A stretch of 60,379 bases of DNA, counting the filler, from Jimgerdemannia flammicorona (taxonomy: Eukaryota): NCBI GenBank assembly GCA_003990765.1. It is 3 parts of 3 records of this genome, joined end to end, with 100 filler letters (N's around TTAATTAATTAA, not from the genome) between each part and the next. Parts side by side here need not be neighbours in the genome. Positions count along the whole stretch, not along the records: positions 1 to 20,063 come from RBNJ01001771.1; 2 more parts are not named here. One strand, 5' to 3'. The notes beneath the pieces were generated by a model. It was given only the letters and a program-made list of their open reading frames with translations. It was not told the origin of the DNA and searched no databases. This document shows positions 1 to 60,379 of the stretch, piece after piece. The position numbers were made by a program, and so were the translations under genes. How positions within the stretch are numbered: position 1 is the stretch's first letter; the number at the start of each line of letters is the position of its first letter.

Positions 1-139
1 GTAAGTTCTTTATTTTCCTGATTTACTTCCTATTTATTTCCGATTTCATTTTGATTTCTGATTCCTAATTATGTTTCTGTTTGTTTATTCTAAATATATC
101 TTAGATGTGCAATATATTTTTTTTGGTGCCTTATAGCTT

Positions 140-503
140 AAAGGCGGATTAAAGACAGGTCTGTGTCGGGTTAAATACGGGTCGGGTCATGTATATTTCT
201 CGGGTCGGGTCATGTATATTTCTCGGGTTGGGTTAAAGACGGGTTACGTATAATTCCGGGTCGGGTTAAAGATGGGTGACGTACATTTCCAGGTTGGGTT
301 AAAGATGGGTGACGTATAATTCCAGATCGGGTTAAAGACGGGTGACGTATTATTCCGGGTCGGGTTAAAGACAGGTGACGTATTATTCTGGGTCGGGTTA
401 AAGACAGGTGACATATAATTCCGGGTCAGGTTAAAGATGGGTGACATATAATTCCGGGTCGGGTTAAATATGTACACGGGTCAGCTCGGGTTGCGATGCA
501 CTA
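140..503 (+). mobile_element. Terminus of a hAT-type DNA transposon with a 33-bp subterminal tandem array
   Basis: About 9 imperfect copies of CGGGTTAAAGAYGGGTGACRTATAATTCCGGGT end in ...GATGCACTA at 503 (TAGTGC on the minus strand, a hAT-like TIR start), where a LINE ORF1 is cut. The same array and a TAGTGC end flank the hAT transposase at 55339. Confidence 0.75.
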
Positions 504-1434
504 GTCCTGAGCGAGGTCCCTTCCCAGACCCTGAACCTGATATCTACCACCTTACCATATTCCACCATGAAATCCTCAACTCTCTTCCTCATCTCCATTA
601 CTGTCACCATCGGTACTCCCTTCACCAGCAGTTGGACCACCCTGGGGTCCCACTTCAGGTACCGCGCCATCGGAACACATACCTCCCCAACCACCAATCC
701 AACCTTCAGTGCCTCCTCCAGCGGTGCCGCCTCCTCAAAACCCACCTCCACTCCTTCCAGTCCCTTCAAAAACTTCACAGATGCTGCACCTGCCACCTGC
801 TTAGCGATGAGCCCCAGCACCATTTTTGCCATCACCGCTAGGCCCTGGAAGCATAGTGTGACCATGAATACTGAAATCGATTTCTTGAGTAATGGGGCCA
901 CTGCCAGACCCGTTACACCATCTGCCAAGTCCCCTTGTCTTCTAAGCCTCAGCCACTCAACCTTGCCATCAGCCATCACATCTGGATTTTTTCCAGATTG
1001 ACAGTCCTAACACCATCAGCAGTCACACCCCCCCCAGCCACTACTCCTACAGCTCCACCACCCCCCCTTCCAAGGGCTGCACCCCCTGGCACCATCGCCT
1101 TCTCAGTCTCCTTACCCTTCTTCAGCCAGCCCTCCAGCCCCGATGCCTACTGTCTCCCCTTCACCATCTCTGCGAAGCTTGCCCTCCCAGATCCTGATCC
1201 TCCACCACCTCCACCACCCCTTCCATGTCCATCCGCCAGCAGGCCCCTCATACCTCCCCCCAGGCCTGGCCCCCTCCCCACCTGCTACCAGTCGAAAGTA
1301 CTAGGGCTACCCTGCCCAGTACATACCTCAGGTTGTCTGTTGGTTGCCATGTTGTTAGTCTCTCTTTGCTGAAAATGATGTCGAAAGTGCCTTCCAAAGG
1401 TTGTGTAACCTGAATGGTACTGGAAAGAGGGCTG
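504..1434 (-). mobile_element. L1/Tx1-like LINE copy A: 5' UTR and N-terminal ORF1, cut by hAT insertion
   Basis: Conserved 5' end (CAGCCCTCTTTCCAGTACCATTCAGGTTACAC) and ORF1 motifs DLADGVTGLAVAPLLKKS, WDPRVVQLLV and RFRVWEGT, shared with the other copies. Confidence 0.85.
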
Positions 1435-4400
1435 TTGCCTACCCTTATCTTTGTACAAAAGTGCCACCAGCTCTAAGTCCTGCTCTCCAACCTACTTGCC
1501 ATTTAGAATAATATAGTCGCAGAGGGCAGCCATCTCTTCCAGCATTCCAGGGACTTTTGCCATCTTCTTCCAGAAGTCCCATGGCAACCCATCCTCCCCA
1601 GGCACTGTTCCAAGCTTCATCGCTGCCAGGACTCCTTAAATCTCCTCCTCTTGGACTGATAAGATCAGGTCACCCAGCCCCTCTACCTGCAGCAGCTCCC
1701 ACTCCTCCAGTGTGTTGCCAATTGCCTCTGCATCAGTACCCCCTTCCTCCTCACTCCACAGACCCCACCAATTCTCCTTCAATACTCCTAGGATCTGCTG
1801 CATACCATGCACCAACTCTCCCTCAGCATCAATGACCCCATCCCACCAATGTCTCACCTGCCTGGCTTTGAGGAGCCTAGACAAGTACCTAGTAGGCCAC
1901 TCCCCCTCCTCAAGCCCCTGCAACCATAGCCTGGCAGCCATTCCTCATATATGAGTCTCCTCCTCCTCTCTCAATACCTGTTGCAGTTCCACCACTTCCA
2001 ATTTTGCCCTCCCTAACCTCCAGTCCTCCACCTCATCAGACATAAGCAAATCTGCCCACTCCAACTGCAATCTCCACAGCCTATCTGAAGCACACTGTAC
2101 TTGCCTCCTCCGCTGTCTCCCTGCCTCTCTACCAGCTCCACCCCAATAAATCCTCACAGCCTCCTTCAACCTCATTCAATGGACACCCACAGTCAAACCC
2201 TCCTGCCTTCAAAGTGGAACCTTTGCCTGGATGTCCTCTACCCATGAGTCCCACAACCCCTTCACAGCCAGCAGGGAGGAGTTAAGACACCAATGTCCAG
2301 GTCCATCTCCACTCCCCCCAACCACCTCTGCCCAAGCAGTCCCCAGTAATCAGACCATGGGTACCACACCACCTCCAAAGTCTTCCAGACATCAGTACCC
2401 CAACATTCGGCTGTCAAAATCCAATCAATCCTCATCCCTAGGCCATTCACCCAGTGTGTGTAGACTCTGGAGTTGCCCCACCATGTTCTGCCCATATCTC
2501 CTAAGGAGCTAAGGCTTTCTACCTCCTCTCATACATCTAGACCACCACTCCTCTCCCCAGCATTTCTCTCTCCATCAGTTCTATCCAGCTGTAGATTCTG
2601 AACTATGTTAAAATCACCACCAAGAACATTGACCCCTTCCTCCAAGAGAATGCCCTCCTCCAGTAGCTCCTTAATCTATACAATCCTCTCTCCCCTAGCC
2701 GCTGGACAGTAACAAGAGCCCACCCTCACCGATTCCCACCCTGGCCAGTACCATTCACCCCAGACCAAATGATCTCCCCTGCTCTTGATTTCCTCCAAAT
2801 CCCCTCTACCCTTCTTTACCAGAATTGCCACCTTTCCAAACCAAGTGGTAGCCCCACCCCATTCCTTAGTCCACTCTACCTGATCATCCTCATCCTCACA
2901 TCGAACATCATACAGTAAAAAGAGATCAGCCTCCAATTTTCTTAGCCATGTAAAAATGTTCTTATACTGCACAGATCCCCAAAGGTCATTCACATTGAGA
3001 GAGAAAATGTTAGTTGTACTCTTCATAAGGAATAATGTTAAAAATCAAACTTCTCCTCTACAAATCTATACTCAAGTCCTCCTATGCCAAATCCAAGATA
3101 TGTTCTGCTGCCAGTTCCTTCTTCTCAACTTCCTGTGCCTCTAATCCCCCCAGAAGTTCAACCATAGCCCCATCCTCTTTCTCCTCAAAGTTCTCCCGAT
3201 ACTCCACACATACCTCCCACCAGAACTGCAAACCATGTTGTTCTGCCCAACAGTAGGCAGCCCTCTCACCAGCAACAACCATCAGCAAGATCACAAGAAT
3301 CTCCACCTTCAGCACCTCCATCACACCATTACCTTGCAGGATCCATGTCCAGTACTCCTCTAGCATGATCCCTAGATCCACTTCTCCCAACACCTCAGTC
3401 ACAAGGTTATCCATCACCTTGTTCATCCACTGTAGATTCCCAATCTCCTTCCCTCCAGGGGTCCCCAGCTGCCCTGCATCCAGTATCATAGTATCTGCAC
3501 CAACACTGGCATCCTCATTCCACTCCTCCTCTGGGATATCCACCAGCTCATCCTTACCAACTGCCACCACCTGGCCCCCTTTCACCACATCTGGGACCCC
3601 AAAGGTAACTCGCTGGGCCCCCTGCATCGGAATATCCTCTGCCGCCCCTCTCCGCCCCCCCGGGCCCCTCCTGATAAGTGGGGGAGGAGTGCTATCTGAT
3701 TCCTCCTCTCAAACTTCAAAAGTACCATCTGCATAGGGATCCATACCCAGCACCTTCACCACCCATTCTTCCATCACCACCGCCTCCTTCCCTCCTTCAC
3801 TAGTCCATACACTGGCTTTGACACCTCCAGCCTCCTCAGCCCCATCTATCTTTCTCTTCTCCCCTCCAGACATCCTCGCCAAGAGCTCCCTCTGCCTCAG
3901 GCACCCCTGGGCCTGCTCCCACTACCTCTTGTCAGTGCGGACATGCTTCTCCTCTACAATCTCCAGGTGTGTTGACTCCTCAAAGAGCTTCCAGGCTTTC
4001 ACCCTCCTCTCTACAGCACCACCCAACTCCTCTAGCACCTCCAACAAGTCCTCCACCTCCTCTTCACTCCCTTTCACCTGTGACACCTTACAGATAAAGG
4101 CCCCCAACATCAATACTGAGGGCCAGTCTCTTATCTTCCCAGTGGCCTCCTTCTCTGCCAGCCAAATCCTGACATCGACATCACCTGTTCTGATCATTGT
4201 CCCCTCCTACACCTGAAAGCCGATGTCCATGACATCCTCATACTCTGCCATCACCTCCTCCACTCTCCTCCTAGTCTCCTCCTTAGTCACCATGGGCACC
4301 CCCCTCACCAGAAGCTGCACCACCCTGGGGTCCCACCTCAAGCACCTCACCAAGGAGACTGCTACCTCCCCAACTACTACTCCAGCCTTCAGGGCCTCAT

Positions 4401-5130
4401 CCAGTAGGCCTGTCTCCTCAAAGCCCACCTCAATCCCCTCCAGGCTCTTCAAGAATTTCACTGAGGCTGCCCCAGCCACCTGCTTCAAGATAAGCCCCAG
4501 GACCATCCTCACTATCATGCTAAGCCCTAGAAGCACAAGGTAGCTACGAACTCCAAAATCGACTTCTTGAGCAATGGAGCCACTACCAGTCCTGTTACAC
4601 TATCTACCAGGTCTCCTTTCCGCATTGGGAACCCCTGCCCCCCCTGACCATCAGCTGTCACATCTCTTTTTTTTTCCAGATTCGCTGTCACACCACCATC
4701 AGCAGTCCCGCCACTACCCCCAGCAGTCCCTCCACTTCTCCCACCTCCCACCTGTGAAGGTCCAGCTCCCCCAGCATCCCCAGCCTTCTGCTTCCCCTTC
4801 CCTCCTGCCTGATCACCTTGTGCTCCCCTCGGCCAACCCCCAGTCCTCAGCATGTCTGCAAAGCTCCTCCCCTGCTGCCCTCCAGCCCCCCCACTGGTGC
4901 CACCTCCACTACTTGAGCTACCCAGTCCACTTGAGCCACCGAAAGACCCCATCCCCAGCCCATGCCCCCTCCCAAAATGCTGCCAGTCGAAAGCCCCAGG
5001 TCCACTCAACCTAGTACGTATGTCAGCTTGCTTTCTGCTTGACATCTTCTTAATATCTTTCTCCAATAAACAAATCGAAAGTGTGTTTGTAAAATGTGTG
5101 TAATGTGAAATGTAGTGGAGAGAGATGTTG
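1435..5130 (-). mobile_element. LINE copy B (degenerate ORF1 about 5045-3050; ORF2 endonuclease to start of RT, 3026-1435)
   Basis: ORF2 starts MKSTTNIFSLNVN with AP-endonuclease motifs GGDFN and RIDWIL, then PGEDGLPWDFW. Many premature stops. Confidence 0.9.
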
Positions 5131-5575
5131 CTTCTGAAATTCTCCAAGTCCCTTCCGAAATCACCTGGTACACCTCTATGCCTTGAGGATGAGTGAGAGT
5201 CCCCCCCCTGAGTAAAGAAAGCCTAAGGGCCTGATGCACATCCCCCAGCCTACCAGAGCATATCAGTGAATTGGATGCTCACCACAAAGCCAGCCATATT
5301 GCCAGATGTAAGACTTCACATCACCTTGAGAACTTGCCAGTGGCTCCCAGAGCATGCCTCACACTGTCTGGCCCACAAAACGATGAAACCCTTGAATTCT
5401 TGAAAACTGTAGCCTTGAGGTTGGGGCAACTTGACACCATTGGACTTCTCTTCTCTCGCTGCTTCTGGCACACCCAACCTTGGGACACTGATGGCCCCCC
5501 TTTCCCTGCACTATAGGGATCCAATTTTCACCCAGACCTTTTGACTGGTATGGTTCAAGAGAAAGAAGTCCCTCC
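5131..5575 (+). mobile_element. Probable fragment of a different non-LTR element (post-RT region)
   Basis: Translation ITW..RVPPLSKESLRA..AHHKASHIAR resembles the W..P...GGLG....A...IxR motif that follows L1/Tx1 RT. Not homologous to the flanking copies at the DNA level. Confidence 0.35.
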
Positions 5576-8500
5576 TCCTCCCTTCTCCCCTTATCTTTGA
5601 ACAATAAGGCCACCAGCCCCAAGTCCTGCTTGCCAACCCACTCACCATTCAGAAGAACATAGTCACAGAGGGCAGCTATCTCCCCTAACACTCCAGGAAC
5701 CTTCACCATCTTCTTCCAGAAGTCCCAAGGTAACCCATCCTCTCCTGGCACTGTCCCTAGCTTAGTTGCTGCAAGGACTCTCTGGATCTCCTCCTCTTAG
5801 ACTGATAAGATCAAATTACCCAGTCCTTCTACTTGCAGTAGCACCCACTCCTCCAGTGTGTCTTCAATTGCCTCTTCATCAGCTCCCCCTTCCTCCTTAC
5901 TCTACAGACACCTCTAGTTTTCCTTCAGTACTCCCAAGATCTGCTGTGTACTATGCACTATATCACCCTTGGCATCCAAGACCCCATCCCATTGGTAGTG
6001 TACCCTCCTAGCTTGGAGAAGTCTTGACAGATATCTAGTAGGCCACTCTCACTCCTCAAGCCCCTGCCACCATAGTCTGGCTGCCATTCCTTTCATACAA
6101 ATCTCCTCCTCTTTTCACAATATATGTTACAGCTCTATTATCTCCAATTTCGCCTGCTCCAACCTTCAATCCTCCTCCCCTTCAGAATGAAGCAACTTGG
6201 CCCACTCCATCTACAATCTAATCAGCCTATTAAAGCACACTGTACTCACTTCCTTCTCTGCCTCCCAGCCTCCCTACCAGCTTCTCCTCAATAAACCCTC
6301 ACAGCCTCCTTCAACCTTATCTACTGGACATCCACAGATGATCTCTCATATATTCAGGTGGTGATCTTCACTTGGACATCCTCCATCCATGGGTCCCACA
6401 ACCCCTTCTTGGCCAGTAGGGAGGAGTTAAGATGCTAATGTCCAAGTCCATCTCCACTTCCCCCAAACTGTCTCTGCCCCAATAGTCCTCAGTGATCAGA
6501 CCAAGGGCACTACTCTATCTCCAAAGTCCTCCAAACATCAGCACCCCAATATTTGGCCATCAGAATCCAGTCAATCCTTATACCCAGTCCATTTACCCAG
6601 TATGTATAGACCCTCCTGTCACCCCACTGTGTTCTGCCCATATCCCCTAAGGAGCTAAGGTTCTCCATCTCCTCTCCTCCCACTTATCCAGTCCACCACT
6701 CCTCCCACCTGCACTCCTTTCTCTATCAGTTCTATCCAGCTATGGATTCTGCACTATATTAAAGTCACCTCCCAGGACATTAACACCTTCCTCCAAGAAA
6801 ACACCTTCCTCCAACAGATCCCTAATTCACTCAATCTGCTTATCCCTAACTGCAGGGCAGTAGCAGGAACCAACTCTCACTGATTCTCACCCAGGTTGGT
6901 GCCAATCTCCCCAGACCAAATGGTCCCCTCAGCTCTGAATTCCACCCAAGTCCCCTCTACCCTTCCTCACCAGAATCACCACTTTGCCATTCTAAGCAGT
7001 AGCCCCTCCCCATTCTCTAGTCCACTCCACTTGATCTTCCTCATCCTCACACTATACATCCTGCAGTAAAAAGAGATCAGCCTCCAATCTCTTAAGCTAA
7101 GTAAAAATGTTCCTATGCCACCCCAATCCCTGTAGCCCATTCACATTTAGAGAAAATATGCTAGTTGTACTATTCATAAGGAATAATATTGGTTATCAAT
7201 TATGCCCTCTACAAATCTGCATTCAGCTCCTCCTGTGCCAAGTTCAAGTCATGTTCCACAGCCAGTACTCTCTCTTCAGTCACCTTTGCCTCTAACCCAG
7301 CCAGAAGTTCTACTATTGCCTCATCCTCCTTTTCCTTGAAGTCCTCCCAGTATTCCAAGTATGTCTCTGGCAAGAGTTGAAATCCATAATGCTCTGCCTA
7401 ACAATAGGTAGCCTACTCACCAGCAATGATTACCAACTCAGCCTCCCTAATCTCATCCACTACATATCCCTCCTCTATCTTGAAAATCACAAGTATCTCT
7501 GCCTTCAATACCTCCACCACTCCATCTCCATGCAGAATCCATGCCCAATGCTCCTCTGGCATCACACACAGATCAACTTCTCCCAACTCCTCAGCCACAA
7601 GGTTATCCATCACCTTGCTCATCCACAGCAAGTTTCCCACCTTCCTCCCTTCAGAAGTCCCTGGTCACCCTGCATCCAGCATCATGGTATCTGCTCCCAC
7701 ACTGGCAGCCTCATCCCACTCCTCCTCTGGGACATCCACCAGCTCATCCTCACCAACTGCCACCACCTGGCCCCCTTTTGCCACATCTGGGACTCCAAAG
7801 TGAACTTACTGGGCCCCCTGCATCAGCACATCCTCTACTACTCCTCTCTTCCCAACCAGGCCCCTCCTGATAAGTGGGAGGGGGGGTGCCATCCAACTTC
7901 TGCTCCCAAACTTCAAAGGTACCATCAGCATAGAGGTCCTTACCCAGTACCTTTCCAGTCTCTTCCTCATTTGCCCCCACCTCCTCTCTATCTTTGCTAG
8001 CTCAGATGCTGGCTTCAACACCTCCAGACTCCTCAGCTCCAACCAACTTCTTCTTCACCCCTCCTTTTATACTTGCCAAAAGCTCCCTCTGCCTCTTGCA
8101 CCCCTGGGCCCACTCCCACTGCCTCCTGTCAGTATGGATACATTTTCCATCCATGACCTCCAGATGCATCAACTCTTCATACAGCTTCCAGGCTTTCGCC
8201 CTTCTCTCCACAGTACCACTCAACTCCTCCAGAGCCTCCAACAAGTCCTCCTCCTCCTCTTCACTCCCTTTCACCCTTGACACCTTACAGATAAAGGCCC
8301 ACTACATCAGTATTAAGGGCCAGTCACTTGTCTTCCCTGTGGCCTCCTTTCCTGTAAGCTGGATCCTGATATTGACATCGCCTGTCCTGAATGTTGTCCC
8401 CTCCCACATCTGGAAGCCAATGTCCACCACATTACTATACTCTGCCATCACCTCCTCTATCCTCCTCCTAGTCTTCTTCTTTGTCACTGTAGGCACCCCC

Positions 8501-9320
8501 CTCACCAGAAGCTGCACCACCCTGGGGCCCCACCTCAAGCACTACACCATGGGGACCACCACTTCCCTAACTACTACTCCAGTCTTCAGGGCCTCATCCA
8601 GTGGGTCTGCCTCCTCAAAGCCCACCTCAACCCCCTCCAGACCCTTCAGGAACTCCACTGAGACTGCCCCAGCTACCTGTTTCAAAATAAGCCTCAGGAC
8701 CATCCTCACTATCACTGCCAAGCCCCAAAAGCACAAGGTAGCTGCAAACTCTGAGATCGACTTCTTGAGCAATGGGGCCACTGCTAGCCTCATTACACTA
8801 TCTGCCAGATCCCTCTTCCATATTGGGAACCCCTGCCCTACCTGGCCATTAGCCATCACATCTCTTTTTTTTCCTGATTTTCCATCACACTCCTATCAAC
8901 AGTCACACCCCCAGCCACAGCCCCTCTAGCCCCTATGCTCACATCTCCCACCTGAGGGCTACTCCCCCTCCTGACACTAGTCTTGCCCTTCCCCTCAGCA
9001 GTGCCAGCCCTGGTTCCAGCAGGCCATCTACTCACCTTCACCTTGTCAGTAAAGCTGGAGGGACCAGGCTTTCCCCCAGATCCACCTGATACTATTCCCC
9101 CTCCAGAGCCTTTGCCACCCTTCAACTCTCCAAAAGCCCCCATCCTCAATCCATAACCTCTCTCCACATGCTGTCAGCTAAAAGCCCCAGGTCTACCTGA
9201 CTCAGCACACCCTTCAGAACTCTTGCTCAATGACATTTTTATAGTACCTTTTCTCTGAGTTGTGTTGAAAACTGTTGCTTAAAGTTTGTGTAATGTGAAT
9301 TGTACAGGAGAAAGGCTGTG
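5576..9320 (-). mobile_element. LINE copy C (5' end, ORF1, ORF2 to start of RT), heavily mutated
   Basis: Same 5' end motif at about 9320, ORF1 motifs, ORF2 ATG at about 7177, PGEDGLPWDFWKK...LVALLFKDKG at 5751-5580. Confidence 0.9.
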
Positions 9321-9485
9321 TGACATCAATTGATATAAAATTTGAAAATGACCAAAAAAGGCAGATGTTATATATAAAATCCAAAATAATTGATTTTTGT
9401 TTTATTAGAGGATACTATATACTTCTAGTTATCTAATATCAGTCTTTCCTGTATAGTATTTATTTATTCTCCTATTATTCTTATA

Positions 9486-11544
9486 TATTATAATGGTATA
9501 GCCAGATTTGGAAGAAGGAAATAGGGAACAGACACTTGATTGTACCTAGTCCCAAAGTAGTATAGCTACATAGTTAGCAGTCCTCGATTCCGCCATTTGT
9601 TAAATATTTCGCAAAGTGTGAGATCGAGCTTCTCGATTTAGTATAGCATTTCACAACTGGTGAAATATTTCACAAAGTGTTAAATGACTCATAACTTAAC
9701 CACATAACTCAGTAATCATCTCATAGCTAGCAAACTTATATAAATAACCCAGTATCTTCAAGTGAATAAACCTCAGATCAAAATAGTTCAAAGCAAAGAG
9801 ATAGCAAAGGAACTAGTAAGCCTGCAGGCAGATATACTTTGAACTCACCCACTCTCCCCTGCAACTTCAAGAGACTCTGCAAGAGTCAGAACAGTCAAGT
9901 TTTCAAAATATAGAAATCTGACATACTTTCAAGAGTAAGCATCTGCTACATTACAACTTGGTGTCTATTGGCTGGTAATTCAAGATGAATCCCTCACTTT
10001 CAAGCTGAACAATGAACAACTGCAACAAAAACCCACACAATACAATCAGACAAAATGGATATAAGACCACCAGTATTCCACAGGTATACCTCAGATGAAT
10101 TAATCATCACCTTCATTGATGATTTCAAGCAGTATGCTGCTATAAGGACCCTGACAGCAGCACAGCAAGTAGCCCTCATGCCCTTCAGCCTATGAGGTCC
10201 TGCCAGAGCAGCATTCACAGCTACAACCCATACAGAAAATGATGCTGATGCTATACTGACAGCACAGAAGACCTGGCTCTAAAATACATACTATATAGAC
10301 GAGATCAAGCAAGCCCTGAAGGATCAGCTCAACACAATATGCCAGGGAATGAGTGAGGATCCAAACACATTCTATACCAGAATTCAATATCAGATAATCC
10401 TCACAGATTATGCTGCTGTTATCCGAGATTAAGTAGCCGAAGCAACCTTCATGAAAGGAGTCCACCCAGAAATAGCTATGGCCATCCGCTCATCACCAGT
10501 AATTCTGGATCTGCCACAGAAGGTCACCTATGCTCAGCGATACTGGATAGCCAGACATCCACAAGACCATACAATGGAAAGAGTCATGGGAGTCAAAATT
10601 GAAGTACCTAAGGCAACCAGTGTGATCCCTACCACAATGATCAATCGAAACACACCTCAGCCAAAAACTACAGAGCAGCAAAAGAACAGTGACCTTATGG
10701 AGGAACTCGCCAAAAGGTTTGCTGAAATGACTGCCCACCTGGGAGATGTGGTAAAGGAAATTCGAGGAAGAGACTGCTGCCCTGTTTAGCAGTTTGCCAC
10801 CACCTCAGATAAGAAGAAAGGTACCTGCTACAGCTGTGGAGAAGAAGGCCACTACTTCTATGAATGCATGAGCGAAACCAAGTACAAGGCTCAACCAAGC
10901 AATGCCACATGAAACAAGGAGTAGGTCAATACAATCACCTTTGAGGAAATTGGAGATTCTGATAAAGAAGAATAGGAGGCCTATCCTGCTCAGACTACCA
11001 AGAAGGATGTTCACAAGGAACCCTACAAGAGACCACCAGGAAGACCTAAGAAGAATCCAGTAGAAAAGCAGATAGAAATGGCCACCGAAAGCCAAGCTGA
11101 AGAGATGGACCAAGATATGGAGCTGGAGCAAGCAGTTCAAGATATCATCTGAGGAACTACCCCAGCCAGTGAAGGAGAAAGAGAAAAGAAACTTCGCAAG
11201 ACCAAGACTTTCAAGTATGATATCTTCAAGGACCTTAGCCAACAAAAGGTCAATGCAACCTTTGGTCAGCTTGCAGAAATCCCAACATTCAGATAACAAA
11301 TGAGATTTAGACTTGCCAAAACAACTAAGGAACAAGGATAGAAGATAACTGAGGCCAATAATATTCAAGAGGACTCAGGAGAAGAAAGTGAGGACAATTA
11401 CAAAATCTCTGCTTATGCAATATGCCAAATCAAAGATAGAATCTTTGAAGCCATTATTGATATGGGAGCAGGAGGATGTCTCTTCAGCAAGAAGGCAGCA
11501 GACTGCCTAGGTTGGGATGTGGAAGAAGCAACTAAGCTGGTGTT
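9486..11544 (+). mobile_element. Ty3/Gypsy family 1: 5' LTR (about 9486-9955), PBS, degenerate gag and protease, interrupted at 11545
   Basis: LTR ends ...ATTACA at 9955, followed by ACT-TGGTGTC. Gag with DIRPPVF and zinc knuckle CYSCGEEGHYFYEC (about 10825-10868). Protease AIIDMGAG (decayed DTG) at about 11450-11475. Confidence 0.8.
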
Positions 11545-12366
11545 TGTAATAACTCTCACTTCTATCCCTCTCTTATCCTTAGGATAATTAGGGAAGTGGA
11601 CTATTACTTAGAGACTTAGTATACAATGTGTACCAAGAAGCCTTCAGTTGAGGAAGCACTCACTTAAAGTAGTTGTAGTGGCAGTGCCTTATCTTTCAAA
11701 GGTCTTTCTGGTTTGCCTTCAGTTTCAAAGGTCTTTCTCTTGTGCCCTATTTTGAGGGTCTTGTTCTTTGCTGTGCACAGACTGAATTTGCCTTGGAATT
11801 CAGGTTCAATGGGTTTACTTAAGTCTTTGGGGATTTATATACCAGTCTCAGTTCTGGCAGAAGTTAGCTAGGCTTCTGGAGTTTAGTCAGAAACACTAGA
11901 GTCACTTAGATGTCATTACTAAGACTCAGGGGAATGTGTGTGTGTGGGGGGGACTTGATTCTTGTATCAAGGACTGAACTAAAACTGCTTATTTCGGATG
12001 GAAACTGGGGGGGGTATTTATACAAGTTGGTCTGCAATTTCTGACTAAGTATGAGTGACTAATTTGGTAAATATAATGAGGTTTGTGATCACGACTTTTG
12101 TCAGGTGGTTTTTGGCAAAAACAACTTTGTGATCAGGACCTCAATTACTAGGCAATGATCAGCAACTGTGGCAACTGTTACTGCAGCGCCGATTGTTGGG
12201 GATAAGCTGGATATCATTTTCCACGTCGTTTCGCATCATTTGTTCATTTGTTATTCATATGCCACACTCAATCATATGATGACATCATCGCCAGGTCACG
12301 TGATCATTTGTCATTCATTGTTTGTCGCTTGTCGCTCGTCGCTCATCGCTTGTTCATTCTATTACA
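11545..12366 (-). repeat. 3' LTR of family 2 (822 bp, TGTAAT...ATTACA)
   Basis: Inverted termini, PPT immediately adjacent (12367-12380), TATAAATA on the minus strand at 12015-12022, first 134 bp repeated at 19930-20063. Confidence 0.9.
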
Positions 12367-12377
12367 TCCTTCCCCCC

Positions 12378-13205
12378 TTAGAAATCAACATCCTCGTTGA
12401 TTGAGAAATTGAGAACCAGGGGAGAGAAAGGTGGGGAATCCTCCTCAGGGTCATTACTATCTTCTTCAGGGGCAGGGGGGGTGGTTACTGGTGGTTTGCT
12501 GTCCAGGATGGAGAAGTCAATGAGGTCTGCAAATGGTTCTCACACTGGGTTTTGTACTGGTGTTGGGGTTCTCCATCTGATGTGGTTGGGGCCATCCAAG
12601 TAGGGCTCTTGATCTTCATGCCTGGGAATATCCATTTGAATAGGTGGTCCTTCAAAGAGGTCAGAGAGGCCTTGGAGCCATTGGTCAGGGTTGTCATTCA
12701 GGAGGGGGCTCCAGTAGGGTTTGCAGTCAGTAGACTTGGGGGTGATCCAGAAGTTGGCTTCTTGGGCTACCTTGATCTCTAGTTCATCGACCTCAGGGAA
12801 AGAGAGGTTCTGGAAGTCCTTCAGTTGTATATAGTTGAGGTTGGGGATCATGAAAGGTGTATGATGTATGATTTGATGGACCTTCTTGGCAAGTCTTTGC
12901 TCATGCCTGTCTAGGTGAGTCCAGTCAGAGATTTGGTCCATAGGCAGGTCCTTTGCATGTTGGAGGAGTTGATGGCCAATCTTGTATTCATGCCAGATCT
13001 CTAGGTGGCTGGTGGTAAGGTAGGCTCTGTCAATGAGTTCACGACGGTCAAGGACATACTGTCCTAGGTCTGGGCTAGAGAGGTTAAGGGCCTCTGAGTG
13101 GCAGTTCCTTCCTTGGATGGCAACCTGGATGTGTCCAAAGAGGCAGTCAATCTGGCTTGGGAGGGGCTGGCTACGGCGGGCAGTTTGGCGGTAGGTGGCA
13201 GGCAT
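12378..13205 (-). pseudogene. Accessory ORF3 of family 2 (275 codons, one internal TGA at 12540)
   Basis: The 221-aa ORF continues in frame through a TGA (likely CGA>TGA) to a TAA abutting the PPT. It is homologous to the ORF at 21233-22432. Confidence 0.75.
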
Positions 13206-13269
13206 TCTTGTCTTGACTTTTCTTTGTGAGGAAAGGGGGATGAGAGTTGCGAGATATTCTTGCCTTGGG

Positions 13270-13277
13270 TATTTATA
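13270..13277 (-). promoter_or_regulatory. TATA box for ORF3
   Basis: TATAAATACCC 65 nt upstream of the ATG, in the same context as the LTR TATA boxes at 12015 and 21036. Confidence 0.55.
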
Positions 13278-13847
13278 CTTATTCGCCCATCTGATGTGAC
13301 CTTCCTTTGGTCACGCTTTCTGGCAAAATGCATGACCTGTACTGTAAGCAGAGTATGTGCTGGTCACATGAGGAAATCCTGATTTCAAAGATCTCATCAC
13401 CCGTCTGTGGTTACACAGGGTTAACAGGTCTTGGTCCACTTTTTTTTTTGTCTGGTTGGCGCATTTGTGAGGACTGGCCATCCTTATCTAGGGCAAGGGC
13501 TCCCATTGTCACGGCTGGGGGTTCGAACCTCTCGGAAATAGACTTCTTGTAATCCGAGGCAATTCTTTAGTATCAATATCTGTCATGTGGATGGACTTAA
13601 ACTGGTTTCGACATTGTTGGCTTTCCTAAGTTTCACATGAAGCGTCCGTCATCATCCAGCGGAGATGACACAGATAGCATGAAATGGAGTTGTTCAAATG
13701 TGTTTTGCTGTACTGTACTAGATTGTTCTGTTGCTCGGGTATCTTCTTGTTAGTTATCCATAGTATTCCTTTTTTTGCAATGTTTGGTATTATATGTTTC
13801 CAGATAAAAATATGTGGTGTCCTTCTGCTTGCTGTGTGCTCCTAAGC

Positions 13848-16800
13848 TTAGAGCTGTAGTTCCTTCCTTTGCTGGGGGGTGAGTGTTTCCATGTAGTCCT
13901 GGAGGGCTTCGCGTGCATTCTTCAGGGCTTCTTCTTTTTCCCAGGTGGCATCATGGGTGGGGTAACCCTTCCACTTGATCAGGAAAAGGCACTTGAGCAC
14001 TTTGGGATATTTGCGGACCTTGTGGTCAAGTACTTCCTTAATTTCAAATTCCTCATGATCATTGATCCTAATTGGGGGTGGTGGTGGAACTATATGCTCG
14101 AGAAATGGGTTCTCATGGTAGTCCACCAATTGGCTGATATTAAATACTGGGTGTACCTGGATATTGTGGGGAAGTTGCAACTTGTAGTTGACTTCGCTGA
14201 TTTTTTCCATGATCTTGTATGGTCCAATTCTTCTAGCATGGAGTTTCTTGGCTGGTTGTTGTGCCAGGGTATTAGGGTGGAGGTGGTCTGTTCTAAGCAT
14301 GACCTTGTCACCAATATTGTAGGAGGCTTCTCTTTGTTTCAAGTTCGCATACTTGGTCTGGTAGTCTTGTGCTTCTATGAGAGCATCTCTTATCATTCGT
14401 GTAAGGTCAGAAATGGTCTCGGCCAGATCTTGGGCTGCTGGGACTGCTGATTTCATTGTAGTACTTGGGGTCCTTGGGTGTTGACCATGGTTCAGGAAGA
14501 ATGGAGTCTTCTTTGTAGAGGTTTGCTGACTGTTGTTGTAAGCAAACTCAGCATGGGCCAGGTACTTGTCCTAATCATTTTGCTTGTAACAGCAGAAGAT
14601 GCTAAGCATCTGTTTGAGAGTCCTGTTGGTTCGCTCGGTTTGACCATCAGTCTGAGGGTGGTAGGCTGTAGAGAACTTCAGCTTGGTTCCATGGAGGGAG
14701 AAAAATGCCTTCCAGAAGTTGCTTGTGAACTTGGCATCTTGGTCAGATACAATGGTACTAGGCATGCCATGTAGCCTGAATACTTGGTTGAGAAAGATCT
14801 TGGCAATCTCTGGTGCTGTAGCAGTGGTCCTGGTGGGTGCAAAATGGGCTTGTTTACTTAGGCAGTCCACGAATACTATGATGGCATCCCATCCTGCCTT
14901 GGTCTTGGGGAGTTGAACAATGAAGTCCATCGCAATCTGGTCCCAATTGTGACTCAGGATAGGCAAGGGTTGTAGGAGTCCTGCTGGTAGCTTGTTACCA
15001 CTTTTGAACCTTTGGCACATCTTGCATGAGGCCACAAAATCTTTGATATCCTTGGTTATCTTTGGCCAGTAGAACTCTCTTGAGAGGAGGTTGTAGGTCT
15101 TTTCAAAACCAAAGTGTCCTGCTGTCGGAGTATCATGGAGTTCCTGCATGATCTTGAGTCGCAGAGTATTATTGTTGGGTACAACCACTCTGTCATGGTC
15201 CCTGTAGATAAGTCCATCATGGTAGATGAATCTTTTGGCCATTTGCCTCATGGGTTCTGGAATCTCGGCCTCTGGGTTTTGGCAGAATTGAAGGAAGTTT
15301 ATCAGGGAACTGTCTTGCTGGTAGCCATCCTTGATCATTTGGATAAGATCTCCAATTACTTTCACCATGAAGACAAGTTCGTCTTCCATGTACCTGGAGA
15401 AACCATCCACCACATGGTTGGTTTTGCCTGGGATGTACTTGATTTCCATATCAAAGTTGGCAATGACTTCCATCCAGCAGGCTTATCTGTGGGTCAGCAT
15501 GAGCTGTGTGTGAATATACCTCAGTGCATGGTGATCAGTGTAGACCACAAATGGCTGTCCTAGGAGGAAATGGCGCCATTCCTGGAGTGCAGTGACAATA
15601 GCCAGGAGTTCCTTCTCATGGGTGGTATACCGGGTCTCAGCTGGTTTGAGCTTTTGGGAAAGGTAGGCCACTGGGCAGTCTTCTTGGCTGAGCACTGCTC
15701 CAATAGCAATGTCAGAGGCATCTGTGGTCAGAGTGAATGGTCTGGTAGGGTCAGGTGCAATTAGCACTGGGGTCTCAGTAAGGAGTCTCTTGAGATGGTC
15801 TATAGCCAGAGTGCATTTGGGGGTCCATTCAGCTTTGATGTTCACTCCTTTATGGGCCAGGCTGGTCAATGGGACTGTAATAGCAGAGTATCCTTGGATA
15901 AACCTTCAGTAATAACCGGCAATACCCAGAAAGTGCTAGAGTAGCTTGAGGGTAGTAGGGATAGGGATATCCTTAAGGGCTGATACTTTTCGGGGGTCCA
16001 CATTGATACCTTCAGCAAAGATGATGTATCCTAGGTACTCAATCTGGTCTTGGTAGAACTTACACTTGCTCATCTTGGCATAGAGCTGGTGTTCTTGCAG
16101 AAGAGTCAGTACTTGTCTAAGGTGGGTGTAGTATAGCTCTACTGTCTCGCTGTAGATTAGTATATCATCAATATACACAAGAACACAGATGTTGAGGAGT
16201 GGTCCAAAGATGTCATTCATCAGGTACTGGAATGTTGCTGGTGCATTGGTCAATCCAAAAGACATGACTCAGAACTGGTAGTGTCCAAACCATGTTCGGA
16301 AAGCTGTCTTCTCAATGTCCTTCTCATCAATGAGAATCTGGTGGTAGCCATTTCGCAAGTCCAGTAAAGAAAAGGTCTTGGCCTTGAAGATTTGGTGTAG
16401 CAACTCATCAATCTGGGCAAGGCATACTGATTCTTGATAGTGATCTTGTTGAGGGCTCTGTAGTCAATACATATTTGCAGAGAGCCATCCTTCTTCTTGA
16501 CAAATAGAATGGGGGCTCCAAATGGAGAGTGGCTGAGTTCAATGTATCCTTGGGCCAGTAGTTTGGTCAATTCATCCTTGAGGGTCTTGAGCTCGGGTTG
16601 GGCTAGTTGATAGATACTCTTGTATAGGGGTTCAGATCCTGGAATAAGATCAATTCCATGTTGGATTTGGCACTTGGGTGGGAGTCCTTGAGGATCTTGG
16701 AATACATCTTGGAATTCTTCGAACAGTTCTTGAGCTTCTGTTGGAATTGGGCTACTTGTAGCTTCAGTGACTTCTTGTACTGTATAGATGAAGTAGATGT

Positions 16801-17452
16801 TTTCCTTTTTTCGAGAGAGTCTCTTCATTTGAATGGCAGAGATGATTTCGATTCCTTGGTGGTTGGTACCTTCCTGGGGTATCAGGGTGATCTTTCTGCC
16901 TTCATGGGTCAGGTTAACCTCGTTGGTTCTCCAGTTGATGTCTGGGTTGTGCTGGGTCAACCAGGCTTTTCCTAAGATAATGTCTTGTTCTGGGAGATCT
17001 ATAATGCTGAAGTCCAACTTCTCTTGATATTTGCCAATCTTGAGTAAAAGGTCTTTGCAGATCTTAGTCAATGGTGCAGTTTTTCCATCACCAAAGGTAA
17101 TACTTCTTTTCTCAGCAGTGGGTCTGCTTTGGGCTCCAATCCTCTTGGCGGTCTTAGTGCTGATATAGTTTCTAGTAGCACCACTATCAAGCAAGACATT
17201 GACATTTTGTCTGTGAACTTGGCCTGTGAACTTGATGCAACTATCCTCCTTCTTGATGGTATTGAGCTCTTCATCCTCATTATTGTCCCAATTGCTGTCA
17301 GTCTCCTCAAAGTCAGTTTCTCCCCATCCTTCGCAAGGAGGGTTGTCTTGTTTGGGTTCCTCAGTCTGTTGAGCTTGGTGCTTTTTGGATTGAATTTTGA
17401 AAACTTTGGAGAGGCATGCATGGTATTCACCAATATATTCCATGCAGTACAT
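13848..17452 (-). pseudogene. pol: pol: protease, RT, RNase H, integrase, chromodomain
   Basis: [125 protein letters not shown]. Confidence 0.95.
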
Positions 17453-17561
17453 TCGAATGGAATGAGGGCATCATCCACATGGTGCATAACCATCTGCAAT
17501 TCTCTTGTACCAGTTTTCATCATCTTCCTTCATGGTAGTGACCTTTTGACTGGAAGGTTTG

Positions 17562-17980
17562 TTGGTAGATCCAAACCCTTTCTTGCCATGGTCTGTCTGG
17601 GAGAGTTCGGGGACTTCTTCGATGGTGAGATCTTGACGGATTTCTTCAATAATTGCTTGGGCAATTCTTTGGCCTGCTTTGACTTCAAATGATGTATCTC
17701 CAAAATTTCGCAAGATGACATGGATTTCACTAGTAAATTCTTGGTCAACTACTCCTCCTCCTAGCCCAATGTTGAACTCTTTGGCTAGGCTGCTTCACTC
17801 AGCAAGGCAGATGTATGTACCTCTGGGGGCTTGCATTGCAATTCCTGTTCACACTGTGGCATTGGTGCTTGGTGGGATGGTGAGGTCTTGGCTGCTGTAG
17901 AGGTCATATCCAGCATCAGTTGGGTGAGCCTTGGTAGGGATGGTAGCCTTGTACCATATCTTTTGTACTTTGATGACATT
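17562..17980 (-). pseudogene. dut: dUTPase domain between gag and protease
   Basis: All five trimeric dUTPase motifs are recognisable: DAGYDL, (R)SSLA, GVVDQEFTSEI, GQRIAQAI, HGKKGFGST. Two TGA stops at expected Arg codons. Confidence 0.9.
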
Positions 17981-18059
17981 CTCGGGATTCTTCTTTCCTG
18001 GACCTTCTCCAATGACAGTAATGTTCTGGTTACTGGGTTCGCCTGATCTGTTTCTCTTC

Positions 18060-19828
18060 TCAGGGCATTTGACTGAGATATGTCCTGCCTTCTTGCAGAT
18101 GAAGCACAATCCTTTTTCATGGAGCTGCTTCCTCTCATCCTCAGTGGGAGGTCTGGGTCCTCTGGGGTTTCGCTGGTTCCTTTAATCATATCTTTGATCA
18201 TATCTTTGGTCATTCCTTTGATCATTTCTTCTGGTAGGATTTCTCCTATCTTGGGTATCTTTCTTGTGTTCTTGATTTCATGGAGCTTGTACAGCAAGGA
18301 TTTCGCGGGCTCTTCTTTGTACTTGGGCAAAGCATCATGAGTAGTGGGGACATCCTTGGAGAAGACCTTGTTCCTTGATCTTCTGGGTGAGCCAGTCTGG
18401 TAGGGCTGCAAAGAGGTGATTGGCTCTGATACCATTGATGGCCAAATTGTTCTCCTGATAGGTAAGTCCAACAGTTTTGAGATAGGCATCCATTCTGGTG
18501 GCAAAGGTCTCTAGATCCTCTTCGCCATTCTTGTGGAACTTCATCTGGGACAGTTTGTTCCATGTTTCTTGTATGTAAGCCGCATTTTGGAATTTGGTCA
18601 GTAGCAAGGCCTTGAGTCCTGGGCCTGCTTTGTAGTCATCCCACCCTGGTCTATTGTTGCCAGGTACTTGTCTATTGACTTGAGGGCAGTTTTCCCAGGT
18701 TACTGGGTATTGTTTCAAGGTTTGCCAGAATTCGGCTGCTATTCTAGTGAAGAATGTGGATACTGTTTCTACTTGTGCTGCTGATGTGGCAAACAGCTGT
18801 TGAAGGGTGCTGTTCTGGTTGTTGGTGAGCATTCCTATAGGTACTCAGTTGTCATTCCATTGGTTTGCTCAGTAGTCTGTGTCAACTGTATTGATGAAGT
18901 TTTCGATGTTGCTGTTTTTTCCACTAAATGTTGAGATTCACAAAGTCTTGGTTGGTTTGTTCTGTTCAGCAATCTGTCCAACTATCCCTGCTAGTGCTGC
19001 TAGCTGAGTGGTCAGTACTGTAATATTGGCATCTACCATTGTGTTGACTATTGGTGGCAGACCTGTTGGGGTGGATTCTCTTGAAGATTGTTCCACTTGG
19101 TGGGGTTGTGGTGCTGTATGACTTGGGGTTACTTGATTCCCGGATATTAAGTCAAAGAGTCCTGTGAGAGAGGGTAAACCAAATCTCTGTATAGGTGGCT
19201 GAGTTGGTTCTGGGGTCTGATCTTCTTGGCCTGTGGTTCCTTGGTAAATTCCTAGGCCTACTGTTCCTCGTTGGCTATCATCAGACTGGTGACCTGTAGA
19301 TTCTTCATCTGACTCCCTTCCCTGATGAGATAGTGCATCCTCATACTGACTAGGTCCTTCAAAGAGGATATCAGTCTCTGGCTGGGTTGATGGGCCTGCT
19401 CCTTGTTCAGTAGTAGGGGATGGATGGCCTGCTTGCTCGTTCTCGTACCTAGTTATGGCAGAGGCGTAGTATACAACTAGCCTGTAGTAGAGGGAGGTCT
19501 TGGTTGGGGTATGATGATATCTATCAGAGGCAATCTACTCGGTAGCTGCTTCTCTTGCAGCAGGGGGTATAATATAATCTAAAAAATCCTGGGTGGCTGC
19601 ATTAGTAGATTCTGGGGTCCTAGTGGTTCCAATGTGTCCTCGGAGGAGTTCGTAGAACCTACAGCAGCTAACAATATTCCTAAGTCCTGGGTGGTATGTC
19701 CTAAAGACCTGGTATAGATCCTTGTAAGCCTGGTCAATTACAAGCTGGTGGGTCCTTGGGTCTGTAGTTTCCTGATACCACCTGGTCCTAATGGCAAGAG
19801 CTTCTCTGGCTCTGGTTTGAGGATCCAC
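18060..19828 (-). pseudogene. gag: gag with long N-terminal extension and CCHC knuckle
   Basis: Reading through several stops, the frame from ATG 19828 runs into the capsid-like region (ORF 18335-18832). Knuckle CFICKKAGHISVKC at about 18109-18068. Confidence 0.8.
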
Positions 19829-19914
19829 AGTTATTTCTGGGGGTTACTCCTGTCCAAGGTTGGTCTTGTTCCAACTTTAGGAGTATGTTCTTTGGTGCCT
19901 TCTTGGCTGGTAAT

Positions 19915-19926
19915 CCACTGCTACCA
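19915..19926 (-). promoter_or_regulatory. Primer-binding site (initiator tRNA-Met-like)
   Basis: TGGTAGCAGTGG 3 nt after the LTR end; resembles the TGGTAGCAG complement of eukaryotic tRNAiMet 3' ends. Confidence 0.7.
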
Positions 19927-20063
19927 AGTTGTAATAACTCTCACTTCTATCCCTCTCTTATCCTTAGGATAATTAGGGAAGTGGACTATTACTTAGGGAC
20001 TTAGTACACAATGTGTACCAAGAAGCCTTCAGTTGAGGAAGCGCTCACTTAAAGTAGTTGTAG

Positions 20064-20163
20064 NNNNNNNNNNNNNNNNNNNNNNNNNNNNNNNNNNNNN
20101 NNNNNNNTTAATTAATTAANNNNNNNNNNNNNNNNNNNNNNNNNNNNNNNNNNNNNNNNNNNN
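20064..20163. other. Artificial contig linker
   Basis: 44 N + TTAATTAATTAA (stops in all six frames) + 44 N. Confidence 0.97.
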
Positions 20164-20554
20164 AAGACTGCTGCTGGTTGTCCTAGGTCGCTCGGATTTG
20201 TGGAGCTGACAAAACTCTTGTTGAGAAGAGTAAAGAAGGCTTCAATAAGACCTTCTTCGTCTTGACTTACTGGGTGTAGTGCAAGGAGTTTGGTGAATAG
20301 GGTTTCACCTATTTGCTGATTTAACTTGAGTACTTCTTTCTTTGAATGAAGTTTATCCCACTTGTTGCAGGTGTGGAGGTCAAATTGTCCTTGTATGTCA
20401 GGTTCAATTCTCTCCAGATTGTCAGATGGTTCAGGATAAATTCCAGTTCAGAGGTTGGGCTTTATACCAACTTGTAGGAATTCTCAGAGGGGTTTGTAGC
20501 GGGGTGAGGAAGCATCTTGAAGTGGAATTGGATTGTAAACTGCTGCTACCAAGT

Positions 20555-22616
20555 TGTAAGAGGGTTACTTTTTAGGGTAACCATTACGTAGTTCTAGAAG
20601 GGTTTTCTGGAAGTTCTGGATATTCTAGAAGACCGTTTTCTTATGGTTAAGATCAATTTCGTATGGAGTACATCCTCTATGCTTATTGATTTCAAGATCA
20701 GGTTGACGTCTCAACCAAAGTCCTTTTCTGGACTAGTTCTGGATGTTCAGGATTTTCCATGTTTCAGGAAGTTCAAGAAACTAAGACCAGCTTAGTTGAA
20801 TTGACGTATCGCTGCAGACAATACCCAATTAGGAAATTTCGTGACAGGGTTAGGAGTAGGACCTAACAGAGAGCAGATTTACTTAAAAGTGGTTTGTGGG
20901 TTATGGAATAGGTTTATTTGCTATTCATAATATTGCTATACTAGGAGTAGTTGTGTGAAGGGGTATTGTAGGGAAGTGCTCAGGAGTTGTGTTTGGATTG
21001 TTCAAGTCTGAGATTCTGAGGTCTGGGGGAGGGGGTATTTATACTAGTGAGGGGCTATCTAGACTAGGCTAGATATGGATGTAGCACTAAGTGCTTTGCT
21101 GAGTCGGAATACAGTCATATAGTATAAGTGTGATCTGACATGTCAAGGGATCGTCTGACTGCTGAGTCAGTTCACAGTCATGTCGTACAAGGCTAATCTA
21201 AGTATACTATGACTGCTAGGCTATTTATGGGTTTAGGCACTATCTGGGTAGTCTTCGATGACATCACCATCGATTGCATCATCTCTGATGATGTAGTCAT
21301 CTAGGAAGAGTGGTTCACGGATTACTTCTTCTTGTTGGCTGAGGTAGTAATACATTGAGACTTCATCTCCATCCCACAGGATAGCATCGTCTGTTTCGTA
21401 TGCTGGATAAGGTGTTGGTGGGCGAAGGATGGGTGTACTGTCTTTGCTTTCATCGGATTCACTGTCTGCATACCTTCTATAGGTTACGGCACTATGAGTT
21501 ATGGGGTTATAGTATGCTGGCGGCTGTTCATGTTGCTCGTACTCAGGTGGTGGAGTGGTTGGTTCGATCTCGAGGGTTGTCTGAAGGTACAGGTTGTGTT
21601 CTCCAGTCTCTTCATTGTAATTGAAGTAATCAGGGGTGAACGCAGGTTGGTATTTGTGCCAGTGGTCATTGTCCCAATAAGTCTTGTATGCAGTTATGAA
21701 CTGTTGTAGGTTTATCGGCAAGGTTGGCAGAGTGATCAGAGTTGGCAGAGATCCTTGGCTAGAGGTCATGTTGATATCAGAGGGATCATTGTCTTCTGCT
21801 TCATCTTCATCGAAGTGGATTATATCGTAGACGTCCTTCATAGCGTATCTGACTTGAGGCATTTGCAGGATGTGGTCATCAGGGTGCGAGAAGGTTCTGT
21901 CTGTGGTTTTGACATACTCGAGGTACTTGTGGTTGAGTTCTTGTATCATGTCATCGATTTGGCCATAGGACAGGGTAGCAACCATTTCGCTGGTAGTAAC
22001 TCGGAGGCAGGGAATAAAGGTGTTGTACTCATAGAAGAGTTCTCGATGTTTGCGGGCGATGAGCTTCTGGTGTTGAGACATCTGGGTAATATCTGTATCA
22101 TGGTGGTGTTCGACCATGTCTTCTAGGAGGCGGCCGATCTGGTAGTAGCTTGAGATTTGTCCGATTCGGTGGGCCTCGCTAAGCATGTTCAGGGCGTTCC
22201 ATCGGGCTTCCACGAAGTAGAGGGGTACTAGGCTATGGATATTCATGAGGGGCAGAGGGGGTGTGGCTCGGTTGACAATGGTATTCCAAATGTCAGCGTA
22301 GATGTGGTTGTAGATCTCAGTGGTCATGTTTGTGTGTTTGGAAGTTGTGGTTGTTGTTTGTTTTGGTTCTCTAATTCGACACGTCTTGGTGCTCAGTATA
22401 TATGCATTTGGTCCTGATTGGTAAGGTTCCATTTGTGTAGATCTTGTGTTCCGTGACTTTGTATTGACTCAGCTTTGTGCACTGTGACTTCAGTTTGACT
22501 CAGCTTTGTGATCAAGCAGGTGATTTCCAGATTTGTTTGGAGGTCGTGTGTGATTTCAGTGGCTTTGTTCAGAGGGTGATGTATAATTTCGGTGGCTTGG
22601 AGGTTGTGTGCTTACA
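20555..22616 (-). repeat. 2062-bp LTR (TGTAAG...CTTACA) containing an ORF
   Basis: 6-bp inverted termini, PBS adjacent at 20540-20551, TATAAATA at 21036-21043. The second LTR is not in the window. Confidence 0.75.
21233..22432 (-). CDS. LTR-encoded uncharacterised protein (399 aa; likely start MTTEI at 22327, 364 aa)
   Basis: Uninterrupted ORF with a helical-looking N-terminal domain homologous to ORF3 at 12378-13205 and an acidic/Pro/Tyr-rich tail with PPEY and PPAY. TATATA about 70 nt upstream of 22327. Confidence 0.8.
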   Translation of the reverse strand: MEPYQSGPNAYILSTKTCRIREPKQTTTTTSKHTNMTTEIYNHIYADIWNTIVNRATPPLPLMNIHSLVPLYFVEARWNALNMLSEAHRIGQISSYYQIGRLLEDMVEHHHDTDITQMSQHQKLIARKHRELFYEYNTFIPCLRVTTSEMVATLSYGQIDDMIQELNHKYLEYVKTTDRTFSHPDDHILQMPQVRYAMKDVYDIIHFDEDEAEDNDPSDINMTSSQGSLPTLITLPTLPINLQQFITAYKTYWDNDHWHKYQPAFTPDYFNYNEETGEHNLYLQTTLEIEPTTPPPEYEQHEQPPAYYNPITHSAVTYRRYADSESDESKDSTPILRPPTPYPAYETDDAILWDGDEVSMYYYLSQQEEVIREPLFLDDYIIRDDAIDGDVIEDYPDSA

Positions 22617-23500
22617 AGTACTCCTATCTCTCTACCACCTATTTAACATATCCATTATCAGTTACTCCTATCTAGCTACCTTTACCCCCAATATCAACTA
22701 TTGATTCTTCTTAAATACAGAAAGCCAATGACCTGTAAGACTGACTCAAATTGTCAGCACTTATATCAATTACTCATCTTTCAACCCCCCCACCAGTCTC
22801 CTCCAGAGGTCTCCCTATCTCTCTTTAGCTATCAACTCTAGTGGGTAGATCTCTAGCCATATCTCAATCTCTCTCTAAAAGTCACCCATTATCTCACACT
22901 CCCCCAGTCAATGTTCAGATATTTGTACCACTTCTCTCTCCTGCCTAATGTTCAGATACTCCTCACACTCCTAGGTTTCTCCTTCCATCAAGTGATTCAT
23001 CTGATAGTTCAACATTATATTATATTATAGAATTCTCCACCATACTACCCAGAACTTGGAAGGGATCCAACTCACTACCTGCTTACCCCACTATCAAATA
23101 CCATTCCAGTCCCACTCCTCTCTAATCTCCACTCTCTGCCACATCTCAGGCTACAGATCTCTTCTATATTCCTGAAGGCACTCTATGCCATCCTCCAAAC
23201 AGAAGTCATCTACTGATGCCCTGTCTAACAGAAGACAGTCAGTCCTATTTCTACATCTGGGGTCTCTATTCTTTCTCTTTTTCATCACTCTACCATCAGA
23301 GATCAATATGATGTACCCCATCAATCACTCTTTACCAAAATCCCCTATAGTATATCCTCTGACTCCCCTCCAATACTACCAGAGATAGAAGATCTCCAGT
23401 TGCTCTACAGAGGGAGAACTCAGTCCCCCACACCCTCTATATGTATGAGGAGAACTCACTCTCTGTCTCTTAACCTGTTCACTTGCCATACTCTCAAGCA
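22617..23500 (-). mobile_element. Diverged LINE ORF2 C-terminal fragment (target of family 3 insertion)
   Basis: Translates to CLRVW..GDLLSLV..RGFW..EEWDW..PSKFWVVWW, matching the C-terminal ORF2 of the copy at 33200-33700. Confidence 0.7.
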
Positions 23501-23963
23501 GTAAAGATACTTAGATCTTATAAGACTTCTATATATGATATATTACTGTCTCAAAGAATCTAAATATATTTGTAGAAGAAGAAAAATATATACTTATAAG
23601 ACTTAGAAAATAGTACTATATCTATTACTGGTATTAGTTCTAACATAATATCTTCAGTAATATACTTTCAGTCTATCTACTTTTTCTATAAAAGATAACT
23701 ATATTAAAGTTATATATACTAGCTTATTTTATATAAATAAATATAGCCAGCTTTCTCAAGTTTTTGTTTGATATCTTGATATAGTTGTGACTTATAGTAA
23801 AAGAAGATATAAATCTTTATTTTATTTTTTTTTAAAAAAAATTAACAATAATTTAATTTTGAGAATTCTTCTCTATATTGACTATAGATATAGATAGAGT
23901 ATATCAGAATAGATTTATATTAGGTAGAAAGAGATTGTTAGGGTAGAGTAATATATAAAGTAT

Positions 23964-26068
23964 TATAATATAGTAGATATATAACTATATAAATATATCA
24001 GATTTTTGTATCTTAAAACTTGATCTTCTTTAACTCTACAGAGTTCTCAGGATATAGAGGTGGTGAGTTTGAAGTATATCTGCCTACAGGCTTACTAGTT
24101 CTCTTACTTTCTCTTTGCTTTAAACTATTTTGATCTGAGGTTTATTTACTTTAGATATTGGGAATATTTATATAAGTTTGCTAGCTATAAGATGGCTAAA
24201 TTATAACTATATTTCCTATAAGTCATACTTTAATATCTATAAATACTTTAATATTTATGAATACTTTAATATCTGTAAATACCCTAACATCTGTTAAAGT
24301 TCCCATATGTTAAATATAACTACTATTTGTAAGGCTATACTATATTTGGGAATCAGATTCAGATACTACAATTAAATGTCTATTTTTCTGATTCATATTA
24401 CTAATTCAGATCAACCATCATAACTTCCTTCTAAATAGGTAATTTGTCTCTGAAATATCCATTCACTCAAACTCCCAAGCTTCTATAATTTGTATCTCCT
24501 TGTACCATACAATCTGTATTATTATGTTCTCCTAATAGTATCTTTTGATATATCCAAAGTCTCCTGGAACTACTTCTTAGAGATGGGCTAGAGCTGGCTT
24601 ATCATCTTTAAACAACTTATTAACTTATTTGGCAACTGTGATCTAAATATAAGAGAGCCAGTACTTTCTGATCAATCTTCTTTTTCCATCTCTGACTATG
24701 AGTGTAGCTATCTCAATTTGAAGTATTTTTGAAACTTGGTCTGATTCTAATAAGCCTTGAAATATGAGATTTATAACAAGTATGTCTGAACTATACTCTG
24801 GATGCTGTCAAAGGATTCTTTCATGATTGGTGATTCAGTAGTATACTATTGTCTTTCTATGGCTTATTGTATAGTACTAGTGATTTTGAGGGCTACATTA
24901 GTATTTCATTGATTAGTCATAATACTTCTTGAGTTAGTTTTGATAAATGGTAGTAAGGATGATTGTGTCTGAGAGTTTTAATAGCCAAAAGGTGGTTCCT
25001 TTTATATCTTGTACCAAGTAAGGTTCTTCCTACTTAGGCTTTAGCTTTTATGACTATAAAGCTTCTACTATATTCTAATATATCAGGACTTTATCTCCTA
25101 TCTTGATAATCTCCAGAGGCTTGTGAATCTTTTCTGTATTATTCTATTATAGTATCTGTATCTTAGTTATATAATTCTCAGCCTTCTTTCTGATTTGGTA
25201 TAGTCTCTATATCTATATCTATATATTTTCATATAGTATCTCTATTAGATAATAAGATTTCTTGAGAACTTTCTTCTCCAAACAGTATCTCTCAAGAGGT
25301 AAAATAGGTGCTTTGTAATCATATATCTCAACAAGCAGATAATGCTATTAGCAGATAGTGATCCTAATTTTTATAGTTATTACAGATCTTAGTGATGATG
25401 TTCTTGAGAGTCTTATTGGTCTCTTCTGCTTGTCCATTTCTCTAAGAGTGATAGGCTGTAGTTTGAATATACTAGATCTTATACTTTTTGTAGAGAACCT
25501 CAAAGAACTAGTTTATAAATTCTGTTCCTCTGTCTATAGTTATTTGCAATAGGGTCTTGAATTGGCAGATTATTTCTTTGTAGAAGAAATTATATATTGG
25601 CTTCTTTGAGGGGTCCTGCCTCTATCCATTTTGTAAAAAGGTCTACAATGATAATGATATATCAGTTGCTAGTCAAAGTCAATAGTAAAGGACCAATTAC
25701 ATCTATTGCTATATAGGTAAATAGTACTAGTTCTATATGTGCTGATCTGGAGCTTTGATTTTGTTAATCTTATTTCTATTTCTGGTATTTGTCACAGGTC
25801 TTGACAAATCATCTGATATCTTTCTCTATTTCTGATCACTACATTATTCTTCTTACTTTATCATATATATTTGTTTCTCTTAGATAGCTAAGTTTATATA
25901 CTAATTTCATTACTTACTCCTTCTTATATTTAAGTATAACTTGTAGCTTCTCTTTTAGTATTTCTCCATCAATCTCAAATTGTTTCCATATTCTGTTAAT
26001 AATCATTTGTGTCTATTCTTCTAGTTGTTGGGACATCTTTTGCTATCCCAGATAGGTAATAATTCTAT
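23964..26068 (-). mobile_element. Ty3/Gypsy family 1: hypermutated integrase, PPT and 3' LTR (about 23964-24424)
   Basis: The LTR is the reverse complement homolog of 9486-9955. Integrase remnants GPL..IVDLFTKWIEA and TTAYH..NGQAE.TNKTLK. Very AT-rich. Confidence 0.8.
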
Positions 26069-28510
26069 CAACCTTTCTCAGCTACCACTCACATTATACA
26101 TACTCTACAACATACTTTCAAGTTGTTTATTAGAGAAAGATACTAAGACAATGACAAATAGCAAGCAATCTGGGGTATATACTGGGCAGTGCAGCCCTAG
26201 CACATTCAACTGGCAGCAGATGGAGAGAGGTCCTGGTCTGGGGGGAGGTATGAGGGAGTTGTTGGCAGGAGGATGAGGTGGGGGAGGAGGCAGTGGGGGA
26301 GGATAGGGGTCTAGGAGGGTGAGCTTTGTGGAGATGGTGAAGGGGAGGCAGCAGGTGACTGGGCTAAAGAGCTGGCTGAGGAAAGATAAGAAGATGGAGA
26401 AGTCAGCTATTTGTGGGGAAGCAGCTCTTGGGGGTGAGGGCAGTGGAGCTGGGGAGTAACAGCTGGGGGAAATGTGATGACTGATAGTGATGAGACTGCC
26501 AATCTGGAAAAAAATCCAGATATAACCACTAATGGTGTGGCTGAGCAACTGAGGCTTAGAAGATAAGGAGATTTGGCAGATGGTGTGACAGGCCTGGTAG
26601 TGGCTCCATTACTCAAGAAATCAATCTCAGTATTCATGGTGACATTGTGCTTCTGGAGTCTGGTAGTGATAGTGAAAATAGTGCTGGGGCTTATTGCCAA
26701 GCAGGTGGCAGGAATAGCATCGGTAAAGTTCTTGAAGAGATTGGAGGGAGTGGAGGTGGGTTTTGAGGAGGCTGAGCCCCTGGAGGATGCGCTGAAGGTT
26801 AGATTGATAGTTGGGGAGATGTGTGTCCTGATGGCATGCTATCTGAAATGGGACCCCAGGGTGGTCCAATTACTAGTGAAAGGAGTGCCCACAGTGACAG
26901 TAGTGGAGATGAGAAGGAGAGTTGAGGAGGTTATAGCGGAGTATGGTGAGGTGGTGGATATTAGATTCAGAGTCTGGGAGGGGACCTCGCTCAGAATGAG
27001 AGATGTAGATATGAGGATTCAGCTGGCAGAGAAAGAAGCTACTGAGAAGGCAAGAGACTGGCCATCAGGGATAGTCTAGGGGGCAATCTTGTATAAGGTA
27101 ATGAGGGTGAAGGGGAGTGAGGAGGAGGAAGAGGACTTGCTGGAGGCACTAGAAGAACTGAGTGGAGCAGTGGAGCAGTGGGCAAAGGCTTGGAAGACTT
27201 TCGAGAAGTCAACACATTTAGAGGTGGTAGATGGGAAGCAGATTTGAGTGGACAAGGTACAATGGGAAAAAGTTCAGAGATATAAGCATCAGAAGGAGCT
27301 ACTGGCCAAGTTGGAAAGTCGACCACAGAAGGAGGCTGGTGGAATGGTGGAAACAGGGGGTGCTAAAGCGAGGATCTGGGCTGATGAAGATAGTAGGGGT
27401 GCAGAGAAAGGATCAGGAGAGGGCAAGAAGGTAGCTGGCAGTGACCTGTATGCTGATGGTACACTTGAGATCTGGGAAGAGGACTGGGAGAGATCACCTA
27501 CCCCTACTCTACTTATCAGGGGGGGTCTGACTTCCTGGTGCAGGATGGGAGAGGATGTATCTATGAAGGGGGTCCAGCAAGTACAATTTAGAGTCCCAGA
27601 GGTGGCAAATGGGGGACAGGTGGAGGCAGTTGGCAAGGAGGAACTGATGAATATCCCAGAGGTGTGGGATGAGGCTGCAAGTACTGGGGCTGATACTATG
27701 ATATTGGACAGCAGGCAACCAGCAACCCTGGGAGGAAAGAAGATAGGAAACCTACTTTGGATGTATAGAATGAAGAATAATCTGGTAGCTGAAGAGCTGG
27801 GGGAGGTAGACTTGAGGGTGATGAGTGATGAGCATTGGGCACAGGTCCTGCAGGGGGATGGTGTAGAGTTGGCATTAAAGGCAGAGATCCTTGCAGTATA
27901 TCTGGAGGAGGAAGGATATGAAGTAGATGAGGAGCAGAAGGCTGAGCTAGCAGGGGTTACTGGTAAGAGGGCTAAATACTGTTGGGCCAAGCAACATGGA
28001 TTGCAGCTCTGGCAGGAGGTTTGCCTAGAGTACCGAGAGGAGTTTGAGGAGAAGGCAGATAGAGAGATGAATGAACTATTAGCAGAATTGGAGGCTCAGA
28101 GGACAGAGGAGGAGAAGGTGACAGCAGAATATAATCTGAATATGGCACAAGAAGAGACAAATATGGAGCAGTAGAATTGAACTGGATTAATATACCATAC
28201 TTTATTATGAATAGTACAACCAACATTTTTTCTTTAAACATAAATGGGTTATGGAGTGCAGTTTGATGTAGGAATATTTTTACTTGGCTGAAGAGATTGG
28301 AGGCTGATCTCTTTCTCTTGCAGGATGTCAGGTATGATGATAATTTGGATAGACTGGAATGGATAAAGAAATGGGGAGGTGAGGCAGTTTGGAAAGGTGA
28401 GGTTGGGATTCTGGTGCAGAAAGGCAGAGGAGAGATAAGGGACATATGGAGCTGGGGGGATCAATTGGTCTGGGGTGAGTGGATATGTTCGAGATGGGAG
28501 CTGGTCCAGT
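26069..28510 (+). mobile_element. LINE copy D (5' end, ORF1, start of endonuclease)
   Basis: 5' motif CAACCTTTCTC, ORF1 from 26151, ORF2 MNSTTNIFSLN at about 28208, interrupted by copy E. Confidence 0.9.
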
Positions 28511-31500
28511 ACCATCTTTCTCCAGTAACATTTAGGTTACACAATCTTTTAGCAACACTTTTGATACAGTTTTTGGAGACAAGCTACTAGTATCATGGCA
28601 ACCAATGAGCATCCTGAGGTGTGTACTGGGCAGGGTGGCCCTGGAGCATTCAAATGGCAGCAAGTAGGGAGAGGCCCTGGCTTGGGAGATAGTATGAGGG
28701 GTCTGCTGGCAGGAGGATGTGGTGGAGGAGGGGGTGGAGCTGGAGGTCAAGGGTCTGGCAGAGCGAGCTTTGTGGAGAAGGTGAAGGGGGGTCAGCAGAG
28801 AGCTGGACTAGAGAGCTGGCTGAGGGGGGAGAAGGTGCCAGTAAGAGCTACTAGACAGCAATCTCATGAGGATACCTCTCCAGAGGGCCATAGGGATGGA
28901 GCTGGGGGGGTAGCGGCTGAGGCAGGGACTGCTGATGGGGGTGTGATGGGTGATCTGGTGGATGGTGTAATGGGACTGGCAGTGGCTCTGTTACTCAAGA
29001 AGTCGATCTTAGAATTTGTAGTCATGATGTGTTTCCAGAGCTTGGTAGTGATGGCAAAAATGGTTCTGAGGCTGATCGCAAAGCAGATGAGTGGTGCAGC
29101 ATCTGTTAAGTTCCTGAAGGGCCTAGAAGGGGTGGAGGTGGGATTTGAGGAGGCTGGGCCACTGGAGGAGACTTTGAAGACTGGGATGAAAGTGGGCGAG
29201 GTGTGCATACTGATGGTGAGATACCTGCAGTGGGACCTGAGAGTAGTGCAGCTTCTGGTGAAAGAAGTCTCCACTGTTACTGCTGTAGAGACGAGGAAGA
29301 GAGTTGCAGAGATCATGGCAGAGTATGGGGAGGTAGTCGATATTGGGTTCAGAGTGTGGAAAGGAACCTCTCTCTGGACAGAGGATGTTGACATCAGGAT
29401 TTGGTTGGCTGGGCGGGAGGCTACTGGGAAGGCTCGAGACTGGCCCTCAGTGATGGTGTGGGGGGCTATCTTATACAGGGTGATGAGAGTAAAGAGGAGC
29501 AAGGAGGAGGAGGAGGATTTGCTGGAAGCACTGGAGGAGTTGAGTGGAGTGGTGGAAAGGAGGGCGAAAGCATGGAAGGCATTCGAGGAGGCGATACATC
29601 TTAAGGTGGTTGGAGGGAAGCGAGTCTGCATCAACAAGGAGGTGTGGAAGAGGTCTCAAGGGCGCAGAAGACAGAGAGAATTGTTGGCAAAAATGGGGGC
29701 AGAGGAAATGAGGAAGGCGAGCAATAGTGCAACTACTAGAGGTGCTGAGGCGAGTGTCTGGGCTATTAGTGGTGGAAAGAATGAGGAGGGGGGGTGGGTG
29801 GAGGCCATGAAGGTGCTGAGCAAGAATCCATATGAAGATGGCATACTGGAGGTTTGGGAGGAAACCTGGGAGGGTTCACCTTCACCCTCCCCCCTTATCA
29901 GAAGGGGTCCAGCAGCAAGAGGCAGAGTGGTGGAGGATGTACTGATGCACAGTGCTCAGCAGGTGTGCTTTGGAGTTTCAAATGTGGAGAAGGGGGGATT
30001 GGTAGAGGTGACTGGGGAAGAGAAATTGGTGGATGTCCCAGAGGAGGGATGGAATAAGTTGGCGAGTATAGGGGCTGATACTATGATGTTGGATGGAGGG
30101 AGGCCAGTGACCCCAGGAGGGAAGGAGGTGAGAAACTTGCTCTGAGTATGCTAGATGATGAACAACTTGGCAGCAGAAGAGCTGGGGGAAGTCAACCTCC
30201 GAGTGATGAGCAATGAGTATTGGGCAAGGATCCTGCAGGGCGATGGAGTGGTGGCAGCATTGAAGGCAGAAATCCTGGTAGTATACTTGGAGGAGGAGGG
30301 ATATGAGGTAGATAAGGAGAGGGAAGCTACTCTGGCAGTTGTGGCAGGTGAGCAGGCTGCCCACTGTTGGACTAAGCAGCATGGACTGCAGCTCTGGCAG
30401 GAGGCTTATTTGGAGTACCAATAGGAGTTTGAGGAAAAGGAGGATGGGGAGATGGCTGAGATCCTGGCTAAGTTGGAGGCTAAGAGGACCGAGGAAGCAG
30501 AAGCTATTGCAGAGCACAACCTGGATAGGGCACAGGAGGAAGTAGACATGGAGCAGTAGAGGATGTATCTGAAACAATATAATTCCCCTTATGAATAGTA
30601 CAACCAACATTTTTTCTTTGAATATGAATGGGTTATGGGGTGCTTATTGATATAAGAACATTTTTACTTGGCTGAAGGGATTGGAGGCTGATCTTTTTCT
30701 CTTGCAGGATGTCAGGTGTGAGGATGACTTGGATAGACTGGAATGGATGAAGGAGTGGGGAGGTGAGGTAGTTTGGAAGGGCAAGGTTGGAATTCTAGTG
30801 TGGAAGGGCAGAGGGGAGATACAGGATGTGCAGAGCTGGGGGGATAGATTGGTCTGGGGAGTACAGGTTGGGGGCCAGTTATGGTGGGCTCCTATTACTG
30901 CCCTGCGGTATGGGGCAAGCAGGTGAATTAGGTAATAGGCCTACAGGAGAGTGGAATTCTTATGGGGGTTGGGGTAGATGTGCTCGGTGGGGACTTTAAT
31001 ATGGTCTGTGACATATTGAGGGATAGAACTGATGGAGGACAAGGAGCTGTGGGTCAGAGTGGAGAACTGGCAGCATGGGAGGAAGTGGAAAGACTGAGTG
31101 TACTGGTGGATGCGGGTAGGAAATGTTGGGGGAATAGAAGGGTGTACATGCACTGGGCCAGGGGCCTGGGGATGAGGATTGATTGGATTCTGACTGCCAG
31201 TTGCTGGGGCTTGGATGTTTGGAAGTCACTAGAGGTGGAATGGTGTCCATGGTCGGATCATTGGGGACTTTTGGGGCAGGGAAATTTTGGGGGGAGTGGG
31301 GATGGGCCTGGACATTGGCATCTCAATTTCTCCTTACTAGATGATAAGATCTGGTGGGATAAATGGGCTGAAGTTGTTCAAATGCAGGTAGAGTGCTAGA
31401 GGCAGGAAGGTGTCCCAGTTGAAATTCAGTGGATGAGGATGAAAAAGATGGCCAGGGCCTTCTGGAGTGAGGCTAGTATAGAGGCAGGGAGACAGAGGAG

Positions 31501-34467
31501 GCAGTGGGTGTGGTGGGCATCTAGTAGACTATCTAGACTCTTGGAGGACTGGGCAAGATTGGTGACATTGGAGGGAGAGGAGGACTGGTGATTGATAAGG
31601 TTAAGAATAGAGGTGGCTGAACTACAACAGATGCTGTGGAATGAGAAAGAGGCAAGGGTCTAGGGTCTGGTGGTGTGGCTTCGTTGGCAGGGGCTGGAGG
31701 AAGGAGAGCAGCCCTCAAAGTTTCTTACAAGAGCCCTTTAGGCGAGAAGGGTGCAGCAAAGGTGGGAAGGGGTGCTTAATGCTGATGGTTTGTTGGTACA
31801 TGGGGTACAAGACATTCTTGGATCATTAAAGGAGCATTGGAGTGGATTGTGAAGTAAGGAGGAGGGTGGGGCAGATGCTGAGGACATTGATCAGGTATTG
31901 GAGGATTGGCACCCTACCTGAGCAGATGGGTTGGGTGACTTAGTACTGCTAGTACTAAAGGAGGAGATCCACCAGATTCTTGCTATAACAACCTTAGGTA
32001 TGGCACCTGGGGAGGATGGTCTGCCCTGGGACTTCTGGAAAAAGATGATGGGAGTCCATGGAGTACTAGGAGAGATGATGGTACTGTGTGATTGGATTCT
32101 ACAGACAGGGAGATGGGTGGGAGAACAGGATTTAGGGTTGGTGACATTGCTTTATAAGAACAAAGAGAACTGAGAGGACTGGAGGAACTGGAGGCTGATT
32201 ATACTACTGGATATGGACAGAAAGTTGGTTACCAAAGTGGTGGTCACAAGATTGCAAAAGGTGGCCCAGCAAGTCTTGGGTGAGGAGCAGCAGGGCTTTG
32301 TTGGAGGCTGACTCATCAGGGATGGTATGGCATAGGTGTATGGTGTTATTGAAGGGGTATGAGCCAGTGGACTGGATGGGCATCTGGTCTTTTTGGACCA
32401 GGAGAAGGCCTATGACTGAGTGTGACAGATCTGGCTGGTGAAAGTTTTGGATAGGATTGGGGTCCTGCAACAGTTCAGGACTGCCATGGTCAGCCTACTG
32501 AAAGGAAGTAGGGTGGCACTCATGTGTAATGGACATAGAGGGGTAGCATTTTCCCTGGGTAGGGGGGTGCCCCAGGGGGACCCACTGTCCCCCATTTTGT
32601 ACACTTTGTCTTTGGAGCCCTTTATGGACAGAATCAGATAGAAGATAGTGGGGCTCTCTATCTTTGGCATTGGGTGGAAAGTAGGAGCATTTGTAGATGA
32701 CATAGTGATTGGTCTGGAATCAGTTGTGGATGTTGAGAAGCTCAAGGAAACAGTGAAATAGTATGAGGTGAACTCTGGGGCTAGGCTTAATTAACATAAG
32801 TGCAAAACAATGGTATTAGGCAATGGTCTGGTAGGAGGAGAGATTATTGGTACCATTGTTCCTGCTGGTGAGGTGGTATGGTACTTGGGTATTTATCTGT
32901 CAGTATATGGGTCAGTTCTGCCCAGACATTGGTGGGAGCAGTGGGTTGGCATCTGGGGGAAGGCCCTGCAGAGTTGGGGGGGCCACCAACTGTCTCTGAC
33001 AGGATGTGTTTTGATTCTGAACATCTATTGGCTGCTGAAGTTGTGGTATCTGGCTTATCATCTAGACTTCTCAGCTTGGGTAGTGAAGTGATTGATGAAG
33101 CTGGCCAAGGGGTGGATCTGGGCTAGAAGGTGGAGTCAGATCAACTAGGAGGTCTTGTCCTTACTGGTGGCGAGTGGGGGACTTGGGCTGGTTGACTTTC
33201 CTAAGAGGCTACACTGCTTGAGAGCATGGTGGCTGAAGAGAGCAGTGGAGTTGAGAGGGGGTGGTTGGGTTCCCCTACTGTAGAAAGTCTAGAAGATGAG
33301 GTCCTCTCCGAGGGGGTCGACTGGTGATCTCCTAGCACTTGTGGGCCTTCAGAACTCTGGACAATTGTAATACAAAGGCTTCTGGTGGGGAGTGGTGGAG
33401 GGGGTGTACTGTATTGGAATTAGGTGGCAGGGAAATGAAGGAGAGGAGGCTTGGGACCCAGCGATGTGGAGATGGGACCAAGTGTTACTAGGTGGCATTC
33501 CCTTAACTGAGTTTGATATTGGTAATGGGATCAAATACTAATGGGGACCAGACCAGGATCTGTGGCCTAGCAGTTGGCAGGGTGTAGGAATTGGTGAGGA
33601 GTGGGACTGGCATAGCATTTGGGCCTGGAGTACCAAGGTGAGGAGGTGGCTGCTACCGAAGTACTGGGTGGTCTGGTGGCATGTGCTGAGGCGAGATGTC
33701 ATGCTAAACTTCCACTCTGGTCACCTTATCGAGGGGGGCTGCTTCGACTGTAAAGAGTGTTTTAATATAGGGCAGGAAGGAGGATATGTACAGACACCTG
33801 AACATTGGCTAAGAGAGTGTGAGGTACTTAGTATCTTTTGGCAGAACATTGGAGATCATCTGGGAGTTGTACATAGGGGAGCTGCTGTGTGGGGGCAATG
33901 GGAGGATTTAAGGGACAGACTGGAGGGAGGGGTGGGGAAGGAATGGCTGATGCTAGGTTGGGCTTTGGCCATTTGGGTAGGGCTGGCCAGTCACTAGTTA
34001 TTTGTTTTTAAGGATGGGAGGAGACTTGGCTCTGAGGTCAGGCTGATGAGGTGGCGTAGTCTTATGGAAGACACCTTGATGGACTGGTGGCTTGGTTGGG
34101 GGTTGAAGGGGGGTCGAAGGCATCACTTGGTAGAACAAATCTGTAGGCAGAGTGGGGGGAGGGTTGGTGTTGTGGGTGAGAAAGTGGTCTTTGTTTTTGA
34201 AGATGAAAGGAGACTAGGATTGAGGATATGGTTGCTGAGATAGGAAGGGCTGATGGAGGACATATTGATGGTGTTGAGAAAATCTGTAGACAGAGTGGGA
34301 GGAGAGTTGGAGTGATGGGCAAATGGGTGTCTTTCAAGCATGAAGGAATAGGGGGGGGCCCCTCTAGGGGGATTGGGTAGTGAGAGGAGGTACTGTAACT
34401 ACATCTATAGACTGGTAATAAATGGCAAAGTCCAAGTGACTATAAAAAAAAAAATAAAAAAAAAAAA
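28511..34467 (+). mobile_element. Full-length (about 5.96 kb) degenerate L1/Tx1-like LINE, copy E
   Basis: 5' UTR; ORF1 28595-30559; ORF2 from 30591 with EN (GGDFN, RIDWIL, SDH), RT (DQEKAYD, GVPQGDPLSP, AFVDD) and C-terminal CFDCKEC..EHWLREC; AATAAA at 34417; poly(A) 34444-34467. Confidence 0.95.
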
Positions 34468-35125
34468 GAGAAGTTTCTCGCGGTGTGTCCGATGTCTTCC
34501 AGGATATCGTGCGCCTTTCGGTCTCAGAACCTTCGCTTCGTCCACCCCTCACTTCAGCAAAGAATGCATTTGGCATGTTCATCGCTTCTTCAGAATTGCC
34601 GCGCGTTTTAATGGGTTGAAAATATCTGTAGAACCGCCTCATTCAGTTCGTTTCCTAGGACCCTGGCCAGACTCCAATACTTCACCGAAAATAGTCTGAG
34701 TATGCCATTTTCAACTTCCGATGTTGCCAACGACGTAAGTAATGCTAAGTGTTGGGATGGCAACTCGAATGTTAACACGTGATTTACGCCATTCCATCAG
34801 TTTTACGTCATTCATCAGTATGTTGTTTCGCCATCTCACCCTCTTAACGCTGGGAGGGGTGTCGCCAGCAGCATCCGAGTTTGTCGAGTAGGACGCACAT
34901 GGAGTTACCAAATATACTTACAGTTTCCATTTTGCCAGAACCCGTACATAAGAATATTAGACCAGATATTTCCGACTGAGCGTGGTTATGATCAGTGCTC
35001 GTGTTGTGGTGAGTTCGGTCGGGATATGCGTTTCGTGTTCGTCGTTTGTATTTTTTTATTTTATTTTTATTTTTTTTTGCGAGTACAGAAATCTTTGTTG
35101 GTGCAACTTCTGTTGTTTCTCTATT
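34468..35125 (+). pseudogene. Truncated duplicate of the kinase 3' end and downstream region
   Basis: Direct homolog of 39534-40205 (e.g. GATGTCTTCCAGGATATCGTGCGCCTTTCGGTCTC) with internal deletions. Confidence 0.9.
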
Positions 35126-35392
35126 TTCTTTTTTTCTTTTCTTCTATTCAAGTTAAATTTATCCCATGGTCGTGCCCTTTGTAAGTAGATGTGCAATTCT
35201 TGCCTTACTGCTATCAGGATTTTTTGCCATATATATTTTTTCTGTTCTGTTGTAAATGGTAATAGAAAATCAGCAAACCAACCCTCCATAATCTTGATGT
35301 GCTGGTGAAATAGACGAGTGTTTCGGTTGTGGCATTTCATGTCTCTGGGATCCATCGGGCTCACGCACTTCAACAAAAAAGAAAAAAAAATA

Positions 35393-36010
35393 GATTGTCG
35401 CAAGCAAGCTCGTCGACGCCGACGCCGAGGACGTCAACGTAAACAAGCTAAAGTACAGCATAACACATGGATGCAGAGTGCGTATCCGCCCTACTTTCTT
35501 TCCTCCAATCGATTTTTTTTTTTTTTTTGTCACGTTCCTTCTCCAGAACTCGACCACACCCAGGCCGCCCTCAACAAGTCCAAGAAATCCAAGAAGAACC
35601 AGTTCACCATTGACCTCTCCTACTTCAAGGACTCCTTGACGTTCGTCGAGTCAATCACCAAGCCCTCCAACGGCCACGCGACGACAGCAGGGCGGCAAAG
35701 GTCGCGACCAAGAAAGGACGCAAGAACACTGCGTAAGTGTGCTGTACATTGAGCTGTTTCCTTATCTTTTCCGTTTCATCAAGGGTGCACATGCGACGGT
35801 GTACGATGACAAGACACCGCCACAATCGTTAACCGTTTTTGCATTTCTCCACTCTAATCATCCACCGCCCACGTCTTTCCTTTTCACCCGCAGCATGAAA
35901 GAAGTCCTGCGTTTCCAGAAGATTTTGCAGCACCCGGTGTTCAAGGCCAACCCGCTGGCGACGATACAGCAGCACGTTAAGAACGCGCTGGATACATGCA
36001 GCGGCCGTGA
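35393..36010 (+). pseudogene. SLX9: SLX9/FAM207A-like ribosome biogenesis gene, frameshifted
   Basis: Introns 35478-35546 and 35733-35893. Spliced peptides HNTWMQKLDHTQAALNKSKK..DLSYFKDSL and KKGRKNTAMKEVLRFQKILQHPVFKANPLATIQQHVKNAL resemble the Slx9 C-terminal motif. They lie in different frames and there is no clear start. Confidence 0.6.
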
Positions 36011-36176
36011 CGAACGAGTGATTGGTTCTTGGGTGTTCGGTTCCGAGTTTTTTTTTTTTTATTACCTACTACTCGTGTAAGCACATAATAAAACCATTAT
36101 CATATGATTATAAGGCGCGTGTCGTAAGCGATCGTGTAGTGAAACGGAGTGAGGAGCCGTCAATGCATATTTATTT

Positions 36177-38327
36177 TCAGTACAAAAACCACCCAGAAAA
36201 AAGTAGCAAAGATATATATATGAGACAAATTAAGAAAAATGTCCAGAATATAATAGACTGAAAAGTTGAGTAAAGGTGCGAAAACAAGAGTATAATCTTG
36301 TGAGATACAGACGAGTTCCAATCAAGGACTGTGGGTGTGAGGGTAGGTGTAACAAACACAGTCGACGTTGAAATCACAGTTTTGGTTGAGAGCATAGTGA
36401 TGGCCCAAGGCACGGTTTTGGTTGACACGTCGGTGATGGTGGCGATTTGCAAAGTCACGGGTGTCCTCACAATGGCCGAAGGAGTCAATGATACAAATCC
36501 GAGAGATCCGAGGATCGGTAGAAGTAAATAAAATGCGAGCGCCGATATCATGATACCGCGAAAGACACCGCGAGGAATCATTTTGATACGAGACAATGTC
36601 CACTCAACTGCACCGAAAAAGCGTTCAAGCACAGAGAGTATCGTGTTTTGAATGGAAAGAACAACAGGAAATCTCCAAATGATGCCATCATAGAAGTGTC
36701 CGGCGCGAGAAAATGTTTCCGAAAAAAAAGGAGAAAAGTATGTTTTAGCGAACACGGCAAGTGCTGCGATTTTCAGACGAACCCAACGTGGCTCCCCCGG
36801 CTTGTCATATGCGAGATTCGTCGAAAATCGATATCTGCCTTCGTTCCAAAACGACACCGCCGGGTAATACATCGTATCTGGAAGGTTCCGCCAGGCAACG
36901 CCATAGTCCTTCCCATTGATCGAGATGGAGCAGCTGTGGCCTTGTATGTTCAGGCGAAAGGTTACCAAATCCCCTACGCTGAGGGCCCTGCCGTACGGCG
37001 TATCAGGGGAGATGAAGGATTCCTCGCCACGCGACTGGAACCACCACGTCGAGAGCGTCGTCAAAGCCATGGGATCGTCAAACCGATCAAACCCTTTTCC
37101 CACCAACCCGACAATGATGATTGGTCTATCCATGTAAACACCCGGGGATTCGACGACGATACTCCATTCGTGCAGGCCATCCGCATTTGCCGTGCAGGGG
37201 CACGATATCCTCGCTGTCTGAATTCGTACCACACCTCCAGGCAACGTAGCAGGCGGTCGTGGCAACTCAACAATTGCGCCGTCCTCAGACACGACAACAT
37301 CCGCACCAATCCGCCACCGATCCCACTCCCAGCGCGGCCTCCCACGGATCCGCGATGGGTGTCCCGGCGGGCACCGCGTGTTTTTGTAAGCAAAGTGGCA
37401 GAGCGCGGCTTGGTACTGAGGTGCAGCTCCGGTGATATCGATGGCGATCTGCATAAGCGGCTTCAGGCGATGCGGGCAAATAAGCAGGAGGTCCATGCGC
37501 GGCATCATCGCCAGCAGCGACGCGTGCGAGCGACTGTCTGTTAGCCAGACCTTGGTGGCAATGCCCGTGGGCCAGGGGTCCGGATCCCGTGCATTCTCGA
37601 GGCGAACTAGGAGCGCGTGGCGTTCAGTGGCTGACGGCGCATGCTCATCCAAGGCCCAGGCCCAATCGACGACGCATAGGAGGAGGTCGACCTCTGAAGT
37701 GCTGAAGTTGGTCGTCGGCAAACACGTCTGCTCCAGTAGCAGAATGAGCGCCTTCTCCGATAGGCTGGTTAGATCGCCGACCTTAAGAACGCGGGTGCAG
37801 AAGGATCTGAGGAAAATGTTGTACAACTCCATGTTGGTCTCGGTTGAGGGAATAATTTCAACGGCTTTGTTCAGCGACAAGCAGGCGTCTTTAAAGTCTA
37901 CGGCGACCGACCGGACCTGCTCCAGGGCCAGTTCCATGAGATACGGGAGATTGAAAGTGATACCGGCTTGATACGTGTCAACGACAACCAGGGGCGAGAG
38001 CGGGGCGGACCCGATAGTTCCGGTGTAGATGAGGAGGAGGACGAGGCGCAGTGTGGTCGAGTTGATACTGCTCAGGACGACCTTGTTACAGCTGGCAGAT
38101 CCTTGCGAAGATTCGCTTCTGTATAGGATGTTGTCGAAGATCACACATCTCTGGGCAAGGATGGCGCGACATGCCCCAATCTCTTCACCGTCGCTGCAGA
38201 CAAGGGTCACATCGTGCTTTTTGGTATCGGTGAGAAGGGATGCGAGGTCGTCCAACACGCTACGATCGCTCTTGTGTTGGGTCGACATAAAGGTCTCCCC
38301 ATCGACGTCAAAATCCGTTGCAGCCAT
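36177..38327 (-). CDS. BTB/POZ - BACK-like - SPRY/B30.2 protein with C-terminal transmembrane segments (716 aa)
   Basis: HDVTLVCSDGEEIGACRAILAQRC..LIYTG (BTB); HEWSIVV..IIVGLV..GDLVTFRLN..ISINGKDYGVAWRNLP..YPAVS (SPRY); hydrophobic helices around a Thr-rich segment. Intact and CpG-rich. Confidence 0.9.
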   Translation of the reverse strand: MAATDFDVDGETFMSTQHKSDRSVLDDLASLLTDTKKHDVTLVCSDGEEIGACRAILAQRCVIFDNILYRSESSQGSASCNKVVLSSINSTTLRLVLLLIYTGTIGSAPLSPLVVVDTYQAGITFNLPYLMELALEQVRSVAVDFKDACLSLNKAVEIIPSTETNMELYNIFLRSFCTRVLKVGDLTSLSEKALILLLEQTCLPTTNFSTSEVDLLLCVVDWAWALDEHAPSATERHALLVRLENARDPDPWPTGIATKVWLTDSRSHASLLAMMPRMDLLLICPHRLKPLMQIAIDITGAAPQYQAALCHFAYKNTRCPPGHPSRIRGRPRWEWDRWRIGADVVVSEDGAIVELPRPPATLPGGVVRIQTARISCPCTANADGLHEWSIVVESPGVYMDRPIIIVGLVGKGFDRFDDPMALTTLSTWWFQSRGEESFISPDTPYGRALSVGDLVTFRLNIQGHSCSISINGKDYGVAWRNLPDTMYYPAVSFWNEGRYRFSTNLAYDKPGEPRWVRLKIAALAVFAKTYFSPFFSETFSRAGHFYDGIIWRFPVVLSIQNTILSVLERFFGAVEWTLSRIKMIPRGVFRGIMISALAFYLLLPILGSLGFVSLTPSAIVRTPVTLQIATITDVSTKTVPWAITMLSTKTVISTSTVFVTPTLTPTVLDWNSSVSHKIILLFSHLYSTFQSIIFWTFFLICLIYISLLLFSGWFLY

Positions 38328-38689
38328 ATCAGGTATGGAAACGAAGAATAAGCTGCTACCTGATCACAGCCTTGTGTCGTCTTTGTTATAATTATGCTGC
38401 GGCCACCAACTCACGAGACACGAATCAATCCAGCATTATTTGATTGTGGGATCGTGAGAAACTATATACATGGGCATAAACAGCACCGTTATCACCATTA
38501 CCCTTATTGGGAGCCCCTTACTAGTCTATCTTTAGTTTTTATTTACACACAACTTCCCGCCAAGTCATACAGACATGGGTGTGCCTCATGACCATGCTAC
38601 GTAAGTATGCATGATAAACACTGAAATCCAAGTTCGTCCGGCTCTTTATCTTCCCCGAAAACAATAGAGTTTAGCAACAACGTAACGCG

Positions 38690-39895
38690 ATGGGAGCTTG
38701 TGGAAACACCTTCTCGATCACCTTCGATGTGCCTCAATTGCCAACGGAAAGCGTCGAATTGGGAATCGTACTCGGCCACGGTGGATACAGCTGTGTCTAC
38801 AAAGGAACGTATCAAGGTTCGGTCGTTGCCGTCAAGCAAATGTCAATTCCGCTGCTTATTCCCGGAAACGATGTAGAAAAAATCGTGCAGAACGAACTGA
38901 AGCTACTTGCCCGCCTCCGGGACTGCGACTCTGTGGTCCAGGTTCTCGGCTATATGCATGCGTACCCGTGTCTATCGATTGTGCTGTCATTTGCCGAGAA
39001 CGGTGACCTCCATGATTATCTTTGCGCGGGACATCTGAAAGGAAATTGGTGCAAGAAGGCCAGCATTTGCTTGGGTGTCGCCAAAGCGGTGGAACATGTG
39101 CATGCCGAAGGCATTGTCCACGGCGATTTGAAGGCGGCAAATATTTTGCTGGATCGATTCTTGACGCCTAAGGTAAGACGTTGACGGTGCTTATTGTGGA
39201 AAAGGTCGATTAATGATCTTAAATACTTTTATTTACTGCATCAACCACCCTGTATATCGCAGCTCACAGATTTCGGTGTTAGCAAATCATTTTCATCACT
39301 TTCCAGAGGTTCCCAACTAGGTGGAACCCTCCGATACATAGCTCCAGAACGCATCCGTCACTACAACAAGAAGTTTACCCGCGAAGAATCCATGCTGAGT
39401 GATATTTTCGGCTACGGTTTGATCACATGGGAGCTGGTGACTGATGGTGAATTGCCGTACGCTTCTCTCGAAGATGACATGGCCATCAAGCTCGCCAAAC
39501 TTGACAACGAAAAACAACAATTCGAGCACCTCGGAGAAGTTCCTCGCGGCGTGCCAGATGTCTTCCAGGATATCGTGCGCCTTTCGGTCTCGGAACCTTC
39601 GCTTCGTCCGTCCCTCGCTTCAGCACAGAATGCATTTGGCGTGTTCATCGATTGCTCAGCCCAGCTTCGCAATTGGCGCATGTTTTTCCATAGCACCCGC
39701 ACGGCCTCTTCAGCCCAGCTCCACAATATCCGTGCGTTTTTTAATGGGTTGAAAATGCCAATAAAACCATCCCAATCAGTCCGTCTCCTAGGGCCCCGGC
39801 CGGACTCCAATACTCCACCACAAATCTACAATCTCAGTCCAGACAGCAGTCTGAGTTTGCCATTTTCAAATCCTGATGTTGATGACGAGTGCTGA
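38690..39895 (+). CDS. Tyrosine-kinase-like (TKL) protein kinase, exons 38690-39172 and 39263-39895 (371 aa)
   Basis: GHGGYSCVYKG, VAVK, HGDLKAANILL, a phase-0 GTAAG..CAG intron joining TPK|LTDFG, GTLRYIAPE, SDIFGYG. Confidence 0.92.
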
Positions 39896-40225
39896 CGACG
39901 GCTCTAAGGTGAGCTAAGGCTAGGTTTCGTCTGCTTGGTTTTTGTTTCACCATCTCACCCTCTTAACACTGGGGTGGGGGACGTTAATAATCACAATGTC
40001 GCCAGCAGCATCCGAGGTTGTCGAGCAGGACGCACGTGGCATTACCAAATACACAGTAACCAATACCATTTCGTAAGAATGCCAACCCAAAATTTTATGC
40101 CGGAGCGTGGTTACGATTCATGTTCAATCGGAATGTTCGTTTCGCGTTCGTCGTTTGTGTTTTTTTTGCAAGTACATAAGTCTTTATTGGTGTGACTTCT
40201 GTGTTTCTCTTTTTTTTTTTTTTTT

Positions 40226-40325
40226 NNNNNNNNNNNNNNNNNNNNNNNNNNNNNNNNNNNNNNNNNNNNTTAATTAATTAANNNNNNNNNNNNNNNNNNN
40301 NNNNNNNNNNNNNNNNNNNNNNNNN
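40226..40325. other. Artificial contig linker
   Basis: 44 N + TTAATTAATTAA + 44 N. Confidence 0.97.
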
Positions 40326-42113
40326 CAAGGCGGTCCCCTACAGCAATCCAAAATTCACCCAGAACCTCACACTCCCCCAGCCAATGTTCAGGCGTTTGCA
40401 CAAAACCCCCAACCTGCCCAACATTATAACACTCCTCACAATCCAGCTGACCCTATCACTCATAACCCGGAAGTCCTCACCTCCCAGCTCCTCAGCTGCC
40501 ACCCCTTCCAGAGTCTTCCACAGCCACTTCTCCTCCTCCACCACTGCCTCGGCACCCTGGGCACTCCCTTCCCCCCCAACCACCGGGTCCACCACTGCGA
40601 TCCTCCTTCCCGACTCATCCCACTCCTCCTCCAGGACATCAAGAAGCTCCTCCTCACCTCCGACTCCTCCCGGGACCCCGTACTGTGGCTGTACTTCTAT
40701 GCTCATCTCAGCGTCCTCCACCATGCCGCCCTGCCCTCCTTCCCCACGGACCTCTTGGGCCACCCTTTGATCCACTCTGGGCTCCCCAGCCCAGTCACTT
40801 TCCCTCGATCCTATGCCACTTCCTCCCTCTCCACCTTCCACCACGCCTCCTCCCAATTTCTCCAGCAGCTCCTTCTGAATACGCCTCCCCTGCATCTTCT
40901 CCCAAGTTCCTCGATCCATCCTGATCTTCTTCCCTTCTATAATTTCCACCACCATCTTGGCCTCATACTCCTTCCAAGCCAATCGTCTCCTCTCGACAGC
41001 TCCTGCCAGATCCTCAAGAGCCTCCAGCAAATCCTCCTCTTCCTCCAGTGACCCTTTCACCCGAGAGACCCTGCACTCAACTGGTCCCCACTTCAGCATC
41101 GCCGGCCAGTCCCTCGCCTTCCCCGTGTTCTCCCGACCAAACAAGCATACTCTTACATCAACATCTCCAGTTCTAAGTTCCGTACCCTCCCAGACTTTGA
41201 ACCTGATATCGATGACATCCCCATACTCCTTTACCACCTCCACAATCAACTCCCTAGCTCTCTCCCGTGACACCATAGGAAGATCCAGCACTGTCAACTG
41301 CACCACTCTCGGGTCCCAGTGCATACACCTCGCCATAGGAACTACCACTCCACCCACTACCACCCCTTTCTCCATAGCCTCCAGCATTGACACCTCTTCT
41401 TCAAACCCAACCTCAATCCCTTCCTTCCCCTTCATGAACTTGACCGTAGCTGCCCCCTTCACCTCCTGCGCCACCAGCCTCAGAATCATCCTTGCAGTCA
41501 CTGCCAAGCCTCAGAAACACAATGTGACCACAAATTCTGACCTCGACTTTTTGAGTAACGGTGCCGACACCATGCCTGTCACTCCATCAGCCAGGTCCCC
41601 GGGCCTTGTGCCCTCCTTCTGTCCAGATCTGCCAACCACCGTCACATCTGGATTTTTTTCCAGATTCCCCGTCACAGCCCCATCAGCAGTCACATCTCCA
41701 ACCCCTACTCCCCCTCCCCCCATACTGACGGAGGCTCCCATAGGGGCTCCTCCCTGCCCTCCTCCTGAACCCGGCATCGCCTTCCCCAGTTCCAACCAAC
41801 CATCCAGCCCTGTGGCCATCTTCCCCATCCTGACCTTGTCGGCAAAGGTCGCCCTCCCCCCACCTCTCTGCCACAGTCCACCTCTCCCTCCACCCCCAGC
41901 GCCACCGCCCACCACAGACGGCCCTGGCATCCCCAAACCATCTCCTCGTTTCCTCCCAACCTGCTGCCAGTCGAAGGCCCGGCTGCCCCCCTGGCCGACC
42001 TGCCCACCAGTTTGCTCGTTGCTCGCCATGTTGATAGTAGCTTTTCACCAAAAACTTCGCAGAAAGTGTTGTCCAAATCTTGTGTCACCTGAATGTTACC
42101 GGTGAAAGGTGTG
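40326..42113 (-). mobile_element. LINE copy F (divergent subfamily; 5' end and ORF1 from 42029)
   Basis: ORF1 is open from 42029 apart from one TGA at about 41511 and retains more CpG. Same motifs as the other copies. After VMSD (about 40460) the sequence departs from the family consensus. Confidence 0.9.
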
Positions 42114-43689
42114 ATGTTCATGCTCATGTGCAGTTTACTCTTCAATAGTACTTCTAAAGTTCCAGTAGGGGTACAGAATCTTGTGTATCTCTGGAATTGT
42201 GGTAAAAAGAGTATATTGGTGAAGAGTGTGATTATCTAGAGAAGAGTAAAAAAAAGAGAGATGAGTGTGAGAGACTTCAGAACTCTAGAACCCACTCTTC
42301 ACCAGTATTACAGTATACTCAATTCCTGTCCAAACCCCCACTCCTTGCTTTTTTTGCCCCCTCTTTCCTACTATCTGGTATTTGACACAATTCTTACAAA
42401 CCTCATTGATATGATAGTGAAGTTCATTACTATAGAGATTCCTTACCACCATCATAACTACCTCTCTATATTTGTTAATAATGATATGGTTCTCTTTGTC
42501 ATTGATTACTCCTGCTGGCCAATGGACCTCTTGGTCAAGAACAATTGGCTCTGATTCAAATGTAGACCCCCAAGTATTGATGACAATATTGGTACTACTC
42601 ATGCTGAATATCTTGCTCTTGAATTTCTCTATTTGATCAGATATCAGACATGGTTGAACTCAGATAACTTTGAACTCTCCTTTCTAATAAAACTGAGCTC
42701 TGATCTGAGGGACTGAGATAAGTATACAGATGGGTTGCATGCAGACAGGTTGTGTGTGAGTAGATTGTGTATGGATATATTGCATATAGGTGTGGATGTT
42801 TTTTAGAGAGAGACCACATAAAAATAAAGTTAAATAAAACATGAAGATGGGTATTTCAGAAAAAGAGTATGAGTGAGTGAGTGAGTTGCATGCCAACAAG
42901 TTATATGTTAATGAGTTATATAAGTTATATAAGTTGTATAAGATTACTCATGAAGGTTTGCTTCTGTTCCTTTTGAGATCTCCACTACACAATACATTGA
43001 CTCAACAGCTCAGCCACCAAAGACATGTCCCATAACATCCACCAGCCCTTCTTTATCTTGACCAGATATTGTAAATAAAGTCAGCAGATCTCGCCATAGA
43101 GCTGTAGACTCTAAGATGAGGTAAATTGGGTTATACTGGGAGAAATTAAAAAAAGTAAAACACAAGTAGCAGCAAAATAAGCAACCTACATCTACTATTA
43201 GCTACTCTAAAAAGGCTGCTACATATATAGCTGTGAGGTCTGTGAATTCCAAGGTCTGAAGGACTACTATAAGTTATTGCCAGAATTCTCCCTTATCTCT
43301 ACCATTGCCCCTGCCATTGTCCCTGCCATCACCACTGCTATCACTACTGCTGTCACCCCTTTGACTCTCAATGAACAGCTTGTGTGCTGCCCATATAAGA
43401 AAGAATCTAATATTATTAGTAGAGAGTACACTTCTATCTCAAATACTCCCTCTTTTGACAATTATTGCAGAGTAAAATAATGAGTAGACTGGACTAATAT
43501 ATAATTAAGGGCTGCTGTTTTGCTTGCTCATGATGTGGCAGGAAAGAAAAAGAACAAAGAAAAAGAACAAAGAAAGAACAAAGAAGAGAGAACAAAAGAA
43601 AGGGTGATATTACCAAAAGTGTAGTAGAAAAAAAAAACAAGAGCAAAAATGAACAAAAGAAAGGGTGATGTCATTAAAGATTTCAATTC

Positions 43690-43839
43690 AGATGGATCAA
43701 TCTGGATGGATCAATCTGGATGGATCAATCTGGATCAATCTGGATCTATCTAGATCAGATCATAAGACTAATCTGAGTTGATTTGAATCCATTATATAAT
43801 GAATCTCATCTAGATAAACTCTATCCATTTAGAGCACTA
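43690..43839 (+). mobile_element. hAT-like terminus with GGATCAATCT subterminal repeats
   Basis: About 5 copies of GGATCAATCT, ending GAGCACTA at 43839 (TAGTGCTC on minus, same as 55339), directly abutting the interior of a hAT transposase. Confidence 0.6.
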
Positions 43840-45771
43840 GCCATACTCTTTGGTAGAATTTCAAAATCAGTTCATTTACTAGATTATGTATACAGACTAG
43901 CCATTCAAAACCATCAAGAGTGATCAATTATATGTATAGCATATTTAGCCTCCTCAAGCATGATTTATATTTGCCAAGTACTGACACTATTTGCAAAGAT
44001 GTCCTGGAGACCTATAGGAAGGAGCATAATAATCTTCACTAGATACTTTAGGTAAAATAAATAAATAAAGACAGCACTATGATCTTTGTAAGCTGAATTA
44101 TATATATATTTACAAAGAGCTCACCAATTTAATCTTATATTCAATAAGCAGAATTCAGTAGACAAATTTTTTTTTTTACAATCAATATATAGATATCTCC
44201 CAATGTAATCTCATTTCTGAGTATTATTAGTCATTGGATTGACCTCAATTGGTAGCTTAAATCTCTCACTCTTGACTTTGTCAAACTTACTGGCTCTCAT
44301 TCTGGAGATAATATTGTAGATACTTTTATTAGTTATATCTAGGAGCTTGGAATTACAACTAAGGTAAAAAAGGAGAGCTTGACATCAGGTTAATATTTTG
44401 AGAGAGATTCTAAAACAAAACAGATTTTATTGGTTATTTATTTTTATATAAATTTGCCAACTAAATATTTCAAGTACAGATTTTGGCCATTATAATAAAC
44501 AATCTACAAATAACTCAAGTTTTAGCAGCCAGCCTCAAACAGAAAAACATGATCTTCAGTATAGAAAGCTGCTATATATGATATCAGGCCCATATACTGA
44601 ACCTCACTATTCAAGACTATCTTATACATATACATAGACAAAACATCCAAGAGAGGAGGGGCTCTGAGTATAATTTCCAAGCTGTACAAACTAGTTATAT
44701 TGGTCTAATCATCTCTACAATAATAAGAAAAATTTACTGCATAGTTAGGGCAATCAGTTTAGCTCTAAAAGAACTTATATTAAATATCTGTATATATTGG
44801 AACTCAATATTTGCAATGATCTAGTACATACTGGAGTTTGTTATGATATATGTTCTTTTTTCTTTAGTTGACTGAAGCAACTTATTTCAGATAATTGAAG
44901 ATTTTTTTTTTTTTTAAAAAAAAAAAAACAAAACAAAAAAAGCCAATAAATTCAATGGTGGCTGCTGATAAGGAAATGTAGACAAGGCTCTAAGTGAAAG
45001 TGAGTGAGATATACTTAAGAATATTGTCAGAGTTTTGGAAGTAAGTAGTGATTACTCTAGCTCTACACTTGTTTTTTCTGCCTCTGTACAATATAATATA
45101 TAATATAACATCTCACCACACATAACTGCCAGTATTTTAATGATTGTATGAAGGATATAGTCAAACAAACGACCCTGACAATAAGCTCTACAATACCAGT
45201 ATATAACCTTCTGATTGATTAGCTAAAGGACAAGCTCAAGGATAGGCTAGAGGGTTGTAGTGATTTATGGTTAAGCCTGGATCAGAGAGACACCATAGAG
45301 GTTGCTCTAAGCAAGCTCAGAAAATACTACTCTAAAACAGATACTGCCATATACTCAATCAGTACAGATATATTGGCATGTGGCTATTGTCTCTTTCAAA
45401 ACAGAGAAACCTCTGCAAAAACTCACTCTCTTTCTCCAAACAGTGCTGGACTCACACTTAAAGCTACAATACTATAAAGATCAGGGCTGAGAGCAGCACT
45501 TTATTGATAGAACCAAGTAGATTGTAATTGAAATATACTGGAAAAACTATATACTACTACAAGGTTCTGGCCAAAGTTTAGACAAATATACCAAGGGATC
45601 TCTCCTATCTCATATTTACTTTAGCAGAAAGAGGAAGAGAGAGCCATCAGTGGAAGAGCTGCTGTCAATAGATAAACTTACTATTTACCTTACTAGTAAT
45701 CATGTGATCCTACTAGAGAGTGTGGAGGTACTCAACTGGTGGAAGATAGATTGTCAAACAGATGATTGGTT
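43840..45771 (+). pseudogene. Hypermutated intron-containing hAT transposase
   Basis: Remnants PFKTI..LPSTDTI, FLSIISHWID, LDFVKLTGSHSGDNI, HILNL, YWNSIFAM, LDSHLK, VLNWWK. Confidence 0.8.
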
Positions 45772-48700
45772 CACCCTTTCTCCAGTAATATTCAGGTTAT
45801 ACAATTCTTTGGTAATACTTTCAACACAGTTTCTAGAGACAAGCTACTAGTATCATGATAACCAACGAGATTCCTGAGGTGTATACTGGGCAGGGTGGCC
45901 CTGGAGCATTTGAATGGCAGTAAGTGGGGAGAGGCCCTGGCTTGGGGGGAAGCATGAGGGGTCTGCTGGCAGGAGGCCATGGTGGAGGAGGGGGTGGAGC
46001 TGGCAGTCAAGGGTCTGGCAGAGCAAGCTTTGTGGAGAAGGTGAAGGGGGGTCAGCAGGGAGCTGGACTGGAGAGCTGGCTGCAGGGGGAGAAGGTGCCA
46101 GTGAGGGCTACCAGGTGGCAACCTCTTGGGGGTACCTCTCTGGAGGGCCATAGGGGTGGAGCTGGGGGGGTAGCGGCTGGGGTGGAGACTACTGATGGGG
46201 GTGTGATGGGTGATCTGGAAAAAAATCTAGATGGGACTGCTGATGGTGAGCTGAGTGGTGGGAAGGGCATGAGGCCCAGAGATCTGGCAGATGGTATAAT
46301 GGGACTGGTGGTGGCTCCATTACTCAAGAAGTCAATCTTGGAATTTGCAGTCATGATGTGTTTCCAGGGCTTAGTGGTGATGGCCAAAATGGTTCTGGGG
46401 CTGATTGCAAAGCAGATGAGTGGGGCGGCATCAGTTAAGTTCCTGAAGGGCCTAGAAGGGGTAGAGGTGGGATTTGAGGAGGCTGGGCTACTGGAGGAGA
46501 CTTTGAAGGCTGGGATGAAAGTGGGCGAAGTATGCATACTGATGGTGAGATGCCTGCAGTGGGACCCAAGAGTAGTGCAACTTCTGGTGAAAGGAGTTCC
46601 CACTGTTACTACTGTAGAGACAAGGAAGAGAGTTGAGGAGATTATGGTGGAGTATGGAGAGGTAGTTGATATTGGGTTCAGGGTGTGGGAAGGAACCTCT
46701 CCAGACTGGGGATATTGATGTCAGGATTCAGCTGGCTGAGTGGGAGGCTACTGGGAAGGCTCAGGACTGACCCTCAGTGATGATGTGGGGGGCTATCTTG
46801 TGCAAGGTGACAAGAGTAAAGGGGAGCAAGGAGGAGGAGGAGGATTTGCTGGAGATACTGGAGGAGCTGAGTGGGGTGGTTGAGAGGAGGGTGAAGGCAT
46901 GGAAAGCATATGAGGCAGCAACACATCTTGAGGTGGTTGGAGGAAGATGAGTCTGCATCAACAAGGAGGTTTGGGAGAGGTCTCAAGGGCATCGAAGGCA
47001 GAGGGAATTGTTGGCAAAAATGGGGGCAGAGGTGACGAGGAAGGCAGGTGATAGTGTGACTACCAGAGGTGCTGAGGTGAGTGTCTGGACTGCTAGTAGT
47101 GGAAGGAATGAGGAGGGAGGGCAGGTGGAGGCTGTAAAGGTGCTGAGCAAGAACCCATATGAAGATGGTACACTGGAGGTTTGGGAGGAAATCTGGGAGA
47201 GTTCACCTTCACCCTCCCCCCTTATCCAAAGGGGTCCAGCAGCGAGAGGTAGAGTGGTGGAGAATGTGCTGATGCATGGCACTCAGCAGGTGCACTTTGG
47301 AGTCCCAAATGTAGAGAAGGGGGGATTGGTAGAGGTGGCTGGGGAAGAGAAATTGGTAGATATCCCAGAGGAGAGATGGAATGAGTTAGCAAGTGTGGGG
47401 GCTGATACTACAATGTTGGATGGAGGGAGACCAGCAACCCTAGGAGGGAAGGAGGTGGGAAACTTGCTCTGGGTATGCTGGATGATGAACAACTTAGCAG
47501 CAGAAGAGCTGGGGGAAGTCGACCTTCAAGTGATGAGCGATGAACATTGGGCAAGGATCCTGCAAGGTAATGGAGTGGAGGTGGCATTGAAGGTAGAGAT
47601 TCTGGCAGTATACTTGGAGGAGGAGGGGTATGAGGTAGATAAGGAGAGGGAAGCTATACTGGCCATTGTGATAGATGAGCAGGCTGCCCACTGTTGGACT
47701 AAGAGGCATGGGCTGCAGCTCTGGCAGGAGGCTTGTTTGGAGTACTGTGAGGAGTTTGAGGAAAAGGAGAATGGGGAGATGGCTGAAATTCTAGCTGAAT
47801 TGGAGGCTAAGAGGATCAAGGAAGCTGAAGCTACTGCTGAGTGCAACCTGGACAGAGCACAGGAGGAAGTAGATATGGAGCAGTAGAGGATGCATCTGAA
47901 ACTATATAATTTCTCTTATAAATAGTACAACCAATATTTTTTCTTTGAACATAAATGGGTTACGGGGTGCTTGTCAATATAAGAATATTTTTACTTGGCT
48001 GAAGGGATTGGAGGCTGATCTCTTCCTCTTATAGGATGTCAGGTGTGAGGATGACTTGGATAGACTGGAATGGACGAAGGAGTGGGGAGGTGAGGCAATT
48101 TGGAAGGGCAAGGTTGGAATTCTGGTATAGAAGGGCAGAGGGGAGATACAGGATGTGCAGAGCTGGGGGGATAGACTGGTCTGGGGAGAGTGAATACATG
48201 CAGGTTGGGAGCCAGTCATGGTGGGCTCCTGTTACTGCCCTGCAGTACAGGGCGAGCGGGTGACCTGGGTGACAGGCCTACAGGAGAGTGGGATTCTTGT
48301 GGAGGTTGAGATAGATGTACTGGGTGGGGACTTCAATATGGTCTGAGACATATTGAGGGATAGAACTGATGGAGGATGAGGTATTGTGGGGTGGAGTAGA
48401 GGACTGGCAGTATGGGCGGAAGTGGAAAGACTTAGTGCTCTGGTGGATGTAGGTAGGGAATACTGGGGGAATAGAAAGGTGTACACACACTGGGCCAGGG
48501 GCCTGGGGACAAGAATTGATTGGATTCTGATGGCCAGCTGCTGGGGCCTGGATGTTTGGAAGTTGCTGGAGGTGGAATGGTGTCCTTGATCAGATCATTG
48601 GGGGCTTTTGGGGCAGGGACATTTTGGGGGGAATGGGGATAGGCCTGGACATTGGTGTCTCAATTCCTCCCTACTAGATGATGAGATCTGGTGGGGTAAA

Positions 48701-50854
48701 TGGGCTGAAGTCATTCAAATGCAGGTAGAGTGCTGGAGGCAGGAAGGTGTCACAGTCGATATTTGGTGGTTGAGGATGAAGGAGATGGCCAGGGCCTTTT
48801 GGAGTGAGGCTGGTATGGAGGCAGGGAGACAGAGGAGGCAGCGGGTGCAGTGGGCATCTCGTAGACTGTCTAGACTCTTAGAGGACTGAGCAAGGCTGGC
48901 AACATTGGAGGGAGAGGCAGACTGGCATTCAATAAGGTTACAAATGGAGGTGGCTGAACTACAACAGGTGCTGCAGAATGAGGAGGAGGCTAGGGTCCAG
49001 GGTCTGGCAGCACGGCTTCATTGGCAGGGGCTGGAGGAAGGAGAGTGGCCCTCGAAGTTCCTTACAAGAGCCCTTCAGGCGAGAAGAGTGCAGCAAAGGT
49101 AGGAGGGGGTGCTTAATGCTGAGGGCTCATTGGTGCATGGGGTACAAGACATTCTTGGCTCATTAAAGGAGCATTGGAGTGAATTGTAGAGTGAGGAGGA
49201 GGGTGGGGCAGGTGCTGAGGACATTGATTGAGCTTTGGAGGATTGGCACCCTATCCGAGCAGCTGGGATGGATGACTTGGTACAGCCAGTGCTAGAGGAG
49301 GAGATCCACCAGGTTCTTGCCACAACAACCTTGGGTATGGTGCCTGGAGAGGATGATCTGCCCTGGGACTTCTGGAAAAGGATAGTGGGAGTCTCTGGAA
49401 TAGTGGGAGAGATGAGGGCACTGTGTGATTGAATTCTACAGATGGGGAGATGGGTGGGAGAACAGGATCTAGGGTTGGTGACATTGCTTTATAAGAACAA
49501 AGGAAGCTGAGAGAACTGGAAGAACTGGAGGCCAATTATGCTACTGGATATGGACAGAAAGTTGGTTACCAAAGTAGTGGTCGCAAGGTTGCAAAAGGTG
49601 GCCCAGCAAGTCTTGGGTGAGGAGCAGTGGGGCTTTGTTGGAGGCTGGCTCATCAGGGATGATACAGCATGGGTACATGGCATTATTGAAGGGGTGCGAG
49701 CCAGTGGACTGGATGGGCATCTGGTCTTTTTGGACCAGGAGAAGGCCTATGACCGAGTGTGACAGGTCTGGTTGGCAAAAGTTTTGGATAGAATTGGGGT
49801 CCCACAACAGTTCAGGACCACTATGGTCAGCCTACTAGAAGGAAGTAGGGCAGCACTCATGTGTAATAGATATAGAGGGGTAGCATTTCCCCTGGGTAGG
49901 GGGGTGCTCCAGGGGGACCCACTGTCCCCCATTTTGTATGCTTTGTCTCTGGAGCCCTTCATGGACAGAATAAGGCAGAAGATAGTGGGGCTCTCTATCT
50001 TTGGCATCAGGTGGAAAGTAGGGGCATTTGCAGATGACATAGTGGTCAGTCTGGGATTAGTTGTGGATGTTGAGGAGTTCAAGGAGACAGTGGAGTGGTA
50101 TGAGGTGAACTCTGAGGCTAGGCTTAATTGTCATAAGTGCAAAACAATGGTGTTAGGCAATAGTCTCGTGGGTGGAGAGATTATTGGTACAATTGTCCCT
50201 GCTGGTGAGGCAGTATGGTACTTGGGTATCTATCTGTCAGTGTATGGGTCGGTTCTGCCCAGACTTTGGTGAGAGCAGCAGGTTGGCATTTGGGAGGAGG
50301 CCCTGAGGAGTTGGGAAGGCCATCAATTGTCTCTGGCAGGCTGTGTTTCAATTCTGAACATCTATTGACTGCCAAAGGTGTGGTATCTGGCTTATCATCT
50401 GGACTTTCCAGCTTGGGTGGTGAAGAGACTGATGAAGATGGCCAAGGGGTGGATCTGGGCTGGAAGGCAGAGTCAAATCAACTGGGAGGTCTTGTCCTTA
50501 CCAGTGGCAAGTGGGGGACTTGGGCTGGTTGACTTTCCTAGGAGACTGTACTGCTTGAGAGCTTGGTGGCTGAAGAGAGCAGTAGAGTTGAGAGGGGGTG
50601 GTTGGGTTCCCCTACTGTAGAAAGTCTGGGAGATGAGGTCCTCTCCAAGAGGTTCGACAGGTGATCTCCTAGTGTTTGTGGGCCTTCAGAACTCTGGGCA
50701 ATTATGGTACAAAGGCTTCTGGTGGAGAGTGGCAGAGGGAGCATGCCACATTGGGATTAGGTAGCAGGGAAATAAAGGGGAGGAGGCTTGGGACCGGGCA
50801 ATGTGGAGATGGGACTGAGTGCTACTAGGTGGCATTCCATTACTTGAGTTTGAC
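45772..50854 (+). mobile_element. LINE copy G (5' end through RT and part of the C-terminus)
   Basis: Close relative of copy E. NWRPIMLLDMDRK, DQEKAYDRV, QGDPLSPILY, AFADD. Confidence 0.93.
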
Positions 50855-53800
50855 ATGGTGTGGTGGTTGGAGAGGTGGTGGTTCCCATGGTGAGGTGCTT
50901 AAGGTGGGACCCCAGGGTAGTGCAACTTCTGGTGAGGGGGGTGCCCATAGTGATGAAGGAGGAGACTAGGAAGAGGGTGGAGGAGGTGATGGTGGAGTAT
51001 GGTGACGTGGTGGACATTGGCTTTCAGTTGTGGGAGGGGATGACTATCAGGACGGGTGATGTGGATGTCAGGATTCGATTGGTGGAGAAGGAGGCCACCG
51101 GGAAGACATATGACTGGCCCTTAGTGTTGATGTGGGGAGCTATCGTCTGCAAGGTGTTGAGAGTGAAAGGGAGTGAAGAGGAGGAGGAGGACTTACTGGA
51201 GGTGCTGGAAGAGTTGAGTGGTGCTGTGGTGAGGAGGACGAAGGCCTGGAAACTGTATGAGGAGTTGACACACCTAGAGGTTGTGGATGGGAAGTGCATC
51301 CATATGGATAAGAGGCAGTGGGAGTGGGCCCAGGGGTGCAAGTGGCAGAGGGAGCTGTTGGTGAGTATGACAGAAGGGGTGGCGAAGAAGTCAGTTGGAG
51401 CTGAGGAGTCTGGAGGCATTAAGGCCAGTGTCTGGGCTGGTAAAGGAGGTGAGGAGATGGAGGTGAAGGAGATGGAGGCTGGGAAGGTGATGGACAGAGA
51501 CCCCTTTGCTGATGGTATCTTTGAAGTGTGGGAGCCGGAGTTGGATGCCACCCCACTCCTACTTATCTGGAGGGGACCAGTGGGGAAGCAAGGGCCGATG
51601 GAGGATACACAGATGCAGGGGGCCCAGCAGGTGCACTTTGGAGTCCCAGATGTGGAGCAAGGGGGTCAGATGGTGGCGATTGGCAAGGATGAGCTGGTGG
51701 ATGTCCCTGAGGAGGAGTGGGATGAGGCTGCCAGTGTAGGGGCTGACACCACAATGTTGGATACAGGGCGACCAGGGACCCCAGGAGGGAAGGAGGTGGG
51801 GAACTTGTTGTGGATGCACATGGTGATGGATAATCTCACAGCAGAGGCTTTGGGGGAAGTGGACCTGAGGGCAATGCCTGAGGAGCATTGGGAACAGATT
51901 CTGTGCAGTAACAGAATGGTGGAGGCATTGAAGGTAGAGATCCTGGCTATCTTCCTGGAGGAGAAGGGATATGAGGTTGATGAGGTAAGGAAGGCAGAGC
52001 TGGGGGTGGTTGTGGGGGAGTGGGCAGTTTACTGTTGGGTAGAGTATCATGGCCTGCAGCTCTGGCAGGAGGCCTGTCTGGAGTATCATGAGGCCTTTGA
52101 GGAGCGTGAAGATGGGGCAATGGTTGAACTTCTGGGAGAGTTGGTGGTATGGGAAGCTGGGGAGAAGGAACTGACTGCTGAACATGACTTGGACTTGGGG
52201 CAGGAGGAGCAGAATGCAGACTTGTAGAGGGTGGACCCATGATTTATTACTATTTCCTATGAACAGTACAACCAACATTTTTTCCTTGAATGTGAATGGG
52301 CTGAGGGGCTCTGGGTGGCGTAGGAACATTTTCACTTGGCTCAAGGGATTGGAGGCTGATCTCTTTTTACTACAGGATGTTCGGTGTGAGGATGAGGATG
52401 ATAGAATAGAGTGGACTAGGGAATGGGGTGGGGCTTCTGCTTGGTTCGGAAAGGTGGCAATTCTGGTGAGGAAGGACAGAGGAGACTTGGGGGGTATCAG
52501 GAGCTGGGGCAATCACTTGGTCTGGGGTGATTGGCATCAGCCAGGTTGGGAATTGGTGAAGGTGGGCTCTTGCTACTGCCCTGTGGCTAGGGGGGAGAGG
52601 ATCACTTGGATTAGGGGGCTGCTGGAGGAGGGTATTCTCTTGGAGGAAGGGGTCGATGTTCTCAGTGGGGACTTTAATATGGTTAGAGATCTGTGGCTGG
52701 ACAGAACTGATGGAGGGAGGAGTGCTGGGGGTAGGAGTGGAGGTCTGGATGCATGGGAGGAGGTAGAGATGTTGAGCTCCTTGGGGGATATGGGCAGGAC
52801 CAGATGGGGTGATGCCAGGGTCTACACCCATTGGGTGAATGGCTTGGACACAAGAATTGACTGGATTCTGATGGTGGAGTGCTGGGGTTCTGATGTTTGG
52901 AAAGTATTGAAAGTGGAGTGGTGTCCATGGTCTGATCACTGGGGTCTGTTGGGGCAGGGGCAGTTTGGGGGGAGTGGAGATGGACCTGGACATTGGTGCC
53001 TTAACTCCTCCCTGCTGGCTGAGAAGAGGTTGTGGGATTTGTGGGTGGAGGACGTTCAGGCAAGATTTTCTGGCTGGAGGCATAAGGGTCTGCCTGTGGC
53101 TGTCCACTGGATGCAAATGAAAGAAGCTGCAAGGGTTTATTGGGGAGGGGCTGGTAGAGAGGTCGGGAGGTAGAGGAGGAGGCATACAAGGTGTACATCC
53201 AGCAGGCTGTGGAGGCTACAAATGGAGTAGATGGGTTTGCTCACTGTTGTTGGGGTTGAAGATTGGAGGATAGAGAGGGCGAAATTAGAGATAGTGGAAC
53301 TACAACAGGTGTTGAGAGAAGAGGAGGAATCTCATATGCGGGGTATGGCTGCTAGGCTATGGTGGCAGGAGCTTGAGGAGGGTGAGTGGCCTACTAGGTA
53401 CCTTTTAAGACTTCTCAAGGCAAGGAGGGTGCGTCATTGGTGGGATGGGGTCCTGGATGCTGATGGAGATATGGTACATGGTATGCATCAAATCTTGGGG
53501 GTTTTGAAGAAGAGATGGCAGGGCTTATGGAGTGAGGGAGAAGGGGGTGCTGATGAGGCAGCGATTGTGGATACGCTAGAAGAGTGGGGGCCACCACATG
53601 TAGCTGGACTGGGTGACTTGATCTTACCAGTGCAGGAAGAGGAGATCCAGCATATCCTGGCAGCAACTAAGCTTGGGACAGTGCCGGGAGAGGATGGATT
53701 GCCATGGGACTTCTGGAAGAAGATGGTGAATGTCCCTGGTATTTTGGGTGAGATGGCTGCTCTCTGTGACCATGTCCTTCAGTGCAGTGAGTGGGTTGGA

Positions 53801-55338
53801 GAGCAGGACCTTGGGCTGGTGGCCTTATTGTACAAAGACAAGGAGAGGAGAGAATACTGGAAGAATTGGAGGCCAATCATGCTTCTGGATATGGACAGGA
53901 AGATAGTGACTAAGGTGATTGTAACAAGGCTGCAGAAAGTTGCCCAACAGGTGCTGGGGGAGGAGTAGTGGGGTTTTGTTGGAGGCAGACTTATAAGAGA
54001 TGGAACTGTGTGGGTTCATGGTATCATTGAAGGGGCCCGGGCCTGTGGACTGGATGGAAGGTTGGTTTTTTTGGACCAGGAGAAGGCCTATGACCGTGTA
54101 TGGTAGGTGTGGCTGGGCAAGGTATTGGACAGAATTGGTATTCCTCCAAGATTCAGGGCCTCAATGGTGAGTCTACTGGAAGGCAGTCGAGCAGCTTTGT
54201 TGTATAATGGTCACCATAGGAGGGCATTTCCCTTGGGAAGGGGAGTTCCTCAGGGAGACCCTCTGTCCTCTATTCTCTACACTCTTTCACTGGAGCCGTT
54301 GATGGATAGGATTCGCCAGAAGGTGGCGGGGCTCTCTATATATGGTATAGTGTGGAAGGTGGGGGCCTTTGCTGATGATATGGTGGTTGGACTTAGGTCG
54401 GTAGCAGATGTAGTAGCTCTTCAGAGGACTGTGGAATAGTATGAGGCTCACTCGGGGGCGAAGCTCAACTGGCATAAGTGTGAGACAATGGTGCTGGAGA
54501 ATGGGCTAGTGGGTGGGGACATCATTGGAACAATTGTCCCTTCTGGTGAGGTGGTGTGGTATCTGGGTATCTTCCTCCTGTATATGGCTCTGTCTTACTA
54601 TGAGTGTGGTGGGAGAATCAGGTGAATATCTGGGAGGAGGCCCTTCAAGGTTGGGGAGGCCACCATATCCCCCTAGCCGGGCAGGTGTCAATCCTGAATG
54701 TATATTGGTTCCCTAAGCTGTGGTATGTGGCATATCACCTTGACTTCCCAGCATAGGTGGTGGCGAAGTTGACGAAGGTGGCAAGGTACTGGATTTGGAT
54801 GGGGAGGAGGGCCCAGGTCAGTTGGGATACACTTGTGAGACCAGTAGTCAGGGGAGGTCTTGGCCTGGTGGACTTCCCTAAGAGGTTGCATTGCTTGCGG
54901 GCCTGGTGGCTAAAGAGAGCTTTGGAACTACAGGGCAGTGATTGGGTGCCTCTGCTGCAGAAGGTGTGGGAGATGCAAACATCCCCTTGTGGGTCCTCTG
55001 GGGATCTGCTCTCTTTGGTGGGGCTGAACAGAAGTTGGAGGATGTGGTTCAAGGGCTTCTGGTGGGGAGTGGCTGATGGAGCACACTAAATTGGCCTGCG
55101 CTGGCAAGACAATGAGGGGAAGGAGGTGTGGGGGCCTAATATGTGGCATTGGGATAGACTGCTCCTGGGGGGTACTCCACTGGCTATGTTCGATATTGGG
55201 GAGGGAGTCAAGTGTCAGCTGGGGCTTGGCCAGGATCTTTGGCCGAGTGGCTGGCAGGTGGCAGGGATTGGCGAGGAGTGGGACTGGGAGGGTATCTGGT
55301 CTTGAAGTGCAGAGGTGCAGAGGTGGCTTCCTCCCAAG
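50855..55338 (+). mobile_element. LINE copy H (starts mid-ORF1; ORF2 from 52259; cut by hAT)
   Basis: ORF1 50860-52227, endonuclease ORF to 53173, RT motifs 53690-54440. Confidence 0.93.
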
Positions 55339-58093
55339 TAGTGCTCCACAAACCCAATCTGATTAATCCAAAACCCAACCCGTAAAACAGCCAACCCAGA
55401 ATTAGATGTCACCCGTCTTTAACCCAACCCAGAATTATACGTCACCCATCTTTAACCCGACCTGGAATTATATATCACCTGTCTTTAACCCGACTCAGAA
55501 TTGTATGTCACCCATCTTTAACCTAACTCAGAATTGTATGTCACCTGTCTTTAACCCGACCTGGAAAGATACATTACCCATCTTTAACCTGACCTGGAAA
55601 TGTATGTCACCTGACCCATTATTTACCCTTAACCCAAACCTGAACCCAACCCCTGAACCCAACCCTGAACCTGACCTCTGAACCCAACCCTGAACCTGAC
55701 CCTCTGAACTCTGCTCTGAAAAAATGATTCGGAAAATATTTGGATAATATTCAGAGTAATTGAAAGTGAAAAATATCTGAAGACCACCAAGAATCCAAAC
55801 ACATGCATGCATGAATTGTATTTACACACAAGCTGTTTCGATGTTCAGTTACTAGCTCACCAGCAATAGAAAAAATATGTTCAGATGGAACAGATGTCGC
55901 CGAAATAGCAAGATAATCATGAGCCATTCATAAAAAATTAGGATATACTGACTGATTTCGCCACCACCAATCCAGTATATCTATACGAGGATCAGCTAGA
56001 TTCTCTGACAAATAACTGAAACAGAGAAATATGAGTGAAAATTAACCAAGCTAATTAAAAAACATAAAAACAACACCCACTATTCAAGCTCATCATCCAC
56101 ATTGATGTGCTGTTTCTTCTCATATATTGAGTTGATAAAATCATTGGCATCACGAGATATTGAGGGTATAATGATAGCATTAACAGACTTATACTCCTTT
56201 TCCCAGATATGTTCTATCTGATTCTTTCATTCATTAATTAAGGATTTTTTCCATTGCTCATAATGGAAATAATGCATATTGATACGTGGATCTAAGGCCG
56301 AAGCTATGCTGTATAATGGTATCATCTTGCAGTAATACTTTAGAAGTTTCATACATACATTCTCAGCAGCGGTAAGCATTATCTATAAAAAATAAAAATA
56401 TATACATATTACTTCTCAATTACTTACTAAATTAGTTCCTAAATTCACAAATAAAATTACTTTCAAAATCATATATATACCTGATTAAAATGTTCACCAG
56501 TTTGATATGTATTGATGACATCTTCGAGATGATCACATAGCCGATTAAATAGTGGGATAACAGCTGCTATTGTAGGATACTTCGAAGCTGACATCACAGT
56601 TGTCACTTTGGCAAAAGGCTCAAGAAATCGGCAAATCAATTCAAATTATTGCCATGCATCTTCAGATATATTGCTCATTTGCTTATCCATGGCATATAAA
56701 TATCCAAGCCCTATTTGGATGTAATATCAATTTATTTAGTACCAAAATACTTCTGAATTGTATTCCAAAATCTATACAAATAGATTCAAAATCTTATCTT
56801 ATGAATCTCCAGAGCACGCGCTAACATTTCATGTGTAGAATTCCATCTCATCATAACATCTAAGAGAGGCTTCAAAATGGAAATTCTGGAGGATTCACAG
56901 ACCTTTGTCAGTTGTGCTTATCGTTGCACTGAATTTTTGATCTTCTTTATCAACTCCCATAGCTTTCCAATGGGCTCACTAAGAGAACCAAGAGCATCAT
57001 GAATGACGAGATTCAATACATACCTGAAACAGCGTACATGAGTGAGCAGATGATGGAGATTCTCAAACAGAGTATCATTGTTACTGGCATTATCATACAC
57101 AACAGCAATGATTTGATTGTCACTAGGCAATAAATCATCTATTACCAGCTCCAGACTTTTCACAAGATTGGCACCCATGTGTGTTATTTCGCTGATATTC
57201 ACAAAGTCTAAGATAATGTCATGCATCTTCCAATCACTATCAATCCAATGGGCTGTTATTCCAAGGAAAGCCTTGATGTTAACGTCCGATGTCCAACAAT
57301 AAGGTATAAGTGATACCTTTGACTTGAGCCCTGCTAGCCTTGCTTTCACTTGAGTTCACAATAGTTCAAATTCCTTTCAAATAACTCACGAAATCATATC
57401 AGCTGATGGAAGGGCCAGATCAGGGTGTAATATGTGAAGGAGATACTTGAAGCCAGTATTTTCGATAGTGGAGAATAGCTTATATCCAGTGACAATGAAG
57501 TTGGCAATTAACTGATAGAAATTTTCATCACTTAAAGTCTTACTAGTGTGTTCCTATTTGTAATAATAAAATTTGATCAATTATTTTTCTAATAACCTCC
57601 TAAGTACTTCCCAAATTCCATTCTATCCATACTCACAATATCATCTTTCTTAGACCAGTGAGAATTCTCAGCACACTGGAGAGGTAAGAGCATGGCATTG
57701 TGATGCTTTCAGAGATGTTGTTTAAGATTGTTGATATTGCCATCCTTCAATATATAGCTCTAAGTCATGCAATGGTTGCAACTGATGAGCTTACTTTGTA
57801 AATTCTATTTAAATAGAGAGATATGAGACTATATTAGAACCTCAACTGCTTACAATCAACCACCCACCCTTACAACTAAGACCAATCACCTCTATGAATT
57901 CAACCATTAGCACAATGTATAAAACTACCTTTGTGGTATGATTCCACACCCAGCTATCACTAGGTTTTGTTTTTATTTTTATTCTCATGCTCGTTGGTGA
58001 TAATGAACTGATGGAGATATCTGATATATCCTTCAATATATCATCTGACAGTTCCGAGATTTCTCCTAAATGTACTTCTTGATCTTTAGACAT
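55339..58093 (-). mobile_element. hAT transposon: 3' TIR, 33-bp subterminal array (55400-55700) and degenerate transposase (about 55770-58093)
   Basis: TAGTGCTCC terminus. Transposase motifs SWVWNH (BED), CWTS..FLGITAHWID, DNASNN, RCF.YVLNL, LDVMMRWNST, LDPR, MAHDYLAISATSVPSEHIFS (dimerisation domain). Confidence 0.9.
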
Positions 58094-58416
58094 TTCGAAT
58101 GTTTGATGATAGTAGAGACTGGGAGCTTGAGTGGGAGGCCAAGAGCTGGAAAGTGGCTAGAAAGTGGCAAGCTAGAGAGTGGCGAACTGGGAAATGAGCT
58201 GGGGGGGCAGTGAACTAGGGGGCAGGGAGTTGTGGGGAGGTGGTAAGCAGCAGGAAACACCAGGAACTGTGGGGGGCAGTGAGAGGGAGAGCAGTGAGGT
58301 GGCATGCAATAGCCAATGATCGATTGTGGACAGAGGATGGATGAATAAATATGCACAGATAGTGAACTGGTACCCATCACGCAACTGCAAACAGCAAACA
58401 GCAAACATACTTTGGA

Positions 58417-59044
58417 GATTCAGCGTGTTCTGCATTGAGCAAGGTTTGCAACGATGTTTGAGTGAGATTTGTGGTGCGTTTGAGTGAGATTTGCAGCAAG
58501 GTTCGAGCAAGATTTGCAAGCGAGATTTACAAGCAAGATTTGTATGTAAGATTAAAGCAAGATTTGCATAAGCCAGGCTTTGCAAGCCTTGCACTTGCAA
58601 GCCTGGACAAGCTCAGTCACAAGCTGATATGATGTATATATAAGCTGATATCATGTAATATCAGCTATTGGCTGAGCTTGCAAGTGTAAGGCTTGCAAAT
58701 CTCACTCGAACCTCGCTGCAAATCTTGCTCAAATGCACCACAAACCTCGCTCAAACATTGTTGCAAACCTTGCTCAATTGGGGCTTATGCAGAACCCGCT
58801 GAATCATGCAGAGAGGAGTGGAACACAGTGAGGAAAGCTCCAGATTGCAAGTGTAAGTGTAAGCATAAGCATAAGTGTAAGCGTAAGCATAAGCTTTGCT
58901 CTGCTCAGTCTGACAAGCTGATAATAAGCTGATATCACATGATATCAGCTATCAGCTGAGTGGAGCAAAGCTTGCACTTGCACTTATGCTTATGCTTACG
59001 CTTGCAATCCGGAGCTTTCCTCACTACATTCTACTCCTCTTGCA
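58417..59044. repeat. Two adjacent long imperfect palindromes (58417-58805 and 58807-59044)
   Basis: Arms such as ATTGAGCAAGGTTTGCAAC/GTTGCAAACCTTGCTCAAT and GTGAGGAAAGCTCC/GGAGCTTTCCTCAC. Both have an AGCTGATATCA..ATATCAGCT core. Confidence 0.9.
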
Positions 59045-59290
59045 TTCCACTCCTCTTGCGTTCCACTCCTCTTGCGTTCCACTCCTCTTGTGTTCCACTC
59101 CTCTTGCACAACCCTTACATATTCCTCCACCTTCCTCACCCTCATTCCTCAGATTGCAAACAACATGCAATTTAGAAATGGGTTTTGAAAGAGATTTCAA
59201 AGAGATTCTGAAAGAGATTTCGAAGAGATTTGGAAAGAGCTTCTGAAAGAGATTTCGGAGAGATTCCGAAAGAGCTTCTGAAAGATGTTA
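59040..59290 (+). repeat. Short tandem repeats (16-bp CCACTCCTCTTGCGTT; AAAGAGATTT-like units)
   Basis: Seen directly in the sequence. Confidence 0.85.
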
Positions 59291-59411
59291 TAGCTTTTGA
59301 ACATTTAAGATATCGAAAGCTTACTTTTGCCTCTCGTTCTTTTTGCCTCGTCCTTCACTTCGCCTCATCCTTTACTTCACCTCACTTAATTCACTACTAT
59401 GTTGAGAAAAC

Positions 59412-60379
59412 ATGGATATGAGCGCCCAGCCAATAAGTATTTACTTGGCCCCCCCCAAGCTCAATGTACTTCAGCTTGCTGTCCCAAAGCTCAGTGCCCT
59501 AAATATGCCCAGCTTGCCAACACCCAGCCTGCCAAGCTTGCCGACATCCAGCCTGCTGAACTTGCCAACACCCAGTCTGCCAAGCTTGCCGACACCCAGG
59601 TTGCCGAGCTCGCCAACTCCCAGCTTGCTGACCCTTAGCTCTCTGATCTCCAGCTTGACTGCCAGCTCGCTGCCAGTCCACAAGCACAAGGTCCCCCACC
59701 AGATCCCAATAACACAGCTCAAAAAAGTTAGTTTTTTTTTTTTTTTTCTTTTTAAATCAATGTCCGAATTTTTTTCCTAATAACATTCGAAATATATATA
59801 TCCTCCAGCTTCTAAGCCTGGGCCAGAGTACAAATCTTGCTACAATTGCCATTTTTGCCATCAAGTTTGCCCAAACACCACCTGGAAGCATTGCCAAATC
59901 AATTTCCCAGATGCCCCAAACCTCACAGAGAAAAGGCCTTACAAATCAGACATTAGGCATGCTTTTGCTGTGGCCAACAAATGTATTAAGAAAGTACATG
60001 ATGACCAACTGAGGCAAGAAGTCATAAGAGCGATAGAAACCCATGTGAAAATCATGGAATGTTTGTCATACCACACTGGCTTCAAGGTGAATGCCAAAGC
60101 ATAGAACAAGCAAGGTTGTCCAGATGGAATTGTCGTCATGGATGAATATGAAAAACTGCTGGCCATATTTGAACGAGTACCAGTAAAGAACGACAAAATG
60201 CTTTATATATGACTGATGGATGGCAGGCTTGTGCATTTTGTTGAGGGGAGTAGTGGTGGAGGAGATGGAGAGGTGGGAGAGGTTGGTGCCAGTGGAGGAG
60301 TCGGCACCGGTGGAGAGGTCGATGGAGAGGTTGGTGCGGGGGTGGTTGGCATGGGGGAGGTCAGCGTGGGGGAGGTCGC
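59412..60379 (+). pseudogene. Degenerate intron-containing gene with 24-bp repeat exon, Cys cluster and Gly-rich tail
   Basis: Probable intron at about 59727-59808. The downstream frame reads KSCYNCHFCHQVCPNTTWKHC.. for about 190 codons with two stops. Confidence 0.4.

Follow-up and report, generated by a model that had tools for sequence, protein, structure and literature searches.

A selected third gene in a Jimgerdemannia flammicorona chromovirus belongs to a family of Gypsy accessory proteins with a probable remote link to DUF3102/ParB-type helix-turn-helix domains

What is the function of a third gene that lies where an LTR retrotransposon would carry env and that encodes a soluble protein? 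The available portions of a review by Vicient and Casacuberta (2020, PMC7264820) treat as an open question what extra ORFs do in LTR retrotransposons, describe ORFs in sense orientation that lie between pol and the 3′ LTR (aORF-3S) as a class mostly of unknown function, and cite gene23 of maize Grande, an antisense gene with its own promoter that encodes a nuclear protein. Fungal chromoviruses with a dUTPase and with an "add. ORF" to which no function is assigned are also on record, in the part of Novikova et al. (2010, PMC2864245) available to us. Here we analyze such a gene, ORF3, in a window of 60,379 nucleotides from J. flammicorona, which consists of three contigs joined by N linkers. Extra 3′ ORFs are of a known kind; what is new here is a lead to DUF3102/ParB-type helix-turn-helix proteins.

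Results

A Third Gene in a Decayed Chromovirus

The element, which represents family A, is decayed and lies on the minus strand of contig C1771 (window 1–20063), part of a 231-Mb assembly. Its features are as follows.

19930..20063 (−), stub of the 5′ LTR at the contig end
19915..19926 (−), primer binding site, TGGTAGCAG...
13848..19843 (−), decayed gag-pol: zinc knuckle, dUTPase, protease, RT, RNase H, integrase, SH3, chromodomain
13850–13848 (−), pol stop
13462..13531 (−), conserved noncoding element after pol
13266..13278 (−), TATA box of a putative internal promoter, context GTATAAATA..CC
12378..13205 (−), ORF3, sense to the element, 275 codons
12732..13160 (−), conserved core of ORF3, modeled as helical, aa 16–158, with a putative helix-turn-helix at about aa 89–113
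12381..12545 (−), acidic, Pro-rich tail of ORF3, aa 221–275
12367..12379 (−), polypurine tract (PPT), overlapping the ORF3 stop codon
11545..12366 (−), 3′ LTR, 822 bp, TG...CA, with TG at 12366 and a TATA box near 12022

Profile matches to the pol domains (Chromo, E 5e-12; SH3_Tf2-1; rve; RT; RNase H; protease) reveal the order protease, RT, RNase H and integrase with a C-terminal chromodomain, and TG...CA ends, a primer binding site and a PPT are all present, as in Ty3/Gypsy chromoviruses. The primer binding site, TGGTAGCAG, is presumably of the tRNA-iMet type. The 5′ LTR stub differs from the 3′ LTR at 3 of 133 bases by direct reading of the aligned pair. A dUTPase lies between the zinc knuckle and the protease both in family A (17474–18181, minus strand) and in a second family, B (L033 1239–1886).

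ORF3 begins at an ATG at 13205, 643 nt past the pol stop, and its TAA (12380–12378) overlaps the PPT; the reading frame extends into a pre-PPT motif, also found in families B and C, which explains why its stop adjoins the PPT. Rereading of the sequence agrees with a preliminary description of the locus as to the ATG, the 275-codon extent, the distance of ~640 nt from pol and the position of the stop, but that description had missed an in-frame TGA at codon 222 (12540–12542), and thus the open part of ORF3 in the window copy is 221 aa. The same stop at codon 222 occurs in 9 of 44 full-length copies sampled, while 22 of the 44 are open throughout, a share that is an upper estimate because the sampled copies were mostly chosen as best matches. 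Genome-wide, a first look gave 6111 candidates, and all 150 that were scored are 82–100% identical.

The encoded protein contains no hydrophobic segment, its highest 19-residue Kyte–Doolittle mean being 0.58 and that of the first 20 residues −1.14. Top 19-residue values in the homologues described below are 0.98 (family B) and 0.17 (family D), and neither a signal peptide nor a transmembrane segment of the env kind is apparent in any of the three. The hydropathy scan thereby agrees with the earlier view that ORF3 is not env, and we rejected the env reading on this ground. The tail is acidic, with 13 D/E, 1 K/R and 9 P in residues 226–275, and its short motifs DLIxF and PxVLNF are kept in diverged homologues.

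ORF3 Is under Purifying Selection

Codon models were applied to natural copies with stop codons masked. Within-genome ω values, which are inflated by post-insertion decay, were 0.66 for ORF3 (45 copies; 2dL 43.8 versus ω of 1) and 0.64 in 22 copies retrieved with an integrase motif, with 0.61 for the core, 0.49 for aa 166–275 and, for comparison, 0.54 at the pol end of family A. The spacer between pol and ORF3, in contrast, gave 0.97–0.98 in all three frames (56 copies; 2dL 0.1–0.2). Thus dN/dS is not about 1, the value that the preliminary description had set against its own reading, and a neutral frame was rejected. The homologous ORFs of families B and D gave 0.26 and 0.47, respectively. 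In addition, both ORF3 and pol show an accumulation of shared variants at third positions, a pattern absent from the spacer, and comparison of ORF3 with a metagenomic homologue, L159 (58% identity), gave a dN of 0.26, a dS of 1.37 and a ratio of about 0.19.

ORF3 is therefore a real, selected and soluble third gene without env features. The possibility that it is an env-like protein, a captured and already characterized host gene or a neutrally open frame draws on its env-like position between pol and PPT and on the broken state of the window copy; against it stand the lack of a hydrophobic segment, ω well below 1 next to a neutral spacer, the lack of any named match in Pfam, PDB sequences or the protein collections, and homologues that, where their context is known, are all in Gypsy elements. 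We consider it highly improbable. The best explanation is that ORF3 is a functional accessory gene of a Gypsy lineage that is dead in the window copy.

A Candidate Internal Promoter Upstream of ORF3

The motif TATAAATA, which had been reported at 13270–13277, is indeed present at 13277–13270 on the minus strand, 72 nt upstream of the ORF3 ATG, and is the sole TATAWAW in the spacer. Of 56 copies, 54 retain it intact, and it is one of the 14 most conserved among the 634 8-mers of the spacer; the ORF3 ATG is intact in 53 of 56. The context GTATAAATA..CC recurs at the ORF3 TATA and at the TATA boxes in the LTRs of all four families (A–D), and the distance from a TATA-like motif to the ATG is 72 nt in A, 78 in B and 80 in L159. 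This conserved TATA motif is the basis on which we regard ORF3 as putatively separately promoted. Between TATA and ATG, family A has a pyrimidine run followed by AG, so the ORF3 message could also be a spliced one. Outside the TATA box, similarity of the ORF3 promoter to U3 did not exceed chance (254/1000 shuffles), and a search for other motifs common to U3 and the promoter regions gave none above chance and none that was operator-like.

The spacer also holds the conserved noncoding element at 13462–13531. Two of its blocks are common to family A and to family C, which has no ORF3, and the second block is present in L159 as well (0/1000 shuffles for each comparison; positions elsewhere, L087 about 1800–1880 and L159 9–54). 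In A and C it contains a palindrome, GGTTCGAACC, that to our eye resembles a Pol III B box, and no tRNA or Rfam match was found around it. The element is possibly a packaging or boundary signal.

ORF3 Defines a Protein Family in Several Gypsy Lineages

Two further regions of the window, outside contig C1771, encode homologues.

20555..22616 (−), family B 5′ LTR, 2.06 kb, on another contig, with a homologous ORF in U3
21233..22324 (−), family B homologue, 363 aa from the second Met
24466..24920 (−), third homologue, decayed, short D-type, with stops and a frameshift

Family B is a sister chromovirus; its ORF is wholly inside the LTR and was seen in 5′, 3′ and apparently solo LTRs (20 loci). It probably starts at the second Met, as judged from its ATG (22324), which is present in 21 of 22 copies, and CCAAT- and TATA-like motifs lie about 78 nt upstream; a 399-aa start was rejected, the first ATG being present in only 4 of 22. 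The preliminary alignment of ORF3 with this protein could be reproduced (BLASTP 26.2 bits, E 6e-4) but is marginal as a lone pair: 16/5000 global and 34/5000 local shuffles reach its score and the hhalign probability is 1.1%. Indeed, pairwise and two-family profile comparisons are in general too weak alone (hhalign probability 0.7–1.5%). The acidic, Pro-rich tails that had been noted in both proteins are alike in composition but do not align, and homology of the tails was therefore rejected. The U3 of family B also carries TGAGTCA repeats, two before the ORF and one after (window 22400–22616 and 21035–21235, minus strand), which we take to be sites of the AP-1/Gcn4 type. Old, AT-rich copies of the LTR ORF (L032 8309–9256, L035 5027–5950 and L045 4606–5466; 39–67% identity, 11–17 stops) form a second, much older layer of decay.

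The relationship becomes significant once more relatives are added. A joint A+B profile found family D at about 30 loci, with E values from 1e-6 to 0.09. Family D elements are Gypsy elements without chromodomain, and an ORF of 153 aa overlaps their pol stop; this ORF has no acidic tail, and no TATA of its own was seen. The homologue at 24466–24920 is of this type, follows directly on the decayed integrase of a nonchromodomain Gypsy element and is 50–59% identical to P0006/P0010 (E 1e-16 to 1e-24). Searching 1.84 billion representatives with an A+B+D profile gave 16 proteins at E up to 0.001, of which the 10 that were looked up are unnamed or hypothetical and metagenomic. Profiles that leave families out reach the same grouping: when built from A together with its clear orthologues, a profile detects B and D at P 7e-7 each; one built from B alone gives A a P of 8e-5; and one built from D alone picks up A and B weakly, their scores being reached by 3 and 2 of 1000 shuffles, respectively. 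A profile made from nine distant proteins assigns 45 bits to A, 51 to B and 63 to D (0/1000 shuffles each), values that are partly circular because A and B were part of the query that retrieved those nine. On sequence comparison, ORF3 of family A, the B and D ORFs and the diverged metagenomic proteins are thus confirmed as one family sharing ~120 core residues. Together with the selection data, the leave-out profiles bear out the proposal of a conserved, non-env accessory family that includes the LTR-borne ORF.

Word-seeded searches yielded 1 homologue among 1197 candidates for A, 1 among 7971 for B and 9 among 22 for D, all unnamed or hypothetical. Atlas matches for the family were to unnamed clusters only (0.90–0.93); the best two for a distant homologue (0.93) are eukaryotic and most commonly Mucoromycota, which is a lead only. 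No characterized host gene, which would have counted against the preliminary description, appeared among the matches from Pfam, PDB sequences or the protein collections.

Wherever the context of a homologue is known, it lies in a Gypsy element, right after integrase or in U3. In L159 the ORF stop falls in the PPT before TG, as in family A. Among the four local families, pairwise RT identity to A is 56% for B, 53% for C and 39% for D; family C, an abundant chromovirus without ORF3, is accordingly as close to A as B is. The landmarks that flank the ORF3 site on either side are separated by 121 nt in C, by 1119 nt in A and by 1236 nt in L159, and therefore promoter and ORF behave as a cassette of ~1 kb. 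The family A element of the window is itself nested, in opposite orientation, within a family D element (window 9493–9956, plus strand, and 10003–11374), which shows a D-type LTR (89% identity) and then gag-like frames.

These arrangements bear on the idea that the ORF3 domain binds DNA in the service of integration, as a partner or appendage of integrase that tethers or protects cDNA or guides target choice. The ORF always follows integrase directly or lies in U3, that of family D overlaps the pol stop, as it would for coupled translation or a frameshift, and in the metagenomic protein P0036 the ORF3 domain is in frame behind a chromodomain. However, P0026, from the same cluster as P0036, starts just after the chromodomain; A, B and L159 have their own TATA-like motif and an ATG far from pol; and the acidic tail is under selection. 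We consider an integration role unlikely.

A Predicted Helical Fold and a Probable Remote Link to DUF3102

Pfam gave no match over cut-off for the ORF3 core, in keeping with the initial impression that it holds no named domain. The profile and structure searches that had been proposed gave a confident fold and a profile lead, though no Foldseek match at E 0.001 against PDB or BFVD. The AlphaFold model of the core is all-helical (pLDDT 88, pTM 0.81; 25 sequences), with a 96-residue subdomain at pLDDT 90 and a predicted helix-turn-helix at about aa 89–113 of ORF3, in which basic residues are kept and the first turn varies between families.

In the VIA structural search, 7 of the best 50 matches are DNA-binding domains of SopB, VirB, ParB, KorB and Spo0J, with 78–88 residues aligned, most of the 96-residue model, at Z 3.0–4.5 and rmsd 4.3–5.8. 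Among these are SopB (Z 4.5, rmsd 4.7, 83 residues), VirB (Z 4.1, rmsd 5.0, 83), ParB (Z 3.6, rmsd 4.3, 82) and KorB (Z 3.4, rmsd 5.3, 78). A Z of 3.0–4.5 can mean no more than a common arrangement, the matches are not independent because these proteins are relatives of each other, and the top match, at Z 5.2, is unrelated and stands above all the ParB-type matches. Structural scores are low throughout (Z 3.0–4.5 at rmsd 4.3–7.2), and a further structural search showed the same trend. Three more of the best 50 are Raf1, which we take to be akin to ParB. Two DUF3102 proteins are among the best 50 BFVD matches.

Profile comparison served as a separate test. Against domains from prokaryotic genomes (14 DUF3102, 19 DUF1016_N, 10 HTH_ParB and 23 TetR), the alignment of the family profile with DUF3102 spanned 84 columns, with a score of 24.3, an E of 0.0013 and an hhalign probability of 18%; 0/60 and 0/250 block shuffles (0/310) reached that score, and the reversed profile scored 9.8. 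DUF1016_N (E 0.035), ParB (E 0.18) and TetR (E 0.19) fell within the shuffle nulls, and DUF3102 itself links to ParB (55%) and DUF1016_N (89%). When the family HMM was run over 714 prokaryotic ORFs, the top 25 included 13 of the 33 labeled DUF3102/DUF1016_N, 3 ParB and no TetR, with a best E of 0.089. The reverse search gave a weaker signal: only 7 and 9 of 25 members exceeded the shuffle 95th percentile, compared with 2 for ParB and 3 for TetR, and the best single score was a TetR. None of the 25 family members matched DUF3102, DUF1016_N or HTH_ParB in Pfam at E up to 10, a search of PDB sequences with the family gave five rows (best E 0.23), and no Pfam match to the N-terminal ParB/CTPase domain was found, nor does the all-helical model show one.

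Comparison of ORF3 with DUF3102 (PF11300), DUF1016_N (PF17761) and ParB/SopB/KorB/VirB shows the same helix order in the predicted model, with an aromatic-x-IG-x-x-L helix before the putative helix-turn-helix, and the 84 profile columns shared with DUF3102 are colinear. However, ORF3 scores below the cut-offs of these Pfam groups, lacks the ParB N-terminal domain and any nuclease, and has added N-terminal helices and an acidic tail. On balance, the ORF3 core is probably remotely related to the DUF3102/ParB-type helix-turn-helix group.

The helix-turn-helix likeness could instead have arisen by chance, ORF3 being an RNA- or protein-binding accessory factor that serves export, translation control, copy-number control or trafficking through DLIxF. 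The Z values are low, a translation repressor from a phage and the coat protein of a closterovirus are among the Atlas feature matches (0.89–0.92), and the top Foldseek PDB row is M2-1 protein (E 0.97). The Atlas and M2-1 matches are, however, at chance level, whereas DUF3102/ParB-type proteins recur in three kinds of search, and we give this explanation little weight.

Discussion

The reading that we tentatively prefer, while holding it at somewhat below even chances, is that ORF3 encodes an acidic-tailed DNA-binding protein that regulates the promoters of its own element. The protein would be made from a short transcript begun at the internal TATA box and would enter the nucleus, where its helix-turn-helix would bind the element's own U3 or internal promoter; once bound, it would change transcription of the element, with the acidic tail as activation region. 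The transcript, the DNA binding, its target and the activation are steps that we infer. Such a protein would act in the manner of foamy-virus Tas, to which it would not be related. A transactivator function gains indirect support from the probable DUF3102/ParB-type helix-turn-helix and the acidic tail. Counting against a regulator are the lack of a shared operator motif, the absence of the tail in family D, the chromodomain fusion in P0036, the success of family C without ORF3 and the low values of all structural scores.

Plant VANC proteins are anti-silencing factors, and ORF3 could be a sequence-specific factor of this sort, keeping off or removing methylation at the element. Copies show heavy transition decay (kappa 15–24) with many R-to-C/H/stop changes, from which it would follow that the host methylates or mutates them, and the predicted fold is a DNA-binding one. 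Against this, ORF3 shows no enzyme domain and no similarity to a known anti-silencing factor, and family C expanded without it; an anti-silencing role therefore appears rather improbable.

The regulator reading has a working model in foamy-virus Tas/Bel1, described in the consulted part of PMC8003144 as having an internal promoter and activating both the LTR and that promoter. Like Tas/Bel1, ORF3 is a 3′ accessory gene with an internal promoter, here putative. In contrast, Tas/Bel1 belongs to a retrovirus with env and has no sequence match to ORF3, whose function we infer.

Among retrotransposons, ORF3 resembles aORF-3S, as characterized in the available portions of PMC7264820, in position, sense orientation, presence in most copies and pol-like conservation. 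The aORF-3S there are env-like, some with transmembrane segments and spliced messages, whereas ORF3 is soluble with its own TATA and a probable helix-turn-helix. The "add. ORF" of PMC2864245 is likewise an extra ORF of fungal chromoviruses, dUTPase-bearing fungal Gypsy elements are recorded there as well, and the part of that paper available gives no sequence or family for it. The bdelloid ORF3s, in the accessible text of PMC5408684, are also of one type across unrelated lineages, with modular gain and loss and a dUTPase in pol; they differ in being env, GDSL esterase or DEDDy exonuclease, typically spliced, and no helix-turn-helix is mentioned in that text. In fungi, the available portion of PMC4738411 places ParB-type helix-turn-helix domains in chytrids only, fused to adenine methyltransferases. 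The portion of PMC3248453 available holds nothing on such an ORF3 family, and our search of openly accessible article text found neither a published description of the family nor literature linking a retrotransposon with DUF3102.

In its widest form, the regulator reading would be that a transcription factor of their own, built on a DUF3102/ParB-type helix-turn-helix that came from bacteria or phages, is carried by several Gypsy lineages in early-diverging fungi. Promoter and ORF would move together as a cassette among the end of pol, an internal site and the LTR, and thousands of LTRs, including solo LTRs, would thereby encode the regulator, in an independent fungal counterpart of complex-retrovirus transactivation. 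We regard this extended scenario as doubtful. If ORF3 does bind DNA, a retrotransposon would be supplying itself with a regulator derived from a domain of prokaryotic type, and the version carried within LTRs has spread through the genome in very many copies. The family, compact, foldable and kept by selection in at least three lineages, offers a concrete test case: the predicted recognition helix and the candidate promoters can be tested, with family C, which lacks the gene, as a natural control.

Other Features of the Window

Beyond the elements described above, the window contains head-to-tail repeats of 2.4–4.3 kb at 191–8900 (−), 26000–34000 (+), 40300–42100 (−) and 45700–55600 (+), with extreme GC skew (about 0.5) and a 33-bp tandem array at the ends (191–501 and 55358–55621). 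An endonuclease/exonuclease/phosphatase domain lies in a repeat array at 52184–53170, and the repeats are probably arrays of a non-LTR element. An intronless ORF of 716 aa with BTB and SPRY domains is present at 36177–38327 (−).

Follow-up and report, generated by a model that had tools for sequence, protein, structure and literature searches.

A 2062-bp segment of the Jimgerdemannia flammicorona genome is probably a true and complete long terminal repeat (LTR) of a high-copy LTR retrotransposon, with a gene inside it. The segment (LTR1, of an element family that we call family 1) lies at 20555..22616 of the window, the 60,379-nucleotide stretch of DNA that we analyzed, and it encloses a frame, ORF1, of 364 amino acids plus a stop at 21233..22327. 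All features described here are on the minus strand, apart from an assembly gap that has no strand. The usual view of LTRs is that they are noncoding and serve for control, while solo LTRs count as inert scars or as stray promoters.

Short inverted TG..CA ends are present in the sequence, as TGTAAG at 20555-20560 and CTTACA at 22611-22616. Because 6-nt inverted ends alone could be due to chance, we set the ends of LTR1 by read contigs, using contigs of four public runs from other samples (X1, X2, X4, and X19) placed at a likeness of at least 80%. LTR1 is a high-copy repeat in these contigs, and it has sharp edges at 20555 and 22616 in all four runs. Summed depth in X1 fell from 490-2805 over 20164-22628 to 0.18 in the bin that followed, with a like drop in X2, X4, and X19; in each run, depth was high through the bin 22484-22628 and about zero from 22629 onward. 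X19 is a putative RNA run, and its depth profile was left out of the evidence; the flank at 22629-23933 is without read cover, and the absence of reads there is uninformative by itself. Contigs have loose ends exactly at 20555 and at 22617 among the 24 of 312 loose-end rows listed, and a single contig each from X4 and X19 exits LTR1 exactly at 20555 into a flank that is not a primer-binding site. The TGTAAG..CTTACA termini claimed by a sequence-only reading of this DNA were therefore borne out, both by the sequence and by read-contig edges at the two ends. The window holds one copy of LTR1 only; no second copy was found within it, and neither an element with this unit at both ends nor a target-site duplication was seen.

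Past 22616, five short X2 contigs continue with a common sequence (agreement, 0.76; median loose length, 19 nt). In their reverse complement, read by eye, a purine run of 13 nt, AAGAAGGGGAGAG, abuts TGTAAG (n = 5). A polypurine tract thus precedes the 22616 end, where a 3' LTR would have one, in other copies only and in one run. An unrelated LINE had been claimed on this side; in the window itself, the flank beyond 22616 resembles the 3' end region of the LINE family found there at only 64%, across 283 nt.

On the other side, the primer-binding site TGGTAGCAGCAG (20551->20540) follows 3 nt past the LTR1 end, where the earlier reading had also seen one. This site presumably fits initiator tRNA-Met, and no tRNA gene pairing with it was found in the window. 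The leader and the start of the family-1 internal region occupy 20164..20539 and end at a scaffold linker; the leader is repeated in the runs, at a depth below that of LTR1. The linker, an assembly gap of the form N44-TTAATTAATTAA-N44 at 20064..20163, recurs at 40226-40325. It parts LTR1 from the adjoining gag-pol and leaves the family-1 internal region visible for 390 nt. The linker had gone unnoticed in the sequence-only reading. We do not assign the gag-pol beside LTR1 to the same element: the linker stands between them, and that gag-pol has the 5' LTR remnant and primer-binding site of a second family, family 2.

Family 2 provides a related element for comparison. The last 134 nt of its 5' LTR (19930..20063) are 97.8% identical to 11544-11678 and are cut at the contig end. 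A coding region at 13851..19843 follows, with gag (zf-CCHC), dUTPase, protease, reverse transcriptase, RNase H, integrase, SH3, and chromodomain, and it is interrupted by stop codons and by changes of frame; an integrase followed by a chromodomain is a feature of Ty3/gypsy chromoviruses. The internal region also contains, between pol and the polypurine tract, ORF2 (12378..13205; 275 codons plus a stop), which has one in-frame TGA at 12542-12540 and ends directly at the polypurine tract GGGGGGAAGGA (12367..12377). The 3' LTR (LTR2; 11545..12366) is 822 bp long, with TGTAAT..ATTACA ends and TATAAA at 12022. Over 17 nt, which take in the LTR end, the spacer, and the primer-binding site, the two families are identical; judging by this primer-binding site and end motif, the family-1 element is probably a chromovirus related to family 2.

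The ORF1 frame runs for 399 aa from its first ATG (22432->21233) and for 364 aa from 22327; it is open upstream to 22468 and, measured between stops, counts 411 codons. All of it falls between the LTR1 start (22616) and the TATA box TATAAATA (21043), so that the stop-free sense ORF of 364-399 aa reported earlier upstream of the main TATA box is there as described. Among the contig pieces listed, its stop is bridged by pieces from X4 (20920-21253), X19 (21006-21287), and X2 (21207-21364), and its start by pieces from X2 (22233-22478) and X4 (21926-22372). No indel was found inside ORF1 among the 12 listed.

Might the true LTR instead be short? The LTR would then measure about 0.7 kb (21232-20555), ORF1 would be internal, between pol and the LTR, and the arrangement would be a tandem or shared-LTR one in which the upstream element is cut at 22616. 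We consider this improbable. Family 2 does have this layout, with pol, ORF2, polypurine tract, and the 822-bp LTR in that order, and the sequence past 22616 in X2 is conserved, as internal sequence would also be. Depth in X1 is about 2-fold greater over 20599-21178 (1853-2805) than over the ORF1 part (830-1523), which would also suit a short LTR; some copies may lack ORF1, or 20599-21178 may be better conserved among subfamilies. Yet neither a purine tract nor a TG-type start follows the ORF1 stop. Across the whole of LTR1, no purine tract is followed by TG, TGTAA is confined to the LTR start, and the sole 12-nt window with at least 11 purines is coding sequence (21336-21322) with no TG after it; the purine-window and TGTAA scan upholds the previous statement that neither a polypurine tract nor a further LTR start lies between the ORF and the main TATA box. 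Moreover, the break at 22616 is found in four of four runs and is not peculiar to the window's copy, and the purine run in X2 abuts TGTAAG, which matches the opposite end of LTR1 in inverted form. When the 30 nt that precede LTR1 in other copies are compared with the 30 nt that precede LTR2, 18 of 30 positions agree, ungapped and in register (by eye), including a TAA stop just 5' of the purine run. Finally, the primer-binding site after the unit would require a tandem element besides.

Sequence signals suggest that ORF1, within the long LTR, could be a self-contained transcription unit. Its 5' side would comprise two bZIP-type sites and a TATA-like box. The former are the TGAGTCA motifs in each copy of a 31-nt tandem duplication (22444..22505) upstream of the first TATA box; the latter is ATATATA at 22397..22403, 75 nt before the first ATG downstream of it (22327), and was found as previously claimed. 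On its 3' side, the unit would use the single AATAAA of LTR1 (20913..20918), the presumed polyadenylation signal, about 320 nt past the ORF1 stop. Between that stop and the second TATA box lies a 40-nt duplication (21097..21199; 75% identity, 63 nt apart) with TGACTCA and CGACTCA. The second TATA box, the TATAAATA at 21036..21043, is the presumed promoter of the genomic RNA. LTR1 makes up 3.4% of the window and holds 3 of its 10 TGASTCA sites. If the upstream TATA box drives the genomic RNA, ORF1 would lie in R rather than in U3.

The predicted ORF1 protein has a pI of 4.4; its N-terminal half, about 170 aa, is helical, and its tail is very acidic and rich in tyrosine and proline; residues 151-364 have a net charge of -35 and include 20 Tyr and 21 Pro. 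By sequence comparison, this protein is an orphan. Among 1.84 billion representative proteins, it had three matches: two fragments of the same family (P0001 and P0002), both unnamed or "hypothetical," and one spurious repeat protein. The latter, P0003 (E value, 2.9e-9), was rejected as a relative, as one 38-residue stretch was matched six times. No host homolog was found among these representatives, and Pfam gave no match for ORF1, P0001, or the ORF2 relative P0005 at E values up to 10. Searches of JGI metagenome contigs returned 74 pattern matches for an alignment query used as one peptide pattern and 20 for a single-protein query with six patterns, and none was confirmed in either case; a scan of IMG/VR gave no match to ORF1. 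AlphaFold2 models of the 364-aa protein had a pLDDT of 34.1 alone and 30.9 with a three-row alignment, and they were too poor for fold comparison, since no residue reached 50. In the ESM Atlas, recognition for ORF1 was 1928, lower than the known-family level; the best scores (0.83, 0.82, and 0.81) were to unnamed clusters, two of which are commonest in Mucoromycota, and are a lead only.

The tail contains two PPxY motifs, PPEY and PPAY, 8 residues apart in a proline-rich and probably disordered region. With these motifs, the protein could be an adaptor for a Nedd4/Rsp5-type ubiquitin ligase, a role that we regard as very improbable from the sequences compared. An X1 variant (10 contigs, loose end at 21526) does keep QPPAYYNP through four synonymous changes (by eye). 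However, P0001 lacks both motifs and has PLSEY and QPLAYY in their place, although the flanking residues are kept, and no PPxY occurs in ORF2 or its relatives. The motifs noted earlier are thus present in ORF1 and gone in the 65%-identical P0001.

The same relatives bear on whether ORF1 is a gene at all. It could be a disused relic, or never have been a gene, and be open only because the copy is young; that ORF1 is without a known domain or a confident fold would fit, as would the premature stop in the neighboring ORF2. We think this improbable. At the base composition of the LTR, a run of 411 open codons has a probability of 1.5e-9, and about 9e-6 such frames are expected in the window. The frame of P0002 is open, at 92% identity to ORF1 over 128 aa and with the same Met start. 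P0001 is open over 247 aa at 65-67% identity, with long near-invariant blocks beside variable ones. The ORF2 relatives P0005 and P0006 are 59-62% identical to ORF2, and P0006 is open where the ORF2 of the window is broken. Among the ORF1 variant sites listed, 6 of 10 are synonymous, a proportion that is not significant.

ORF2 resembles ORF1 in layout: a TATA box (TATAAATA at 13277-13270) lies 72 nt before its ATG, and its product is helical in the N-terminal part and acidic in the tail; Pfam at E values up to 10 gave two chance-level matches only. In sequence, the likeness between ORF1 and ORF2 is weak (BLASTP E value, 7e-4; hhalign E value, about 0.03, with a probability of <2%), and 9 of 2,000 shuffles reached the observed Smith-Waterman score. 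A family-2 homolog just outside the LTR had been proposed, and ORF2 does lie before the polypurine tract there, but its homology to ORF1 is carried by this weak likeness. Nucleotide alignment found no convincing similarity between the 3' part of LTR1 and LTR2, nor between the two leaders beyond the primer-binding site.

Since the junctions of polypurine tract and LTR start are in register, those of the two families look orthologous, with ORF1 downstream. This argues against the proposal that the gene was captured into U3 by a shift of the polypurine tract. Instead, ORF1 would have been gained within U3, 3' of a polypurine tract and an LTR start that themselves stayed unchanged. A rival reading is a secondary, independent insertion of an ORF1 cassette (about 22440-21230) into the U3 of one subfamily; the cassette would be a captured host gene or another small mobile unit rather than a gene that the element has had for long. 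The seemingly unchanged junction with ORF1 added downstream would agree with this, as would the lower X1 depth of the ORF1 part compared with the rest of LTR1. U3 is also the LTR part that tolerates change, as suggested by what we consulted of a report on the Podospora element crapaud, in which variation is concentrated in U3 (PMC10787394). Even so, a cassette is an improbable source. No joint skipping ORF1 was seen among the seven listed, and no cluster of loose ends at its borders among the 24 of 312 rows listed. The base composition of ORF1, A+C-rich and G-poor, is like that of retroelement gag-pol and unlike that of the window's host genes. In addition, the lack of a host homolog among the 1.84 billion representatives speaks against a captured host gene, and relatives at 65% identity show an old gene family.

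As a gene wholly inside LTR1, ORF1 would share in how LTRs are made. Both ends of the new DNA receive a U3 that was copied from the 3' end of the RNA, and ORF1 would therefore be doubled at each retrotransposition; by the same process of LTR formation, it would be kept in solo LTRs. The prior suggestion of such doubling and persistence follows from this. As for function, we favor a regulatory role for the predicted protein over a structural or enzymatic one, because a helical N-terminal half joined to an acidic, aromatic, and proline-rich C-terminal half is reminiscent of acidic activation domains. Tentatively, it may be a trans-acting regulator encoded by the element, either a transactivator or a counter-silencing factor. 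A further and more speculative step is that each LTR, including the many solo LTRs that recombination leaves, would be an autonomous gene copy with its own promoter, frame, and polyadenylation signal. Dispersed copies would then supply the regulator in trans and keep the family transcribed through transactivation or counter-silencing, and solo LTRs would form a helper reservoir for live elements.

Accessory genes that reach into LTRs are familiar from retroviruses. The textbook example, the sag gene of mouse mammary tumor virus (MMTV), is a superantigen gene in the U3 of the viral LTR. Like ORF1, the whole sag frame lies in the LTR upstream of the main promoter, the LTR is unusually long, and the gene is in both LTRs of the provirus. 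ORF1 differs in being unrelated in sequence (no Pfam match), in having its own putative TATA-like box, and in belonging to the retrotransposon of a soil eukaryote rather than to a vertebrate retrovirus. The nef gene of HIV and SIV and the bel/bet genes of foamy viruses are 3' accessory genes that start internally and overlap U3; foamy viruses have a second, internal promoter for their 3' accessory genes, one of which is an LTR transactivator. ORF1 resembles these as a gene at the 3' end that reaches U3, and it shares with the foamy viruses a second promoter, in its case a putative one. It differs from them in lying wholly after the polypurine tract and LTR start, and no sequence similarity was found. 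In the Pfam search (E values up to 10), ORF1 showed no relation to Sag, Nef, or Bet.

Among retrotransposons, fungal chromoviruses with an "additional ORF of unknown function" and dUTPase-bearing fungal Ty3/gypsy elements appear in the portion consulted of Novikova et al. 2010 (PMC2864245). Family 2 fits that description, with its zf-CCHC gag, dUTPase, chromodomain, and extra ORF after pol. ORF1 lies elsewhere than this extra ORF, within its LTR rather than in the internal region. Bdelloid rotifer LTR retrotransposons carry captured extra ORFs, according to the parts consulted of PMC5408684, and thus likewise have a further gene besides gag and pol, in another host group and with unrelated proteins. 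That paper has no "within the LTR" or "into the LTR" phrasing, and its single "in the LTR" passage concerns another matter. The phrase "LTR contains an ORF" was found in one paper only, a review (PMC9412291). By exact phrase, which is a weak test, we found no description in the literature of a gene housed in a retrotransposon LTR.

The finding is a warning for annotation pipelines that mask LTRs ahead of gene calling. A gene wholly in an LTR is doubled per replication cycle and is retained when LTR-LTR recombination removes gag and pol, so that both its copy number and its persistence would obey rules unlike those of any other element gene. If the ORF1 protein acts on the promoter of its element or on host silencing, transposon and host would interact in a way that is new.

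The 2-kb LTR of family 1 (LTR1) lies on the minus strand from 22616 to 20555, starts with TGTAAG and ends with CTTACA, and is followed three bases past its end by a tRNA-type primer-binding site, TGGTAGCAGCAG, on the same strand. Also on the minus strand, a 31-nt tandem duplication with TGAGTCA in both copies (22505-22444) and an ATATATA box (22403-22397) stand ahead of the ATG (22327) of the frame inside LTR1 (ORF1; stop codon at 21235-21233). Beyond ORF1 are a 40-nt duplication with TGACTCA and CGACTCA (21199-21097), a TATAAATA box (21043-21036), and an AATAAA (20918-20913). Of 10 TGASTCA sites in the window, three are within the 2 kb of LTR1. The ends, primer-binding site, frame, and boxes proved accurate as described in the sequence-only reading; its claim that LTR1 holds no polypurine tract (PPT) or internal LTR start also stood, with neither a purine tract followed by TG nor a second TGTAA found inside LTR1. 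Family 1 is represented in the window only by LTR1, the primer-binding site, and a 390-nt leader, and a second LTR1 copy was not found within the window.

The same string, N44-TTAATTAATTAA-N44, occupies 20064-20163 and 40226-40325, and we take it to be a scaffold linker, presumably a six-frame-stop spacer. The window thus comprises at least three joined contigs, and sequences on either side of a linker need not be neighbours. A link between LTR1 and the adjacent gag-pol is not supported, as a linker lies between them and the gag-pol has an LTR tail of its own. Positions 19929-20063 are 97.8% identical to 11544-11678, start with TGTAAT, and are preceded by the spacer and primer-binding site also found in family 1; they are the tail of the 5' LTR of family 2. 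Family 2 encodes gag with a zinc knuckle, dUTPase, protease, reverse transcriptase, RNase H, integrase, SH3, and chromodomain regions (19843-13851, minus strand), with stops and frame changes. Then come a TATAAATA box (13277-13270) placed 72 nt before the ATG of an extra frame, ORF2 (13205 to 12381; feature 12378-13205), which has one in-frame TGA; a PPT, GGGGGGAAGGA (12377-12367), abutting the ORF2 stop codon; and the 822-bp LTR of this family, LTR2 (12366 to 11545), all on the minus strand. The dUTPase (17474-18181, minus strand; Pfam E values of 2.8e-16 and 6.7e-6) follows the gag zinc knuckle and precedes the protease. Excerpts of one article describe dUTPase domains in some fungal Ty3/gypsy elements, and fungal chromoviruses with a dUTPase and an "additional ORF with unknown function," which family 2 matches (PMC2864245).

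Much of the window is taken up by a LINE family (Exo_endo_phos, RVT_1) with at least six copies or fragments in 1-9000, 26000-33700, and 45700-55400 that are 66 to 86% alike, the closest pair (86%) being 28516-33519 and 45776-50856. A BTB and SPRY frame of 728 codons (36177-38363, minus strand) lies beside a protein-kinase domain split across two adjacent frames (38675-39895, plus strand); both are probably host genes.

Sampled words of the stretch were found in 20 listed public sequencing runs from 12 studies, mostly labelled soil metagenome, and the highest share of these words in any listed run was 0.32. Contigs of four runs were aligned to 20164-24500 at a likeness of at least 80%, giving 4162 (X1), 488 (X2), 93 (X4), and 388 (X19) pieces; the read-out consists of short contigs from other samples, with 24 of 312 loose ends and 40 of 598 variants listed. 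In all four runs, depth was high from 20164 to the bin at 22484-22628 and approximately zero in the next. Five X2 contigs run past 22616 into common sequence (agreement of 0.76) that, on the minus strand, has a 13-nt purine run abutting TGTAAG, by sequence the signature of a PPT/3' LTR junction. At the other end, a single contig in each of X4 and X19 exits LTR1 exactly at 20555 into sequence without a primer-binding site, resembling a 3' or solo LTR. When the window's primer-binding site is also considered, LTR1 is found in the context of a 5' LTR and in that of a 3' LTR, its two ends unchanged, and an element flanked by two LTR1 copies was seen in no single record among the window and run contigs. 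The listed pieces span both ORF1 borders, and none of the seven listed joints skips ORF1.

Depth in X1 was 1853 to 2805 over 20599-21178, 830 to 1523 over the ORF1 part, and 490 to 659 over the leader, each about twice the next. The twofold step between the ORF1 part and the leader fits LTR status. The step between 20599-21178 and the ORF1 part could mean that some LTR1 copies are without ORF1, and is accounted for equally if subfamilies vary less on the R-U5 side than in the ORF1 part; excerpts on the fungal element crapaud locate its variation in U3 (PMC10787394). A long LTR holding a gene, the core of our interpretation and of the sequence-only reading, is supported by the sharp ends in four of four runs and the two LTR contexts, and we consider it probable.

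Several other features emerged from the same alignments. In X19 (labelled "RNA?", a guess), depth was 838 to 4508 over 20599-21033 and dropped to 15 from 21034, at the TATAAATA box, a step absent from the DNA-type runs X1 and X2; it was left out of the evidence and could reflect R-U5 transcripts or another family sharing only 20599-21033. Across 20164-24500, the window's copy and other copies differ almost wholly by transitions in the four runs (in X1, 347 places with transitions versus 30 with transversions), which would fit methylated-cytosine deamination or a RIP-like process on repeats. A repeat present twice in inverted orientation (23991-24230 and 9717-9928, 80% identity) is deep in public runs at 24079-24223, and a single X1 contig places it next to the LTR1 end, linking 24230 with 20557.

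The ORF1 frame (22432 to 21233, minus strand) encodes 399 amino acids from its first ATG and 364 from the ATG at 22327; its 411 codons from stop to stop have a chance probability of 1.5e-9 at the base composition of LTR1. A search of 1.84 billion representative proteins gave three matches. P0002 is 92% identical over 128 amino acids and has the same start methionine as the 364-residue form, and P0001 is 65 to 67% identical over 247 amino acids with its frame open throughout. The third, P0003, was rejected as a relative: a repeat protein, it matches ORF1 along a single short stretch. Between P0001 and ORF1, long near-invariant blocks (e.g., WHKYQPAFTPDYFNYNE.TGEHNLYLQTT) alternate with variable acidic stretches, the pattern expected of a constrained protein. 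Among the listed variants inside ORF1, 6 of 10 are synonymous, a leaning in the direction expected of a gene that is not significant, and none of the 12 listed indels falls inside it. The frame is A+C-rich and G-poor (A 0.32, C 0.30, G 0.17) like the retroelement's gag-pol, whereas the BTB-SPRY and kinase frames have a balanced make-up, which argues against recent capture of a host gene.

ORF2 lies between pol and the PPT. Because two database proteins, P0005 and P0006, are 59 to 62% identical to it, and P0006 is open where the window's ORF2 has TGA, ORF2 too is a real, conserved gene family. Like ORF1, it is an orphan accessory gene, and it has a TATA box of its own. ORF1 and ORF2 matched by BLASTP over 72 residues (E of 7e-4); hhalign aligned the same stretch with an E of 0.026 to 0.03 and a probability below 2%, and the observed Smith-Waterman score was reached in 9 of 2000 shuffles. 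Their layout is clearly shared: in each, a TATA box precedes the ATG by 72 to 75 nt, and the protein is helical toward its N terminus and ends in an acidic tail that also contains hydrophobic residues. We regard ORF2 as a positional analogue of ORF1 and possibly a distant homolog. The "homolog" earlier placed outside LTR2 is indeed present before the PPT, but its sequence likeness to ORF1 is weak.

The 30 nt before the LTR1 start in X2 contigs and the 30 nt before the LTR2 start, compared ungapped by eye and right-justified at the junction, match at 18 positions (approximately 7.5 expected by chance), a comparison that uses one consensus with a median loose end of 19 nt. The match takes in TGTTGA and CTAAG, so that each family has a TAA stop just ahead of its purine run. 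This suggests that the PPT and LTR start occupy orthologous places in the two families, and the internal region of family 1 may also end in a frame. With ORF1 downstream of an apparently unchanged junction, gain inside U3 (or loss in family 2) fits better than the PPT shift proposed previously, which the register of the junctions does not support. The families also have 17 nt in common (20540-20557 and 19915-19932), comprising the TTACA end, the spacer ACT, and the TGGTAGCAG site; beyond these, no alignment was found between the LTRs and leaders.

A whole gene inside an LTR is the arrangement of MMTV sag. Exact-phrase literature searches returned no report of an ORF in a retrotransposon LTR, an absence not provable in that way, and the sole text matching an LTR-contained ORF was an MMTV review. 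A survey of LTR structure makes no mention of ORF, open reading frame, sag, superantigen, or nef (PMC3601003).

The pI of the ORF1 protein is 4.4. Its stretch from residue 151 to 364 includes 20 Tyr and 21 Pro and has a net charge of -35. The PPxY adaptor function suggested earlier finds no support, since both motifs are gone in P0001; QPPAYYNP is retained in one X1 variant despite four synonymous changes (read by eye). Judged by composition, the C-terminal half resembles an acidic tail for activation or for adaptor function, attached to a helical domain.

By the established mechanism of reverse transcription, whatever lies between the PPT and the start of the RNA ends up in both LTRs, and a solo LTR retains it. 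ORF1, by its place in LTR1, would likewise be copied to both LTRs and kept in solo LTRs. Two putative promoter modules of similar build, each a TGASTCA pair with a TATA box, would lie before ORF1 and before the presumed genomic RNA start, and the single AATAAA common to both could allow an mRNA of approximately 1.45 kb from each LTR alone. Its product might, as a tentative proposal from amino acid composition, be a trans-acting regulator of element transcription or silencing.
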